Made by a program: the position numbers and the translations under genes. From Intoshia linei (lineage: Eukaryota > Animalia > Orthonectida): a DNA stretch of 56,007 nucleotides. Position 1 is the first letter of the stretch. Each line of letters starts with the position of its first letter. The DNA lies in contig LWCA01000093.1 in assembly GCA_001642005.1 (NCBI GenBank), positions 1 through 56,007 on the forward strand, in the 5' to 3' direction. Under the pieces are notes generated by a model. It made no database searches, had not been told where the DNA came from, and worked only from the letters and a program-made list of their open reading frames with translations. This document shows, one piece after another, positions 1 to 56,007 of this stretch.

Positions 1-339
1 ATAAAATTAGCATTATCATCGAATTTTTAGTGCTATAAAATGTCGACTCTAATTTTTATTTATATTGAACTTATCTTTATTATTTTTATTTAGAAATTAT
101 TGTTAATTATGATGAAATTATCAATTTAAGTTTATTGGAATTTCATATTCAAAATTTATAATAAATTTTTTTTTATACGCGTAATATGTATATTGTGTTT
201 GATGTAAATATTTGGATAAAATATATAATAAAAACAAGACGTAAATTTTTGTAAAATAAGCCTTCAGGGTCTTTCGTATTTTAGAGATAATAATTTGAAC
301 ATTTTATATAAACTTTATTGAAAGATAAAATTTTGTTTC

Positions 340-714
340 TGTCATGTTTTGGTCCTTGAAGATCTTTATTCTACAGCAAAACTTATTATGAATAATTTCA
401 AGACAATTCAGTAATACGATTTAATACACAAATATATAGTGAGCGACAACTTGCTTGCTAGGGCACCAAGGCGCGGCTACCCTCCAATTTTGTAAGTGAT
501 ATTAATTTAACTGCAACTCCATCCATTGGGCACCAAAGCGCGGCTACCCAATCCAACTGACTGGTATTTTTAACGAATTTATATGTCGACAAGTTTAATC
601 ACCTTTGGGTAAATTATTTTAACGACTTTTCATGCCGAAAAGTTTAATCACCTTATGGTAAATTATTTTAACGACTTAGGTTGTCGACAAATTTACTGAC
701 ATTTAGGTCCTACA
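340..714 (-). repeat. Candidate 3' LTR of the gypsy element, with internal tandem repeats
   Basis: Lies downstream of integrase and is bounded by TG..CA (tgtcatg at 340, ctaca at 710-714). Minus-strand AATAAA at 365-370. Contains a 22-bp direct repeat (461-482 and 528-549) and a ~49-bp unit in ~3 copies (565-708). No second LTR in the window to confirm it. Confidence 0.4.
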
Positions 715-889
715 ACTCAACTCATATCTATAGCATTAACTAATCTATGCGACTATGTCTGACCATGCTATAATTTTAAATGTCCAAAGCAACCTTCTAA
801 AATCAAAAATTGATTTAGATTTATCAAAATTATTCATTTCAGCTTTTTTCATATTCTTACAGCTCAGCATAATTTTAATAACCATTATT

Positions 890-3270
890 AATCTTTAAAC
901 TCCACCTACCCCTTCATGATGGTACGCACGTGTTTCTGTTTTAACAACTCCCATTTTTTCACACAACTCTTTCAACAATTCCGATTCAAACTGTATTCCC
1001 CTATTAGTGTGAATCCGTTTTGGAACTCCAAATCTTCTTCAAATTAATTCTTCATAAATGATTCGTGCAACTGTTTCAGATGACATATCTACCATAACCA
1101 ACATATATTTCTTTCCATCAAAACTTTCGGGAAATGGCCCGCAATATCCAACTGCCACAGTTCATTCATTTTTGTGGTTACAACTGGTCTCATTTTCATG
1201 TTTTCTATGACCATCCTTATTTTCCATGCAATTAACACAACAACTCACATAAAACCTAATGTCATTAGCAAAACTTGGCCAAAAAAATTTTGACTCAACA
1301 AATCAACTAATTTTACCGTTCCAACATGCATTCCCCGAACACTCATGTAATTCCTGCATTAACTCTAATCTTTTACAAACAAGCACCAATGTCAACAACT
1401 CCTGATCTCTACGATACACAATAATCCCATTTTCTAATCTCAACCTATTTCGAATATTCCAATATACCGAATCAACTTTTGATCCATCCTTTCCTCTACT
1501 CACCTTTTCTACATAAATTTTCATTAAGTTCCAATTAGTATTTTCCAACTCTGCATCCTTAATTTTCAACTCGTTATGCTCACCAATCACAACGTTCAAC
1601 CTTTACAACGCATCAGCACTTAAATTAAATTTCGCAGGTCTGTACTGAATCTCATAATCATACAACTTTAACAACTGATTATGAATTTATCTCAACTTCA
1701 TACTTGAAAGCTGTTTAGAATTTCTCAAAATCAACAGATTATGATAGGTAATTATCACAAATTTCCTCCCATACAAATATCTGTGATATTTTATTACAGC
1801 CCCGACTATAACCAATAATTCCTTATCTACAACTCCATAATTTAACTGATATTTATTCAACTTCTTACTAGAATATCCAACTACCTTACTGTCTTGCATC
1901 AATGTTGCACTCAACCCAATATTTCAATCATCAGTTTCCAACGTAAAGGTTTTATTCCAATCAACATGAACCAACTGATCAGCTTTACATAACGCAACGT
2001 TAATTTTTTCAAAAGTCAATTAATATTTTTTAGACCAATAAAACTATACACCTTACACGTCAACTTAACTAAAGGCTCCATTATATTAGGTAACCCTTGA
2101 ACAAATTTCCTATAATAGGAACAAAATCCACCAAAACTTCTCATTATTTCACAGAATCTGGAATCCTCCATTCCTTAAGCACCTTAAACTTATTTGGATC
2201 TGTTTTAACCTCAACTGAATCAATTATATGATCTAACACATTAATCGATTTCAACCCAATTTGACATTTTGCCGGGTTACAGTCAACCCATGACTTCTCA
2301 AATTTTGCAAAACAACTTTAACGGCCTTAACATAATCAACTTCGGATTTAGAAAAAATTATTATATCGTCTAAATAAGCTACTACACATGATAAACCCGC
2401 CAAAACCGTATCATTCAACCTTTGACAGGGGGCAGGCCCGTTATTCAATACAAACGGCAACACCTTAAATTGAAACAACTTATTACTCAACTTTAATGCA
2501 TTCGTTGCAAATACAGTCAACGACCTATGCTCTTTCTTCAACATTACTTGCCAAAACCCCTTTGACAAATCTAATGTACTAAACACCGAACCACCTTTCA
2601 ACAAATCAAACATCTTTTCTGGATTTAGAGTAGGATAAGATTCAACTTTAGTCAACTCTCTAAAATCAACTACAAATCTATTTATACCATCCTTTTTAGG
2701 TACCAAAAAACATGGCGACCTCCAACTACTATAAGATGGCTCAATAACACCCAACCTCAACATTGCTTCTAAATGTTATTTCAACTTTACTGTTAAATTC
2801 CCAGATGCCCCAAAAACGGGCCCTTTAATAGGATTTACCCCATCTCTCAACGTAATACTTTGTTTCAATAACGTAGTTCTACCTGAAGTTTCAGAAAAAA
2901 CACCTGGAAATTGTTTAATTAATTTATGAAAATTAAAATCCAATATCCCCAATTTATCACCTATTTTACCAAATTTGCGACTTTCATGGATTGTAGTTAA
3001 TTGCAGTTTACAACATATCTTGTTCCAACTCTTCAACAATATCAACAACTTCTTCTTTACTCAACACACTGTCCTTCAGATTAACCAAACTATTAGACAT
3101 AACCCTTTTCTCATCTGAATCACCCCTAACTATACCAAAATACCCACTTCCACTTGAATTCAACTCACCCGATTTCTCAAGATTGAAATTCAACGAATCT
3201 ATATCTACAATCTATAAACACACAAAATTTTTTTAAAAAATCACAACCCAACAACAATTTTATTTGAAAA
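890..3270 (-). pseudogene. pol: gypsy pol pseudogene
   Basis: ORF pieces 3008-3193, 2776-3048, 2251-2763, 1687-1914 and 1303-1599 are collinear parts of one frameshifted pol. The second integrase catalytic D reads N (IHTNRG). Confidence 0.9.
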
Positions 3271-3798
3271 TTAAATTTAACTTCATGTAATGATTGTAAA
3301 TGCATGTTAACATAATTAAATATTCATTATCATTATGGCGCATGATTTAAACGATATTAATTACGATACTCTATTTACTATATACGAATTTTAACAAAAA
3401 AAAGTACTGATGGATACAGGTGGCGCTCTCGAAAACCATGCACAAAGGAAATGTCCAAATTAAATAACTTATATAGTCTTAAATTAATTAATATTAATTA
3501 AATTTTAATGTTATTCTTAAGATTTTATTGTTATAATTTTTATCAACATTCAGTGTAAAATATTTAAGTTACTATTGTTAGTGTAAAGAAGTCGATTATT
3601 CGAGTAGGTGTTTAATTATACAATGATAATTTAAAATAATAATTAAGATTCTTGGACAGTATAGTAACATATAGTATCAATATATATATTGTAAATAGTC
3701 AATATCTATGGATATTTACTACATCTCCATATTTCAGTGAAATGTGGGGCGAAAAAAATTTTTTTCATCAATGTGAGGATTATCGGACAGGCGGATAT

Positions 3799-4287
3799 TT
3801 AGCTAAAACAAAGGTCGAGTATATACTCGTAGTGCATTTGACACTGCTCGTTTAAACACGGTTCCATGTCACAATCAAGTGACTTTAATTTTTTTATTAT
3901 GTCAATAGTTGAAGAAATATAATTGTTGAGATTCATTTGCATTAAAATGTACGCATTATCGGTTGGTTTGTTAGAACGAACCTGGTTAATTGTATCATAA
4001 TTTGAGAAATGTGGTGGAGGCTTACGAACCCTGTTTTGATCGCTTTGTGGTTTGTATAATTTTTTTTCCTTTGATTTAATTGGTTTGTTAAAAATATAAT
4101 TGTCAGTGTGGTAACTTTTACTCTTCTGGACACGTTTATCGTAGTTATGTTTTATTCGAGCCATGTAATTACGATTGTGGGATTCAACCTTTTTTTTGAA
4201 TACGTCTTCATTGTCAATGTTATTGGATTTATATATCATACCGAAAGGTTTAGCTGATGTACGTCCATAAATTAATTCAATATGCAT
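3799..4287 (-). pseudogene. C-terminal integrase tail fragment of a second gypsy-like element
   Basis: ORF reads ELIYGR...MARIKHNYDKRV...QSDQNRVRKPPPHFSNYD. This matches the post-core ELxYGR and KxxYDKR segments and the terminal RxxRxRKPPxxxxDY motif of gypsy Pol. Confidence 0.6.
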
Positions 4288-4419
4288 CTCATTATCTCAA
4301 TATGCAATCATAATGCTATTGAAGTTACTGCTAGTACTTAATATCATTATCTCGTTGCTGAATGTTCAATGCTGAAAAACTTCATGTTTATGAGTTATAC
4401 ACCCTATTACGCTAGTATT

Positions 4420-4609
4420 AATTATTATACTATTATTAATTTTTTTTTAAAAAATTCTAAGAAATATGCTATTAATTCGGTATAAATATTTAATATGAAG
4501 TTTTCAAATAGCTAGTAGAATAAACTTGTACTCGAGTTATTGTTAAATTTAATGGATTTAATAACGAGTGTACTTAATAGCGAGTGTACTTATAAACGAG
4601 AAACTCCTG
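4420..4609. mobile_element. One end of a pogo/Tigger-family element (same family as 12472-13782)
   Basis: Reverse complement of 12472-12660 (aaattctaagaaa..tagctagtagaataaacttgta..). Ends acgagaaactcctg followed by TA. Confidence 0.75.
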
Positions 4610-4848
4610 TACTCATTATTTATCAAATAATTTAAATTAGTCAACATTTTCAATTAACTTTTTCGCACCAGCTACTGTTTCTACAAATAAACATACTGAA
4701 AAGACATTATTTTGTAAATTACAAAATATTATCTTTAAACAAAACATAGTTACGGAAAATACCGATACATTAAAATTCGCTACAAATTCAAAATATTGCT
4801 TAGATTTACTAATATACAAATATAGAAATTTACAGATAACAAAAATAT

Positions 4849-5149
4849 ATGGAAAGCCAAGAAAGAATAGAGTGGTTTGCTAAAAGGGCCCAACTGTCCT
4901 TAAGTTTATCAGTTGACCAAAAAAAGATGTTACTACACGATACTCATTATAGACAAATCATTAACAATTTTTTTACAATTCCAGATAAAACATTACTACG
5001 TGTTTCAATAAAAAATAAATTGAGTAATCTACAAAATCATTGGAATGATGAAATTTACTTGTCAAATAACATTCCAACTAGAATTGATGGGAAAACGTTG
5101 TTTTTAATAAAAACTAATGATTTAGCAAATGCTAATTTGGACAATATTG
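4849..5149 (+). CDS. Dynein HC-like exon 1 (ATG)
   Basis: ORF MESQERIEWF...; donor G|gtaata at 5150; phase 1 fits exon 2. Confidence 0.75.
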
Positions 5150-8100
5150 GTAATAATATAATTTAAGGATCTTCACTACGTGGCAACGTAATGAACAGAC
5201 GGTCTTACATAATCGATAGTTCTCTTTGAGAGGTTGTCTGTAAATTTTTCGTAAAATAGGTCTGTTATTCCAAATTATGCATATAAAAAAATTAATATTT
5301 CAATATTTTAACCATTTTAATGTCAAATTTAACCTGTCCAATTCGGATATGTTAAAAAGTGAATTGAGCTATGTTGTTGGCTTATTTTATACTACTTTTT
5401 ATTATATTACTATATTACTTTATTATAATAAAAAATTTTTAACGGCCTAAGGTGAGTTACAAGAGTATGTGCGGAGATTGAAATGGGTACCTAAGGGTAG
5501 TAGTAGCGCATATACTTGGGGTGCAGGAGAGACGAAATGGGCCCATAAAATATTTTAATTTCTATATTAACATTGTGACAAATTCAAAAATTTTCTAAGA
5601 CCCATTGTTTCAGTTTTATATATATAATGATAATTTATCGTTAATGTTAAGTATTAATTTTTATGCTAGTAACATGAGTTTAAGTTAAATTATCGGACTT
5701 AAAGTTGTTCATAAGCGCAAGGGAACTTGCCCAAAATATCGATTTTGATGAACAACTCAACAGTTGAATGTTCAATATTGAAAACTTTAGTAGAATGAAA
5801 ACTAGAATATATATTATTATTATTATAGATAGAATATTTAATAAACATATAAAAATTCCAATTTAAATACATTATATGCTTTTAACCCCTAATAATCATT
5901 TCCTTCTCCTGGCTGAAAACCCTAGATCAGCCACTGAAGGGTAGGTTATATTTTAATGACTTTATTGTTTAGACAAAGATTTGCTAACATTTGAAGTCGA
6001 TGATAATGCCTTTAAGACAATTTTAAACATATTAAAACACATATATTTACCTCTACAAAGCAATAAATACATTACTAATGATGGAGTAGACTCATCTCGT
6101 TCAATATCTATACACGATAACGCTACAATTATTGAATTACTGCATAAAATTATTGTCAACATTCAGCTCAGTATTGCCGATTTTGAGGTTATTTAAATTC
6201 AAATATATATTTATGATATATTTATACATATGTATATTAAGGTGTCCCACTAATTAAAACATTGAAAAGTATATTTCAGTATCGTAATTATTGGTGATTC
6301 TAAGAGAGTTTCGCGAATATTAGTGCACAATTTTGCAATTTAACTGGCCGACAAAGGTTCACTTTTTTTAAGAAAATGTTTTAAATTTATGTTTATTTTT
6401 AAATAATTTTATTATTTTTGTTAACTTAAAAGCCTTTTACACACACAAAACTGAACCAATTTTGATTTTTTTTATAGATCGCAGATATACAAGCGAGCTC
6501 TAATATATTAAAAAAAATGGTTGAATATTAAAAAAATTCATTGAATATTAAATATTTTTAAATTTTTATAAAATTTTTAACATTTAATTGTTTTTTCGTA
6601 AATTTGTAGACCCATCTGTGTAATCCGTAAAACCACACTCAAAGAAAATAGGATAGTTTTTATTTACGGGTATTATTTTGATGGATTTAATTGAATTGAT
6701 TGTATACATAGAGTTTAGTACTATGAAACTGGGATTTTACTCCAAATTTAAACAGATAATAATATGATATAAACCCAATACAGGGTTTTTTGTTTTTTTA
6801 AATTAAATTCAATTAAAATTATTTTACTGTAGGATAAAATAACGGTAGTTAGTCCATCGATGGAGTCATTGGAACAACTTGCATATAGTGATCAAGGTTC
6901 AGAATTTGCTTCTTCAATAATGGAAAATATTGTATTACATTGGTTAAAAGTTATAAAGGTAATAATCAAGTAAATGGTTATAATAAAATTTAGAAATTAT
7001 TGATAAAGACAGATGTATTTGAATATGCTAAAGAAAAAAACAAAACTGCTGATATTTTAGATGAAATTCATGTATGGCAAATGTATCACGAGTCTTTATT
7101 AACTATAAAAAATCAACTTGATACCGTTTCATCCCATGAAATTATTGACAAATTATCTGAAAGTAAAAGTGCTTGCATATCACATCTCAATAGATATCTA
7201 ATTGAAATTGAACGGGTAATATATACCTCAAAAAATGTAATGCATACTGAAAATAGATGTTAATTCGACCTTAATAGAGGTGGCCACAGCCAGATGTTAG
7301 TAATAGGGTGTTAAACTAGTTAAAAAAAAGTATTTTTGCCACATGAGTTCATTTTTTATTCTCTAGAAGTATATAAAATCTCAGACTTCAATTGTTAACG
7401 TAACCCTCGCGCAAAACCATAAAAAGTTAGGAATTATTAAAAAATATTTACAAAAAATAAACCTCCAATTTGAGTAAAATTCCTAGTACAGTGGAATCCG
7501 CTTATAAGAGACACCGGTTATAAGCTAAGTTAAGCTAAGTTATAAGCACGGGACAAAAAGCTAGAAACGGAATTAATCGTTTGTTTTGTATATAAATCAC
7601 AGATCGATATAAGAGACAAAAGTCCGCTTATAGTAAACAGTATATAACAGTATACAAAAGTGAGTTAAAATTTTACAGCCAAATAAATATTTTTATAATT
7701 GTGCGTTTTTATGAAGAATTGTTATCGTAATATAGAATAGTTACACTAAAAATTGATATAGAATATACAGTGAAATCCGGTTATAAGAGACAAATTGCTT
7801 GGTCCCGATGCGTCTCTTATAAGCGGATTCCACTGTATTACATGACAGATATTCGTGTTATAAAATGTGGCATAGATGCAGCTAAACACGATTAAAATAT
7901 ACAAAATTTTTTAATTTTTATTAAGAAACGAAGCAAGAATTTAAGTTTTTGTATAAAACTATAAAATTAATAAACTAAAATTCGGCTATTTTAATGAATT
8001 AATTGTCCGACGCAATGTTGTTACTGACTTTATTCAAAATTGGTCGTTTAAATTGTGATCTGCATTCAAAAATACACCCACCTACACATCTGACTTTCAA

Positions 8101-11100
8101 ATTGTGATAATTTAAAAAAATCTGACACCCTCATGATTAGGGTCTAATGCAGTATTTCTTAAAATTTTTTAAGAAATTATAAATACCAACTATGATGTTT
8201 TCACCTATAGTTTTTTTAATATAATATATTTTTTGACAGCCTGAATCGAAGAATGGTATATGAACTCATATATTATTACTCGAAGTATGTAACCACATCA
8301 AACTAATCAAAATCTCGCCATTCCAGGGCTGCGGAAAAATGAGTAGTGATTGTAACTTACCCATTTTATTAAAGTAATTTTTTTATTTTTTTAGAAGATT
8401 GTTGATAAAAGGCAAATGTGCGAGGGTTATTCTTAACGAAATTAAAAATTTTTTTTACTATTTATGTTTGACATACGAAAAATAAATAATTATAATTTAA
8501 AATTTAGATAATTATGAATTCCGAAGACGTATTGAAATTTTTGCATGTTACGAAGAAATTATTTGAGAAATTTAATTCAAATCTTTCATTCAATCAGTTA
8601 TTTGAAATACTTAATCCAATTTTAAGATTAATAGCTAAAATGTGGACATACTCAGTGTAATTGATAATTTAAGGAATATCATTTCCCTGGCTGCTACTTA
8701 TAAAGGCATAGAACCTTAATCATTATTTCAATTTTTAACTAAATTAACATATTAATTAATTTATCATAAAATGCGATCTAAAATTCTTGAATGCTTTGAG
8801 GGTTAGAATTAGGGTATCACACGAATTTAAAAATCAAAGGGAAATTAGTGCGAATCTAGTGTTTTTTCATGTGAAATAACACAGTTTAGAATGGGCTGTT
8901 GGAAAAATGAAGATTCAAGTGGGATTGATCATTTTAAATGCTCTTGTGGAAGTGATGGAGTAATAACTCACGTGTTGAAAAAATAATTCTAGATTAAGTT
9001 TTTCCTTAATAAGAAATCGACTATATCCGGAAAATTAAACTAAAAGTACTGAATATATATCATCACATTGAAAATAAAAAAATAGGTTCATACAATTTTA
9101 TTTTTCTGGAATTTATGCTATTTATGACAATTTTTAAAATTAGAATGTTTTTACTTTATTTTTAATATTGTACACACATTCTGTCTAATAAATTAAAAAA
9201 ATGGGATAGCAATTTTTTTTAAAATTTTTTACGAAAATGTTAACCAAAAAAAATTAAAATGGAATGATTCACTTTAAATTAAAAATTAATGTGATATGAT
9301 GGTTCCACCTGAAACAAGTTTGGGATCCACTCTTTTAAAAGATTGATAATAGTGAATAGTAGGATTACGTTAGATTTTCAAGTTAATTTATTTTTTTAGT
9401 ATAATAAAATTTTTTGTGCCCTCGGCAAAGCTAGATGATGTTTGTACGTAGTACATAACAGTCAGCGTAGTGTATCTATAATTAACGAAATCAGCACTTT
9501 ATAAATATGTTTCAGATGAATTTTACAAATATTTAAGGAATTGTAATAAATCTAAAAATGATAATAACAAAGTTGTATTACTTTTATTAATTCGTTGTTG
9601 TAGTTTTAATTAAAATTTTAAACAAAATGTATTGAAAATAACAATTTGAGAATCAAAAATTGCGAAGGAATGAATTTTATAGATTTCCACCCATATTTAT
9701 TTATTGTAAATGTGTAGAGGTTCGATGCACAATTTTTTTGAAATTATATGATCAATATTTAAATTTTCATTTTAATCGAAATATTTGCAAAATAATGTTT
9801 GAAAATATATGAAAATTATTTTTAACGTCATACATTTACAACTTTAAATTCTACATTTTAAATTCATAGCACGCATTTATTTTCTATTCGCAATTTGCAT
9901 CAAATATATAAATTAAATTTTAAATTTGTAAATAATTTATTTTGCATCTTAGTTAAATTTAATTATAATTCATTAATATGACACTTATCACGCTTATTTG
10001 ATATTCGATAAAGCAATTTATTCGATATTACAATTTTTCATTTTAAAATCGTTTGACCATAAAGAGGTTTCACTGTATAAAATTTATGAAATTTATATAA
10101 AAAAAATGGGAATAGACTTGTTATCAGAAAATTTGGGTATAAATCGTCAGTTCTCCTGCATCATATTAACGTAATTAATGTATTTTTTTAGTGAAATTAG
10201 TTGATTGATTTTTTAATTATTTATTATTAATTATTATAAAATTTTACTTACATATATTTATTATATTTTTGTATTATATAGGTATTATCATGAAAATGCA
10301 AATGTTCTGTTACAATTGTTTGCGAATCAAGTTACATTAGTAGCATACGATAAAATTAACATGAATTTTCTGGAAAATCCACAGAGTGTAATGATATAAA
10401 TTATATGTAGTTATCATTAATTCAACCAGTGTAAGCATGGTGAAACAGGGAATCCGCTATCCTAGAGGTGTTAAACCTCTTTTAGGAGAGAACAACGAAG
10501 TTTTTGCAAATTAAAATTCCCAAAATAAAGTTAAGATTATATTAATAATAATTTGACACAGTAAAGCATTTGTAAAGTAGTTACGTAAAAACAGCCACTA
10601 GCTTTTACGACGCGATTTATTAATTTTAAGACTGAATTTTTTAATGAATTATAGAAAATGCGGGTTTAATCCAATAATAGTTAAAACCCTAAAACATTGC
10701 CATATATAACGTAATATAACATCATAATATAAGTTATTACAGTGTTATGCACTGATATACGAGCTATTGTGCACTGATATAAATACTATTGTGCATTCAT
10801 ATACTATAAGACCATGAAGTTTGAAATTGATCTATACTGAATGGGGATTTTAGGATTTAATAAAAATCTGAAAAATATTAATACAAAAAAATTAATCCAA
10901 AAATTTTTTATTACATTCTGTATTCAGTATTATTATCACACACTACATTCAGTACAATTGAATTTCAAACTTCAGGGTTCTACAAATTTAATAAATCGCG
11001 TATAAACTTTAAAATTAAAAAAAAAAAAATTTAATTTTTTATAAAATTGATCAATCTTATTTTCACTGTTTATTAGTTCTATTAACTAAATTCACAAAAG

Positions 11101-14100
11101 TAGCCAAATTTAAATATAATACAAATTCTTTCGAACAAGATCATGTATTTGAAATGTCATAATTGTTAGAAAAAGACACTTCTATCCTATAAATTCTGTT
11201 TTTTATGAATTTTTGGGTAAAATAGGGTTTTATTGAGAAATATTTTGAGTATTGACAGATATTGAGAAACTCAATGGTTTTTTTGAGAGTTAGAAAATTT
11301 TAAGCACATCATCTTGTTCACAATACAAAGTTTTATCTTTTCCCCTTGGCTACTTTTGCATTGTTTAAAAAAAGTGTTTTAGGACACACCTTAATATATA
11401 TATATCATGTAAGTAATGGATGATTTCTGTGAAGAAGAGAATTTCTATTTTATATGAGTTTATATTTAGACTTGGAATAACGTTCAAATGGCTTTAAGTC
11501 TGTGTGCACGATTTCGTGGAAATTATTTAGGTAAATTTTATTAAATTATTAAATTTCACAATAGATAAAAATTTTGAAAACTTTGTGAAATTAACTACAA
11601 TCGTATTACATTTTTTTTTGCTTTTATATGTTCTAACTTTATTTAATTAGTATTTATATTTAACGGACACTAACTAATAAATATCCAGAAAATAGTAGTA
11701 CTAAAGTAAAGTGGCCAGCAAAATACGTATTATTACTTTTAGTTTATTTGGAATAAATTTTAAGCCGAAAATTTTTATTCGTCATCATTAATAAGTAATT
11801 TTGACTTTACATTTAACACCAAATAAACTAAAATTGATAGTACGTATTTTTCTGGACACTTTAACTAAAGTAGTAATTTTATTATTTATTACTTGAAAAT
11901 AAAATGAAAAATAAACGTAATTGAAAACTTTAATAAAAAATTGAGTAAATGAATAACGTAAAAGATAAATGTAGATAGAGATTAATTAAAATAAAATAAA
12001 ATTTTAATGTAATTTTAAAGTTATTTAAATGCAAGATTTAGTATTTGTCGTTAGATTCAATTTTTAAAAATTATAATTCCATTTATAACTTTATTAAATA
12101 CGACTTTTAGAATTTATTACTACTTTTGTTTAGATATCAAGTAAAAAGTAGTACTTCTGGTCGCACTATATTAGTACAGTAGGCGCTATTCATAACAACA
12201 CTTTCCATTACAACATCATTCTAGTACAAAACGTTGAAAAATGATGTTCATTTGTTACATTTTCTATAATAAATGTATAGAAAATCACTTCATCCAATTG
12301 AAATGACTTGTACAACAATTAACTCCTCCTTTAAGTTAATTGTCCAGAAAAATACGTATTATCACTTGTAGTTTATTTGGAATAAATTTTGATCCGAAAA
12401 TGTTTATTCGTCATCATGGATAAGTAGTTTTGGCTTCATATTTAACACCAAATAAATTAAAATCGATAGTACAGTAGTTTCTTGTTTATAAATACAATCG
12501 CTATTAAATACACTAGTTATTAAATACAAGAATGTTTCGAATACAAGTTTATTCTACTAGCTATTTCAAAATTTCATATTAAATATTTATACTGAATTAA
12601 TATCATGTTTCTTAGAATTTTTTAAAAAAAAATTAATTATTTGATTTAGTTATTATATTGACAGTGAAAACTAAAATTAATATTTAACGTTTAATTATTT
12701 TTATAACATAAATTGAATATAAGTATAATTATATTGTATAACATTAAAAATATTATATACAAAACCGAAGACTAAAAATAATAACTTAAATATTATACAT
12801 TGAATGTTGATAATGATGTTGATAATTATAACAATAAAAATGTTGAGAATAAGATTAATATTTAATTTTTATTAATTAATTTGCATTTAAGACTATATAA
12901 GTTATTATAATCTGATTTCATTTTATGTTTTTGGGTATATGCGATTAGTTTATCTACAGAAATTAGCATATCTTGCCTCTCATCCTCGGATGGTTCCGCA
13001 TCGTCCGTATATAAAATTTGAAAATCATTCATAAGTACAGAATCATCAACGTCCATAGATTGTTCTTCCCAACTAATAATAATATTTAATAGACGATCTT
13101 TTGAGCTTTTATTTCCGGGTATAGATTTTTCTGATCCATGAGTTAACGTAAATTTCGGAGATTTTTTATAAAATACTGCCGACTCGTCTGAATTGTAAAT
13201 TTGTTCCATAAAATACTTTTTTTCGGCAATTATATTATTAAACTTTTCAATGAAGCCAGCAACACCTTCACTATCAGCGGAAAAACGTTTACCTGTCATT
13301 TTACGGGTCGAAATTGAAAATCTTTTCTTAAATTTTGACAACCAACGGAATGATTTACCATCTTCAATTTCGTATATAATTTTTAACTTACAGTTGTTAG
13401 TAATTGTTAGTGTAGTAATATATCGCTACCATACTAATCAAGATTCGAATATATACTTTTGATATAACTCACTTGTGATGTCTAACTGGCAGAGTGGTTA
13501 TAGTCATATAATTGTAATCTGCGTGGCTAAGTTCGAATCGAGATTTAGACATCTTTTTATTTAAGATGAACTTATCAGAGCTCTTATCTGCCAATCGTTA
13601 CCGTTAGTAATTGTTAGTAAATAAATTTAAGGCAATTCTTCGTGTTATGCACATAATTTAAAATGAAAATAAGCAGACTTTGAGTAATAATTTAATTTAT
13701 TTTAATTTGGAGCCATTATTTCACTCAGCAACAATTTCAAAATTGATGTTTCATTGCTGTATTTAATAACGAGAAACTACTGTACGTATTTTTTCTGGGC
13801 ACTTTATATAAGAGACAAATCATCGGTAACGCATCTATTTTTAAGTAACTAAAATATATTTTTTACTGTTTAAATTGTATTGTGCATTGTTGACTTTTTA
13901 AAATAAAATTAAATATTATTTATATTATTGAAATGAAGCGAAAGTTAATTTATTTAATAACCAAATTACTAATTAATTACAAATATCACAATATTAACGT
14001 TTAAATTATCGTATAATAACATTTTCCATTACAACACCAACAAAATGTTGTAATGAATAGCATCTACCAGGGATTGAAGTTAGTTGGCAAAAATTATTAA

Positions 14101-17100
14101 AAAAAATCAATTCATTGTTTGTGTAATAGCGTCTACTGTACATTTTATGCAGATCACATTCTCCTTTCCATTGGTTACTCATACAATGAACAAAAAATTT
14201 TTTTTTCGTACACGTCAAAATACATATCAGCATGATACATTTATATTTAGACATAAAAAAAGAAGTAGATGCACGGAATAAAAGAAATATCGAAATACTT
14301 ACGGAAAGATCCATATATGAACCAAAAGGTAAAAAATTGATATTCAAAACTAAACTTTATGGTAAAAACACATTCAAACCTAACATTTTTAATGAAACCG
14401 ACAAAATTGACAAAACAAATAGCAAATCAATAAAAAGGTGTATGAAAAATAGCCCATGGCCTTCACGAATATCTACAGAATTTGAAAGATTGAATAGATT
14501 TATGGATCGTTGTAGTGACGTTGCAAGCATACTAAAAACAACGATAGACTTCAATTTGCTATCAAATGCAGCAAATATTGGCGGCACTGGATCAGTAACA
14601 TTAGATTCAATGGTAAATGAAATATCAGTTTCATATAGCATTTTGATGGACAATTTTGTAAAAAATTCATATTCTTGGTTAAATATTGATGACGTTTCCA
14701 TATGTTTTGAGGAACATTTTTTTACGTATAGAGTTTATGTTAAAGATTTACAGATGCAATTAGTAGATATTGTCTATTCTGCTTTTTTAAGCTGTGAAAC
14801 TATTCCTGCTAGATTAAAATTTTATCATATATACTATGATATTGACTTATTTGATTCTGATGATATTTTGAAAGCTGACAAAGAATTATTGAAAAGTATT
14901 TTAAACGATTTGGAATATACATATACATTGTTTAAGCAGGAAAATATTTTTATTAATTATAAAATGAGCAATTACCTTAACAAGTTGTTCTGGATAAATT
15001 CTTTAATTGAAAGATTGGATTGTTTTTTTATTAAAATGAAAAAACTCAGACCTAGTTGTTTTCATACAGATGATGGTTGGACTTTGAGAGACAGGCACAA
15101 TGTTATTAAAACTAAATTTTTGGAGTATAAAAGTAATTTATTAGATACATGGATGGAAGGTATCGATTTAAATATGATAAAATATCTAAAAGAACCTATT
15201 ATAATAAGAAATGAAGATTATTTAATGGATAACATTCAGCTGAACCACAATAATTCTATAGGAAACTTAGAAAACGACCTAGATTTAAAAACTGAAAAAG
15301 CGATTGACGATATTAAAAATTTTGAGCCCATCGATCTAGTTGAACCAGTTAAATGTACAAAATTTACGGTAAATTTGAATAAAAATGTTTCTCTTTTCTT
15401 AGAAGAAAAAAAGTACATAATGGATCTTTTTAATATTGAACAATTTCAATTCTCTGAAAGTGTAATTTCATTTGCTGAAACAATAGATAAAATTGTAAAT
15501 TTCGAAAAAAATTATGCAATATTGATCAATACTATATTTTTATACAATCAATCACTAAATTCATTGAATGATAATGAATTTGATATTTTTAATATAATCA
15601 TATGTAAAATAGATAACATGTTAAAAGAAGGATGTGATAAAATTTGTTGGATATCATATAATTGTACTGATTACATCAGTTCAATATCTAACATTATTGA
15701 AAATACATTTTTGGATAAATTGTCAGTATTAAAAAGTGTTACAAAAAAAATTTATACAATTTCTGGAAATTTGTGTGATGGCATAGTAAATGTGTTTCAA
15801 GATATTGGAATAAATGTGTACCAAAAAGAGAAGGAAACCATAAAAATTATCAATTTAGAATCGATTGTAAAACGACACAATGAAATTGAACAAGAATTTG
15901 ACGTAATTCATGAAACAATTAATTCAAAATTACATAACAATCTCATGCACCTATTTAATGTTTTGGAAATATCTGAAAGTTCGCCTTCTTGGATTAAATA
16001 TATTGATTATGTTGAAAATATCGTTTACAATGGAATTACAAACTATTTGAGAATTACATTGACGAACTGTTTATCATTTTTAACCAATCAAAAAGATTTT
16101 ATTATTGATAACACGTTAGAAACAAGTGATAGATATAATAAAAGTGGTAGAAGTACTGGACCTTCAGAACTTGTTGAATTTCCCATATGCATACAAATAG
16201 ATTTGAATTTAATTGAAGGTGAACCAATATTTATTCCATCATTAAATGAAAACTTCGTATCACAAACATTGCTAGACGTTTTTAAAATGATTATAGAAAG
16301 CCACATAAAGAGATGTTCATATGTATCTGTTACAAATGAAAAAAATAAATATATAAAAAATTTGGATAATAATAGTTTATTAAACATAACCATACAAAAC
16401 ATTATTGAAAATGTTAAACGTGTTACACACAGATGTACTAAAGAATTGAGAAATTTTAATAAATACAATTTCATTTATAGGGTTGATCCACATGTTGAGT
16501 TTTACAATTTTTTGAATGGTAATATTTACGAAAGTGAATTTAGAGAAACGGTCAAAGATAAACATAAAAAAACAATGATTTATAAAATTGAATCTGCGGC
16601 AAGTAGTAGAAGTAATCATAAACCTGTTTTAAGTAAGCCAATTTTACTGGAAAATGAAATTGAAAATGACAACGATCCATCCTTGAGTGAATTTTCAATT
16701 GAACTGGAATTATTGAAAGAAAGCTTAAAAAGTATCACTCAAAATCATCAAAATTACAATGTTAGATGGGGACATTTAAATTTTGTACCAATTGTTGAAA
16801 GTACATCAGTCATTATTCGAAAAAGGACGTGGATTTATTTAAATTATTTAGAGAAACTATGTTCAAATTATTTGTGTCAAATGGATACATTTTTAACAAA
16901 AGTTGAACCACAGATTGAAATAGTTCAAGATTCTAATGTTGATAAAAATAAACTTAAAAGTATTATTGGTGTATTCAATCAAGTTAACACGGAAAAGCAA
17001 AATATGGATGAAAGATTTCCATTGCTTCAAAAAACTGTTGATTTAATTGAAAGTTACAATTACAATTTAAACAGTTCTACTCAATTATTATATGACAATG

Positions 17101-20100
17101 CTATTGAAAGATGGAATAATATTAAAAAAAATATGGCGATAGCTAAGAAATATGTTGGGATAGCTATTCAAACTCAATCTGCAGATATTATTGATGAATT
17201 GAATAATTATAATTTACGCTTACAAAATATTTCAAAACGTTTAAAAAACCCACACTTATATTCTGCAGATTTACTAGATACTATTTTCGAAAAATATTCA
17301 ATTGGACACGAAAATTTAAATAAATCTATTAATGCCAAATATACGGAAACTCCACAGAATTGTGATTATCAACAAAATTTTAATCAAAGTGGTGTTTCAA
17401 ATATTTCCAACACATCGAATTTTTCAATTGACCTGTGCAATGAAAAATTAAATGCATCTGACAAAAGGATAATATTATTTGAGATTAATAAAGACTATCA
17501 ATTATTAATCAATGATTCACATGATATCGAACAATTGCAACAATTGATTGAAGTTGAATCCATATCGTTTGATAAACTAAGATGTATTGGAGAACTAATC
17601 GATGATTTAATTCGTACATTTTCTTTATGTGATGTTATTAATCGCAGACATAAAGTATGGATTTCTCAATGTGTTGTTAAAATAAACCTTGAAGAAATTG
17701 ACCATGAATGTGATCAACAATTGTGCGATATTTCACAGTTGAATAATGAAATTTTACAATGGCCATTTGTGAAAAAGTGTAATTTGAATGTTGAAAATAT
17801 TAAAAAATATTTAAATATAATCACTGCTGTATCTAAATCTGATATGAAAACAAGACATTGGAAACAAATTTTTTTGCTATCTAATCAAAAGAATATTACA
17901 TTCACTCCCTTTGCAGATCATACATTAGGTCAACTGATGCTACTTAAATTGGAAAATTATATGGATAATAGTAATTATATTTATCACTATATTCTTCTAT
18001 ATTATATTTACAATTATAATTGAACACATTTTATAATATTCAAAATAATTAAAATAGGTGATTATGGAAAACTTAAAAAAAATTCATTAAAGTAAAATTT
18101 GTAGAGATGGTGACTGTTTGAAAGTATCATGTATAATAATGGTCTGTATAGATCATAACCATATGTTTGGTTGTACCTATTTCTTCTTGTTGGGTAATCC
18201 ATAATCTCATTGATATTTTCAATTTTTAAGTTGATCTTTTATGTCAATATTATATTTAAAAATTACATTGCATATTGTTCAATTTTAATTCGAAATTAAC
18301 CATTACAATTTATTCGTTTTACAAATAATATTATTCTTTTTAGTTAATTACGATTTAAAGTTAATCTGATTGAAAGAATGAATTAAATTTAAGATAATAA
18401 TATTGACCATAGGTGATAAATTAACCGTATAAATTTTTTCCAATCGAATTCGAACAGTTACAGTACTAATTAATCGTTTGTTAAATATTAATGGATCAAT
18501 TTATTGATTTATATAAAATAATTGCAATTAATTGAAAAATAAAAAAATAATTTTCAATTAATAGTTTTTTTCATATAACTGAAAAAATATAAATTGAATC
18601 CTTTTATTGACAAATGGGTGGATGAAATAATTAATTAAATTTTTTTTATGTAGTTCAAAAATTTAATTTAACATTATATACTATAATTTATAATAATAAA
18701 ATATTAAGGTATCAAGTTGACATTGTCAACACTCGTTGTAGCCTATCAGTCCCAAAATGCTATATTTATTTCCAGAAACAATTTTATTTCTAAATTCGAA
18801 GGAAGAAATAAAATAATAGATAATAGAAATATTAACAACTCTTCATTATTCTATGAAATTTTAGAAAAATAGAAACGCGTTTGTCAGCAGAAAAATGATT
18901 TATTTGATTTACTAGCTAGACTGTTATGTACATATTTGATAATAATGATAATATTATAACCACATGACAGTTTTTTAAAAATGATTATGTTATTTTTATC
19001 AATATTCAATTAAATATTAAAAATTTTAATATTTCAAAAAACCATAATGCAATTGATAGGAAATTATTTTTTCATTTTTCAAAATATTAATTATTAATTG
19101 CAAAAAATTCAATTCATTGCAATTATTTTATATAAATTAAGTTAAAAAATGTTAATTATTAAAATTTAATTTTAAAATATTCTGGATTATCAATAATTTT
19201 TTGTCATGGGATTATATTTGCATCTTCTCGTGTAGGTTGTACTGTAAAAACATCCCAAAAATTTTTTAAAAAACCTATGATTAGGGTAAATTTTGCCTTT
19301 TTTTTAAAGATTATTTCATAATTGAAATTTTTATATTTTTATTAGATTTACCACTTTTAATTATGTATTTAAAAAATATTAGTTACCCATAATAGTTCAC
19401 CTAATGATTTAAAATATGCAATAATTCTTTGTATAAAATAATATTAATATAATATTATTACGGTAACTAGGAAACACATTTCCCTCTATCTTTCAGAATA
19501 TACATTTTACAATTCGGTCTATCATTTAAAAATAAAACCTAACACATTTTTTTAAACTGTAAAATGTGTAATTTATATTAGTTATACTCACATTTATATA
19601 CTTATATAGTTTCATTATTAATTAACTCATATATTAACTATACATGAATATTTTTTTATTGATTTCATTGTTACCACTTATGGGAGATTAAATATCAACC
19701 GATTTGAACATTTTACATGTATGATTAATTTTAGTTTTGGATGTGGTTAAAAAATCTCACAAAGACGAAGAATTAGAAAATAAATTGAAAAATTATGAAG
19801 CAGATTGGTTATCTAGTGTATTTTATTTACAACCATGTTTCATGAATTATTTGATTATTGGTAAACCTGATACATACACACCAAAAAATATGAACAGTAT
19901 AACAACCGACGAAAAAGTGAATTCTACACAAAATTTTAAACGTCGAGCTTCATCTATGATTGGATTAAATATAATAAAAGAATGTGGAGTAAGATAAATT
20001 TAAATTGTACGTCGGGTGTCAATTTAATGAAATTGGTATTGAGAGATTGGCGGTAGTGAGAAATTTTTTTTTAAGTTTGTTATAAAAATAAAATATAGTA

Positions 20101-23100
20101 GTGTACAATTATATCTTGTATTGAGAGGTCTGAATGTATTTTTTTATCTCGTTTTTCCCAAAACATTTTACCGTGGATCGATAACTTTCATTACATTACA
20201 TTTATAGTGAATTATAAATATTGTCGCATTTCAAAAGGGAGACAATTTTTAAAGTTCAGTTCAAATTAATATTTGACTCATTTCGCGTCTCTCTCTTACC
20301 TCCTACTACCCTTCATATCTCCCTCTCACCATTTCTGTGGTCGTATATATAATCCTTACATATATACTATGCTACGCAATATTTTTTGTGTGTGTTCCAC
20401 TTTATTTCAGTAACTACCATTCTTAAAATTATATAAACGCTACATTTCTATTACAGTTTTTTCCTGGGTGATAATAAGATAAATTTCAACCTCCCAAACT
20501 CACATCGTATTTGGCAAAAACCCCAATTGTCTTTTTTTTGAAAATCAAACGAGTTGGAGAATTTAAAAAAATACATACGCTGATACGAATTTTAAAATTA
20601 TAAACATTATCATAAATTTAAATTTAAAAAACTTATATCTTCAGACCCAAAACCCCAAATTACCCTTTTTTTTATTATGAAAACAGCCCTAACTTTACAA
20701 AATGTACAGGTGGTACAGTTGTATCCTGTTAACACACACAAAAAATTTGAATCCAAATAAGTGACAACTTCACGGTCAAAAAAGCATTTTAATATTCATA
20801 TATTTTTTTCCGAAGTATTTTATTAAAACAAAAAATGTGAAATAATTAATGGTCCGAAAATTAAAAAAATAAAAGTTATTCTGATAGCTTATTCCAGTTG
20901 ATATAAATACAAAATTTGAATCCCACAAATACAACTTTGTTATTATGATTTTTATATTTATGACTAGCTTGACTGTTATTACTTTATTTTATTTAATTAT
21001 GAATTTTGATATTCAAAACTTGTTTCCTTTGAGGTAACTTAAAAAAGCTTTTATAAAAAAATACTAGAAATTACTGTCCTGGTTTTTATATGAATTTAAT
21101 CATTTTGTAGACAAATAAAATTCTCATGAATTATGAAATTTAAAAATTGTAAAACACCTTAATGTACATACTTTAAACAATGTAGATATTTATACTATAC
21201 TTATAAATTTATTTCGTAGAATACAACATTATCGTATCAATTAAAAAACACTAAAAAATTGTTTCTTAAATTAAACAAACACCACAGGGAATTGGCAAAA
21301 CTTTTTAAATCAACACTGTCTGGATCATTTGCTGATCAAATATATACATGGAAAAATAATCTAAAAATTATTGAGGAAATTTTACACATATGGTTAAAAT
21401 TCGCCGAAAGATTTAGAAAAATAAATCAAATTATGAAGAATAACGAAATTTACGAAACTTTAAAGAAAAAATGTACTCAATTCTGTTACATAAATAATGA
21501 ATATAACGGATTTATGCAACATGTTTATGAATTTCCGAATATTATGAAAATATGTTTTAAAAAAAGTAAATTACTTTCGTAACGTATAAATGTTATGTAA
21601 TTAACCTGTTAACTGGTTGTTTAGTTTAATTTTATCCATTAAAAATTTGATTATAATAATTATATATTACAGTTATATTTCAAGATTTGTGCTGTTTTAT
21701 ATTTAAATTATTATAATTTATAAAAACGCGTGTTAGAAATATAAATTTAAGTTTATTTTCGTATTTTTATTAATTTGTTTTTACAAAAACTTAAATTCCT
21801 GCTTCGTTTGTTAAATCAGTTCATAGGTTAATATTCACAAAATATAATTATACATATTATATATAAACATACTAACTGAATCACTAATGAGTATTATGTT
21901 CATTGAAAATTATTCAACATGGTTAAACACATTTTTATTCAGTAGTGCATAAATTACTTTTACTTACTTTTATAAAAATTATTGATTATGGCATAATCGA
22001 TAGTGATTTTCAAATGGGGACTTGGCCTAACCAGGGGGACCTACAGAGTCTGATAGGTCACAGATTTAACCTTTAAGAGATCTTTTACCATATTCTACTG
22101 TACTAATTATTGAAGTCTATCAACTTAATTTATTAAAATTAAGAGTTAACTGATATAATCATATCAATTAACAATAATAAAATAACTGTATTCCACATAA
22201 ACCTTTACGAGACAATTGCATGATTATGTTAAATAAATGTGAACTGAAATTTTTACAATGTATGATTATAAGGGTGTCACATCAAATATTTTTTTTAAGA
22301 AATATAAAAACATACCTGTAGATTAGATTTAATTTAAAAATAGACCATTAACGAATGTGCGTTCATCAATTAAATAATTTACAAAAATAGCTAAATTTAA
22401 GTTTATTTTCATGTTTTTCTGAATTTTGTTTGACAAAAACTGAAATTTCTGCTTTGTTTGTGGAGGAAAATTAAAAATGTTTTGTATATTTTAATAAAAC
22501 GTGTTGAGCAGCATCATTTACAATTCACTTTATTCTATAATACAAAAAAACATTTGTTTTTTAATTATAATAAATATGATGATTTTGTTTTGCCGTTTAA
22601 ACAATGTTTGTGAAATAAATAAATGTAAACACTTTTTCGAACTTTTTGAAAATGTTAATCTAATTTTAGAAGAGACCTTAAGATAGTCATAATGCAACCA
22701 AAATTTTATGTATTTTTAATATACCAATAAAATAAATGATTTTGTAAATATTAACCTACAATATATCATTATAAACAATTATAATCGATAATAATTACAT
22801 AATTATTATTCAAAGTATTTTGTTAAAATTTATTTAAATCTGTGACTATATTTTAAATGTCTTCCTCTATTGTGAACAAATTTAATGCTCGTTTATATTT
22901 TTTTAAGTAAAATGACGTGTAAAATAGGACATAATGTTAATGCGTATTAATATTATTTATTAATCCGCATAAATTGTCGTATTTAAACATACTCCACAGT
23001 AAATTTCATTATGTTAATTGATTAAACTAAATAAATTATAAATTTTTATTATTAAATTAAGGTCTCTTATAAAAGTAGAGTAAACTTTTCGAAGCGACAA

Positions 23101-26100
23101 AAAAATTTATACGTTTAACCAACTACAAACAACAAAAAAAATGATAAATATAGCTGTAATATGAAAAATTTTTTTTTATATTATAAAAATTATTATATTA
23201 TTAATAACGTCAATGGTAGTTGATGCAGCTTAACATTATTTATTAAAATGTACAATTATTTTCAAATTTTTTACACAAACGAAGCACGAATTCAAGTTTT
23301 TGTAAAAATTCAGAAAAGCATGAAAATAAACTTAAATACAGTCAGACTTGTTGATAGTGAACTTAACTGATTATATAGAAAATAAACTTAGATTCATAAT
23401 TAATAATGTTTATGATTTGTTATTTTCATTGTTCATTATTTTTTATAGTGAACATTAAAAAAATTCGGAACCAAATGTTCACTATACACAATTCTGACTG
23501 CATATTGATTTATTTGAAAATAAATTTAGCTATTTTTTATAGAACTGCTCCGTGTAGCAATTTTCTGGCAATTCTGGAAATTATATAATTACGTTTCATG
23601 AATTAAGTATTTTTTATTGCTTATTCTCAGCTAAATATTAAAGCCAAATTTAATTTTTTCACTATTAATTAATGATAATGAAATTTGAAAGTTATGAAAC
23701 AGCTTTAAAAGTTAGCATTTCAAATGTGAAATTTTTTGCTTTTAATTTCTAAATCAGCATAATCTCGTAAGGGTTAAATCTATGCCATTTAATTATATCC
23801 TTTTAATGGGTCCCGTATTGGTTTAAAGCGTTCATGTTCATTAGTTTAATTTAATAAGTAGAAAATAAATGTGAACTATTCTTGTTTGATATTTAAATTA
23901 GATTTAAAAAGATTTTTCTTTCATCTTGGTGATAAGCTTAAAATGTGTGAAATTGCCATAGAGAAAATGTTAATTGCAAAGCGATCTGAATTTCCAAGGT
24001 TGTATTTTGTATCAAATACAACTTTGATTAATGTATTTAGTGGAGGTAAAATTAATAATGCCTAATATAGAGTACTAGCTTGGCTGTTTTGTACTACGTA
24101 AAAACAGCACCTAGTTCTGCCGAGGGCGGACTTATCTAAATCTACTTAAAAAATAAATTCAATAATAAAATCTTACTTAAAAATACTACTCATTAATAAT
24201 CATTTAAAGAAGTCATTCCTTAACTTGACGCGAACTTTTTTGAAGTCTAAAATTAAATGACAATTTTTATTAATTTATTTGAGTTTTAGAAAAAAAATTT
24301 ACAAAATGTTGTTTTTTCCCTAAAATTTTATGTTAGTAAAAATTGAGTTATAGGAATGTGACTACCTAGTATATAATTATATTATAGGTCTTGATGTCGA
24401 AATCATGAATAGATACATTTATCTTTTATTTCCAAATATAAAATATTTGGACTATCAATTAATTCAAAATGATACCAAGATTGCCTCAAATGTAAATGGC
24501 GTCTTAACAGCCCTTTTCCAAATAAACTCAATTTACATGCAAAATGGTGATATACTTGAATTGGGTATACCTGTTATATGCAATATTAATGTGGATTCAT
24601 GGTTATCACAATTGGAATGTTCTGTAACGTTGGCTCTAAAAACTCAATTAATATTTGTCCTCAATTTTGACGACAACCCGGTGAAATCTATAATATGTGG
24701 TGATGATCTTAATGATAACAATCAATGTTCCATTAAATCGAACGAGGAAGAAGCACATTCAATTTTATATCCATACTCTGTTTTGTACAATAACATTATT
24801 AGGAATCGAAAAAGTATTAATTCTTTATTAGAAAACGAATCCTTAGTTAATGGTAATTACTACACTAATAAATAATAATAATTAACACACCATGTCATTA
24901 AGTCATAACTAATGATATTTCTACAATCAAAATGAAATTAAGTTTATTATATAGAACATTTAATTATTTATTTGGACATTTGAATCGATTGATTGATTCG
25001 AAAAGATTTACAAAGATTGACACTAAGAAATTTTCACCATTTTGTTTCATTTGTCTAATATTTTTAGGTAAGCCAAAATGTTTAATCGACTTGCCAATCT
25101 TTAAAATATTGACAAAACCTGTCTTTTATGAAACAAGCCGAATGTAAATTTGAATTGACTATAAAATTAAATCCGAAAATATATGACACTAATAATTATT
25201 TTCAATCTTCTCATGCATATTAAAAATATAACAAAAGATTGTCAAAATTAATTGGCAAACTTTAATTATTTACTAAACCAACTATGGCTTGTCATTCTTT
25301 CTTTGACAGCCTAATTTAAGACAATAATAAAAAATTTGGTGAATTATATTGCCATATATTTACTAAATTTATGATAATACAGTGATATTTCGTTCTTATG
25401 ATGTTCGATTACTTAAATTTTAGTTTATTTAGAAACAATTTTAAGCCAAAAATATTTTTTGCAATCATAGATATGTAATTTTGGCTTTACATTTATCTTT
25501 AAATAAACTAAAATTGAAGTAATAAAACAAAGAGATCGAGATATCACTGTATAACATAACATATTTAATAAAATGAAATTTTTTTTCGAAGATATGTATG
25601 TAGCTAAAATTTTTGTGATGAACATATTTTACTTTTAAATTTTTCAAATCGCAATCAAATGATGAATGATTATAAAATCATAGTAACTAGCATATTTTAA
25701 TAAATCGCAATTAATTCAACTTAATATACGATAAATGAATATTAAATAAATTAAAGGTACCCAATAATTAACTCAACAGTGTCTCTTCAACAGGTCGAAG
25801 ATCTCAATCCGGTTGTAGTAGACATTTAAAGGGTATTTCAACTATCTAAATCCAGATCTACTGAAAAACTTTGATTCGAATTTTTGAGTTATTGAGATTA
25901 CAAGAAAAATATGTAATACATTTTTTTTTGAATATTTAATTTCAATTTTACTATAAAATTTTAATCAGATTGTAATACAATTAAAATTACGATTATAGTA
26001 CGATATTATTACGATACAATTACGATATTAACTAGCTTGACTGTTATGTACTACGTACAAACAGCACCTAGCTCTGCCGAGGGCAAATTTTTATTATACC

Positions 26101-29100
26101 AAAAAAATAAATTGATGTTCAAAATCTAACTTAAAAATCCTACTATTCACAGTTATCAATCCTTTAAAGGAGTGGTTCCCAAACTTGTTTCAAATGGAAC
26201 CATCATATAACATTACTTTAAAGTGAATTATTCCATCTTAATTTTTAGTTTGTTAACATTTGCGTATAGAATTTTAGAAACAATTGATATCCCATTTTTT
26301 TAATCTATTAGACAGAATGTGTCTATAATATTAAAAATAAAGTAAAAACAATCCAATCCTAATAATTGTCATAAATAGCATAAATGCCAGAAAAAATATA
26401 ATTATAAAAACCTTTTGTCATTTTCAATGTGATGATATATATTCAGTACCAATTTAATTAATACTGAAAAATACCAATTATGTATCAATTATGTATTTGA
26501 ACAATGATTTTAAAACTTTTAGTTTATATTTTAATTTAAAATCGAGTTAGAGAATTGGCGAGTTCTAGAGAGAATACTGTATAATTTAATTATAATGACA
26601 TTTTTATTGACTTGTCAAAATCTGACATGTTTACAATCAAGTATATTCTTGATGTTATTTGAAAATTTATAACTATTTTTGAGGTTGTCTAGTTTGATAA
26701 AAAGGCTAATATACATGTTGTTGTAAGATTTCTAAACTGAACACACAATTCTCAATATGATGTAGAATTATAATATAGTACATTGCGTTTAGATGATCGA
26801 AATTTATCCCAAATTGAATCACCTATGAATGATCACGTAGAAATTAAAGAAAATAATGAATCATTAAAGGAATATTTAATTGAAAATATAGGTGTGGAAA
26901 GATACAACTATTTCGATACAGATACATTTCTATCAATTCTAAATGCTACCGGGCAGATTTTGAATTTATTTTTAAAAATTAAATTGACTAAACTCATTGA
27001 TATTCATTTTGTTAATTCTTTTAACATTGAAAATGAAGAAGATAAAAATCAAATAGAAAAACCAAATATACCGCAATACAACGCTTTGAATTACACAGAT
27101 CACCTTATTTTAGTTATCTCCATGATGATAAACTATAACAAACAAAGTAATTTAATATTTAACTACGTTTAAATATGTATTAGGTTGACTGTTATGTACT
27201 ACGTACAAACAGGACCTAGCTCTGCTGAGCGCACATTTTTTTATACTTGAAAATAAATTCACGTAGAAAATCTAATTTAAAAATCCTACTATTCACTATT
27301 ATTAATCCTTTCAAGTAGTGGTTACCAAATTTGTGTCAGGTGGAACCATCATATCACATTACTTTTTACTTTAAAGTGAATTATTCCACTTAATTTTTTG
27401 TTTGTTAACATTTATAAATAAAATAAAAAAACAGTCCAATCCTAAAAATTGTCATAAATAACACAAATTTCAGAATAAATTAAATTATAAAAACCTATTT
27501 TGTCATTTTCAATGTGATAATATATATTCAGTACCAATTTAATAAATACTTAAAATTACAAATTATGTATCAATAATTAACCGAATCTCCACATTATTTT
27601 AGTCGAATTTTCCAAATTTCCAAAGGATTGTAATAAATATAAACATGATATTAACAAAGTTGTTTTAGTTGCGTTGTTTAGTTTCTATTTAAATTTTATT
27701 CAAAATGTTTTGAAAATGATAATTTGAAATTTAAAAATTGTGCAGCTTTGAATAAAATTCCGAAAAAATGAATTATATAGATTTTCACCCATATTTCTTT
27801 ATTGGAAATTTGTAGACGTTCACTGTTGTTTAAAATAGTAGTAAGTATATAGTAGTGGTAAGTGGTAAGTGGATATAGTAGTAAATAATAGTAGGATCAA
27901 TATTTACATTTTCAATTTTTATTTTAATCGAAATATTTGAAAAATATTGATTGATAGTATATTAAAAATTATTTTTTATCAGAATGCGTAGATTTCTCTG
28001 GTTTAACTTTTGTATTTGTATCAACGGTTAATTATTTCACATTTTTTGTTTTAATAAAATATTTCGGAAAAAAATATATGAATACTAAAATGATTTTTTG
28101 ACCTAAGTCGTGACTTATTCGGATTGAAATTTTTAATTTTGGAATAATTCGGTGTGTTAACAGGATACAACTGTACTACATGTAAATTGTTTGAAATTCT
28201 GATATTTAAAATAATCAACCCGACTCAAATCTTATCATTAAATATTTTTATTGAGAAATATTATTAATATTACATAAATGCATAGGATGCGTGCAGTACG
28301 TCATTAAAATTATCACTTTTTTGAAAAAATGTGAAACTCTACTGGAAGCGTCTGGTACGGTTTATAAAAAGTGCAAAACCTTCAATTTATTATATTAAAT
28401 ATATATTTTATTCAGTTTTTTGTAATTTAATTTTTTGTAATTTAAGATTCAAATAACTACTCTACACCTACATTATTATACAAATTGATGAACAGTTTGA
28501 GTTTATTATTGTATTACAAAGAAATTGCTTCCAATGGTACAAAAGCAGTTGATACAATAAGTGATGAATATTTTAAATGGCAGAGCTCACTAAAATATTA
28601 TCACAACGTGAATACAATAAACATTAGAGTAAATTTAAAATTGAATAATATTTTATGGTGTAAATAGGTGATGACATTTACGTTTACCTATCAGTTTGAA
28701 TTAGTTGATTCTAAAAATGACATCCTATCATCTAGTCATTCCAACAAGTTTGTTTGGTTCATAATACATGCAATTCAATCTTATCAGCCTTTGCAAATTG
28801 GCATGAAACAGGTATAATCAGAATAGTAATAATTAATGATACGCAATGTATTTAAATTAGATGCAATTATTAAAACAGTTGAGTTACGCATTCGGAGTAT
28901 TGATGAAAGTGGTATACCTTGACGAAACCACTACTCAAGAAAGGATTAGGAATCTTCTTAAAGGATTATGTTCAACAGGTATTGAATAGTGATGGAAACT
29001 AGATCACATGTGGTATACTAATTTTTTGAGTATATTCGAAAATTATTTTCTAGTGAGTTTTCTAATAAAAAAATTGTTATGAGCTCTTGGAAATGTAACG

Positions 29101-32100
29101 ATAGTGAAATTCTTTCCTACATCACAGTGCTTTGAGTAATATATTTTAGCAAAGTTTCAATAAAATTTATAATGTTCACTGAACATACCAAGTAGATTTC
29201 AATGTAATTTAAGTGAAAATTTTTTACTCATTGTATCTATTAAATTTAAATAAATGATGTTTCATTTTTCTCCTGTATGATCAATTTATGTAAAATTAAA
29301 AAAAGTCTAGTCTGTATTTTTACACCAGAACACTGCTTTGCCTTCACTGATATATAACATTTTATTATATGCTTATTGATTATTTTAAATATATGATGTA
29401 TTCCATTAGTAATAATAATTTACTTAAAATGTAGGTGCATGGATAGCATTTAATAATATGGATGAATTAGATACATTGTTGCTATGTAAGCTAGTTAAAA
29501 ATATCGAAATGATATGTTCGTTATTGAAATCAAATGATTCCGAAGAAAATCACGTTTATGAAAATATTCATCTGAAAAAAAATCTATTTCCGATATGTAT
29601 CAAAAACACATGGAAAAAAGATTGTATCCAGAAAAAGTATTCTTGGCAAAAGAAACAAATAGAAAATTTCTTTAGGCCCATAGATTTGATTCAATTTGAT
29701 TTCAGTCATAGACTAAAATTATATTTAAATATTAAGTGTAATTAATATGCTTTATTTGTTTACAGTAGAATTTCGAAATTTTTGTAGAATTTTCTTGATG
29801 CGTAGCACTCAATGCATTCAGAATATAATAATAATATAATATAATCATCAAATTCAAATATTGATAATGCAGAAACCATTTTAATTATTCCATCGCTAAT
29901 ATTATAGAAAATTGTAAATGTAACTTTATTTGTGTAAATATTAATGCGTTTTTATATTTGTGACGCTTTCCTTGTATGTTTAATTTATTCAATACATGCT
30001 AGCTTTTTTATTTTGAGTTTCATATTGGCAATATATTATGCGTCATAATGGACCCTGATACCAAAAAAAAACTGAAAAGTGAGCAAAGGATAAATTCAAA
30101 TAATTAAAATATTTAACTAAATATGGGTGTAACAATTGTTAAGAATGAAAGATACTTGAAGAGTTAACAAAATTAATGTTAATGTTTAATTTACAAATTT
30201 GGTTATTTCCAAATATTCAATTGATACAATTAAGTTCTTCTTTATCCAATACATCATCGTGCAGTTACCACGATGATGTAACAATTGGTATGACCATAAA
30301 AAAAGTAAAGACCATAAATAAATAAATAATCACAGTACCATACAATACAATTCACTTTAATTCTTTGTATGTGATAATTAAAATGGTTCCTATATGGTCA
30401 ATATTGAATTTTATGGGTTTTTATTTTGTAGTAATATTGATATCGTGCAACTGAATAGATTAAGTACTAGACACTCTTGTTTTTCAGATACATGTTACAC
30501 CCTTGTACAGTAGAGTGTCACATTTTTTGAAAAATGTTTAAATTTGAAAGACGGAGTAACTAGATGGGATGTATTTTTAAAAAAAATAACAATTCGATGA
30601 GTACCTCAGAGATTGGTCCAGTAACGATGTTGCGTTGCTCAATTAACTAATTAAGAAAAAATAGCTAAATTCAACTTTATTTTTATGTTCTTTTTAATTT
30701 TTTCATACAAAAACGTAAATTCCTGCTTCGTTTGCGGAGAAAAATTAAAAAAAATTGTATATTTAAATATATCGTGTTCAGCTACATAATTTACAATTGA
30801 CTTTATTCTATAATATTAAAAAAATAATTTTGAAAATTATAGTTATTATTATTTTATTTTGGTGTTTAAAGTATATTTTACGGTGTAAATAAATTAAGAC
30901 ACTTTTTGTAACGTTTTATAAATTTTACTCTAATGATAGAAGAGACATTAAGGTAGTAATAATAAAATAATGATTTATATCCTCACTAGACTAATAAAAT
31001 AATAAAATTTATTTAAAGCAGTCTCTATATTATGAATTTCTTTTTCTTTGATGGACAATTTTAATGCTTTTTTATATTTTTGTAACGCTCTTTCGGCGGC
31101 ATCGTTTACAATTTGTGATATACCTATACTTGTTAAATATTTATTTTCGTAAAGTTTAATGTTATCGTATTTTTTTTTGCTGCTTCAACAAATGATTTTC
31201 ATAATATGATGTCTACAAGGTAGTTCTGTTATTTCTTGGTGGAAATGACGTTTAATAAATTGTACAGATCCATTATAGATGCCTGTATTGCTAGTCGTTG
31301 TATCAAAACAAATATCAACAATTTTGCTTTCGATTTTTCAATGTCTTAAAATTTTTAACAATCCGACTTAATATTTTGTAATACCTTTAGCATCCGATTG
31401 CAGTAGAACTCCTAATATAACCTCAAATTTATTAATTATATCAATAATTACAACAGCCATTCACCACCATCAAATTTATTTCCATCGAAATATACAACGA
31501 CGTTGTTTATTTTATGTACTTTATTTATAATATTTTCTTTGATGGCTTAACTTTCTACTCATAGCTTCGTGAGATACCCGCATTAAAGAAAAAGATCCAC
31601 GTAAAAATATTTTTCTTCTGTCGCACTCTCTCAATTTATCCATTTCAACACTGATAATTTCATCATTTAAATTAATTGATTCATCACTAAATGTATAGAT
31701 GTAATCATCTTTTGAATATTTTCCATTTTGATCATTTCTCTTTATTTTATTTTTCGATATTGATTTTTTTTGGGGGAAGGTTATATGGATGTGAAATAGT
31801 AGAAGGGCCTGTCATACTACCGACAAATTTTTTTTAAGCTTCTAAGAATTCTATGTCTTCCTTCAAGCTTTTAGATTGATCAAGTTTAGAACAATCAAAC
31901 AAATCATTTTCAAGATGATATAAAAATATCTTAGCTCGAAGTCAGTGAGGATTCCTGGATACCTAAATTTAATTAATTAAATTAAATCAAAATTTTACTT
32001 TTCTATATTCGACGTAAAATATATGGAGTCTTTTGTTAATTGCACATTCAGAAATGATATTTAATCCTGTTTTTTTATATAATATTGTATAAATAAAAAT

Positions 32101-35100
32101 TTATAAAATTATTTATTTAATTCGTCTATTGACAATATATAAAATTTTTGTTGCATTATTACTATCTTAATGATTCTTATATAATCAAAGTAAAATTTTC
32201 GAAACGTTACAAAAAGTGTCTAAATTTATTTACCTCATAAAATATTGTTTAAAAAACAAAACAAAATTATAATAACTATTATTTTCAATTTTTTTTATTA
32301 TTATAGAATAAAGTGAATTGTATATGATTTAGCTTACCACGATATATTAAAATATACATCTTTTTAAATTTTTCTCCGCAAACGAAGCAGGAATTTAAGT
32401 TTTTGGATGAAAAAATTAAGAAAAACATGAAAATAAAGTTGAATTTAGCTATTTTTTGTTAATTAGTTAATTAAGCAACGCAACGTCGTTACTGAATTTT
32501 TTGAAAAACTGTTTCTAACATCGTGATCTGCATTCAAAAATACACTCACTACTACTCCGTCTTTCAAATTCTGAAAATTTAAAAACAATATTAAACCCTA
32601 TTGTACAGTGCCGAACCTACCGTACCACTAGATTTTTCTTCAGGAGGCTTAGACGAAATTTTTGTTAAATGGGGGCATCATTTTTCCAAATTAAGAATAA
32701 AATTATATTCTTGAATACCGTACTTATTTTGTCTGTTAAATATAAAATGTAAATTCGAAAGCTTTAGAGAGGTAACTAGTAGCAATGTAGTAAAAAAACA
32801 TTTTAAGTGGTATATTTTTAAGCGGTATATTTTTAAGTGGGATATTTTTCATTGAATATTCTCCATATGGGTAGGTTCAGCTTTGCCACATTGTACGATA
32901 TAAACTCTACCAATTTTTAGATTCTTAATTTGATATATTAATTTGTGAAAACATAAAACTGAATTATCGTTACTTATATAATATGCTACTCAATATTTGT
33001 TTTTGTGTATGTGTATTACCGTTTCTTTCAATTACTACTTACTTGTTTGTTATTGTTACTTACAATTACTATCAGTCTTAAAATTTTATTAAGTCTACTA
33101 ACACCCCGGAAAAAACTTTATAAATTTAAATGAAATCAAAATGTATCTTTGAGACTGGTAGTTATTGAAATAAACGATAACACACACAGACAAATAAAGC
33201 ATATTATATAAGTAAAGATTTAATCTATTAAACTTTTATGAATATTTATATGAAGTAGATTTATATAAATATAACAGAAGTTGTATTGTTTAGCGTAATT
33301 ATTTAATTTATCTGTATAGGTTTTAGAGAAGTTTCCATAATAGTGGATTGGTTTATTGATGTATATAATTGGTTAAAACTATACCCATTACATCTTAGTG
33401 AATGTGCAATGGAAACAGAGAAATGTAATTAAATTATATACTGTACTAGGTTGACTGTTATGTACTACGTAGAAACAACACCTAGCTCTGCTGAGGGCAC
33501 ATTTTTATTATACCAAAAAAATAAATTCACGCTAAAAATCTAACTTAAAAATGCTACTATTCACTATTATCAATCCTTTAAAGGAGTGGTTCCCAAACTT
33601 GTTTCAGGTGGAACCATCATATCACATTATTTTACTTTAAGTTGAATTATTCCATCTTAATTTTTTGTGTTAACATTTGCGTAAAGAATTTTAAAAACAA
33701 TTGCTATCCCATTTTTTTAATTCAGTAGACAGAATCCTAACTTATATAATATGCTATGCAATTTTTGTTTGTGTGTGTTCTATTTTATTGAAATAACTAC
33801 CAGTCTTAGAATTTTTTAAAGACCACATTTTAATTACAGTTTTTTCCGGGACGTATAATAAGATACATTTCAACCTTCCAATTTCACATTGTACGGGTCA
33901 AAAACCCAGTTGTTCCTCTTTTTGAAAATCAAACGAGTTGGAGAATTTAAAAACATATATACGCTGATACGGATTTTAAAATAATAAACATTACCATAAA
34001 TTTAAATTTAAAAAAATTATATCTTCAAGGCCAAAACCCCAAATTATCATTCTTTTTTAAATGAAAACAGCCCTAGAATTTCAAACAATTTACAGGTTGT
34101 ACAGTTGTATCCTGTTAACACACACAGAAACTTTTAATCGAATAAGTGACGACTTCACGGTCAAAAAAACATTTTAGTATTCATATATTTTTTTTCGAAA
34201 TATTTTATAAAAACAAAAAATGTGAAATAATTAACGTTCCAAAAATGAAAAAAAAAATTATTTTTTAATGAAATATTTTATTAAAACAAAAAATGTGCCC
34301 TCGGCAGAGCTAGGTGCTATTTGTACGTAGTACATAACAGTCAACCTAGTTATAATATAAAATAAGAAACATGTATCTTGATGTATTCTCATTTCAGATT
34401 TAACAAAATTGTCACAAGATTTTGAATTCATAACATTGTCACAAACAATCATTGATTTGGCTGATATGATGCTAGTACAGTCTAAAAAATATAATGGTAT
34501 TTTTGGAAACACTAAATTACACTAAGTTAAAGTGGCCAGAAAAAATACCTACTATCAATTTTAATTAATTTGGTGATAAATTAAGTGATAGTACGTATTT
34601 TTCTGACCACTTTAACTAAGTAACAAAGTTTTTTCGGTTTCGTTGTTGTAGTTTCTTATTCAAGTTTCAATGTTTTAATAAAAATGTTTTGAAAATGAAA
34701 ATTTGAAATTTAAAAATTACGTAGCAATGCAAAAATTTCCGAAGGAATGAATTATATAGATTTTCACTCATATTTATTTAGTGAATATGTGTAGACGTCC
34801 AATGTTAATTTTTTTTGAAATTGTAGGATCAATATTTACATTTTCAATTTTTGTTTTAAACCAAATATTTGAAAAATGTTGGTTTATAATATATTTAAAA
34901 TTATTTTTGGCCGGGAATACGTAGATTTTTGGGGTTGAAATTTTGTATTTATATCAACTGGAATAAGCTTATTAAAAAAATAAGTCCTATATATTTATAA
35001 TACAGCTTTTCCAGAATGATGCAGTATCAAAAATTTAATTCTTAGAATTTATAATCTGCAGCGTCAAATACATCAATTTCAAATTAAAATAATTAAGTCC

Positions 35101-38100
35101 GACAATTTAAAAAAATAGCTTAGTTAATACTTTATTTTCCAGTTAATATATAGAAAAATTTTCAATACGAAAAAATATATTAAGAGTAGCTAGCTCTGCC
35201 AAAGGCGAACTTATCTAATTTTAATAATATATTTAATAATATAAAGCACATTCTTGATTAAACGAAAAAAAATACTAAACCATCTATAGCGTTAATAGAT
35301 ATTAGTTTTTTTATGTTAATATTAATGTATTGTAATTAATTAATATAATGTGTTTATCATATAATAGTGATGTATCATGTGATACATCGGCTTTGAAAAA
35401 GTTATTTTCTTTTTACTTTCCAGTATAAGATATTTCAAATATGAGACTTATTATTAATATATATTTTAGAGAATGTTCTAATTGATAACATCGAGATTAG
35501 GTTTATATATACCTCTTTCAAATATATTATAATGCCTCGCCTTGGGGAAGAATATTTTAATCATATGAACACTCAATTGATAAAAAATTTGAAATTTGAT
35601 ACGACAACAAATTTGATAGAGCAATTATTTTTGGAATTTATGTCTCAATTAAAACTTCCACTTGAAAATGAAAACATTAATAGTCCAATTAATCCTATGT
35701 GCATCAACAATAATGTCAATCGTTTACATTATAATGAAAGCTGTGTGAAAGTTGAAACAATTTTAGATCAAAATGAGAAGATCATGTTAAAAATTTACAA
35801 AAATGAAATTAATGAAAAAATTCAAAAATTATCGCTTTATAAAAATTTATTCCAAAATGTAAGTTATTCATTTTATACAACTACTAGTTGACTGTTATGT
35901 ACTACCTAAAAACAGCATCTAGCTCTGAACAGAGCACATTTTTATTCTACCAAAAAAATAATTTTAATCATTTAATTAATTAATTAATCTTATAATAAAT
36001 TCTTTTAGTATTACAGGTAAACGTATCCGTAGTCCTTACTTATATAATATGCTGCGCAATTTTTGTTTGTGTGTGTGTGTTCCACTTTATTGAAATAATT
36101 ACTAGTCTTAGAAGTTTATAAAGTCCACATTTCAACTACTGTTTTTTCCGGGACGTATAATAAGATAAATTTCAACTACCCAAACTCACATCTTACGGGT
36201 CAAAAACCCAAATTATCCCTCTTTTTGAAAATTAAACGAGTATGATTTTAAAATCCGTATCAGCTTATATATTTGTTTAATTTATTAAAATTTGATTTTT
36301 CAAATGTTAAAATCCAACATTATTAATCTAACATTTTTAATCTAACATTTGAAAAAAATTTCCAAGGAATGAATTATATAGATTTTCACCCATATGTTTT
36401 TATTAAAAATGTGTAGAAGTACAATGCACATTTTTTTTTGAAATTGTAGGATCAATATTTACATTTTCAATTTTTGAATTTAATCGAAATATTGGAAAAA
36501 TATTGGATGATAATATATTAAAAATTATTTTTCACCAGGAATGCGTAGATTTCTCGGATTGCAATTTTGTGTTTATATCAACTGGAATAAGCTGTATCAG
36601 AATAATCTCTTTTTTAACTGTAGGACTGTTAATTATTTCAAATTTTTTATTTTAATAAAATAGTTTCGAAATAATAAAATTAATACTAAAGTGCTTTTTG
36701 ACCGTGAAGGCGTCAATTTCTCAGATTGAAATTTTTTTTGTGTGTCAAAATGATGCAACTATACAATAAAGTGTTAACGTTATGATGGAATTTCAGAAAT
36801 TAAAAAAATACAGGGCCGTACGGTATGAAAAATGCTAGTTCACTCTTTTGATTAATGTTTAAATTCGAAAACAAATTTTAATATTAATTTAATTAATTAA
36901 TTAATAATTAAATTTTAAAATTTTATAATTTGGAAAATTATCATAAATTGATTAATTATAATTACAACTCAAATATCTCAATAATTACGTGATAAAATTT
37001 ATTAAAATAAATTAAAATATATTAAAACAGGGGTATTTTTTGGTGAGATCGTTTTTTGAGTGTTGTTCAGTGTTATAAACTGAAATGGTGATACCCCTAA
37101 CTAAGCCAATTAGTTCATTTTTTTCGTTTAGTGTCTTAATCATATTTGATAACATATCTATTTCAAATTGGGAAACTATAACTAGGTAGGACGAATATGT
37201 GGTTTCGAAATATATTAAGATATTCCATCTAAATATTTTACATTTATCCATAATTGGTAATTTTTTTAAAATGAATACTTAGATAATAATTGTTGGACCG
37301 ACCCTATCAGGAAAGTCTACAAGTATTGAAATATGGAAATGGTATGAATTGACAAACAACGTAAATTTTGGAATAGAGAAGGTATATTTGCATTCTATAC
37401 ATGATAAAGAATTAAAAAACAAAATTTTAAATAATGAACTTGAAAAATTAATTGAAATTTGTTTTAATGAAGGCTTCTCAAAACACCAAGTTTTACATAT
37501 AGATGGATTTGTAGACTCAAATTTAACGTGTTTAATTGATAACTTCAATATACCAAAATATTCCATAGATAAAAACTTGATTAATGTACTACTCGAAACT
37601 GATCAATTACATAATATTGATCCTGGATTTTTATCAAAGTGCGGTATAATATTTTATAAAAAAAATGAGTTTGATCGATCATTAAATGAACTGAAATTGG
37701 AAATTTGTGAAATGTTTACCGACGAATCAAAAACTATCAAAGTTCTACATGCCTTAATTGATGGATTGGTGACTGATTTTGTTATATACATTGACGAAGT
37801 TATATTTTCGCAAAGAAACACAGAAGATAACATATCAAACATAACATCGAATTTAAGCGTTATTGTTAAAACTGCTATTGTTATATTTAAAAACATCTAC
37901 ACATCGCGACATAGAAAAGAAAATAATAAAGATGAATTGCTATTTATTTTATCGTTTATTTGGTCCATTACATGTATTCTGGAATCTAAAGAACTAGATA
38001 TTATGATTTTATGGATTAACAAATATGTTGTAAATAGATATCCACAGCTTGAGAACAAAAGTGTTTACGAGTATGTAGAAATTATATTTAGTAAAAAGTG

Positions 38101-41100
38101 GAGTAATTCATTAAAATCTCAGAATTATTCGGTTGATGATAGTGGCGATGTATTTGTTAATACGAGTTTAACATTGTGGGTTTTTTTTTTAATGGACATT
38201 TTTGAGGATTCTAAGTATTCAACGTTCATTTCGGGTAATCCTTTATCGGGTAAATCAAAAATTTTACAAAATAGAATGAAAATTTCATTTATGGATAATT
38301 TTTCAAAAAATAATGCATTTTATGTTCAATCCAATAGATATTTAACGTGTGGCTTTTTGCAAAAAAAAATAAATGATTACATTTATTGGCAGTATTCTAA
38401 CATTTACATGCCTAATGTAAATTCTGTATTGGTTTGCTTTATTGATGATATTTATATGGCAAAAAATCCGAATAATGACACATTGGTTGAATTTATACGG
38501 TCACATTTGGATAACCAAACATATTATGATATTGAACGAAAACGACGCATAATTGTTGATAATGTTAATTATGTCGTAAGTTCTTCGCAAACACATAATG
38601 ATGTTAAGTGTAGTTATAATCCTCGATTCTTAAGGCACTTTTGTCATATTCGTTTGCCAGATATTAATGAAGATATGATATTTTCAATTCTACGCGGTAT
38701 AACCGAATTTAATTTTGATAAAAATGTGGAACGATCCGAAGATTTTGGAAACTTAAATTTAGAATTAAATGAATGCGTTAACTTCCTTATAAAAGCATCG
38801 ATTAATTTAAGCTATAAATTAAAATCACTATATTTGATTGATTGGAGAAGATTAACTTATAATTTCACTATCGTCCCACTTGTGGTTATATTTAAAAATT
38901 TGTGCCTATCATCGGATCGTAATACGACGTGTTTATCGTTATGCGAGAAATGGAGAAATGAAGTAGATTGGACATTTGGATACAGTTTAATTAGTGAAAT
39001 TGATACTAATCTATTCAATGAAGCACGTAATAAATGTATAAAAAGCTTATTTTCTGATGAAAATATCATACGAGTATTAACTACAACCGATTTTAAATTA
39101 TATAGCAATTTGTTACACTTAAAGAAGGAATTAAAAACTAACATCAAAAATACAATAAATAGTGAAAAAACTCTGGATAATTATGTTAAAATCAAAAATA
39201 TTGACGAATTGATTAATTTTATATATGAAAATATACAAGAATACAATAAAATTAAATTGAATATTGACATCACTTTGTTTGAACCTTACGTCCATATAAT
39301 ATCTCGTATTTGTAGGATTCTCAATTCTCCGTGGTCACTGGGGCATTTATGGATTTGTGCAATTGGATCAATAGGTAAAACTGTAAATATAATACGTTTA
39401 TCATCATATATTGTTGGATTTGATATAAGCCATTATTCCAATCCGATGGATTCAATCAAGGATGATGATATATTTAAACATTTTAAGTCATTTATTTTTA
39501 AAAATCTCGTTGTATCGGGCGTAAATAATCAACCGCTCGTTTTATTAATAGATGACGAGAAAATAAATATATATGAACCATGCATACATTATATATCTCA
39601 AATTTTATCGAACATATCTTCATTTGAGAGTATTTTGAACGTTGATGACATCACAAACATCATTAACTCAATACGAACTGAATTATCTCAAATCGGAATA
39701 TCATATGATCACGAAAGTGCCTGGAATTTTTTCATAAAAAATGTAAAAAAGAATTTGAGAATTATAATCCTATCTAATAATTATGAAAAAGCGATACACA
39801 ACGGAAAAAATGAATGCACAAGCATTTTAACTAAACTACAACTAATATACTTGAGAAACTGGAATAAAAAAGAACTGATTGACGGTTGTTATCATTATAT
39901 GGAAAGTAAAATAACATTTTCGAGTGCGAGTGTAAAGAAAAACTTGGCACACGTATTAACAAACATGCATTTATCCATCCGAGAACAAGATGAACGAAAC
40001 TGCAATAAAACATTAAACAACATTACATTTGAAAGATTAATTAAACTATTTGTAAATACAATAAATAAGAGATTCCAACTAATATCGAAAGAACATAATG
40101 ATGCTTTGAAAATGGTAAAAATTTATGACGAAAGAAATAAAAGGTTGATTCTAATGAAGTCTCAATTAAATCACGATGAGATTATTCTAAAACAAAAGAC
40201 TAAAAGTTGCAACCTTATATTAGTTCAACTGGGTCAAGACAATGTCATTTTAAGTCGGTACAAACAAATATATCTTGTTCAATCTAGTAAAATCTATAAA
40301 TTAAAATCAATTCTACCCAAATATCAAATGAAACATGAACGTGCTGTTTATAAAATTGTTGCAATTGCATCCGATACTAAAGCGCTTGTTAAGAAACTAC
40401 AAATCGAATCGCTTTTAGAAATTAGAGCTGCTCAAAAACCATCCTATCATGTTGAAACGCTTTTAGCAGCTATTATAATGTGTAATTTATCGTATTATAT
40501 ATTCACAATGTTAATCTAATATATCTATATATTATATTAATTTATGCGGTTAAAAGAGCTGTAGCTGTAAATCATCGAGCAGAAAAAGCACTATTTATCT
40601 TTTATTTTATATTTTAATTTAGTAAAAGGATCAAACTCAAACATAACATGGCAAAAAGGAGCAAAGAGATTAATGTCGAACTTGGAAAGATTTATTGAAG
40701 ATTTAATATCTTTTGACAATAACAAAATATTACTTTCGAGTTATAAAGAAGTTATAAAATTTGTTGGATTAAAACAGGATGCATTTAAAATATTTGAGTT
40801 AACAGACGAAGATTCAGTCGATACAATTTTTATTTTATATAAGTGGTTAATGGGAGTGTTAAGATATTACGATATAATGTTCAACACAATTAAACCTTTG
40901 TTTGATAAAATAAATTACACAACAGAAAAAATTGAAAATATCAAAAAAAAACAAGCTATTTTGGAAGTTAAACAAATGGAACTGAAAAATAGAAAAAATT
41001 TAATGAAACATTCCTTTGAACAAGCTACAATTGATAAAATTGAACAAATTAAAGCTTATAATTTGGTAAAGGAGTCTTTGAATTCTGATCTAAAAAAAAA

Positions 41101-44100
41101 AGCAATAATAGTTCAAGAAGAAAATCGAATAAAACAAATTATAAATTCTTATAATTTCAGAATTTCAGGAATGTTTGGTTCAGCAGCTATAATTAGTGGA
41201 TTGCAAGTATATCTTGGGCCATATGATTCATTGTTCAGAAAAAAGATATTGTCTATTTTTTGGCCAGCTTGTTTGAGGGAATTTGGTTTATCATTGGAAA
41301 TTGATCATATAGATTCCGTGTATGGTCGTAAATTAAATTGGTACATACCACAATTGAAAACATGTTCTATATATGGAGCTCCTAGCCCAGTTTCAACTAT
41401 ATCTAATTCAGTGAATATAGAGTCTGTATCTAGTGGTCAGTTTTTTAGATCGATGTTATCAAGTATGAATCAATCAAAAAGTAACTTAAACTCTTCTAAT
41501 AGATCAGAAAATATTAATAATTCAACACCATATGATATTGATGAAGCGTGCCAATATTTAGATAAAAATGAAATTAATAATAAATCTGCCATAACAGATC
41601 ATCAATATGAATGTTTTCTTGTCGAATTGATACAATTTCAAGTTCCATATATTGTATATTCCAATTGGTTGACAAAAGGATATTCATTAAATGAAATGTT
41701 AAGTTTGTGTATTATTTGGAATGGAAAATTAAGGTCAGCTATTTTTTCAAATGCTCCTCGGCACATTATAGAAGAAGTTAAGCAATGGTTTGATCAAAAT
41801 AGTGTACAAGAATTCCAATTTACAGGGAGTAACATGGACATTTTGCTTGTAGACATTGAAAAGAGTATATCATCTGGTAAAACATTATTTTTAAACGCAG
41901 AGACAAATCAAATTGATAATATTTTACTTCCCATTCTCGTGTATGAAAAATCTCAAAGTGAATATAAAAATATGGTTTCGATTATAAATTTAAGAAACCA
42001 TGAAATTATTTATAATCATAATTTTAATTTAATATTAAATATCAGAGATAATTATACTCTTAAAAATTGTAACAACTCGAAATATAAACACAAACTATCT
42101 AACGTAGCAAAAGTTACATGTAATGTTATTGATTTTAAGATGTCCGTCACTGATTTATATGAATTTTTTTCAAATTATATTTTTAACAATATATTTCCTG
42201 AAATAATTTTAAAAAAAAAAAAATTATTGCAAAACGTAAATACTCTAAAAATGTATATGGAAATGTGTCATCAAAACATTTCAGATATTATTGATACTAT
42301 ATTTATCGATATGAATGTAAATTCTCACAAAAATGAGGCAATCGATCAATCCATTCATAAAATTTATGAAAAAAATATTCGTAAATTTAATAAAAAATTT
42401 TTTGAAATTGAACGTATACTGAAAAAAAAACATATTGCTTATGAAAACCACACCAGAGAAAAGAATACTCTAGTTATAATTGATGAGTATAAAAATGAAC
42501 TCAGAATTATTATTCATTGTTTTACTTATTTTTATCTACTCCTGCAGTCTTTTTCAAAAGTTAATGTCATGTACAAATATTCTCTCGTTAATTATTTGGA
42601 AATGGTACACCGCTTTTGTACTATTGTTAAAAAATCTTCTATTTTCAAAAATTTGGATATACCATTGGGATGTGAGACGGAAAATGCAAAAAAACAATTA
42701 AATGATAATGATGCTTTTGATATTCAAAATGATAGCTTATTTGATAATAGTACAGGTGAAGTTGATACTTCTCATGTTTCCAGTCCATTCGATCAAACAT
42801 CTTCTTTTAAGTCTGCTGATTTTACTCAGATAAATGAAAATTTCACTACGACGGTATTGAAACAATTATATTGTTATCTACTAACAGAATATGAAGCTAG
42901 TTTTACAGTACAAGATTTTAAATTTTTTCAAATAATTTCTGGTGCTATTTTGTTTCATTTATTAGATGAAATTTCTTCTGATGAATTGAATATTGTAGCT
43001 TATGGTATGAATTTACAACTTTTAATTAAATTATATATTTTTGGAAACATATCTGTTCAAAATAATGAATTATTAAAATATAAATTAGGCTTAAATAAAT
43101 ATAGCAATTTAATATTTAGCTAAAATAAAATTGAAATAAAATAAAAATAGAAAATAATGAAACGTGAATTTTTTAATTTTTGATTGATTTTAGTTTAACA
43201 ATTTTGCCATTAATTAAACAGTATCAATTATTTAAATTAAAAATTGATTTATCATTTTACTAACTTCAATAACTAACTAAAATAACTTCAATAATATATT
43301 AATTTTATATACACGTTCAGTTACGAAAATGTTATTATTGATTATCACCATCCTATTAAAACAGTGATCTCCAAACCTGTTTTACCATGAACCCATAATT
43401 TCACAATAAATTAAATTTATACGATTAAATAATAAAATTAAATAAATTGTAAAGATGTGGTTACTTACTTTTTGTAGCTTGAATAAAATCATTTAAAGAT
43501 TGATTTTCTAAAATTTCTTGGACGGTTGTTTTTGTAAATTATGATTACACACGCAAACAGAAAAAATTTGCATTTAATTTAATAAGAAAAGAAAATTGAT
43601 GAATCATTACTTTAATTTAAATTTTAACTATATTATATTTTTTAATTGATTAAAAGACTTTATCTAAAGCTAAATTTAGGCGTAAAATATATATACGATG
43701 ATAAGTTAACTCTTGATCATTTTGAAATGGACGGAAATCCGCCAACATGGTTAAATGCGGAAAAATGGCAAAAAATACTATCATTATCAAGATTAGACGG
43801 AAACTTCAATTTAATTTGTGAACAATTTATTGAAGGTAGTCCTAATGAAGCAATTTGGAAAGAATGGTACATGAGTTCAGAACCGGAAAATGATGTATTC
43901 GTAGAACCGCGTGAAATTAAATCAAATGCAGACCATGATATATTTAATATTGGTGGTTGGAATATATTTGAAAAATTAATACTAATAGAAGCAATACGAT
44001 TTGATAGATATAAACATATGTTAAATAATATGTCGCAGAATCTAAAAAATTATAAAAATTCCAACATTTTTATTTTTGATGATAATCAAAATGAATCAAA

Positions 44101-46744
44101 TGAAAAAAACGAAAATGTTGCTAGTGATTTTTCAATTAATATGATCAATAATAATACGATTCAACTCATAATTGATAAATATGATAATGTAAATGATGTC
44201 TCATTAATTTTAAACAGAATTTCTGAAAAATTATCTATCAAATGTGAAAAATTTTCTTTGATAGATTTATCATTATCATTTTATTATAAAGAGAATGTAA
44301 AAAAATTTTCAAACTTGAAGTCATTGATACTTGAGAATAAATGGATTATTATTGAAAATTTTGAATATATTAGTAGAGACAGTTTTAATGAACTGAGAAA
44401 TATAATTTCAGAAAATACTCAGTCGATATTTTGGATAATAAAGAATGAATTTAATTCTACAAGTTTAATAGAAAAAAATAATTGGATTGATTTTAAATCT
44501 ATCAGTATTAAACTAATTTTGAAAAAATTTGAAAATAAGGATATTGATATTGATGAGGATAATTTTTTCATTATATTGACAAATTATGTTTCTAAATACA
44601 AAATGATATATAGTAGCGATAATTCCAATGATAATATTGGAGTAAATGAAATGAATTATATATCTACGTATTCTTCTAGATTGGTTTATTTTGTTTTTGT
44701 TTTATATGTAATTGTTGAAAAAATGTTAAAAAATTCCAAAAATTTTATATTTGTCAATAATATTTATTCAAATTTTTATATTATTCCTTACGCAATTAAT
44801 TTATTGTACACATTCATTATTAGATTAAAATATGATACCAAAGAAAGTCAAGAATTTAATGAAACTGTTGGACAGGAAAACGTAGCACAACAGCAAAATC
44901 TTGATATCTGCAGTCTTGATAAAACTATTAAACAACAATTTATTGAAATTATGAATAATTGTTTTGTTAAATTGGTACATGACTATGATGAAATAATTAT
45001 CCGGTACATTGTTAATGAAATGGCTGATAATATAATAGATTATAATATGATAAATATATTAAATACGTCATTATGTATGCCGGAGGTTACAGATGATTTC
45101 GAAAAATGGTTATATAATATAACAGATGATTTTTCAATGGATAGATTCATTACTGATCAATATGATAATGATGAAAAAAATCAAATTAAGTTGGCAGAAT
45201 TATCCTCGAATGAACATTTAAATAAAATTGGAATTATTTCTTCTTGCTTGAAATGTGATAATACTCCTGAATTAAAAATCAATTTTATGCAACCTGATGC
45301 AGCTGTTATTAATTTAATACCATATATAGGAATACTAATGAATTTCTTCAGTGATATTTTAGAAGAACTTCCAGAACAAATGTATATGTTTGATGGGGGT
45401 ACATACACTAATGAAATTGACAAAAATACATTTTTGTGGTTGAATGACGAAATGAGGAGTTTTAACAAACTAATTTTGAACATTAAAAACGATTCAAAAA
45501 CAATTAAAAAGAAAATTGTTGTTAGTTTAAAACACCTGGATTATAGACAAATGTACATTTGTCGATGCTTAATTGACTTTAATTTACCACTTTATTGGAC
45601 GTACCATGATGAATTCTGTCAATTCGAAATAATGGCGTATATTAAAGTGTTAGCAGAATATAGAAAATTTTTAACAAATTTTAACATTAAATTCAAGAGA
45701 TGTTCAACAAAATGTGGGATAAAAAGTAGAAAGTTTCAACGAGATGACTCATCTGTTAAAATTAAACATCAAGAAAAATCAATTTCAGATATAGACAGCA
45801 TTACAATGTTAAAAGCGGAATTTGGAATTTGTTTTAGTTCTATTGATATGGCTTTCATGACTCAACTAAATCGATTTTTATCACTATATAATACAAGTTT
45901 AGTTATTTACGCTATACCAATAATTTCAAATTCAGTTCTGAATGGACAAAATGTAATATTATCTAATTATTGGTCACGAAATTATCAATGGAATTATGAA
46001 ACAAATAAATTCATTTACAAAAATTTGTTAACCATCTCCCAAAATGTACCTAAACTTTTATTGATTAGTGAAAAGCCAAATGATGGAGAATTTATTCAAA
46101 TTTATGTTTATCGTTCAAACAGTAGAAATGATGTCGTTGCTAAATTTTTATTTAATAAAAATATTTGGAAAACTGGTATCACTTCCAATGATTCAGATAA
46201 TGAAGTTTCCGATCATGCAACAATTCAACCTTGCCTAATTCTTAGCAATTTCGATAAAAAAACAAATTCAATTAAAAAATGTATAAACAAAAAGTTAAGT
46301 TTGGTAATAGAAAATTACAAATCAGTATACTCTAACGTCACCAAAAATAATTTTAGTTCATCTAAAAATAGTGAAAATTACAATGAAAGTTATATGAAAT
46401 ATAATAACAAGAATAAGGAAGTTACTGAAAACAGATATGAAGTAAATAAGTATAATAATGGTAATGTGAGATGTAACAGTGGTAGCGGTGACAGTGAAAT
46501 GAATATTATTGATGATGAAAGTTTCAATGCTGAAAATATCTTAAAAATTCAAAATATGAATACATCGCTAAATTCTATTAAAACAACACATCATCCAGAT
46601 GATGGATTCAAATCTGAACTTGATATTAATGATTTAAAAAGTAGTGAAAATAATGCTTTAGAGTTTCAACATGATTCAATTATTTCTGATAAACCACCTA
46701 CTGAAACTGCTAGTGAAGATTTTAATATTGAAAAAATTTTATGA
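4849..46744 (+). CDS. Divergent axonemal-type dynein heavy chain-like protein, 23 exons, ~5,480 aa, AAA1 catalytically degenerate
   Basis: Exons: 4849-5149, 5973-6187, 6833-6958, 6994-7215, 8508-8656, 10282-10387, 11470-11530, 14251-17970, 19735-19988, 21220-21565, 23902-24045, 24388-24852, 26793-27146, 28447-28628, 28668-28811, 28861-28978, 29435-29737, 33320-33424, 34398-34496, 35470-35858, 37283-40481, 40623-43004, 43680-46744. All introns are GT-AG and all phases match; the total of 16,449 nt is divisible by 3. Dynein motifs: FERLNRFMDRC..IGGTG (DHC_N1), MKTRHWKQI and KRSEFPRLYFVS (DHC_N2/linker), FKWQSSLKYY, KGLCSTGAW, GPTLSGKS, GNPLSGKS, FIDD, NPRFLRHF, MTBD, YLGPYDSLFR, PTWLNAEKW. Small exons could have been missed. 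Confidence 0.9.
5973..6187 (+). CDS. Dynein HC-like exon 2
   Basis: tttag acceptor; DKDLLTFEV..LKHIYLPLQSN resembles outer-arm HC N-termini; donor at 6188. Confidence 0.8.
6833..6958 (+). CDS. Dynein HC-like exon 3
   Basis: ctgtag acceptor; DKITVVSP..MENIVLHWLKVIK (start of DHC_N1); donor aag|gtaata. Confidence 0.85.
6994..7215 (+). CDS. Dynein HC-like exon 4
   Basis: Follows a 35-nt intron; LDEIHVWQ..LLTIKNQL (DHC_N1); donor cgg|gtaata. Confidence 0.85.
7304..8132. mobile_element. hATm-like non-autonomous element or remnant
   Basis: Begins TAGGGTGT and ends TGACACCCT. 7850-8130 matches the TIR arm of the 30511-32600 element (aaacgaagcaagaatttaagttttt; tgtgatctgcattcaaaaatacac). No TSD found. 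Confidence 0.6.
7489..7835. mobile_element. pogo/Tc1-mariner MITE (347 bp)
   Basis: Perfect 24-bp TIR cagtggaatccgcttataagagac / gtctcttataagcggattccactg, TA on both sides, and an internal TIR copy near 7768. Confidence 0.92.
8508..8656 (+). CDS. Dynein HC-like exon 5
   Basis: SEDVLKFL..PILRLIAKMWTYS; phase-2 donor joins exon 6 to give WTYSVYY. Confidence 0.85.
9046..9820. mobile_element. Non-autonomous Helitron fragments (3' end in + orientation to ~9470, then an inverted internal piece)
   Basis: Ends tgccctcggcaaagctag..tgtacgtagtacataacagtcagcgtag|t; the body matches the other copies. Confidence 0.8.
10282..10387 (+). CDS. Dynein HC-like exon 6
   Basis: atatag acceptor; YYHENANVLLQLFANQV; donor at 10388. 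Confidence 0.85.
10745..10805. repeat. Minisatellite, ~22 bp x3
   Basis: Repeats of (ctattg)tgcactgatata. Confidence 0.6.
11470..11530 (+). CDS. Dynein HC-like exon 7
   Basis: tttag acceptor; TWNNVQMALSLCARFRGNYL; donor tag|gtaaat, phase 1. Confidence 0.8.
11710..11860. mobile_element. Kolobok-like MITE (TTAA-type ends, AG..CT termini)
   Basis: TIR agtggccagcaaaatacgtatt / tacgtatttttctggacact|ttaa. Other copies at ~12340-13803 (split), ~34531-34611 (ttaa on both sides) and ~54278-54412. Confidence 0.65.
12472..13782 (-). mobile_element. Internally deleted Tigger/pogo DNA transposon with transposase fragment
   Basis: TIRs cagtagtttcttgtttataaatac / gtatttaataacgagaaactactg with TA TSD. The empty site gatag-ta-cgtatt is visible in the 11710 MITE copy. 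ORF 12862-13341 reads WLSKFKKRF..QIYNSDESAVFYKKSP..PGNKSSKDRL (end of CENP-B HTH and start of DDE_1), fused to a C-terminal piece. Confidence 0.92.
13480..13551 (+). other. Degenerate tRNA-like sequence (tRNA pseudogene or tRNA-derived SINE head)
   Basis: A box TGGCAGAGTGG, B box GTTCGAATC, acceptor-like pairing GTCTAA/TTAGAC, then a T-run. Anticodon and T stems pair poorly. Confidence 0.6.
14251..17970 (+). CDS. Dynein HC-like exon 8 (tail, DHC_N1 to DHC_N2)
   Basis: 3.7-kb open frame; WPSRISTEFERLNRFMDRC, IGGTGSVTL, MKTRHWKQIF. Confidence 0.93.
19735..19988 (+). CDS. Dynein HC-like exon 9 (linker)
   Basis: ILDVVKKSHKDEELENKLKNYEADW matches IxxxAxKExxLExxLxxIxxxW; donor gga|gtaaga. Confidence 0.88.
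20353..20930 (+). mobile_element. Non-autonomous Helitron, 5' portion
   Basis: A|TCCTTACATATATACTATGCTACGCAA..(TG)n start; matches copies at 33735, 36033 and 55036. Confidence 0.8.
21220..21565 (+). CDS. Dynein HC-like exon 10 (linker)
   Basis: FADQIYTWKNNLKIIEEILHIWLK; cgtag acceptor, gtaaat donor. Confidence 0.88.
22270..23540. mobile_element. hATm-family non-autonomous copy with long inverted arms
   Basis: Starts aagggtgtcacat; 22380-22710 and 23050-23340 are inverted copies of the TIR arms of 30511-32600. Confidence 0.7.
23339..23500. mobile_element. pogo-like MITE inserted in the hATm arm
   Basis: TIR cagtcagacttgttgatagtgaac / gttcactatacacaattctgactg; TA on the left, CA on the right. 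Confidence 0.7.
23902..24045 (+). CDS. Dynein HC-like exon 11 (linker)
   Basis: KRSEFPRLYFVSNTTLINVFS corresponds to the canonical KRxxFPRFYFxSxxxLLxILS. Confidence 0.92.
24075..24369 (-). mobile_element. Helitron-family 3'-end element in intron 11
   Basis: a|ctagcttggctgttttgtactacgtaaaaacagcacctag is the reverse 3' terminus; the other end also reads cctag|t. Confidence 0.65.
24388..24852 (+). CDS. Dynein HC-like exon 12
   Basis: LLFPNIKYL..NGDILEL..VDSWLSQLECSVTLAL (end of DHC_N2). Confidence 0.88.
25380..25549. mobile_element. pogo/Tc1-like MITE (170 bp)
   Basis: TA|cagtgatatttcgttctt ... aagagatcgagatatcactg|TA. Confidence 0.75.
26032..26490 (-). mobile_element. Non-autonomous Helitron, 3' portion
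   Basis: a|ctagcttgactgttatgtactacgtacaaacagcacctagctctgccgagggca plus family body. Confidence 0.85.
26793..27146 (+). CDS. Dynein HC-like exon 13
   Basis: Open frame with phase-1 GT-AG boundaries; little recognisable motif content. Confidence 0.75.
27180..28200 (-). mobile_element. Non-autonomous Helitron, ~1 kb 3' portion
   Basis: Collinear with 48282-49445; contains an (agtagt/agtggta)-type minisatellite at ~27835-27895. Confidence 0.85.
28447..28628 (+). CDS. Dynein HC-like exon 14
   Basis: YFKWQSSLKYY corresponds to the canonical FxWxxQLRYY just before AAA1. Confidence 0.88.
28668..28811 (+). CDS. Dynein HC-like exon 15 (start of AAA1)
   Basis: Follows a 39-nt intron; VMTFTFTYQFE (YGYEY equivalent)..IHAIQSYQPLQIGMKQ; donor cag|gtataa. 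Confidence 0.85.
28861..28978 (+). CDS. Dynein HC-like exon 16 (AAA1)
   Basis: Follows a 49-nt intron; MQLLKQLSYAFG..IRNLLKGLCSTG corresponds to KDLGxALG..GxIFKGLAxxG. Confidence 0.88.
29435..29737 (+). CDS. Dynein HC-like exon 17 (AAA1 Walker B region)
   Basis: GAWIAFNNMDEL (canonical GAWGCFDEFNRI); FFRPIDLIQFD (canonical LFRPxAMxxPD). Confidence 0.9.
30511..32600 (-). mobile_element. hAT superfamily (hATm-type) DNA transposon, internally deleted, ~450-480 bp TIRs, 8-bp TSD
   Basis: TSD TTGTACAG at 30503-30510 and 32601-32608; termini TAGAGTG.. and ..ACCCTA; arms 30511-~30990 and ~32120-32600 are inverted copies. Minus-strand transposase relics: DLFDCS..EDIEFLEA, VVVYFDG, VILGV, and ICFDTTTSNTGIYNG..LPCRHHIM. 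Confidence 0.9.
32801..32849. repeat. Minisatellite, ~15 bp x3
   Basis: ttttaagtggtatat / ttttaagcggtatat / ttttaagtgggatat. Confidence 0.65.
32967..33218. repeat. Fold-back of two Helitron 5' ends
   Basis: tcgttacttatataatatgctactcaatatttgtttttgtg.. on the left and ..cacacagacaaataaagcatattatataagtaaaga on the right, inverted relative to each other. Confidence 0.75.
33320..33424 (+). CDS. Dynein HC-like exon 18
   Basis: gtatag acceptor; CFREVSIIVDWFIDVY (GFxxAxxL equivalent); phase 1 at both ends. Confidence 0.78.
33446..33734 (-). mobile_element. Non-autonomous Helitron 3' portion (host of the nested copy)
   Basis: Reverse 3' terminus at 33446; follows the family consensus to agacagaa, then is interrupted. 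Confidence 0.85.
33735..34349 (+). mobile_element. Internally deleted non-autonomous Helitron with both ends intact (615 bp)
   Basis: A|TC 5' end, 3' hairpin (tgtac-gta-gtaca core) followed by CTAG|T, no TSD. The deletion joins at the aaaaatgtg microhomology. Confidence 0.9.
34398..34496 (+). CDS. Dynein HC-like exon 19
   Basis: tttcag acceptor; YLTKLSQDFEFITLSQTII; donor atg|gtattt. Confidence 0.72.
35470..35858 (+). CDS. Dynein HC-like exon 20
   Basis: FKYIIMPRL (NxPKL equivalent); strong donor aat|gtaagt; joins in phase to the AAA2 P-loop exon. Confidence 0.85.
35884..36775. mobile_element. Rearranged Helitron cluster in intron 20
   Basis: Reverse 3' tip (35884-35960), forward 5' part (36033-36240), then inverted internal parts (36241-36270 and 36350-36775). 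Confidence 0.8.
37283..40481 (+). CDS. Dynein HC-like exon 21 (AAA2, AAA3, AAA4, stalk CC1, start of MTBD)
   Basis: IIIVGPTLSGKST, ISGNPLSGKS, VCFIDDIYM, NPRFLRHF, HIISRICRIL..GHLWICAIGSIGKT, LEIRAAQKP. Confidence 0.95.
40623..43004 (+). CDS. Dynein HC-like exon 22 (MTBD, CC2, AAA5)
   Basis: ITWQKGAKRLMSNLERFIEDLISFD, LYKWL..IKPL, YLGPYDSLFR, VNVMYKYSL. Confidence 0.93.
43680..46744 (+). CDS. Dynein HC-like exon 23 (AAA6 and C-terminal region, stop TGA)
   Basis: PPTWLNAEKWQKILSLS, WKEWYMSSEPE, FEKLILIEAIRFDR, KWIIIEN, EMRSFNKLI, LPLYW; Asn/Ser/Asp-rich tail. Confidence 0.92.
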
Positions 46745-46773
46745 AGGTACAAGAAAAAGTACATAGCATGACT

Positions 46774-46798
46774 AATAAATTATTTTTAATTTAATAAA
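46774..46798 (+). promoter_or_regulatory. Candidate polyadenylation signals
   Basis: AATAAA at 46774-46779 and 46793-46798, about 30-50 nt after the stop. Weak evidence in DNA this AT-rich. Confidence 0.4.
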
Positions 46799-48281
46799 TA
46801 TAATCTTTTTATTATACGCATTTAACTATTATTTTTAATTTATTGAGTAGTAGATATCTGTTATTTCAAATTAATAATCATAATAACGCATACGATTTAA
46901 AAATATTAAATTATAAAATTTAATTTTATTATTATAATTATACATATGTATATCATTATACACATATATCTTTTTTCATATCATACGATCATTCTTTTTT
47001 TAGAAGACAGTTTCATTTTTTTTAATATAACTAATGTATTTTCTAAACTTTTTATTTAAAAAAACATTTTAACTTTAAAAAAACTACCATTTCAATGTAA
47101 ATATTTAGTCAAAATATACATTTCAATGCATGAAATACAATAATCATATGGAGTTAATTATTTAATTTAATTGGTATAAACATATATTTTTAATGTATCT
47201 TGGAGAGTACAACACTCGTGCAATAATTCAATAATAAAAATTATTTTATGAATATTTGAACTAACAATTCACTGATTGTTTTTTATTTATCAATTGAAAT
47301 TATGACAAGAAAAAATATATAACAAATCTGTTCGAGATCGAAATAAGTATCATGAATTTTGTATCAATTCCAAAGAAATTCAATTTAGCAAAAGAAAAAA
47401 AATTTTTATTTACTTAACAAATTGAATTTTATTAATTTACAGTTTATTAGCGAGTATATTTAATTAAGCAAAGATAGACGGCCTGTAAAATAATTTAATA
47501 GTTTTAATATTTTTTATATAATGTATACATTACAGATAATTTTTATTGATTATATAAAATAACATTAGCACGAATATATTAATAATAAAATGAAATACAA
47601 TCTAGATTATAATTATATTTTTAAATAATACGTATCCATAAATACAAAACTTACTGACTAATAGTAAAGAAATAAAAAGGTATATAGTTAATAGTTATTA
47701 TTTTTTTACTAATCTTCATATATTAAAAAATGCTTTACTAACTAGAATTGATAATACATGAAACAGATAATATAGCTATTGACGAGTGACTGCATATTTG
47801 ATATTGTCTATATAATATACCTACCCGAGATGATATACCCAATTAAAAAAGTAACGTATTTATTATGACTAATAGGGTGTCCACTTTTGATTTTTTTTTT
47901 TATGTTAGAAAACCCATTTTGCATTATTATGTGTATGCCTTTTTTGATTTTAAACATTTATCGCCTAAAAAATATAATTGTTTCATATTTACCTTGCCCT
48001 CAAATAAAATTATTGAAATTCATACTAAAATGTAGGATAAATTTAAAATATAACTTTATTTTATGTATAATCAACTTTAATTTTGTTTCTATGGATAATT
48101 ATGTTGGTAATTCCTTTTATGTGATTATCATGCTTTGTGGACCATTTTTTTTAAATTGATTTCTAGCTCATTTATTTGCGTTTTTAATGATTTTTGAATT
48201 CTCCACAATTAACCCGAAAAACCTATAATAAATATTTAAACACATATAAATATACTACATATATACACATATATAATACTA

Positions 48282-49445
48282 CTAGGTGGACTGTTATGTA
48301 CTACGTACAAACAGGACCTAGCTCTGCCGAGGGCATATTTTTATAATACTTAAAAAATTATTTCACGTCTAAAATCTAATTTAAAAATCCTACTATTCAC
48401 TATTATCAATACTTTAAAAAAGTGGTTCCCAAACTTGTTTCAGGTGGCACTGTCATATCACATTACTTTTTACTTTAAAGTGAATTATTCCATCTTAATT
48501 TTTTTAACACATTTGTGTAAATTATTAAAAACAATTGTTATCCCATTTTTTTACTTTATTAGACAGAATGTGTGTATAATATTAAAAATAATGTAAAAAC
48601 AGTCCAATCTTAAAAATTTCATAAATAGCATGAATTCCAGAAAAAATAAAAGTATAAAAACCTATTTTGTCATTTTCAATGTAAGAATATAATCACTACC
48701 AATTTAATAAATAATCAAAAAAACCAATTATGTATCAATAATTAGCGGAATCACCACTTTATCAACATATTTAAGGTGAATTTTACCAACATTGCAATGG
48801 ATTGTAATAAATACAAAAATGATAATAATAATGATGATAATAACAAAGTTGTATTACTTTTAGTAATCGTTGTTGTAGTTTTAATTTAAATTTTATACAA
48901 AATGTTTTAAAAATAAAAATTTGAGATTTAAAAATTGCGTAGCAATGAAAAAAATTCCAAAGGAATGAATTATATAAATTTTCACCCATATTTCTTTATT
49001 GAAAATGAGTAGACTATCAATGTACATTTTTTTTGAAATTGTAGGATCAATAATTAAATTCTCAATTTTTATTTTAATCAAAATATTTGAAAAATATTGG
49101 TTGATAAAATATAAAAAATTATTTTTCATCGGGAATGCGTAGATTCCTCGGGTTTAACTTTTGTATTTATATCAAATGGAATGACCTCTATCAGCATAAT
49201 CGTTTTTGTGATTTTCGGACAGTTAATTATTTAATTTTTTTTTTTAATAAAATATATCGGAAAAAAAATATTTGAATATTAAAATGCTTTTTTGACCGTG
49301 AAGGCGACATTATTCAGATTGAAATTTTTTGTGTGTGTTAACAGGATACAACTGTACCACCTGATTAAATTCTAGGGCTGTTTTCATTAAAAAAAAATGG
49401 GTAGTTTGGTGTTTTAGCCCTGAAGATATATTATTTTTTTAATTT
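48282..49445 (-). mobile_element. Longest continuous Helitron copy (5' truncated)
   Basis: Reverse CTAG/hairpin terminus at 48282; overlaps the 5'-type copies, giving a consensus of roughly 1.5 kb. Confidence 0.88.
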
Positions 49446-50094
49446 ATAAACAAAGAAAATTGGGGTTATTAATCTTGAAAAACTTAATTTATGAAATTGA
49501 AAAATCACTCTGGAATAAGTGTTATAAGAATTAAAAATTAGTAAAATTTGACTTTTGTTACTTAAATAAACTCAACTAAATAAATAAAATAGCATAAATT
49601 TTTAATCACTATACTATATGTAAATAAGGATAATCTGGATAGTTATGATTTCAGTAATTTTGATAATATATTTACTGCCTAAACGTTTTTAATTTACATA
49701 TAAATGTTAATATGAATATTATAGGTTTTACTATAATAAACACTTACAATCTTAGTAATATATTTATTAATGCTAGAATAACAGCGATAATAATTTTAAA
49801 AATCTAAATTCATCAAAACACAATTAGTGAAAATAATAAATTAAGTTCTATAAATATTTATGAGTCATGTTTGACATGATAAAAAATATGTTTATATCAG
49901 AATACACAAAATTAATATTATAATCTCTCTGACAAGTAAATTCATCATTATCGTTATTTAATAATTGCGAAATTATTAGAAATGACCGATAATTTATTCA
50001 AATCTATATTAAAGTTTTATAAATGACTTATATATATATAATAAAACATATCTATAATTGGTAACCTCAAAAAAATTTCACGATAAAAACCCAG

Positions 50095-50338
50095 ATTACC
50101 CATTTTTAAAAATTTGACATAAACGTTAACAAAATAAAATTAAGATGTAATAATTCACTTTAAATTAAAAGGTAATGTGATATAACGGGTCAAAGTATAA
50201 CAAGATTGGTATGTTCCTTTAAATGATCGATAATAGTGAATAGTAACATTTTTAAATTAAATTTTCTTATTGAATTTATTTTTCTGGTAGAATAAAAGTT
50301 CCGCCCTCGGCAAAGCTAATATGCAACAGTCAAGCTAG
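50095..50338 (+). mobile_element. Diverged Helitron 3' end
   Basis: ..aattcactttaaa..gataatagtgaatagta..gccctcggcaaagcta..aacagtcaagctag|t. Confidence 0.7.
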
Positions 50339-50439
50339 TATAAAAATAAGATAAAAAAACACTTGATGTAATTGGTTTAATTAAACTATTAGTCAATTCC
50401 AATGGCAAATCCAATAGGGATAATATTTTTACAGCATTG

Positions 50440-50766
50440 TAGGAAAACTCAAAATTGTTGATGGCATAATTTATTATGTCAATCAAGGAAAATTAATATT
50501 GTTAGTTCCTAGAAATCATGTAAATTCAATAATATCATATTATCATTAATCGTTGGCCTTAGTACATTTTGAATATATAAAACTTTTCATATTATTAGGA
50601 AAAAATTTTATTGACCTTACATATCTAGCATTTCAAAGATAATATTACAAAATGCGATTTGTGTAATAAAAATAAGCACAGAAATCACAATCGTCATTCC
50701 TTATTAAAAACCGCCAAAACCAATAATTTTAATAAATTGCGGCAAATATATATTTTAGGCCATTAC
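50440..50766 (+). pseudogene. gypsy integrase zinc-finger (H2C2) remnant
   Basis: KIVDGIIYY..LLVPRNHVNSIISYYH*SLALVHF..KTFHIIRKKFY*PY..ITKCDLCNKNK..QIYILG, with stops and frameshifts. Confidence 0.75.
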
Positions 50767-51184
50767 TGTTCAAAAATCTCATTCATTTAATAATCATAAC
50801 TATGTTCCAAATTTGTCTATTAAAAATAAACAACAACCTATATTTAAAAAACCTCAATCTACAAGAAAACACCTCAAAACAAAAAAAAATCAAAATTATC
50901 AATTATGCTAACGACGGAGGTGTAATAATCTATGACAACATATCTCTATCGTTAATCATTGAAGTTATTCACATCTATTTATTGATATTTTGTTAATATT
51001 AAAGCTCTAATCTAAATATCTTCAGTACCAACATAACAGTTACTAAATTATGAACGTGTTATTTGTTTACTCATCATTTTTTGAAGTTTAACATAAAATG
51101 CCAAAAAGAATAGTGACATTAAATAGCCAAAGGACAAAAGGATGAAGCTGAGACGTTTTAATGAGTCTCAAGAAAAGCATGATA

Positions 51185-51898
51185 TAAAATATTATAAATA
51201 AAGTAAGAACAGTCCAATTATATAAATTGCCATAAATAGCATAAATTTTAGAAAAATAAAATTGTAAAAACCCATTTTGTCATTTTCAATGTGATGATAT
51301 ATAATCAGTACCAATTTAATAAATACTAAAAAACACCAATTATGTATTAATAATTAACGAAATATTCACTGTATAAACAATTTCAGGCGAATTTTACCAA
51401 TATTGCAAATGATAGTAATAAATATAAAAATGATAATAACAAAGTTGTATTACTTTTAGTAGTCGTTGTTGTAATTTTAATTTAAATTTTATAAAAAATG
51501 TTTAAAAATCAAAATATAAAATTTATAAATTTTCACCCTTCACCTTAAATTCTAAGGTTGTTTTCATTAATAAAAATAGTGTAATGTGGGGTTTTGGTAT
51601 TAAAGACATATTTTTTTTAAATTTAAATTTGCGATAATATTTATGATTTTAAAATTTGTATCAGAGTATTTATTTTTTTAATTCTATAACTCGTTTGATT
51701 TTCAAAAAAAAAACAATTCGGAATTTTAATCCTTATGATGTGAGTTTAGGAGATTGAAATTTATTTTGCTAACAACCCTGGAAAAACCTGTGATTGAAAT
51801 GTGAACTTTATAATTTTTTAAGACTGATAGTTATTTCAATAAAGTAGAACACACACACACACAAACAAATATTGCGTAACATATTATATAAGTAAGGA
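51185..51898 (-). mobile_element. Non-autonomous Helitron with intact 5' end, internally deleted
   Basis: Ends (ca)n-caaacaaatattgcgtaacatattatataagtaagga|t, the reverse of the A|TCCTTAC start. Confidence 0.82.
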
Positions 51899-52321
51899 TT
51901 ATTAACTTTGTCTTAGTATGTAATCTATTAGATAAGAAAGCACTATTCAAAATTTAGATTTGTTTAACTATATATCTCTGTTTCCATATATTTAATAATA
52001 TATTGATTGTTGGGGTACCTATCAATTCAATAACTAATTGTTTCAATCAGTATATTTAAATTTTGAAATACATTCAACCATTACGAGACAATAGTATATT
52101 AGACAATATTAAAAAATATTTAAGATACAAATTCTAATATTAATTTACACACTACGTTATATTTTTTGTATGTCATCAATTTAATAATTTTAAATATAAA
52201 TATAATATGTACTTGCTATAGATAAAACAATTAAACATACAGTTGTTTTAAATATTGAATTATAAAACCATATACTCAAACTTTCATAATTTATACATAG
52301 TACATTACAGACAACCTAGTA

Positions 52322-52719
52322 TAATATATTCTTCTGAAAATGATCATATTCCTAGGCGGATGTATTTACGAAAACTTGGAAAATCTTTATGCCATAATCA
52401 TGTAATACTTAGATCTTAATCTCTAAATAATATAATTGGTATTTTATAATAATTATTAAAAATTAATCTGATTTTTAGAATTGTTGCCTGTTCAAAAAAG
52501 CGATGATGTTAGTCATGTAATTACAATGCTAAAAGAACATTTTAAGTATGCGTTTCATGTAGTCCGCATATTTGCAAAGATTATGCAAATATTATTTGTA
52601 AAAAATGTTTTGAAAACCACGCCTATTAAAATAATGAAATCGTATAAACAAAATATTTTATTGCTTCGTATCACATTTTTCATTCATATAAAGCAACCAT
52701 TTTTTGGCGTCTGCAAGCG
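52322..52719 (+). mobile_element. piggyBac transposon 3' remnant
   Basis: IPRRMYLRKLGKSLCHNHVILR, then KKR*C*SCNYNAKRTF*VCVSCSPHICKDYANIICKKCF (piggyBac C-terminal cysteine-rich domain spacing); ends gcaagcg|TTAA (52720-52723). Confidence 0.7.
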
Positions 52720-52759
52720 TTAACGTTATAAATATTTATTAAAAAATTATAAAAATAAT

Positions 52760-53640
52760 AATTTAATCAATACTAAAAAATACTAATTATGTATTAATAA
52801 TTAACGGAATCTTTACTTTATAAACATATTTGAAGCCAATTTTACAAATATTACAAAAAATTGTATTAAATTTAATTATGATAAAAACAAAGTTGTATTA
52901 CTTTTAGTTTTGTTGTATTAGTTTAAATTTGAAACAAAATGTTTTGAAAATAAAAATTTGAAATTCAAAAATTGCGTAGCAATGAAAAAAATTTTAAAGG
53001 AAAGAATTATATAGATTTTCACCCTTATTTCTTTATTTTTTTTTTTGAAATTGTCGGATCAATGTTTACATTTTCAATTTTTATTTTAATCGAAATATTT
53101 TTTTAAAAAATATTGGTTGATAATATATTAAAAATTATTTATCACCGGGAATGCGTAGATTTCTGGTATTCAAATTTTGTAATTATATCCACTGAAATAA
53201 GCTCTATCAGACTAATCTTTTTTTTTGGACAGCTAATTATTTCACATTTGTTGTTTTAATATTAAGTTAGTTATAGTTTTATATATATTTTTAATATTAA
53301 TATTAGTTGTTTGTTTAATTTCTAGAACTGTTTTCATTAAAAAAAGAAGGGTAATTTGTGGTTTTTGCCCTGAAGATGAATTTTTTTAAATTTAAATTTA
53401 TGATAATGTTTATGATTTTAAAATTCCTATCAGAGTAAAGATTTTTTGATTTTCTAAAAAAGGGAAAATTGGGATTTTTGACCAGCATATGGGAGTTTGA
53501 AAGGTTTAAATTTATCTTATTATCACCGGAAAAACTGTATGTGAAATAATGACTTTATAAAATTCTAAGACAGGTAGTTCATGAAATAAAGTGGAACACA
53601 CACACACAAACGAATATTGCGTTTTTTATATAAGTAAGGA
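52760..53640 (-). mobile_element. Non-autonomous Helitron with intact 5' end
   Basis: Family body ending cacacacaaacgaatattgcg..tatataagtaagga|t. Confidence 0.82.
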
Positions 53641-54754
53641 TTTAAAAATAGTTTATTATTAAAATAAATCGCCACCGTTTAGAATCCCTGTTTTACATAA
53701 TACTATATGACTAATTAATAATTCAGGTTGAGTATGACCACTATAAAACGATTTACTGGCTATGTTGGATAAAAAATAAGTTGTAATAATTTAAAAGCTA
53801 GATAATAAAGAATTTATATTATAGGGGATCGGCAATCATTTGCATCTCGTAGGCCACTTGAGATTAAATTATGATATGGGTCACATTTATGAAAATTTCG
53901 TATCTTTATTTGCAATGTTATTTTTTTCATTCCAATTTTAAACGCAGAGAACGATTTTACATAAACGATAAATAGAGGGCGTTCTGAAAATTCAGTATTC
54001 AAATATATAATTAGCCGGATATAGTTGAAAATGTTGATTATATGAGTATATCTAAGATATATTTATATTAGGGTGGTTCACTATATCATCAAATAAAAAC
54101 TATCTTTAAGTATAAGCCCCATTTCATTTAGAAATCAGTTGTAGCATATTTTTTTTTTAAATTTTGAACATTTTGCCCTGCCCCACTTTCATATTTTTTA
54201 CATAATATTTTAAAAATAAAGATACATTGATATTAATATTATCTTATATCATTCGTATAAAAGTTAGTCATGTAAATAGTGTGACCAGAAAAAAGTAGTA
54301 TTATAATTTTAGTTTATTTCAAGTTAAATTTAAAGTTATAATGCAAAAAAATATTTTTAGCTTAGCCTCCAAAATAGACTAAAATTAAGATTACTAATTT
54401 TTTCTGTTCACATTAATTTAAATGAATCTAAAAATTAATAAAAATAAATGTTTGTTGACACACTTTTGACAGTGACTGTATGTTTTAGTGCATTTCTAGA
54501 AATATTCAGTGTCATATCGTCTGATAAAAATGCAAATCATGTCTATCGGTTTAATACAATATATAATTAAACTTGGCTTCCAATTGCAGGGTTGATTAAA
54601 AAATTATTTATTTGAAAACACACCAGCATATAAATTAAATTAAAATTAACATACATTTAATTTGGTTGCCATCACAGCTGTATATTATATAGTTCTTTAA
54701 ATTTTACCAACTATTAGTTATGTGAAATAATTTATCCCTAAGAAATATAAATAA

Positions 54755-55620
54755 CTAAGTTGACTGTTATGTACTACGTACAAACAGGAACTAGCGCTTC
54801 CGAGGGGACATTTTTATTATACTTAAAAAATAAATTCACATTGAAAATTAACTTAAAAATTTTACTATTCACTATTATCAATCATTTAAAACAGTGCTTC
54901 GCAAACTTGTTTCAGGCGGAATCGTCATATCACATACTTTTTACTTTAAAGTGAATTATTTTATCTTAGTTTTTTTAACATTTGCGTAAAGAATTTAAAA
55001 AAAAATTGTTAGTCTTTTTAATTTATTAGACAGCACTTACTTATATAATATGCTACGCAATTTTTGTTTGTGTGTGTGAGTTCCACTTTATTGAAATAAC
55101 TACCGGTCTTATAATTATATAAAGTCCACATTTCAATTACAATTTTTTCCGGGACATATAAGATAAATTTCAACCTCCCAAACTCACATTTTACGGGTCA
55201 AAAACCCCAATTGTCCCTCTTTTTGAAAATCAAACGAGTTGAAGAATTAAAAAAAATATATTAGCTGATACGGATTTTAAAATCATCAACATTATACATT
55301 TAAATTTAAAACAATTATATCTTCAGGGCCAAAACCCCAAATTACCTTTATTTTTTTAATGAAAACAGCCCTAGAATTCAAAAAAATTTACAGGTAGTAC
55401 AGTTATATCATGTTAACACACACAAAAAATTTCAATCCGAATAAGCTACGACTTCACATCAAAAAAACATTTTAGTATTCATATATTTTTTTATATAAAT
55501 ATTTTATTAAAACAAAAAATGTGAAATAATTAACAGTCCGAAAATTAAAAAAAAAATTATTATGATAGAGCTTATTCCAGTTGATATAAATACAAAAGTT
55601 TAACTCGAAAAATCTACTTA
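54755..55620. mobile_element. Composite Helitron (reverse 3' part 54755-55033, forward 5' part ~55035-55620)
   Basis: Same two-part layout and junction (tagacag..cttacttatataatatgc) as 33446-34349. Confidence 0.85.
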
Positions 55621-56007
55621 ACTTAATTTTCTTAAATTTTAATTGATTTATCATAAATAGGATAGTTAGTATAATTATTTTCAATTGTTACTCTTTGAAT
55701 AAAAAATTTTTTAGTTCAAAAAGTTAAAATATTTTTCCATTAGGTACAAAAAGTCAGATTTGTAGATCCGAATTCCAAAATTTATATGTCCAAAAAAAAT
55801 TTGCTTTAATAATCAGTCATGTTTCGTAAGTGTGCAATCAAAATATACTATTTTTGTTTATTATTTTATTATTGCAGTCGATTTTGTAGCAGTGAAATAT
55901 ATGAACTAAAAGTCATAATAGATATATGACAGTCAAATATGATTATTGAAATTGTGTGATATAATTAATGAGAGTCAGCAAAAAATAATTCTTATTCAAT
56001 TTTACTG

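What the first reader, a model, noticed from the sequence alone, without database searches (positions are those of the whole stretch)
28668..34496. Full-length dynein heavy chain whose primary ATPase site (AAA1) is dismantled: a candidate pseudo-motor
Seen: the spliced AAA1 reads YQFE..IHAIQSYQPLQIGMKQ|MQLLKQLSYAFG..KGLCSTGAWIAFNNMDEL. Known: active dyneins have near-invariant GPAGTGKTET (Walker A), GAWGCFDEFNR (Walker B), FITMNPGYAGR (sensor I) and HYDFGLR (sensor II). Here Walker A is absent and shortened, Walker B DE is NN, no TMNP motif is present, and the sensor II region reads DFEFITLSQ. The ~16.4-kb CDS nevertheless has no stop or frameshift in a window where every transposon ORF is decayed. 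Inference: a selected, ATPase-dead dynein acting as an axonemal scaffold, brake or regulator. DNHD1 is a known precedent for degenerate dynein-like proteins, but I cannot say whether this is an orthologue or a separate family.
Basis: partly seen in the sequence, partly recalled or inferred. Interest (0 to 1): 0.85.

Follow-up and report, generated by a model that had tools for sequence, protein, structure and literature searches.

The report
Ancient ATPase-dead outer-arm-type dynein gene
This is a real, transcribed gene of the tiny parasite Intoshia linei for a giant dynein whose main ATP-burning site is destroyed. The defect is not new to this animal: it is shared by an old, little-studied animal dynein family (most likely "class-13"), so this is a new member of a known kind.

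Summary
A 10.3-kb spliced transcript contig uses exactly the proposed AAA1 junctions. AAA1 reads QPLQIGMKQM at the Walker A position, FNN instead of FDE at Walker B, and has no sensor-II arginine. No alternative exon in the window could restore these motifs.

The gene is public as OAF70976.1, a hypothetical protein of Intoshia linei (5,095 aa). That model probably lacks about 375 N-terminal residues.

It is not DNHD1. It belongs to a well-separated clade of 5.1-6.6-kaa heavy chains derived from the outer-arm beta chain. The clade runs from corals to amphibians and none of the members retrieved is from a mammal. All 48 members examined lack the Walker A Ser/Thr and the Walker B Asp-Glu, so the dead site is ancestral.

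Longer AAA5, a low-complexity C-terminal extension and a beta-type tail match Kollmar's class-13 (2016). The 2025 "DNAHX" non-motile dynein looks like a different, analogous family.

Conservation is inverted: stalk, microtubule-binding domain and tail are best kept, and AAA1 is among the worst. This fits a non-motor scaffold or regulator.

The scan noted another AAA1-dead dynein elsewhere in this genome (s1-784651, filed as DNAHX). I found two such extra genes.

The parts
4849..5166 (+). Putative first coding exon (ATG, N-terminus of the tail). It is not in the public model.
   Evidence: ORF of 105 aa on the gene's strand. The public model starts at about residue 378 of family members and about residue 407 of outer-arm beta chains, so upstream exons are needed. 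Not confirmed by RNA.
6970..11535 (+). Span holding three further putative tail exons (about 6970-7263, 8511-8657 and 11470-11535).
   Evidence: Weak but collinear tblastn matches of residues 190-381 of five family members (Lineus, Owenia, Haliotis, gar, salamander). Inferred only.
14232..17969 (+). Large tail exon (DHC_N1 and the start of DHC_N2). It is the first exon of public model OAF70976.1.
   Evidence: Pfam DHC_N1 E=2.9e-36 and DHC_N2 E=1.8e-15. Exact match to P0001 residues 1-1246. Best solved relatives are outer-arm beta, DNAH9 and DNAH17 tails.
19737..27145 (+). Five linker exons (19737-19988, 21220-21564, 23904-24047, 24390-24851, 26792-27145).
   Evidence: Exact matches to P0001 residues 1248-1767. 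DHC_N2 matches at 21220-21576 and 23901-24089. Boundaries are good to about 2 nt and were not checked with RNA.
28449..28628 (+). Exon at the end of the linker.
   Evidence: P0001 residues 1769-1829. The donor at 28628 and a 39-nt GT..AG intron are seen in contigs of X1 and X2.
28668..28811 (+). AAA1 exon a. It ends in QPLQIGMKQ, which lies at the Walker A position.
   Evidence: Spliced contig, DNA, alignment.
28861..28978 (+). AAA1 exon b (MQLLKQLSYAFG...CSTG).
   Evidence: Spliced contig, DNA.
29435..29737 (+). AAA1 exon c. It holds the Walker B position (GAWIAFNNMDE), the sensor-I region (ICIKNTW) and a conserved FFRP.
   Evidence: Spliced contig, alignments.
33320..33424 (+). AAA1 exon d (small-domain helices).
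   Evidence: Spliced contig, both joints GT..AG.
34398..34496 (+). AAA1 exon e. The sensor-II position reads QDFEFITLS, with no Arg.
   Evidence: Acceptor at 34398 in X1 and X2 contigs, alignment. The 3' end comes from P0001 only.
35469..35858 (+). Exon between AAA1 and AAA2.
   Evidence: Exact match to P0001 residues 2085-2214.
37283..40480 (+). Exon covering AAA2, AAA3, AAA4 and stalk coiled-coil 1. P-loops GPTLSGKS (from 37295) and GNPLSGKS (from 38234). AAA4 reads AIGSIGKT.
   Evidence: Pfam AAA_7 E=1.3e-16 and AAA_8 E=1.4e-21. P-loop scan. Exhaustive HMMER search.
40625..43006 (+). Exon covering the microtubule-binding domain, coiled-coil 2, the rest of AAA4-small with the family's insert, and AAA5.
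   Evidence: Pfam MT and AAA_9. AlphaFold2 model (mean pLDDT 57.5) matches dynein motor structures.
41297..41641 (+). Family-specific insert after coiled-coil 2: beta-hairpin (41297-41344), disordered Ser/Asn-rich linker, alpha-helix (41597-41641).
   Evidence: Strands at exon residues 225-230 and 234-240, helix at 325-339. The motif IDH-IDSVYGRKLNW aligns with the family's IDS-IDPxKGRVIDW, and canonical chains have nothing here.
43682..46744 (+). Last exon: AAA6, the C-terminal domain, a 163-aa Asn/Ser/Lys-rich extension (46253-46741) and the stop codon.
   Evidence: Exact match to P0001 residues 4076-5095. Weak Dynein_C match. The extension is present in all complete family members and absent from canonical chains.

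Best explanation
The window holds the Intoshia linei orthologue of an old animal family of dynein heavy chains that arose by duplication of the outer-arm beta chain. The family is most likely Kollmar's class-13.

Shown: the gene is intact and transcribed. It encodes about 5,100-5,470 residues with all dynein domains. AAA1 lacks the Walker A Gly-Lys-Ser/Thr, the Walker B Asp-Glu (here Asn-Asn) and the sensor-II arginine, so it cannot hydrolyse ATP; that it probably cannot bind it either is my inference. This loss is ancestral to the family, not an Intoshia novelty. AAA2 and AAA3 keep their P-loops.

The best-conserved parts are the tail, AAA3-AAA4, the stalk and the microtubule-binding domain. 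There is a family-specific beta-hairpin-plus-helix insert in AAA4-small and a low-complexity C-terminal tail.

Inferred: the protein does not step. It most likely uses its beta-type tail to join intermediate and light chains and a partner heavy chain. It would use its conserved stalk and microtubule-binding domain as a static or nucleotide-modulated (AAA3) contact. In that way it would act as a structural cross-bridge, brake, or assembly and transport adaptor in motile cilia.
For: Real and expressed: spliced contigs with GT..AG joints, identical to the public model.

Dead AAA1. No rescuing exon anywhere in the window. Pfam AAA_6 finds 13 ordinary Intoshia dynein AAA1 loci plus two weak extra matches (C3117, and the midasin-like C2443), but not this gene.

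Family membership:
- An exhaustive HMMER search gives 14 relatives at E 1e-88 to 1e-43, then a gap to ordinary dyneins.
- A gar query gives members above 600 bits against 410 bits or less for DNAH11/17.
- In the tree the clade, including Intoshia, has SH-aLRT 100 on a stem of 0.87.
- Shared derived characters: FNN at Walker B, the SPxxxxH 2-residue insert before the AAA4 P-loop, GQD / ERAVYK / WQKGAKR in the stalk and microtubule-binding domain, and the hairpin insert.

Ancestral loss: 48 of 48 members lack GK[ST] and none has DE at Walker B. Of 85 canonical chains, 80 have DE.

Class-13 features: the span from the AAA4-small insert through AAA5 is 590 residues against 450, and the C-terminal extension is 163 residues against 0-3. 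The tail and motor are closest to outer-arm beta.

Inverted conservation.

Gene-specific decay: Intoshia's outer-arm beta AAA1 is 82.5% identical to a snail's.
Against: No biochemical or localisation data exist. No named class-13 sequence (CyMoBase) could be fetched, so that label rests on described features.

Intoshia's branch is very long (2.3 against a median of 0.47). Its AAA1, AAA5 and AAA6 are only 15-17% identical to other family members, so some relaxation of constraint in this lineage cannot be excluded.

Intoshia's AAA4 carries a GKT-type loop that the rest of the family lacks. Some other ATP-driven activity therefore remains possible.

RNA evidence covers only 5 of about 15-20 junctions and comes from one study.
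Confidence: 0.7

Rival explanations
1. The gene is Intoshia's copy of DNAHX itself, the non-motile heavy chain found by cryo-EM in sea-urchin sperm (Chai et al. 2025, XP_041462850). It would then be locked in a pre-powerstroke shape and serve as a template for phi-particle heterodimers.
For: - Similar taxon range and unusual length, and degenerate AAA1 motifs that vary across members.
- A beta-hairpin plus alpha-helix insert in AAA4-small, as described for DNAHX.
- The urchin member of this clade has Val where Walker A has Thr, as reported for DNAHX.
- Another agent filed a different Intoshia gene as DNAHX, which shows how easily the label fits.
Against: - The Lytechinus variegatus members of this clade are XP_041471110.1 and XP_041470146.1, not XP_041462850.
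- No other urchin protein matched the clade's AAA1-AAA3 region at E<=1e-60.
- DNAHX keeps Walker B and the canonical spacing Walker A +101 / +172 to the sensors. This clade has no Asp-Glu, has inserts in that span, and the sensor-I Ser lies at +99.
- DNAHX has stalk and microtubule-binding-domain insertions. This clade has a canonical-length, highly conserved stalk.
- DNAHX is reported closest to DNAH8. This clade is closest to outer-arm beta (1,358 against about 627 bits).
Confidence: 0.15
2. The protein is still a motor. ATP turnover would have moved to another AAA module (AAA3, or in Intoshia the GKT-bearing AAA4), so it would be an unconventional but active dynein.
For: AAA2 and AAA3 P-loops and the AAA3 Walker B-like FIDD are kept across the family. 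Intoshia's AAA4 reads AIGSIGKT. The stalk and microtubule-binding domain are the best-conserved parts.
Against: Established dynein mechanics hold that AAA1 hydrolysis is indispensable for the powerstroke in all dyneins studied (cited in the paper read). The rest of the family has also lost the AAA4 P-loop (GEGCPG). The closest studied analogue with a degenerate AAA1 showed no post-powerstroke state.
Confidence: 0.08
3. The gene is an orthologue of DNHD1 (Kollmar's class-11), the mammalian degenerate dynein needed for sperm flagella.
For: DNHD1 is also described as having a poorly conserved AAA1 without Walker B catalytic residues.
Against: None of the clade members retrieved is from a mammal, although mammalian dyneins abound in the same searches. 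Kollmar lists DNHD1 as class-11, separate from classes 12 and 13. The clade's tail and motor are outer-arm-beta-like. No DNHD1 sequence was available for a direct test.
Confidence: 0.03
4. The gene is a decaying pseudogene or an annotation artefact that merely looks open.
For: Extreme divergence and a long branch. AAA1 is undetectable by Pfam.
Against: There are 5,095 codons without a stop in a genome of about 25% G+C, where roughly 9% of random codons are stops (my estimate). Exons of 1,020-1,246 codons are open. The transcript is spliced at depth 52. Family-specific motifs are conserved in the stalk, the microtubule-binding domain and the insert.
Confidence: 0.02

Closest known systems
Class-13 dynein heavy chains (DHC13) of Kollmar 2016, Mol Biol Evol 33:3249 (PMC5100056)
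   Same: - Animal family absent from humans.
- Tail like the outer-arm beta chain (class-4).
- Longer AAA5.
- Unique low-complexity C-terminal extension that is not conserved in sequence.
All four features are met by this clade and by the Intoshia protein.
   Different: Kollmar states that the ATP hydrolysis sites were not analysed. The family-wide loss of AAA1 motifs, the AAA4-small insert and the inverted conservation pattern are therefore not in that paper. An ichthyosporean sister sequence suggests roots older than animals. No named DHC13 sequence could be compared directly.
DNAHX / dynein-X (Chai et al. 2025, bioRxiv 10.1101/2025.01.18.633724)
   Same: Over-long heavy chain with a non-catalytic AAA1, found in aquatic animals up to amphibians and absent from mammals. 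It carries a beta-hairpin plus helix insert in AAA4-small. It was shown to be non-motile and to pair with a second heavy chain. It is the best experimental analogue of how this protein probably behaves.
   Different: It appears to be a different gene in sea urchins. DNAHX is DNAH8-like, keeps Walker B and canonical AAA1 spacing, and has a disrupted stalk and microtubule-binding domain. This clade is beta-like, has lost Walker B, and has its stalk and microtubule-binding domain as its most conserved parts. My inference, untested, is that DNAHX corresponds to Kollmar's class-12.
DNHD1 (class-11; mammalian sperm-flagellum dynein-like protein)
   Same: A degenerate dynein heavy chain with a non-catalytic AAA1 that is nevertheless functionally required.
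   Different: It is a separate class in Kollmar's scheme and is present in mammals, whereas no clade member retrieved here is mammalian.
Canonical outer-arm beta heavy chains (DNAH9/11/17, Chlamydomonas beta)
   Same: The closest canonical relatives in both tail and motor. The domain order is the same.
   Different: The canonical chains keep GPAGTGKT and FDEFNR, and AAA1 is their most conserved domain (86% between snail and bird, against 17-46% in this clade). They have no AAA4-small insert and no C-terminal extension. Intoshia has its own canonical copy on contig C2808.

Membership tests
Dynein heavy chain superfamily | Tail (DHC_N1), linker (DHC_N2), six AAA modules, stalk with microtubule-binding domain, and C-terminal domain, in that order | tested here: met
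   Pfam DHC_N1, DHC_N2, AAA_7, AAA_8, MT and AAA_9 are over cut-off, and Dynein_C is weak, all in order along the + strand. The model of the MTBD-AAA5 exon matches dynein motors.
Catalytically active AAA1 (motor dyneins) | Walker A GxxxxGK[ST] | tested here: not met
   Reads QPLQIGMKQM. There is no alternative exon.
Catalytically active AAA1 (motor dyneins) | Walker B Asp-Glu | tested here: not met
   Reads FNNMDE: Asn-Asn at the Asp-Glu position, as in 20 other family members.
Catalytically active AAA1 (motor dyneins) | Sensor-I Asn and sensor-II Arg | tested here: inconclusive
   The sensor-II Arg is absent (QDFEFITL). The sensor-I region reads ICIKNTW and may keep an Asn, but the alignment is uncertain there.
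Class-13 DHC (Kollmar 2016) | Distinct motor clade whose tail resembles outer-arm beta (class-4) | tested here: met
   Clade support 100. The best solved matches of the Intoshia tail exon are beta, DNAH9 and DNAH17, with no gamma/DNAH5-type chain listed. For the urchin member, beta scores 1,358 bits against 627 for DNAH5.
Class-13 DHC (Kollmar 2016) | Longer AAA5 domain | tested here: met
   The span from the AAA4-small insert through AAA5 is 590 residues in Intoshia and 540-664 in vertebrate, echinoderm, mollusc, annelid and nemertean members, against 450 in the bird, fish, snail and bug outer-arm beta chains.
Class-13 DHC (Kollmar 2016) | Unique low-complexity C-terminal extension | tested here: met
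   163 residues (Asn 17%, Ser 13%, Lys 12%) in Intoshia and 176-723 in most other complete members, against 0-3 in all canonical chains.
Class-13 DHC (Kollmar 2016) | Groups with a named DHC13 reference sequence (e.g. Lottia gigantea, CyMoBase) | not testable with these tools
   No supplement or reference sequence is held.
DNAHX (Chai et al. 2025) | Reciprocal-best orthology with sea-urchin XP_041462850 | tested here: not met
   This is an indirect test. The L. variegatus members of the clade carry other accessions, and no further urchin protein matched at E<=1e-60. XP_041462850 itself could not be fetched.
DNAHX (Chai et al. 2025) | Beta-hairpin plus alpha-helix insert (PS2i) in AAA4-small | tested here: met
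   A hairpin, disordered linker and helix are predicted at the matching place, and the hairpin motif is conserved in the clade. Equivalence to the DNAHX insert is inferred from its position only.
DNAHX (Chai et al. 2025) | Insertions in stalk coiled-coils and in the microtubule-binding domain (pre-H3, H5) | tested here: not met
   The clade's stalk and microtubule-binding domain align with canonical chains with indels of at most 3 residues, and they are its best-conserved regions.
DNAHX (Chai et al. 2025) | AAA1 with Walker B kept and canonical motif spacing; closest canonical class DNAH8 | tested here: not met
   No Asp-Glu in 48 of 48 members. There are inserts between Walker A and sensor II. 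The closest canonical class is outer-arm beta.
DNHD1 / class-11 | Orthologues present in mammals; groups with human DNHD1 | tested here: inconclusive
   None of the clade members retrieved is mammalian. Kollmar separates class-11 from class-13. No DNHD1 sequence was available for a tree.

The most novel reading that the evidence does not exclude
Class-13 chains such as this one may be a second, outer-arm-beta-derived subunit of an ancient, entirely ATPase-dead, outer-arm-like two-headed complex. Kollmar proposed such a class-12 plus class-13 heterodimer, and 'dynein-X' still has an unidentified second head. On this reading the complex is a structural part of motile cilia in general rather than of sperm. 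That would explain why it survives in a 42-Mb parasite genome that also keeps two further AAA1-dead heavy chains, and in bdelloid rotifers that make no sperm.
Probability: 0.15. Interest if true: 0.7.

Novelty: new member of a known kind. Interest (0 to 1): 0.45.

Why it matters
The report gives a name and a family to a 5,000-residue "hypothetical protein", and shows that its public model is probably truncated at the N-terminus.

It also shows that the dead AAA1 site is a character at least as old as the split of cnidarians and bilaterians, shared by a whole family that has never been studied at the bench. In that family the stalk, microtubule-binding domain and tail are conserved more strongly than the ATPase site. 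That is the opposite of motor dyneins and a direct hint at what the protein is kept for.

An extremely reduced parasite retains this gene and, apparently, two more AAA1-degenerate heavy chains. Sperm-less bdelloid rotifers retain the family too. Both facts argue that non-motor dyneins have an important role in ordinary motile cilia, and they question the proposed link between such dyneins and external fertilisation.

Tried and rejected
1. I first filed the gene as DNAHX. I withdrew this after the cluster look-up showed other accessions for the Lytechinus members, and after the AAA1 spacing, Walker B, stalk and nearest-class features failed to match.

2. An alternative or extra exon restoring Walker A or B: none exists in any frame of the window. 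A canonical beta AAA1 gives no tblastn hit at E<=1.

3. A paralogue in the same genome: the only match besides the gene itself is the canonical outer-arm beta gene at 56 bits.

4. Contig C2443 (3,968-aa open frame with a weak AAA_6 match) has four GxxGxGKT loops and no dynein similarity. It is midasin-like and was rejected.

5. Contig C1094 (L019) is a cytoplasmic-type dynein by its stalk sequence and was rejected.

6. Rfam found nothing in the window.

7. The PDB holds no DNAHX or sea-urchin dynein entry to compare with, and the preprint gives only placeholder IDs.

8. The supplements of both key papers are not held.

Full report
**What is in the window.**
The window is the whole of a 56,007-nt contig of the orthonectid parasite Intoshia linei. 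The exhaustive protein search returned a 100% identical public protein, OAF70976.1 (A3Q56_01270, "hypothetical protein", 5,095 aa), whose only contig is 56,007 nt long. The sequence is about 25% G+C. One gene on the + strand fills roughly 4.8-46.7 kb. Its large exons carry, in order, DHC_N1, DHC_N2, AAA_7, AAA_8, MT, AAA_9 and a weak Dynein_C match. The matches are weak for a dynein, for example AAA_8 at 77 bits. In the six-frame genome scan the same module scores 80 bits here and about 339 bits in Intoshia's best-scoring dynein genes.

**Checking the observation.**
Contigs from three small public runs of one study hold the gene. Laid on 28497-34496, a 10,268-nt contig of run X1 (depth 52) skips five stretches, each bounded by GT..AG: 28629-28667, 28812-28860, 28979-29434, 29738-33319 and 33425-34397. 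Run X2 repeats three of these joints.
- The spliced AAA1 reads as quoted.
- Aligned with 45 other heavy chains, GPAGTGKT corresponds to QPLQIGMKQM, GAWGCFDEFNR to GAWIAFNNMDE, FITMNPGYAG to PICIKNTWKK, and HYDWGLRA to QDFEFITL.
- The site is substituted rather than shortened, and an Asn may survive at sensor I.
- AAA2 (GPTLSGKS) and AAA3 (GNPLSGKS) keep their P-loops.
A six-frame scan of the whole window finds only the AAA2 and AAA3 P-loops and no DE[FI]NR. A canonical beta-chain AAA1 gives no tblastn hit.

**The decay is specific to this gene.**
Pfam AAA_6 finds 13 ordinary dynein AAA1 loci in the Intoshia genome but not this gene. Intoshia's ordinary outer-arm beta gene (contig C2808) keeps GPAGTGKT and is 82.5% identical to a snail's over 349 residues. 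Its DNAH2 orthologue is 57% identical to a frog's over 1,171 residues.

**Which family it belongs to.**
HMMER against 1.84 billion representatives, using the AAA2-AAA4 exon, gives 14 relatives at E 2.7e-88 to 7.7e-43, all at 23-31% identity. Ordinary dyneins follow from 1e-31. Those with a source name come from salamander, gar, lungfish, bichir, spadefoot toad, coelacanth, jellyfish, a bdelloid rotifer, an argonaut and the ichthyosporean Chromosphaera. Full-length members are 5.2-5.9 kaa.
- A search with the gar motor region shows a sharp family boundary. Members score 608-3,528 bits. They include sturgeon, many frogs, echinoderms, molluscs, amphioxus, the annelid Owenia, the nemertean Lineus, tunicates, an acoel and rotifers, and corals in the urchin-query search. 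DNAH11 and DNAH17 follow at 410 bits or less.
- A tree of AAA1-AAA4 (46 rows, 1,404 columns, LG+C20 PMSF) puts Intoshia inside this clade. SH-aLRT is 100 and the stem length is 0.87. Chromosphaera is sister to the clade (support 100) and outer-arm beta chains are nearby.
- Intoshia's own branch is very long (2.3 against a median of 0.47). It sits with other fast-evolving lineages (rotifers, Macrostomum, the acoel), so its exact place within the clade is not reliable.
- Membership does not rest on the tree alone. Intoshia shares the clade's derived characters: Asn-Asn at Walker B, the 2-residue SPxxxxH insert before the AAA4 P-loop, the GQD, LPxYQxxHERAVYK and TWQKGAKRxMxNLERF motifs of the stalk and microtubule-binding domain, the insert after coiled-coil 2, and the C-terminal extension.

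**The dead site is ancestral.**
Among the sequences retrieved, 48 of 48 clade members with a recognisable AAA1 lack the Ser/Thr after Gly-Lys. The position holds K, R, F, L, Y, V, Q, N or I. None has Asp-Glu at Walker B. The pair is NN in 20 members, from corals through echinoderms, molluscs and annelids, and NG in 17 tetrapods and the lungfish. Of 85 canonical chains, 80 have DE. Intoshia's NN is therefore the inherited invertebrate state, and its Walker A has simply decayed further. The clade has also lost the AAA4 loop (GVGGSGKQS became GEGCPG). Intoshia is the exception, with AIGSIGKT. I cannot explain this.

**Naming the family.**
I first took it for DNAHX, the non-motile heavy chain found by cryo-EM in sea-urchin sperm. 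That does not hold.
- The Lytechinus variegatus members of this clade are XP_041471110.1 and XP_041470146.1, not XP_041462850. The S. purpuratus orthologue has 5,936 residues, not 5,272.
- No other urchin protein matches the clade's AAA1-AAA3 region at E<=1e-60.
- DNAHX keeps Walker B and the canonical +101/+172 spacing from Walker A to the sensors. It has stalk and microtubule-binding-domain insertions and is reported closest to DNAH8.
- This clade has no Walker B and has inserts inside AAA1. Its stalk is of canonical length. It is closest to outer-arm beta: 1,358 bits for Chlamydomonas beta against about 627 for DNAH5 and gamma.

Kollmar (2016) defined three extra animal classes:
- class-11 is DNHD1;
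- class-12 has an aberrant stalk and a tail like class-3;

The clade and the Intoshia protein meet all the class-13 features. The AAA5-containing span is 590 against 450 residues. The Asn/Ser/Lys-rich extension is 163 residues against 0-3. The best solved relatives of the tail are beta, DNAH9 and DNAH17. Kollmar states that the ATP sites were not analysed. I infer that DNAHX corresponds to class-12, but neither reference sequence could be fetched, so these labels rest on described features.

**Anatomy that bears on mechanism.**
In outer-arm beta chains AAA1 is the most conserved domain (86% between snail and bird). In this clade it is among the least conserved: 46% for Lineus against other invertebrates and 17% for Intoshia. 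The best-kept parts are AAA4-small with coiled-coil 1 (64% for Lineus, 38% for Intoshia), the microtubule-binding domain with coiled-coil 2 (69% and 38%), and the tail (63% and 25%).

An AlphaFold2 model of the exon 40625-43006, built on an 18-row family alignment (mean pLDDT 57.5, relevant parts 60-80), matches dynein motors. Right after coiled-coil 2 it predicts, in order:
- a beta-hairpin (IDH-IDSVYGRKLNW; the family consensus is IDS-IDPxKGRVIDW);
- a disordered linker;
- an alpha-helix.

Canonical chains have nothing at this place. [quoted passage not shown] Whether it does the same here is inference.

**Most likely working.**
Shown: the gene is intact and expressed; AAA1 is catalytically dead; the AAA2 and AAA3 P-loops, tail and stalk are conserved; the loss is ancestral.

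Inferred: the protein is a non-stepping dynein. It would assemble through its beta-type tail with intermediate and light chains and a partner heavy chain. It would use its conserved stalk and microtubule-binding domain as a static or AAA3-modulated contact. It would thus be a cross-bridge, brake, or assembly and transport adaptor of motile cilia.

Kollmar suggested a class-12 plus class-13 heterodimer at outer-arm positions. The DNAHX paper found a heterodimer whose second head is unidentified, but says that head lacks the AAA4-small insert. That speaks against this family being the second head.

**What could not be done.**
- AAA1 is split over five exons and has no single reference, so it was not folded.
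- No close relative was found for dN/dS.
- RNA evidence covers only the AAA1 junctions.

**Verdict.**
The gene is a new member of a known kind. Its extra value is the family-wide view: an ancestral pseudo-ATPase with inverted conservation, retained in a minimal parasite genome and in sperm-less rotifers.

Noticed in passing
window 4849-11535 (+): The public gene model OAF70976.1 starts at 14232 and probably lacks about 375 N-terminal residues. An ATG-started ORF at 4849-5166 and collinear weak matches at about 6970-7263, 8511-8657 and 11470-11535 look like missing tail exons.
   Followed up: partly
own genome, contig C3117 about 5875-19916 (+) (loci L031-L033): A second dynein heavy chain with a dead AAA1. 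The Walker A position reads about NGASQYV and Walker B reads VNIND, while AAA2 and AAA3 keep their P-loops. Its stalk and microtubule-binding domain are well conserved (40% identity to unnamed, possibly inner-arm-type chains). It is not a paralogue of the window gene.
   Followed up: partly
own genome, contig C1417 about 8062-13305 (-) (loci L049-L050): A third very divergent heavy chain. It has a weak DHC_N2 match, then a 978-aa exon in which AAA1 has neither Walker A nor Walker B (..IAIAQKYTYV.., ..VLLSNSENL..), followed by an AAA2 loop GPPGSGKT. Together with C3117 this may mean that Intoshia keeps all three non-canonical animal classes (11, 12, 13). One of the two is probably the gene of note s1-784651.
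   Followed up: partly
related proteins P0228 (Rotaria socialis) and P0012/P0170 (Didymodactylos carnosus): Bdelloid rotifers, which by general knowledge have no males or sperm, keep members of this family. This argues against a sperm-only role and against tying such dyneins to external fertilisation.
   Followed up: partly
related protein P0011 (Chromosphaera perkinsii, 4,745 aa): An ichthyosporean sequence is sister to the animal clade (support 100). It keeps Walker A (GGSGIGKT) and the AAA4 loop but has already lost Walker B. It lacks the C-terminal extension and the long linker of the insert. The family may therefore have begun to lose AAA1 function before animals arose.
   Followed up: partly
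window 39.2-39.3 kb (P0001 residues 2905-2914): Intoshia's AAA4 reads AIGSIGKT, a P-loop-like motif, whereas the other clade members in the alignment have no Gly-Lys there (mostly GEGCPG-type). Whether it was regained or retained is unexplained.
   Followed up: no
window 32300-32700 and 33000-34400 (introns of the AAA1 region): High-copy repeats are abundant in the transcript assemblies, with summed contig depth up to about 9,500. A 125-nt stretch (32461-32585) matches a 2,232-nt contig of depth 3,819. Rfam finds no RNA family in the window.
   Followed up: partly
window 1303-3048 (-): A reverse-transcriptase-like retroelement remnant, broken into several short ORFs.
   Followed up: no
related protein P0052 (4,262 aa, unnamed): A heavy chain outside the clade has Walker A GLEVVGKS and Walker B FDQ (Glu to Gln). 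This is a natural version of the classic mutation that binds ATP but does not hydrolyse it.
   Followed up: no
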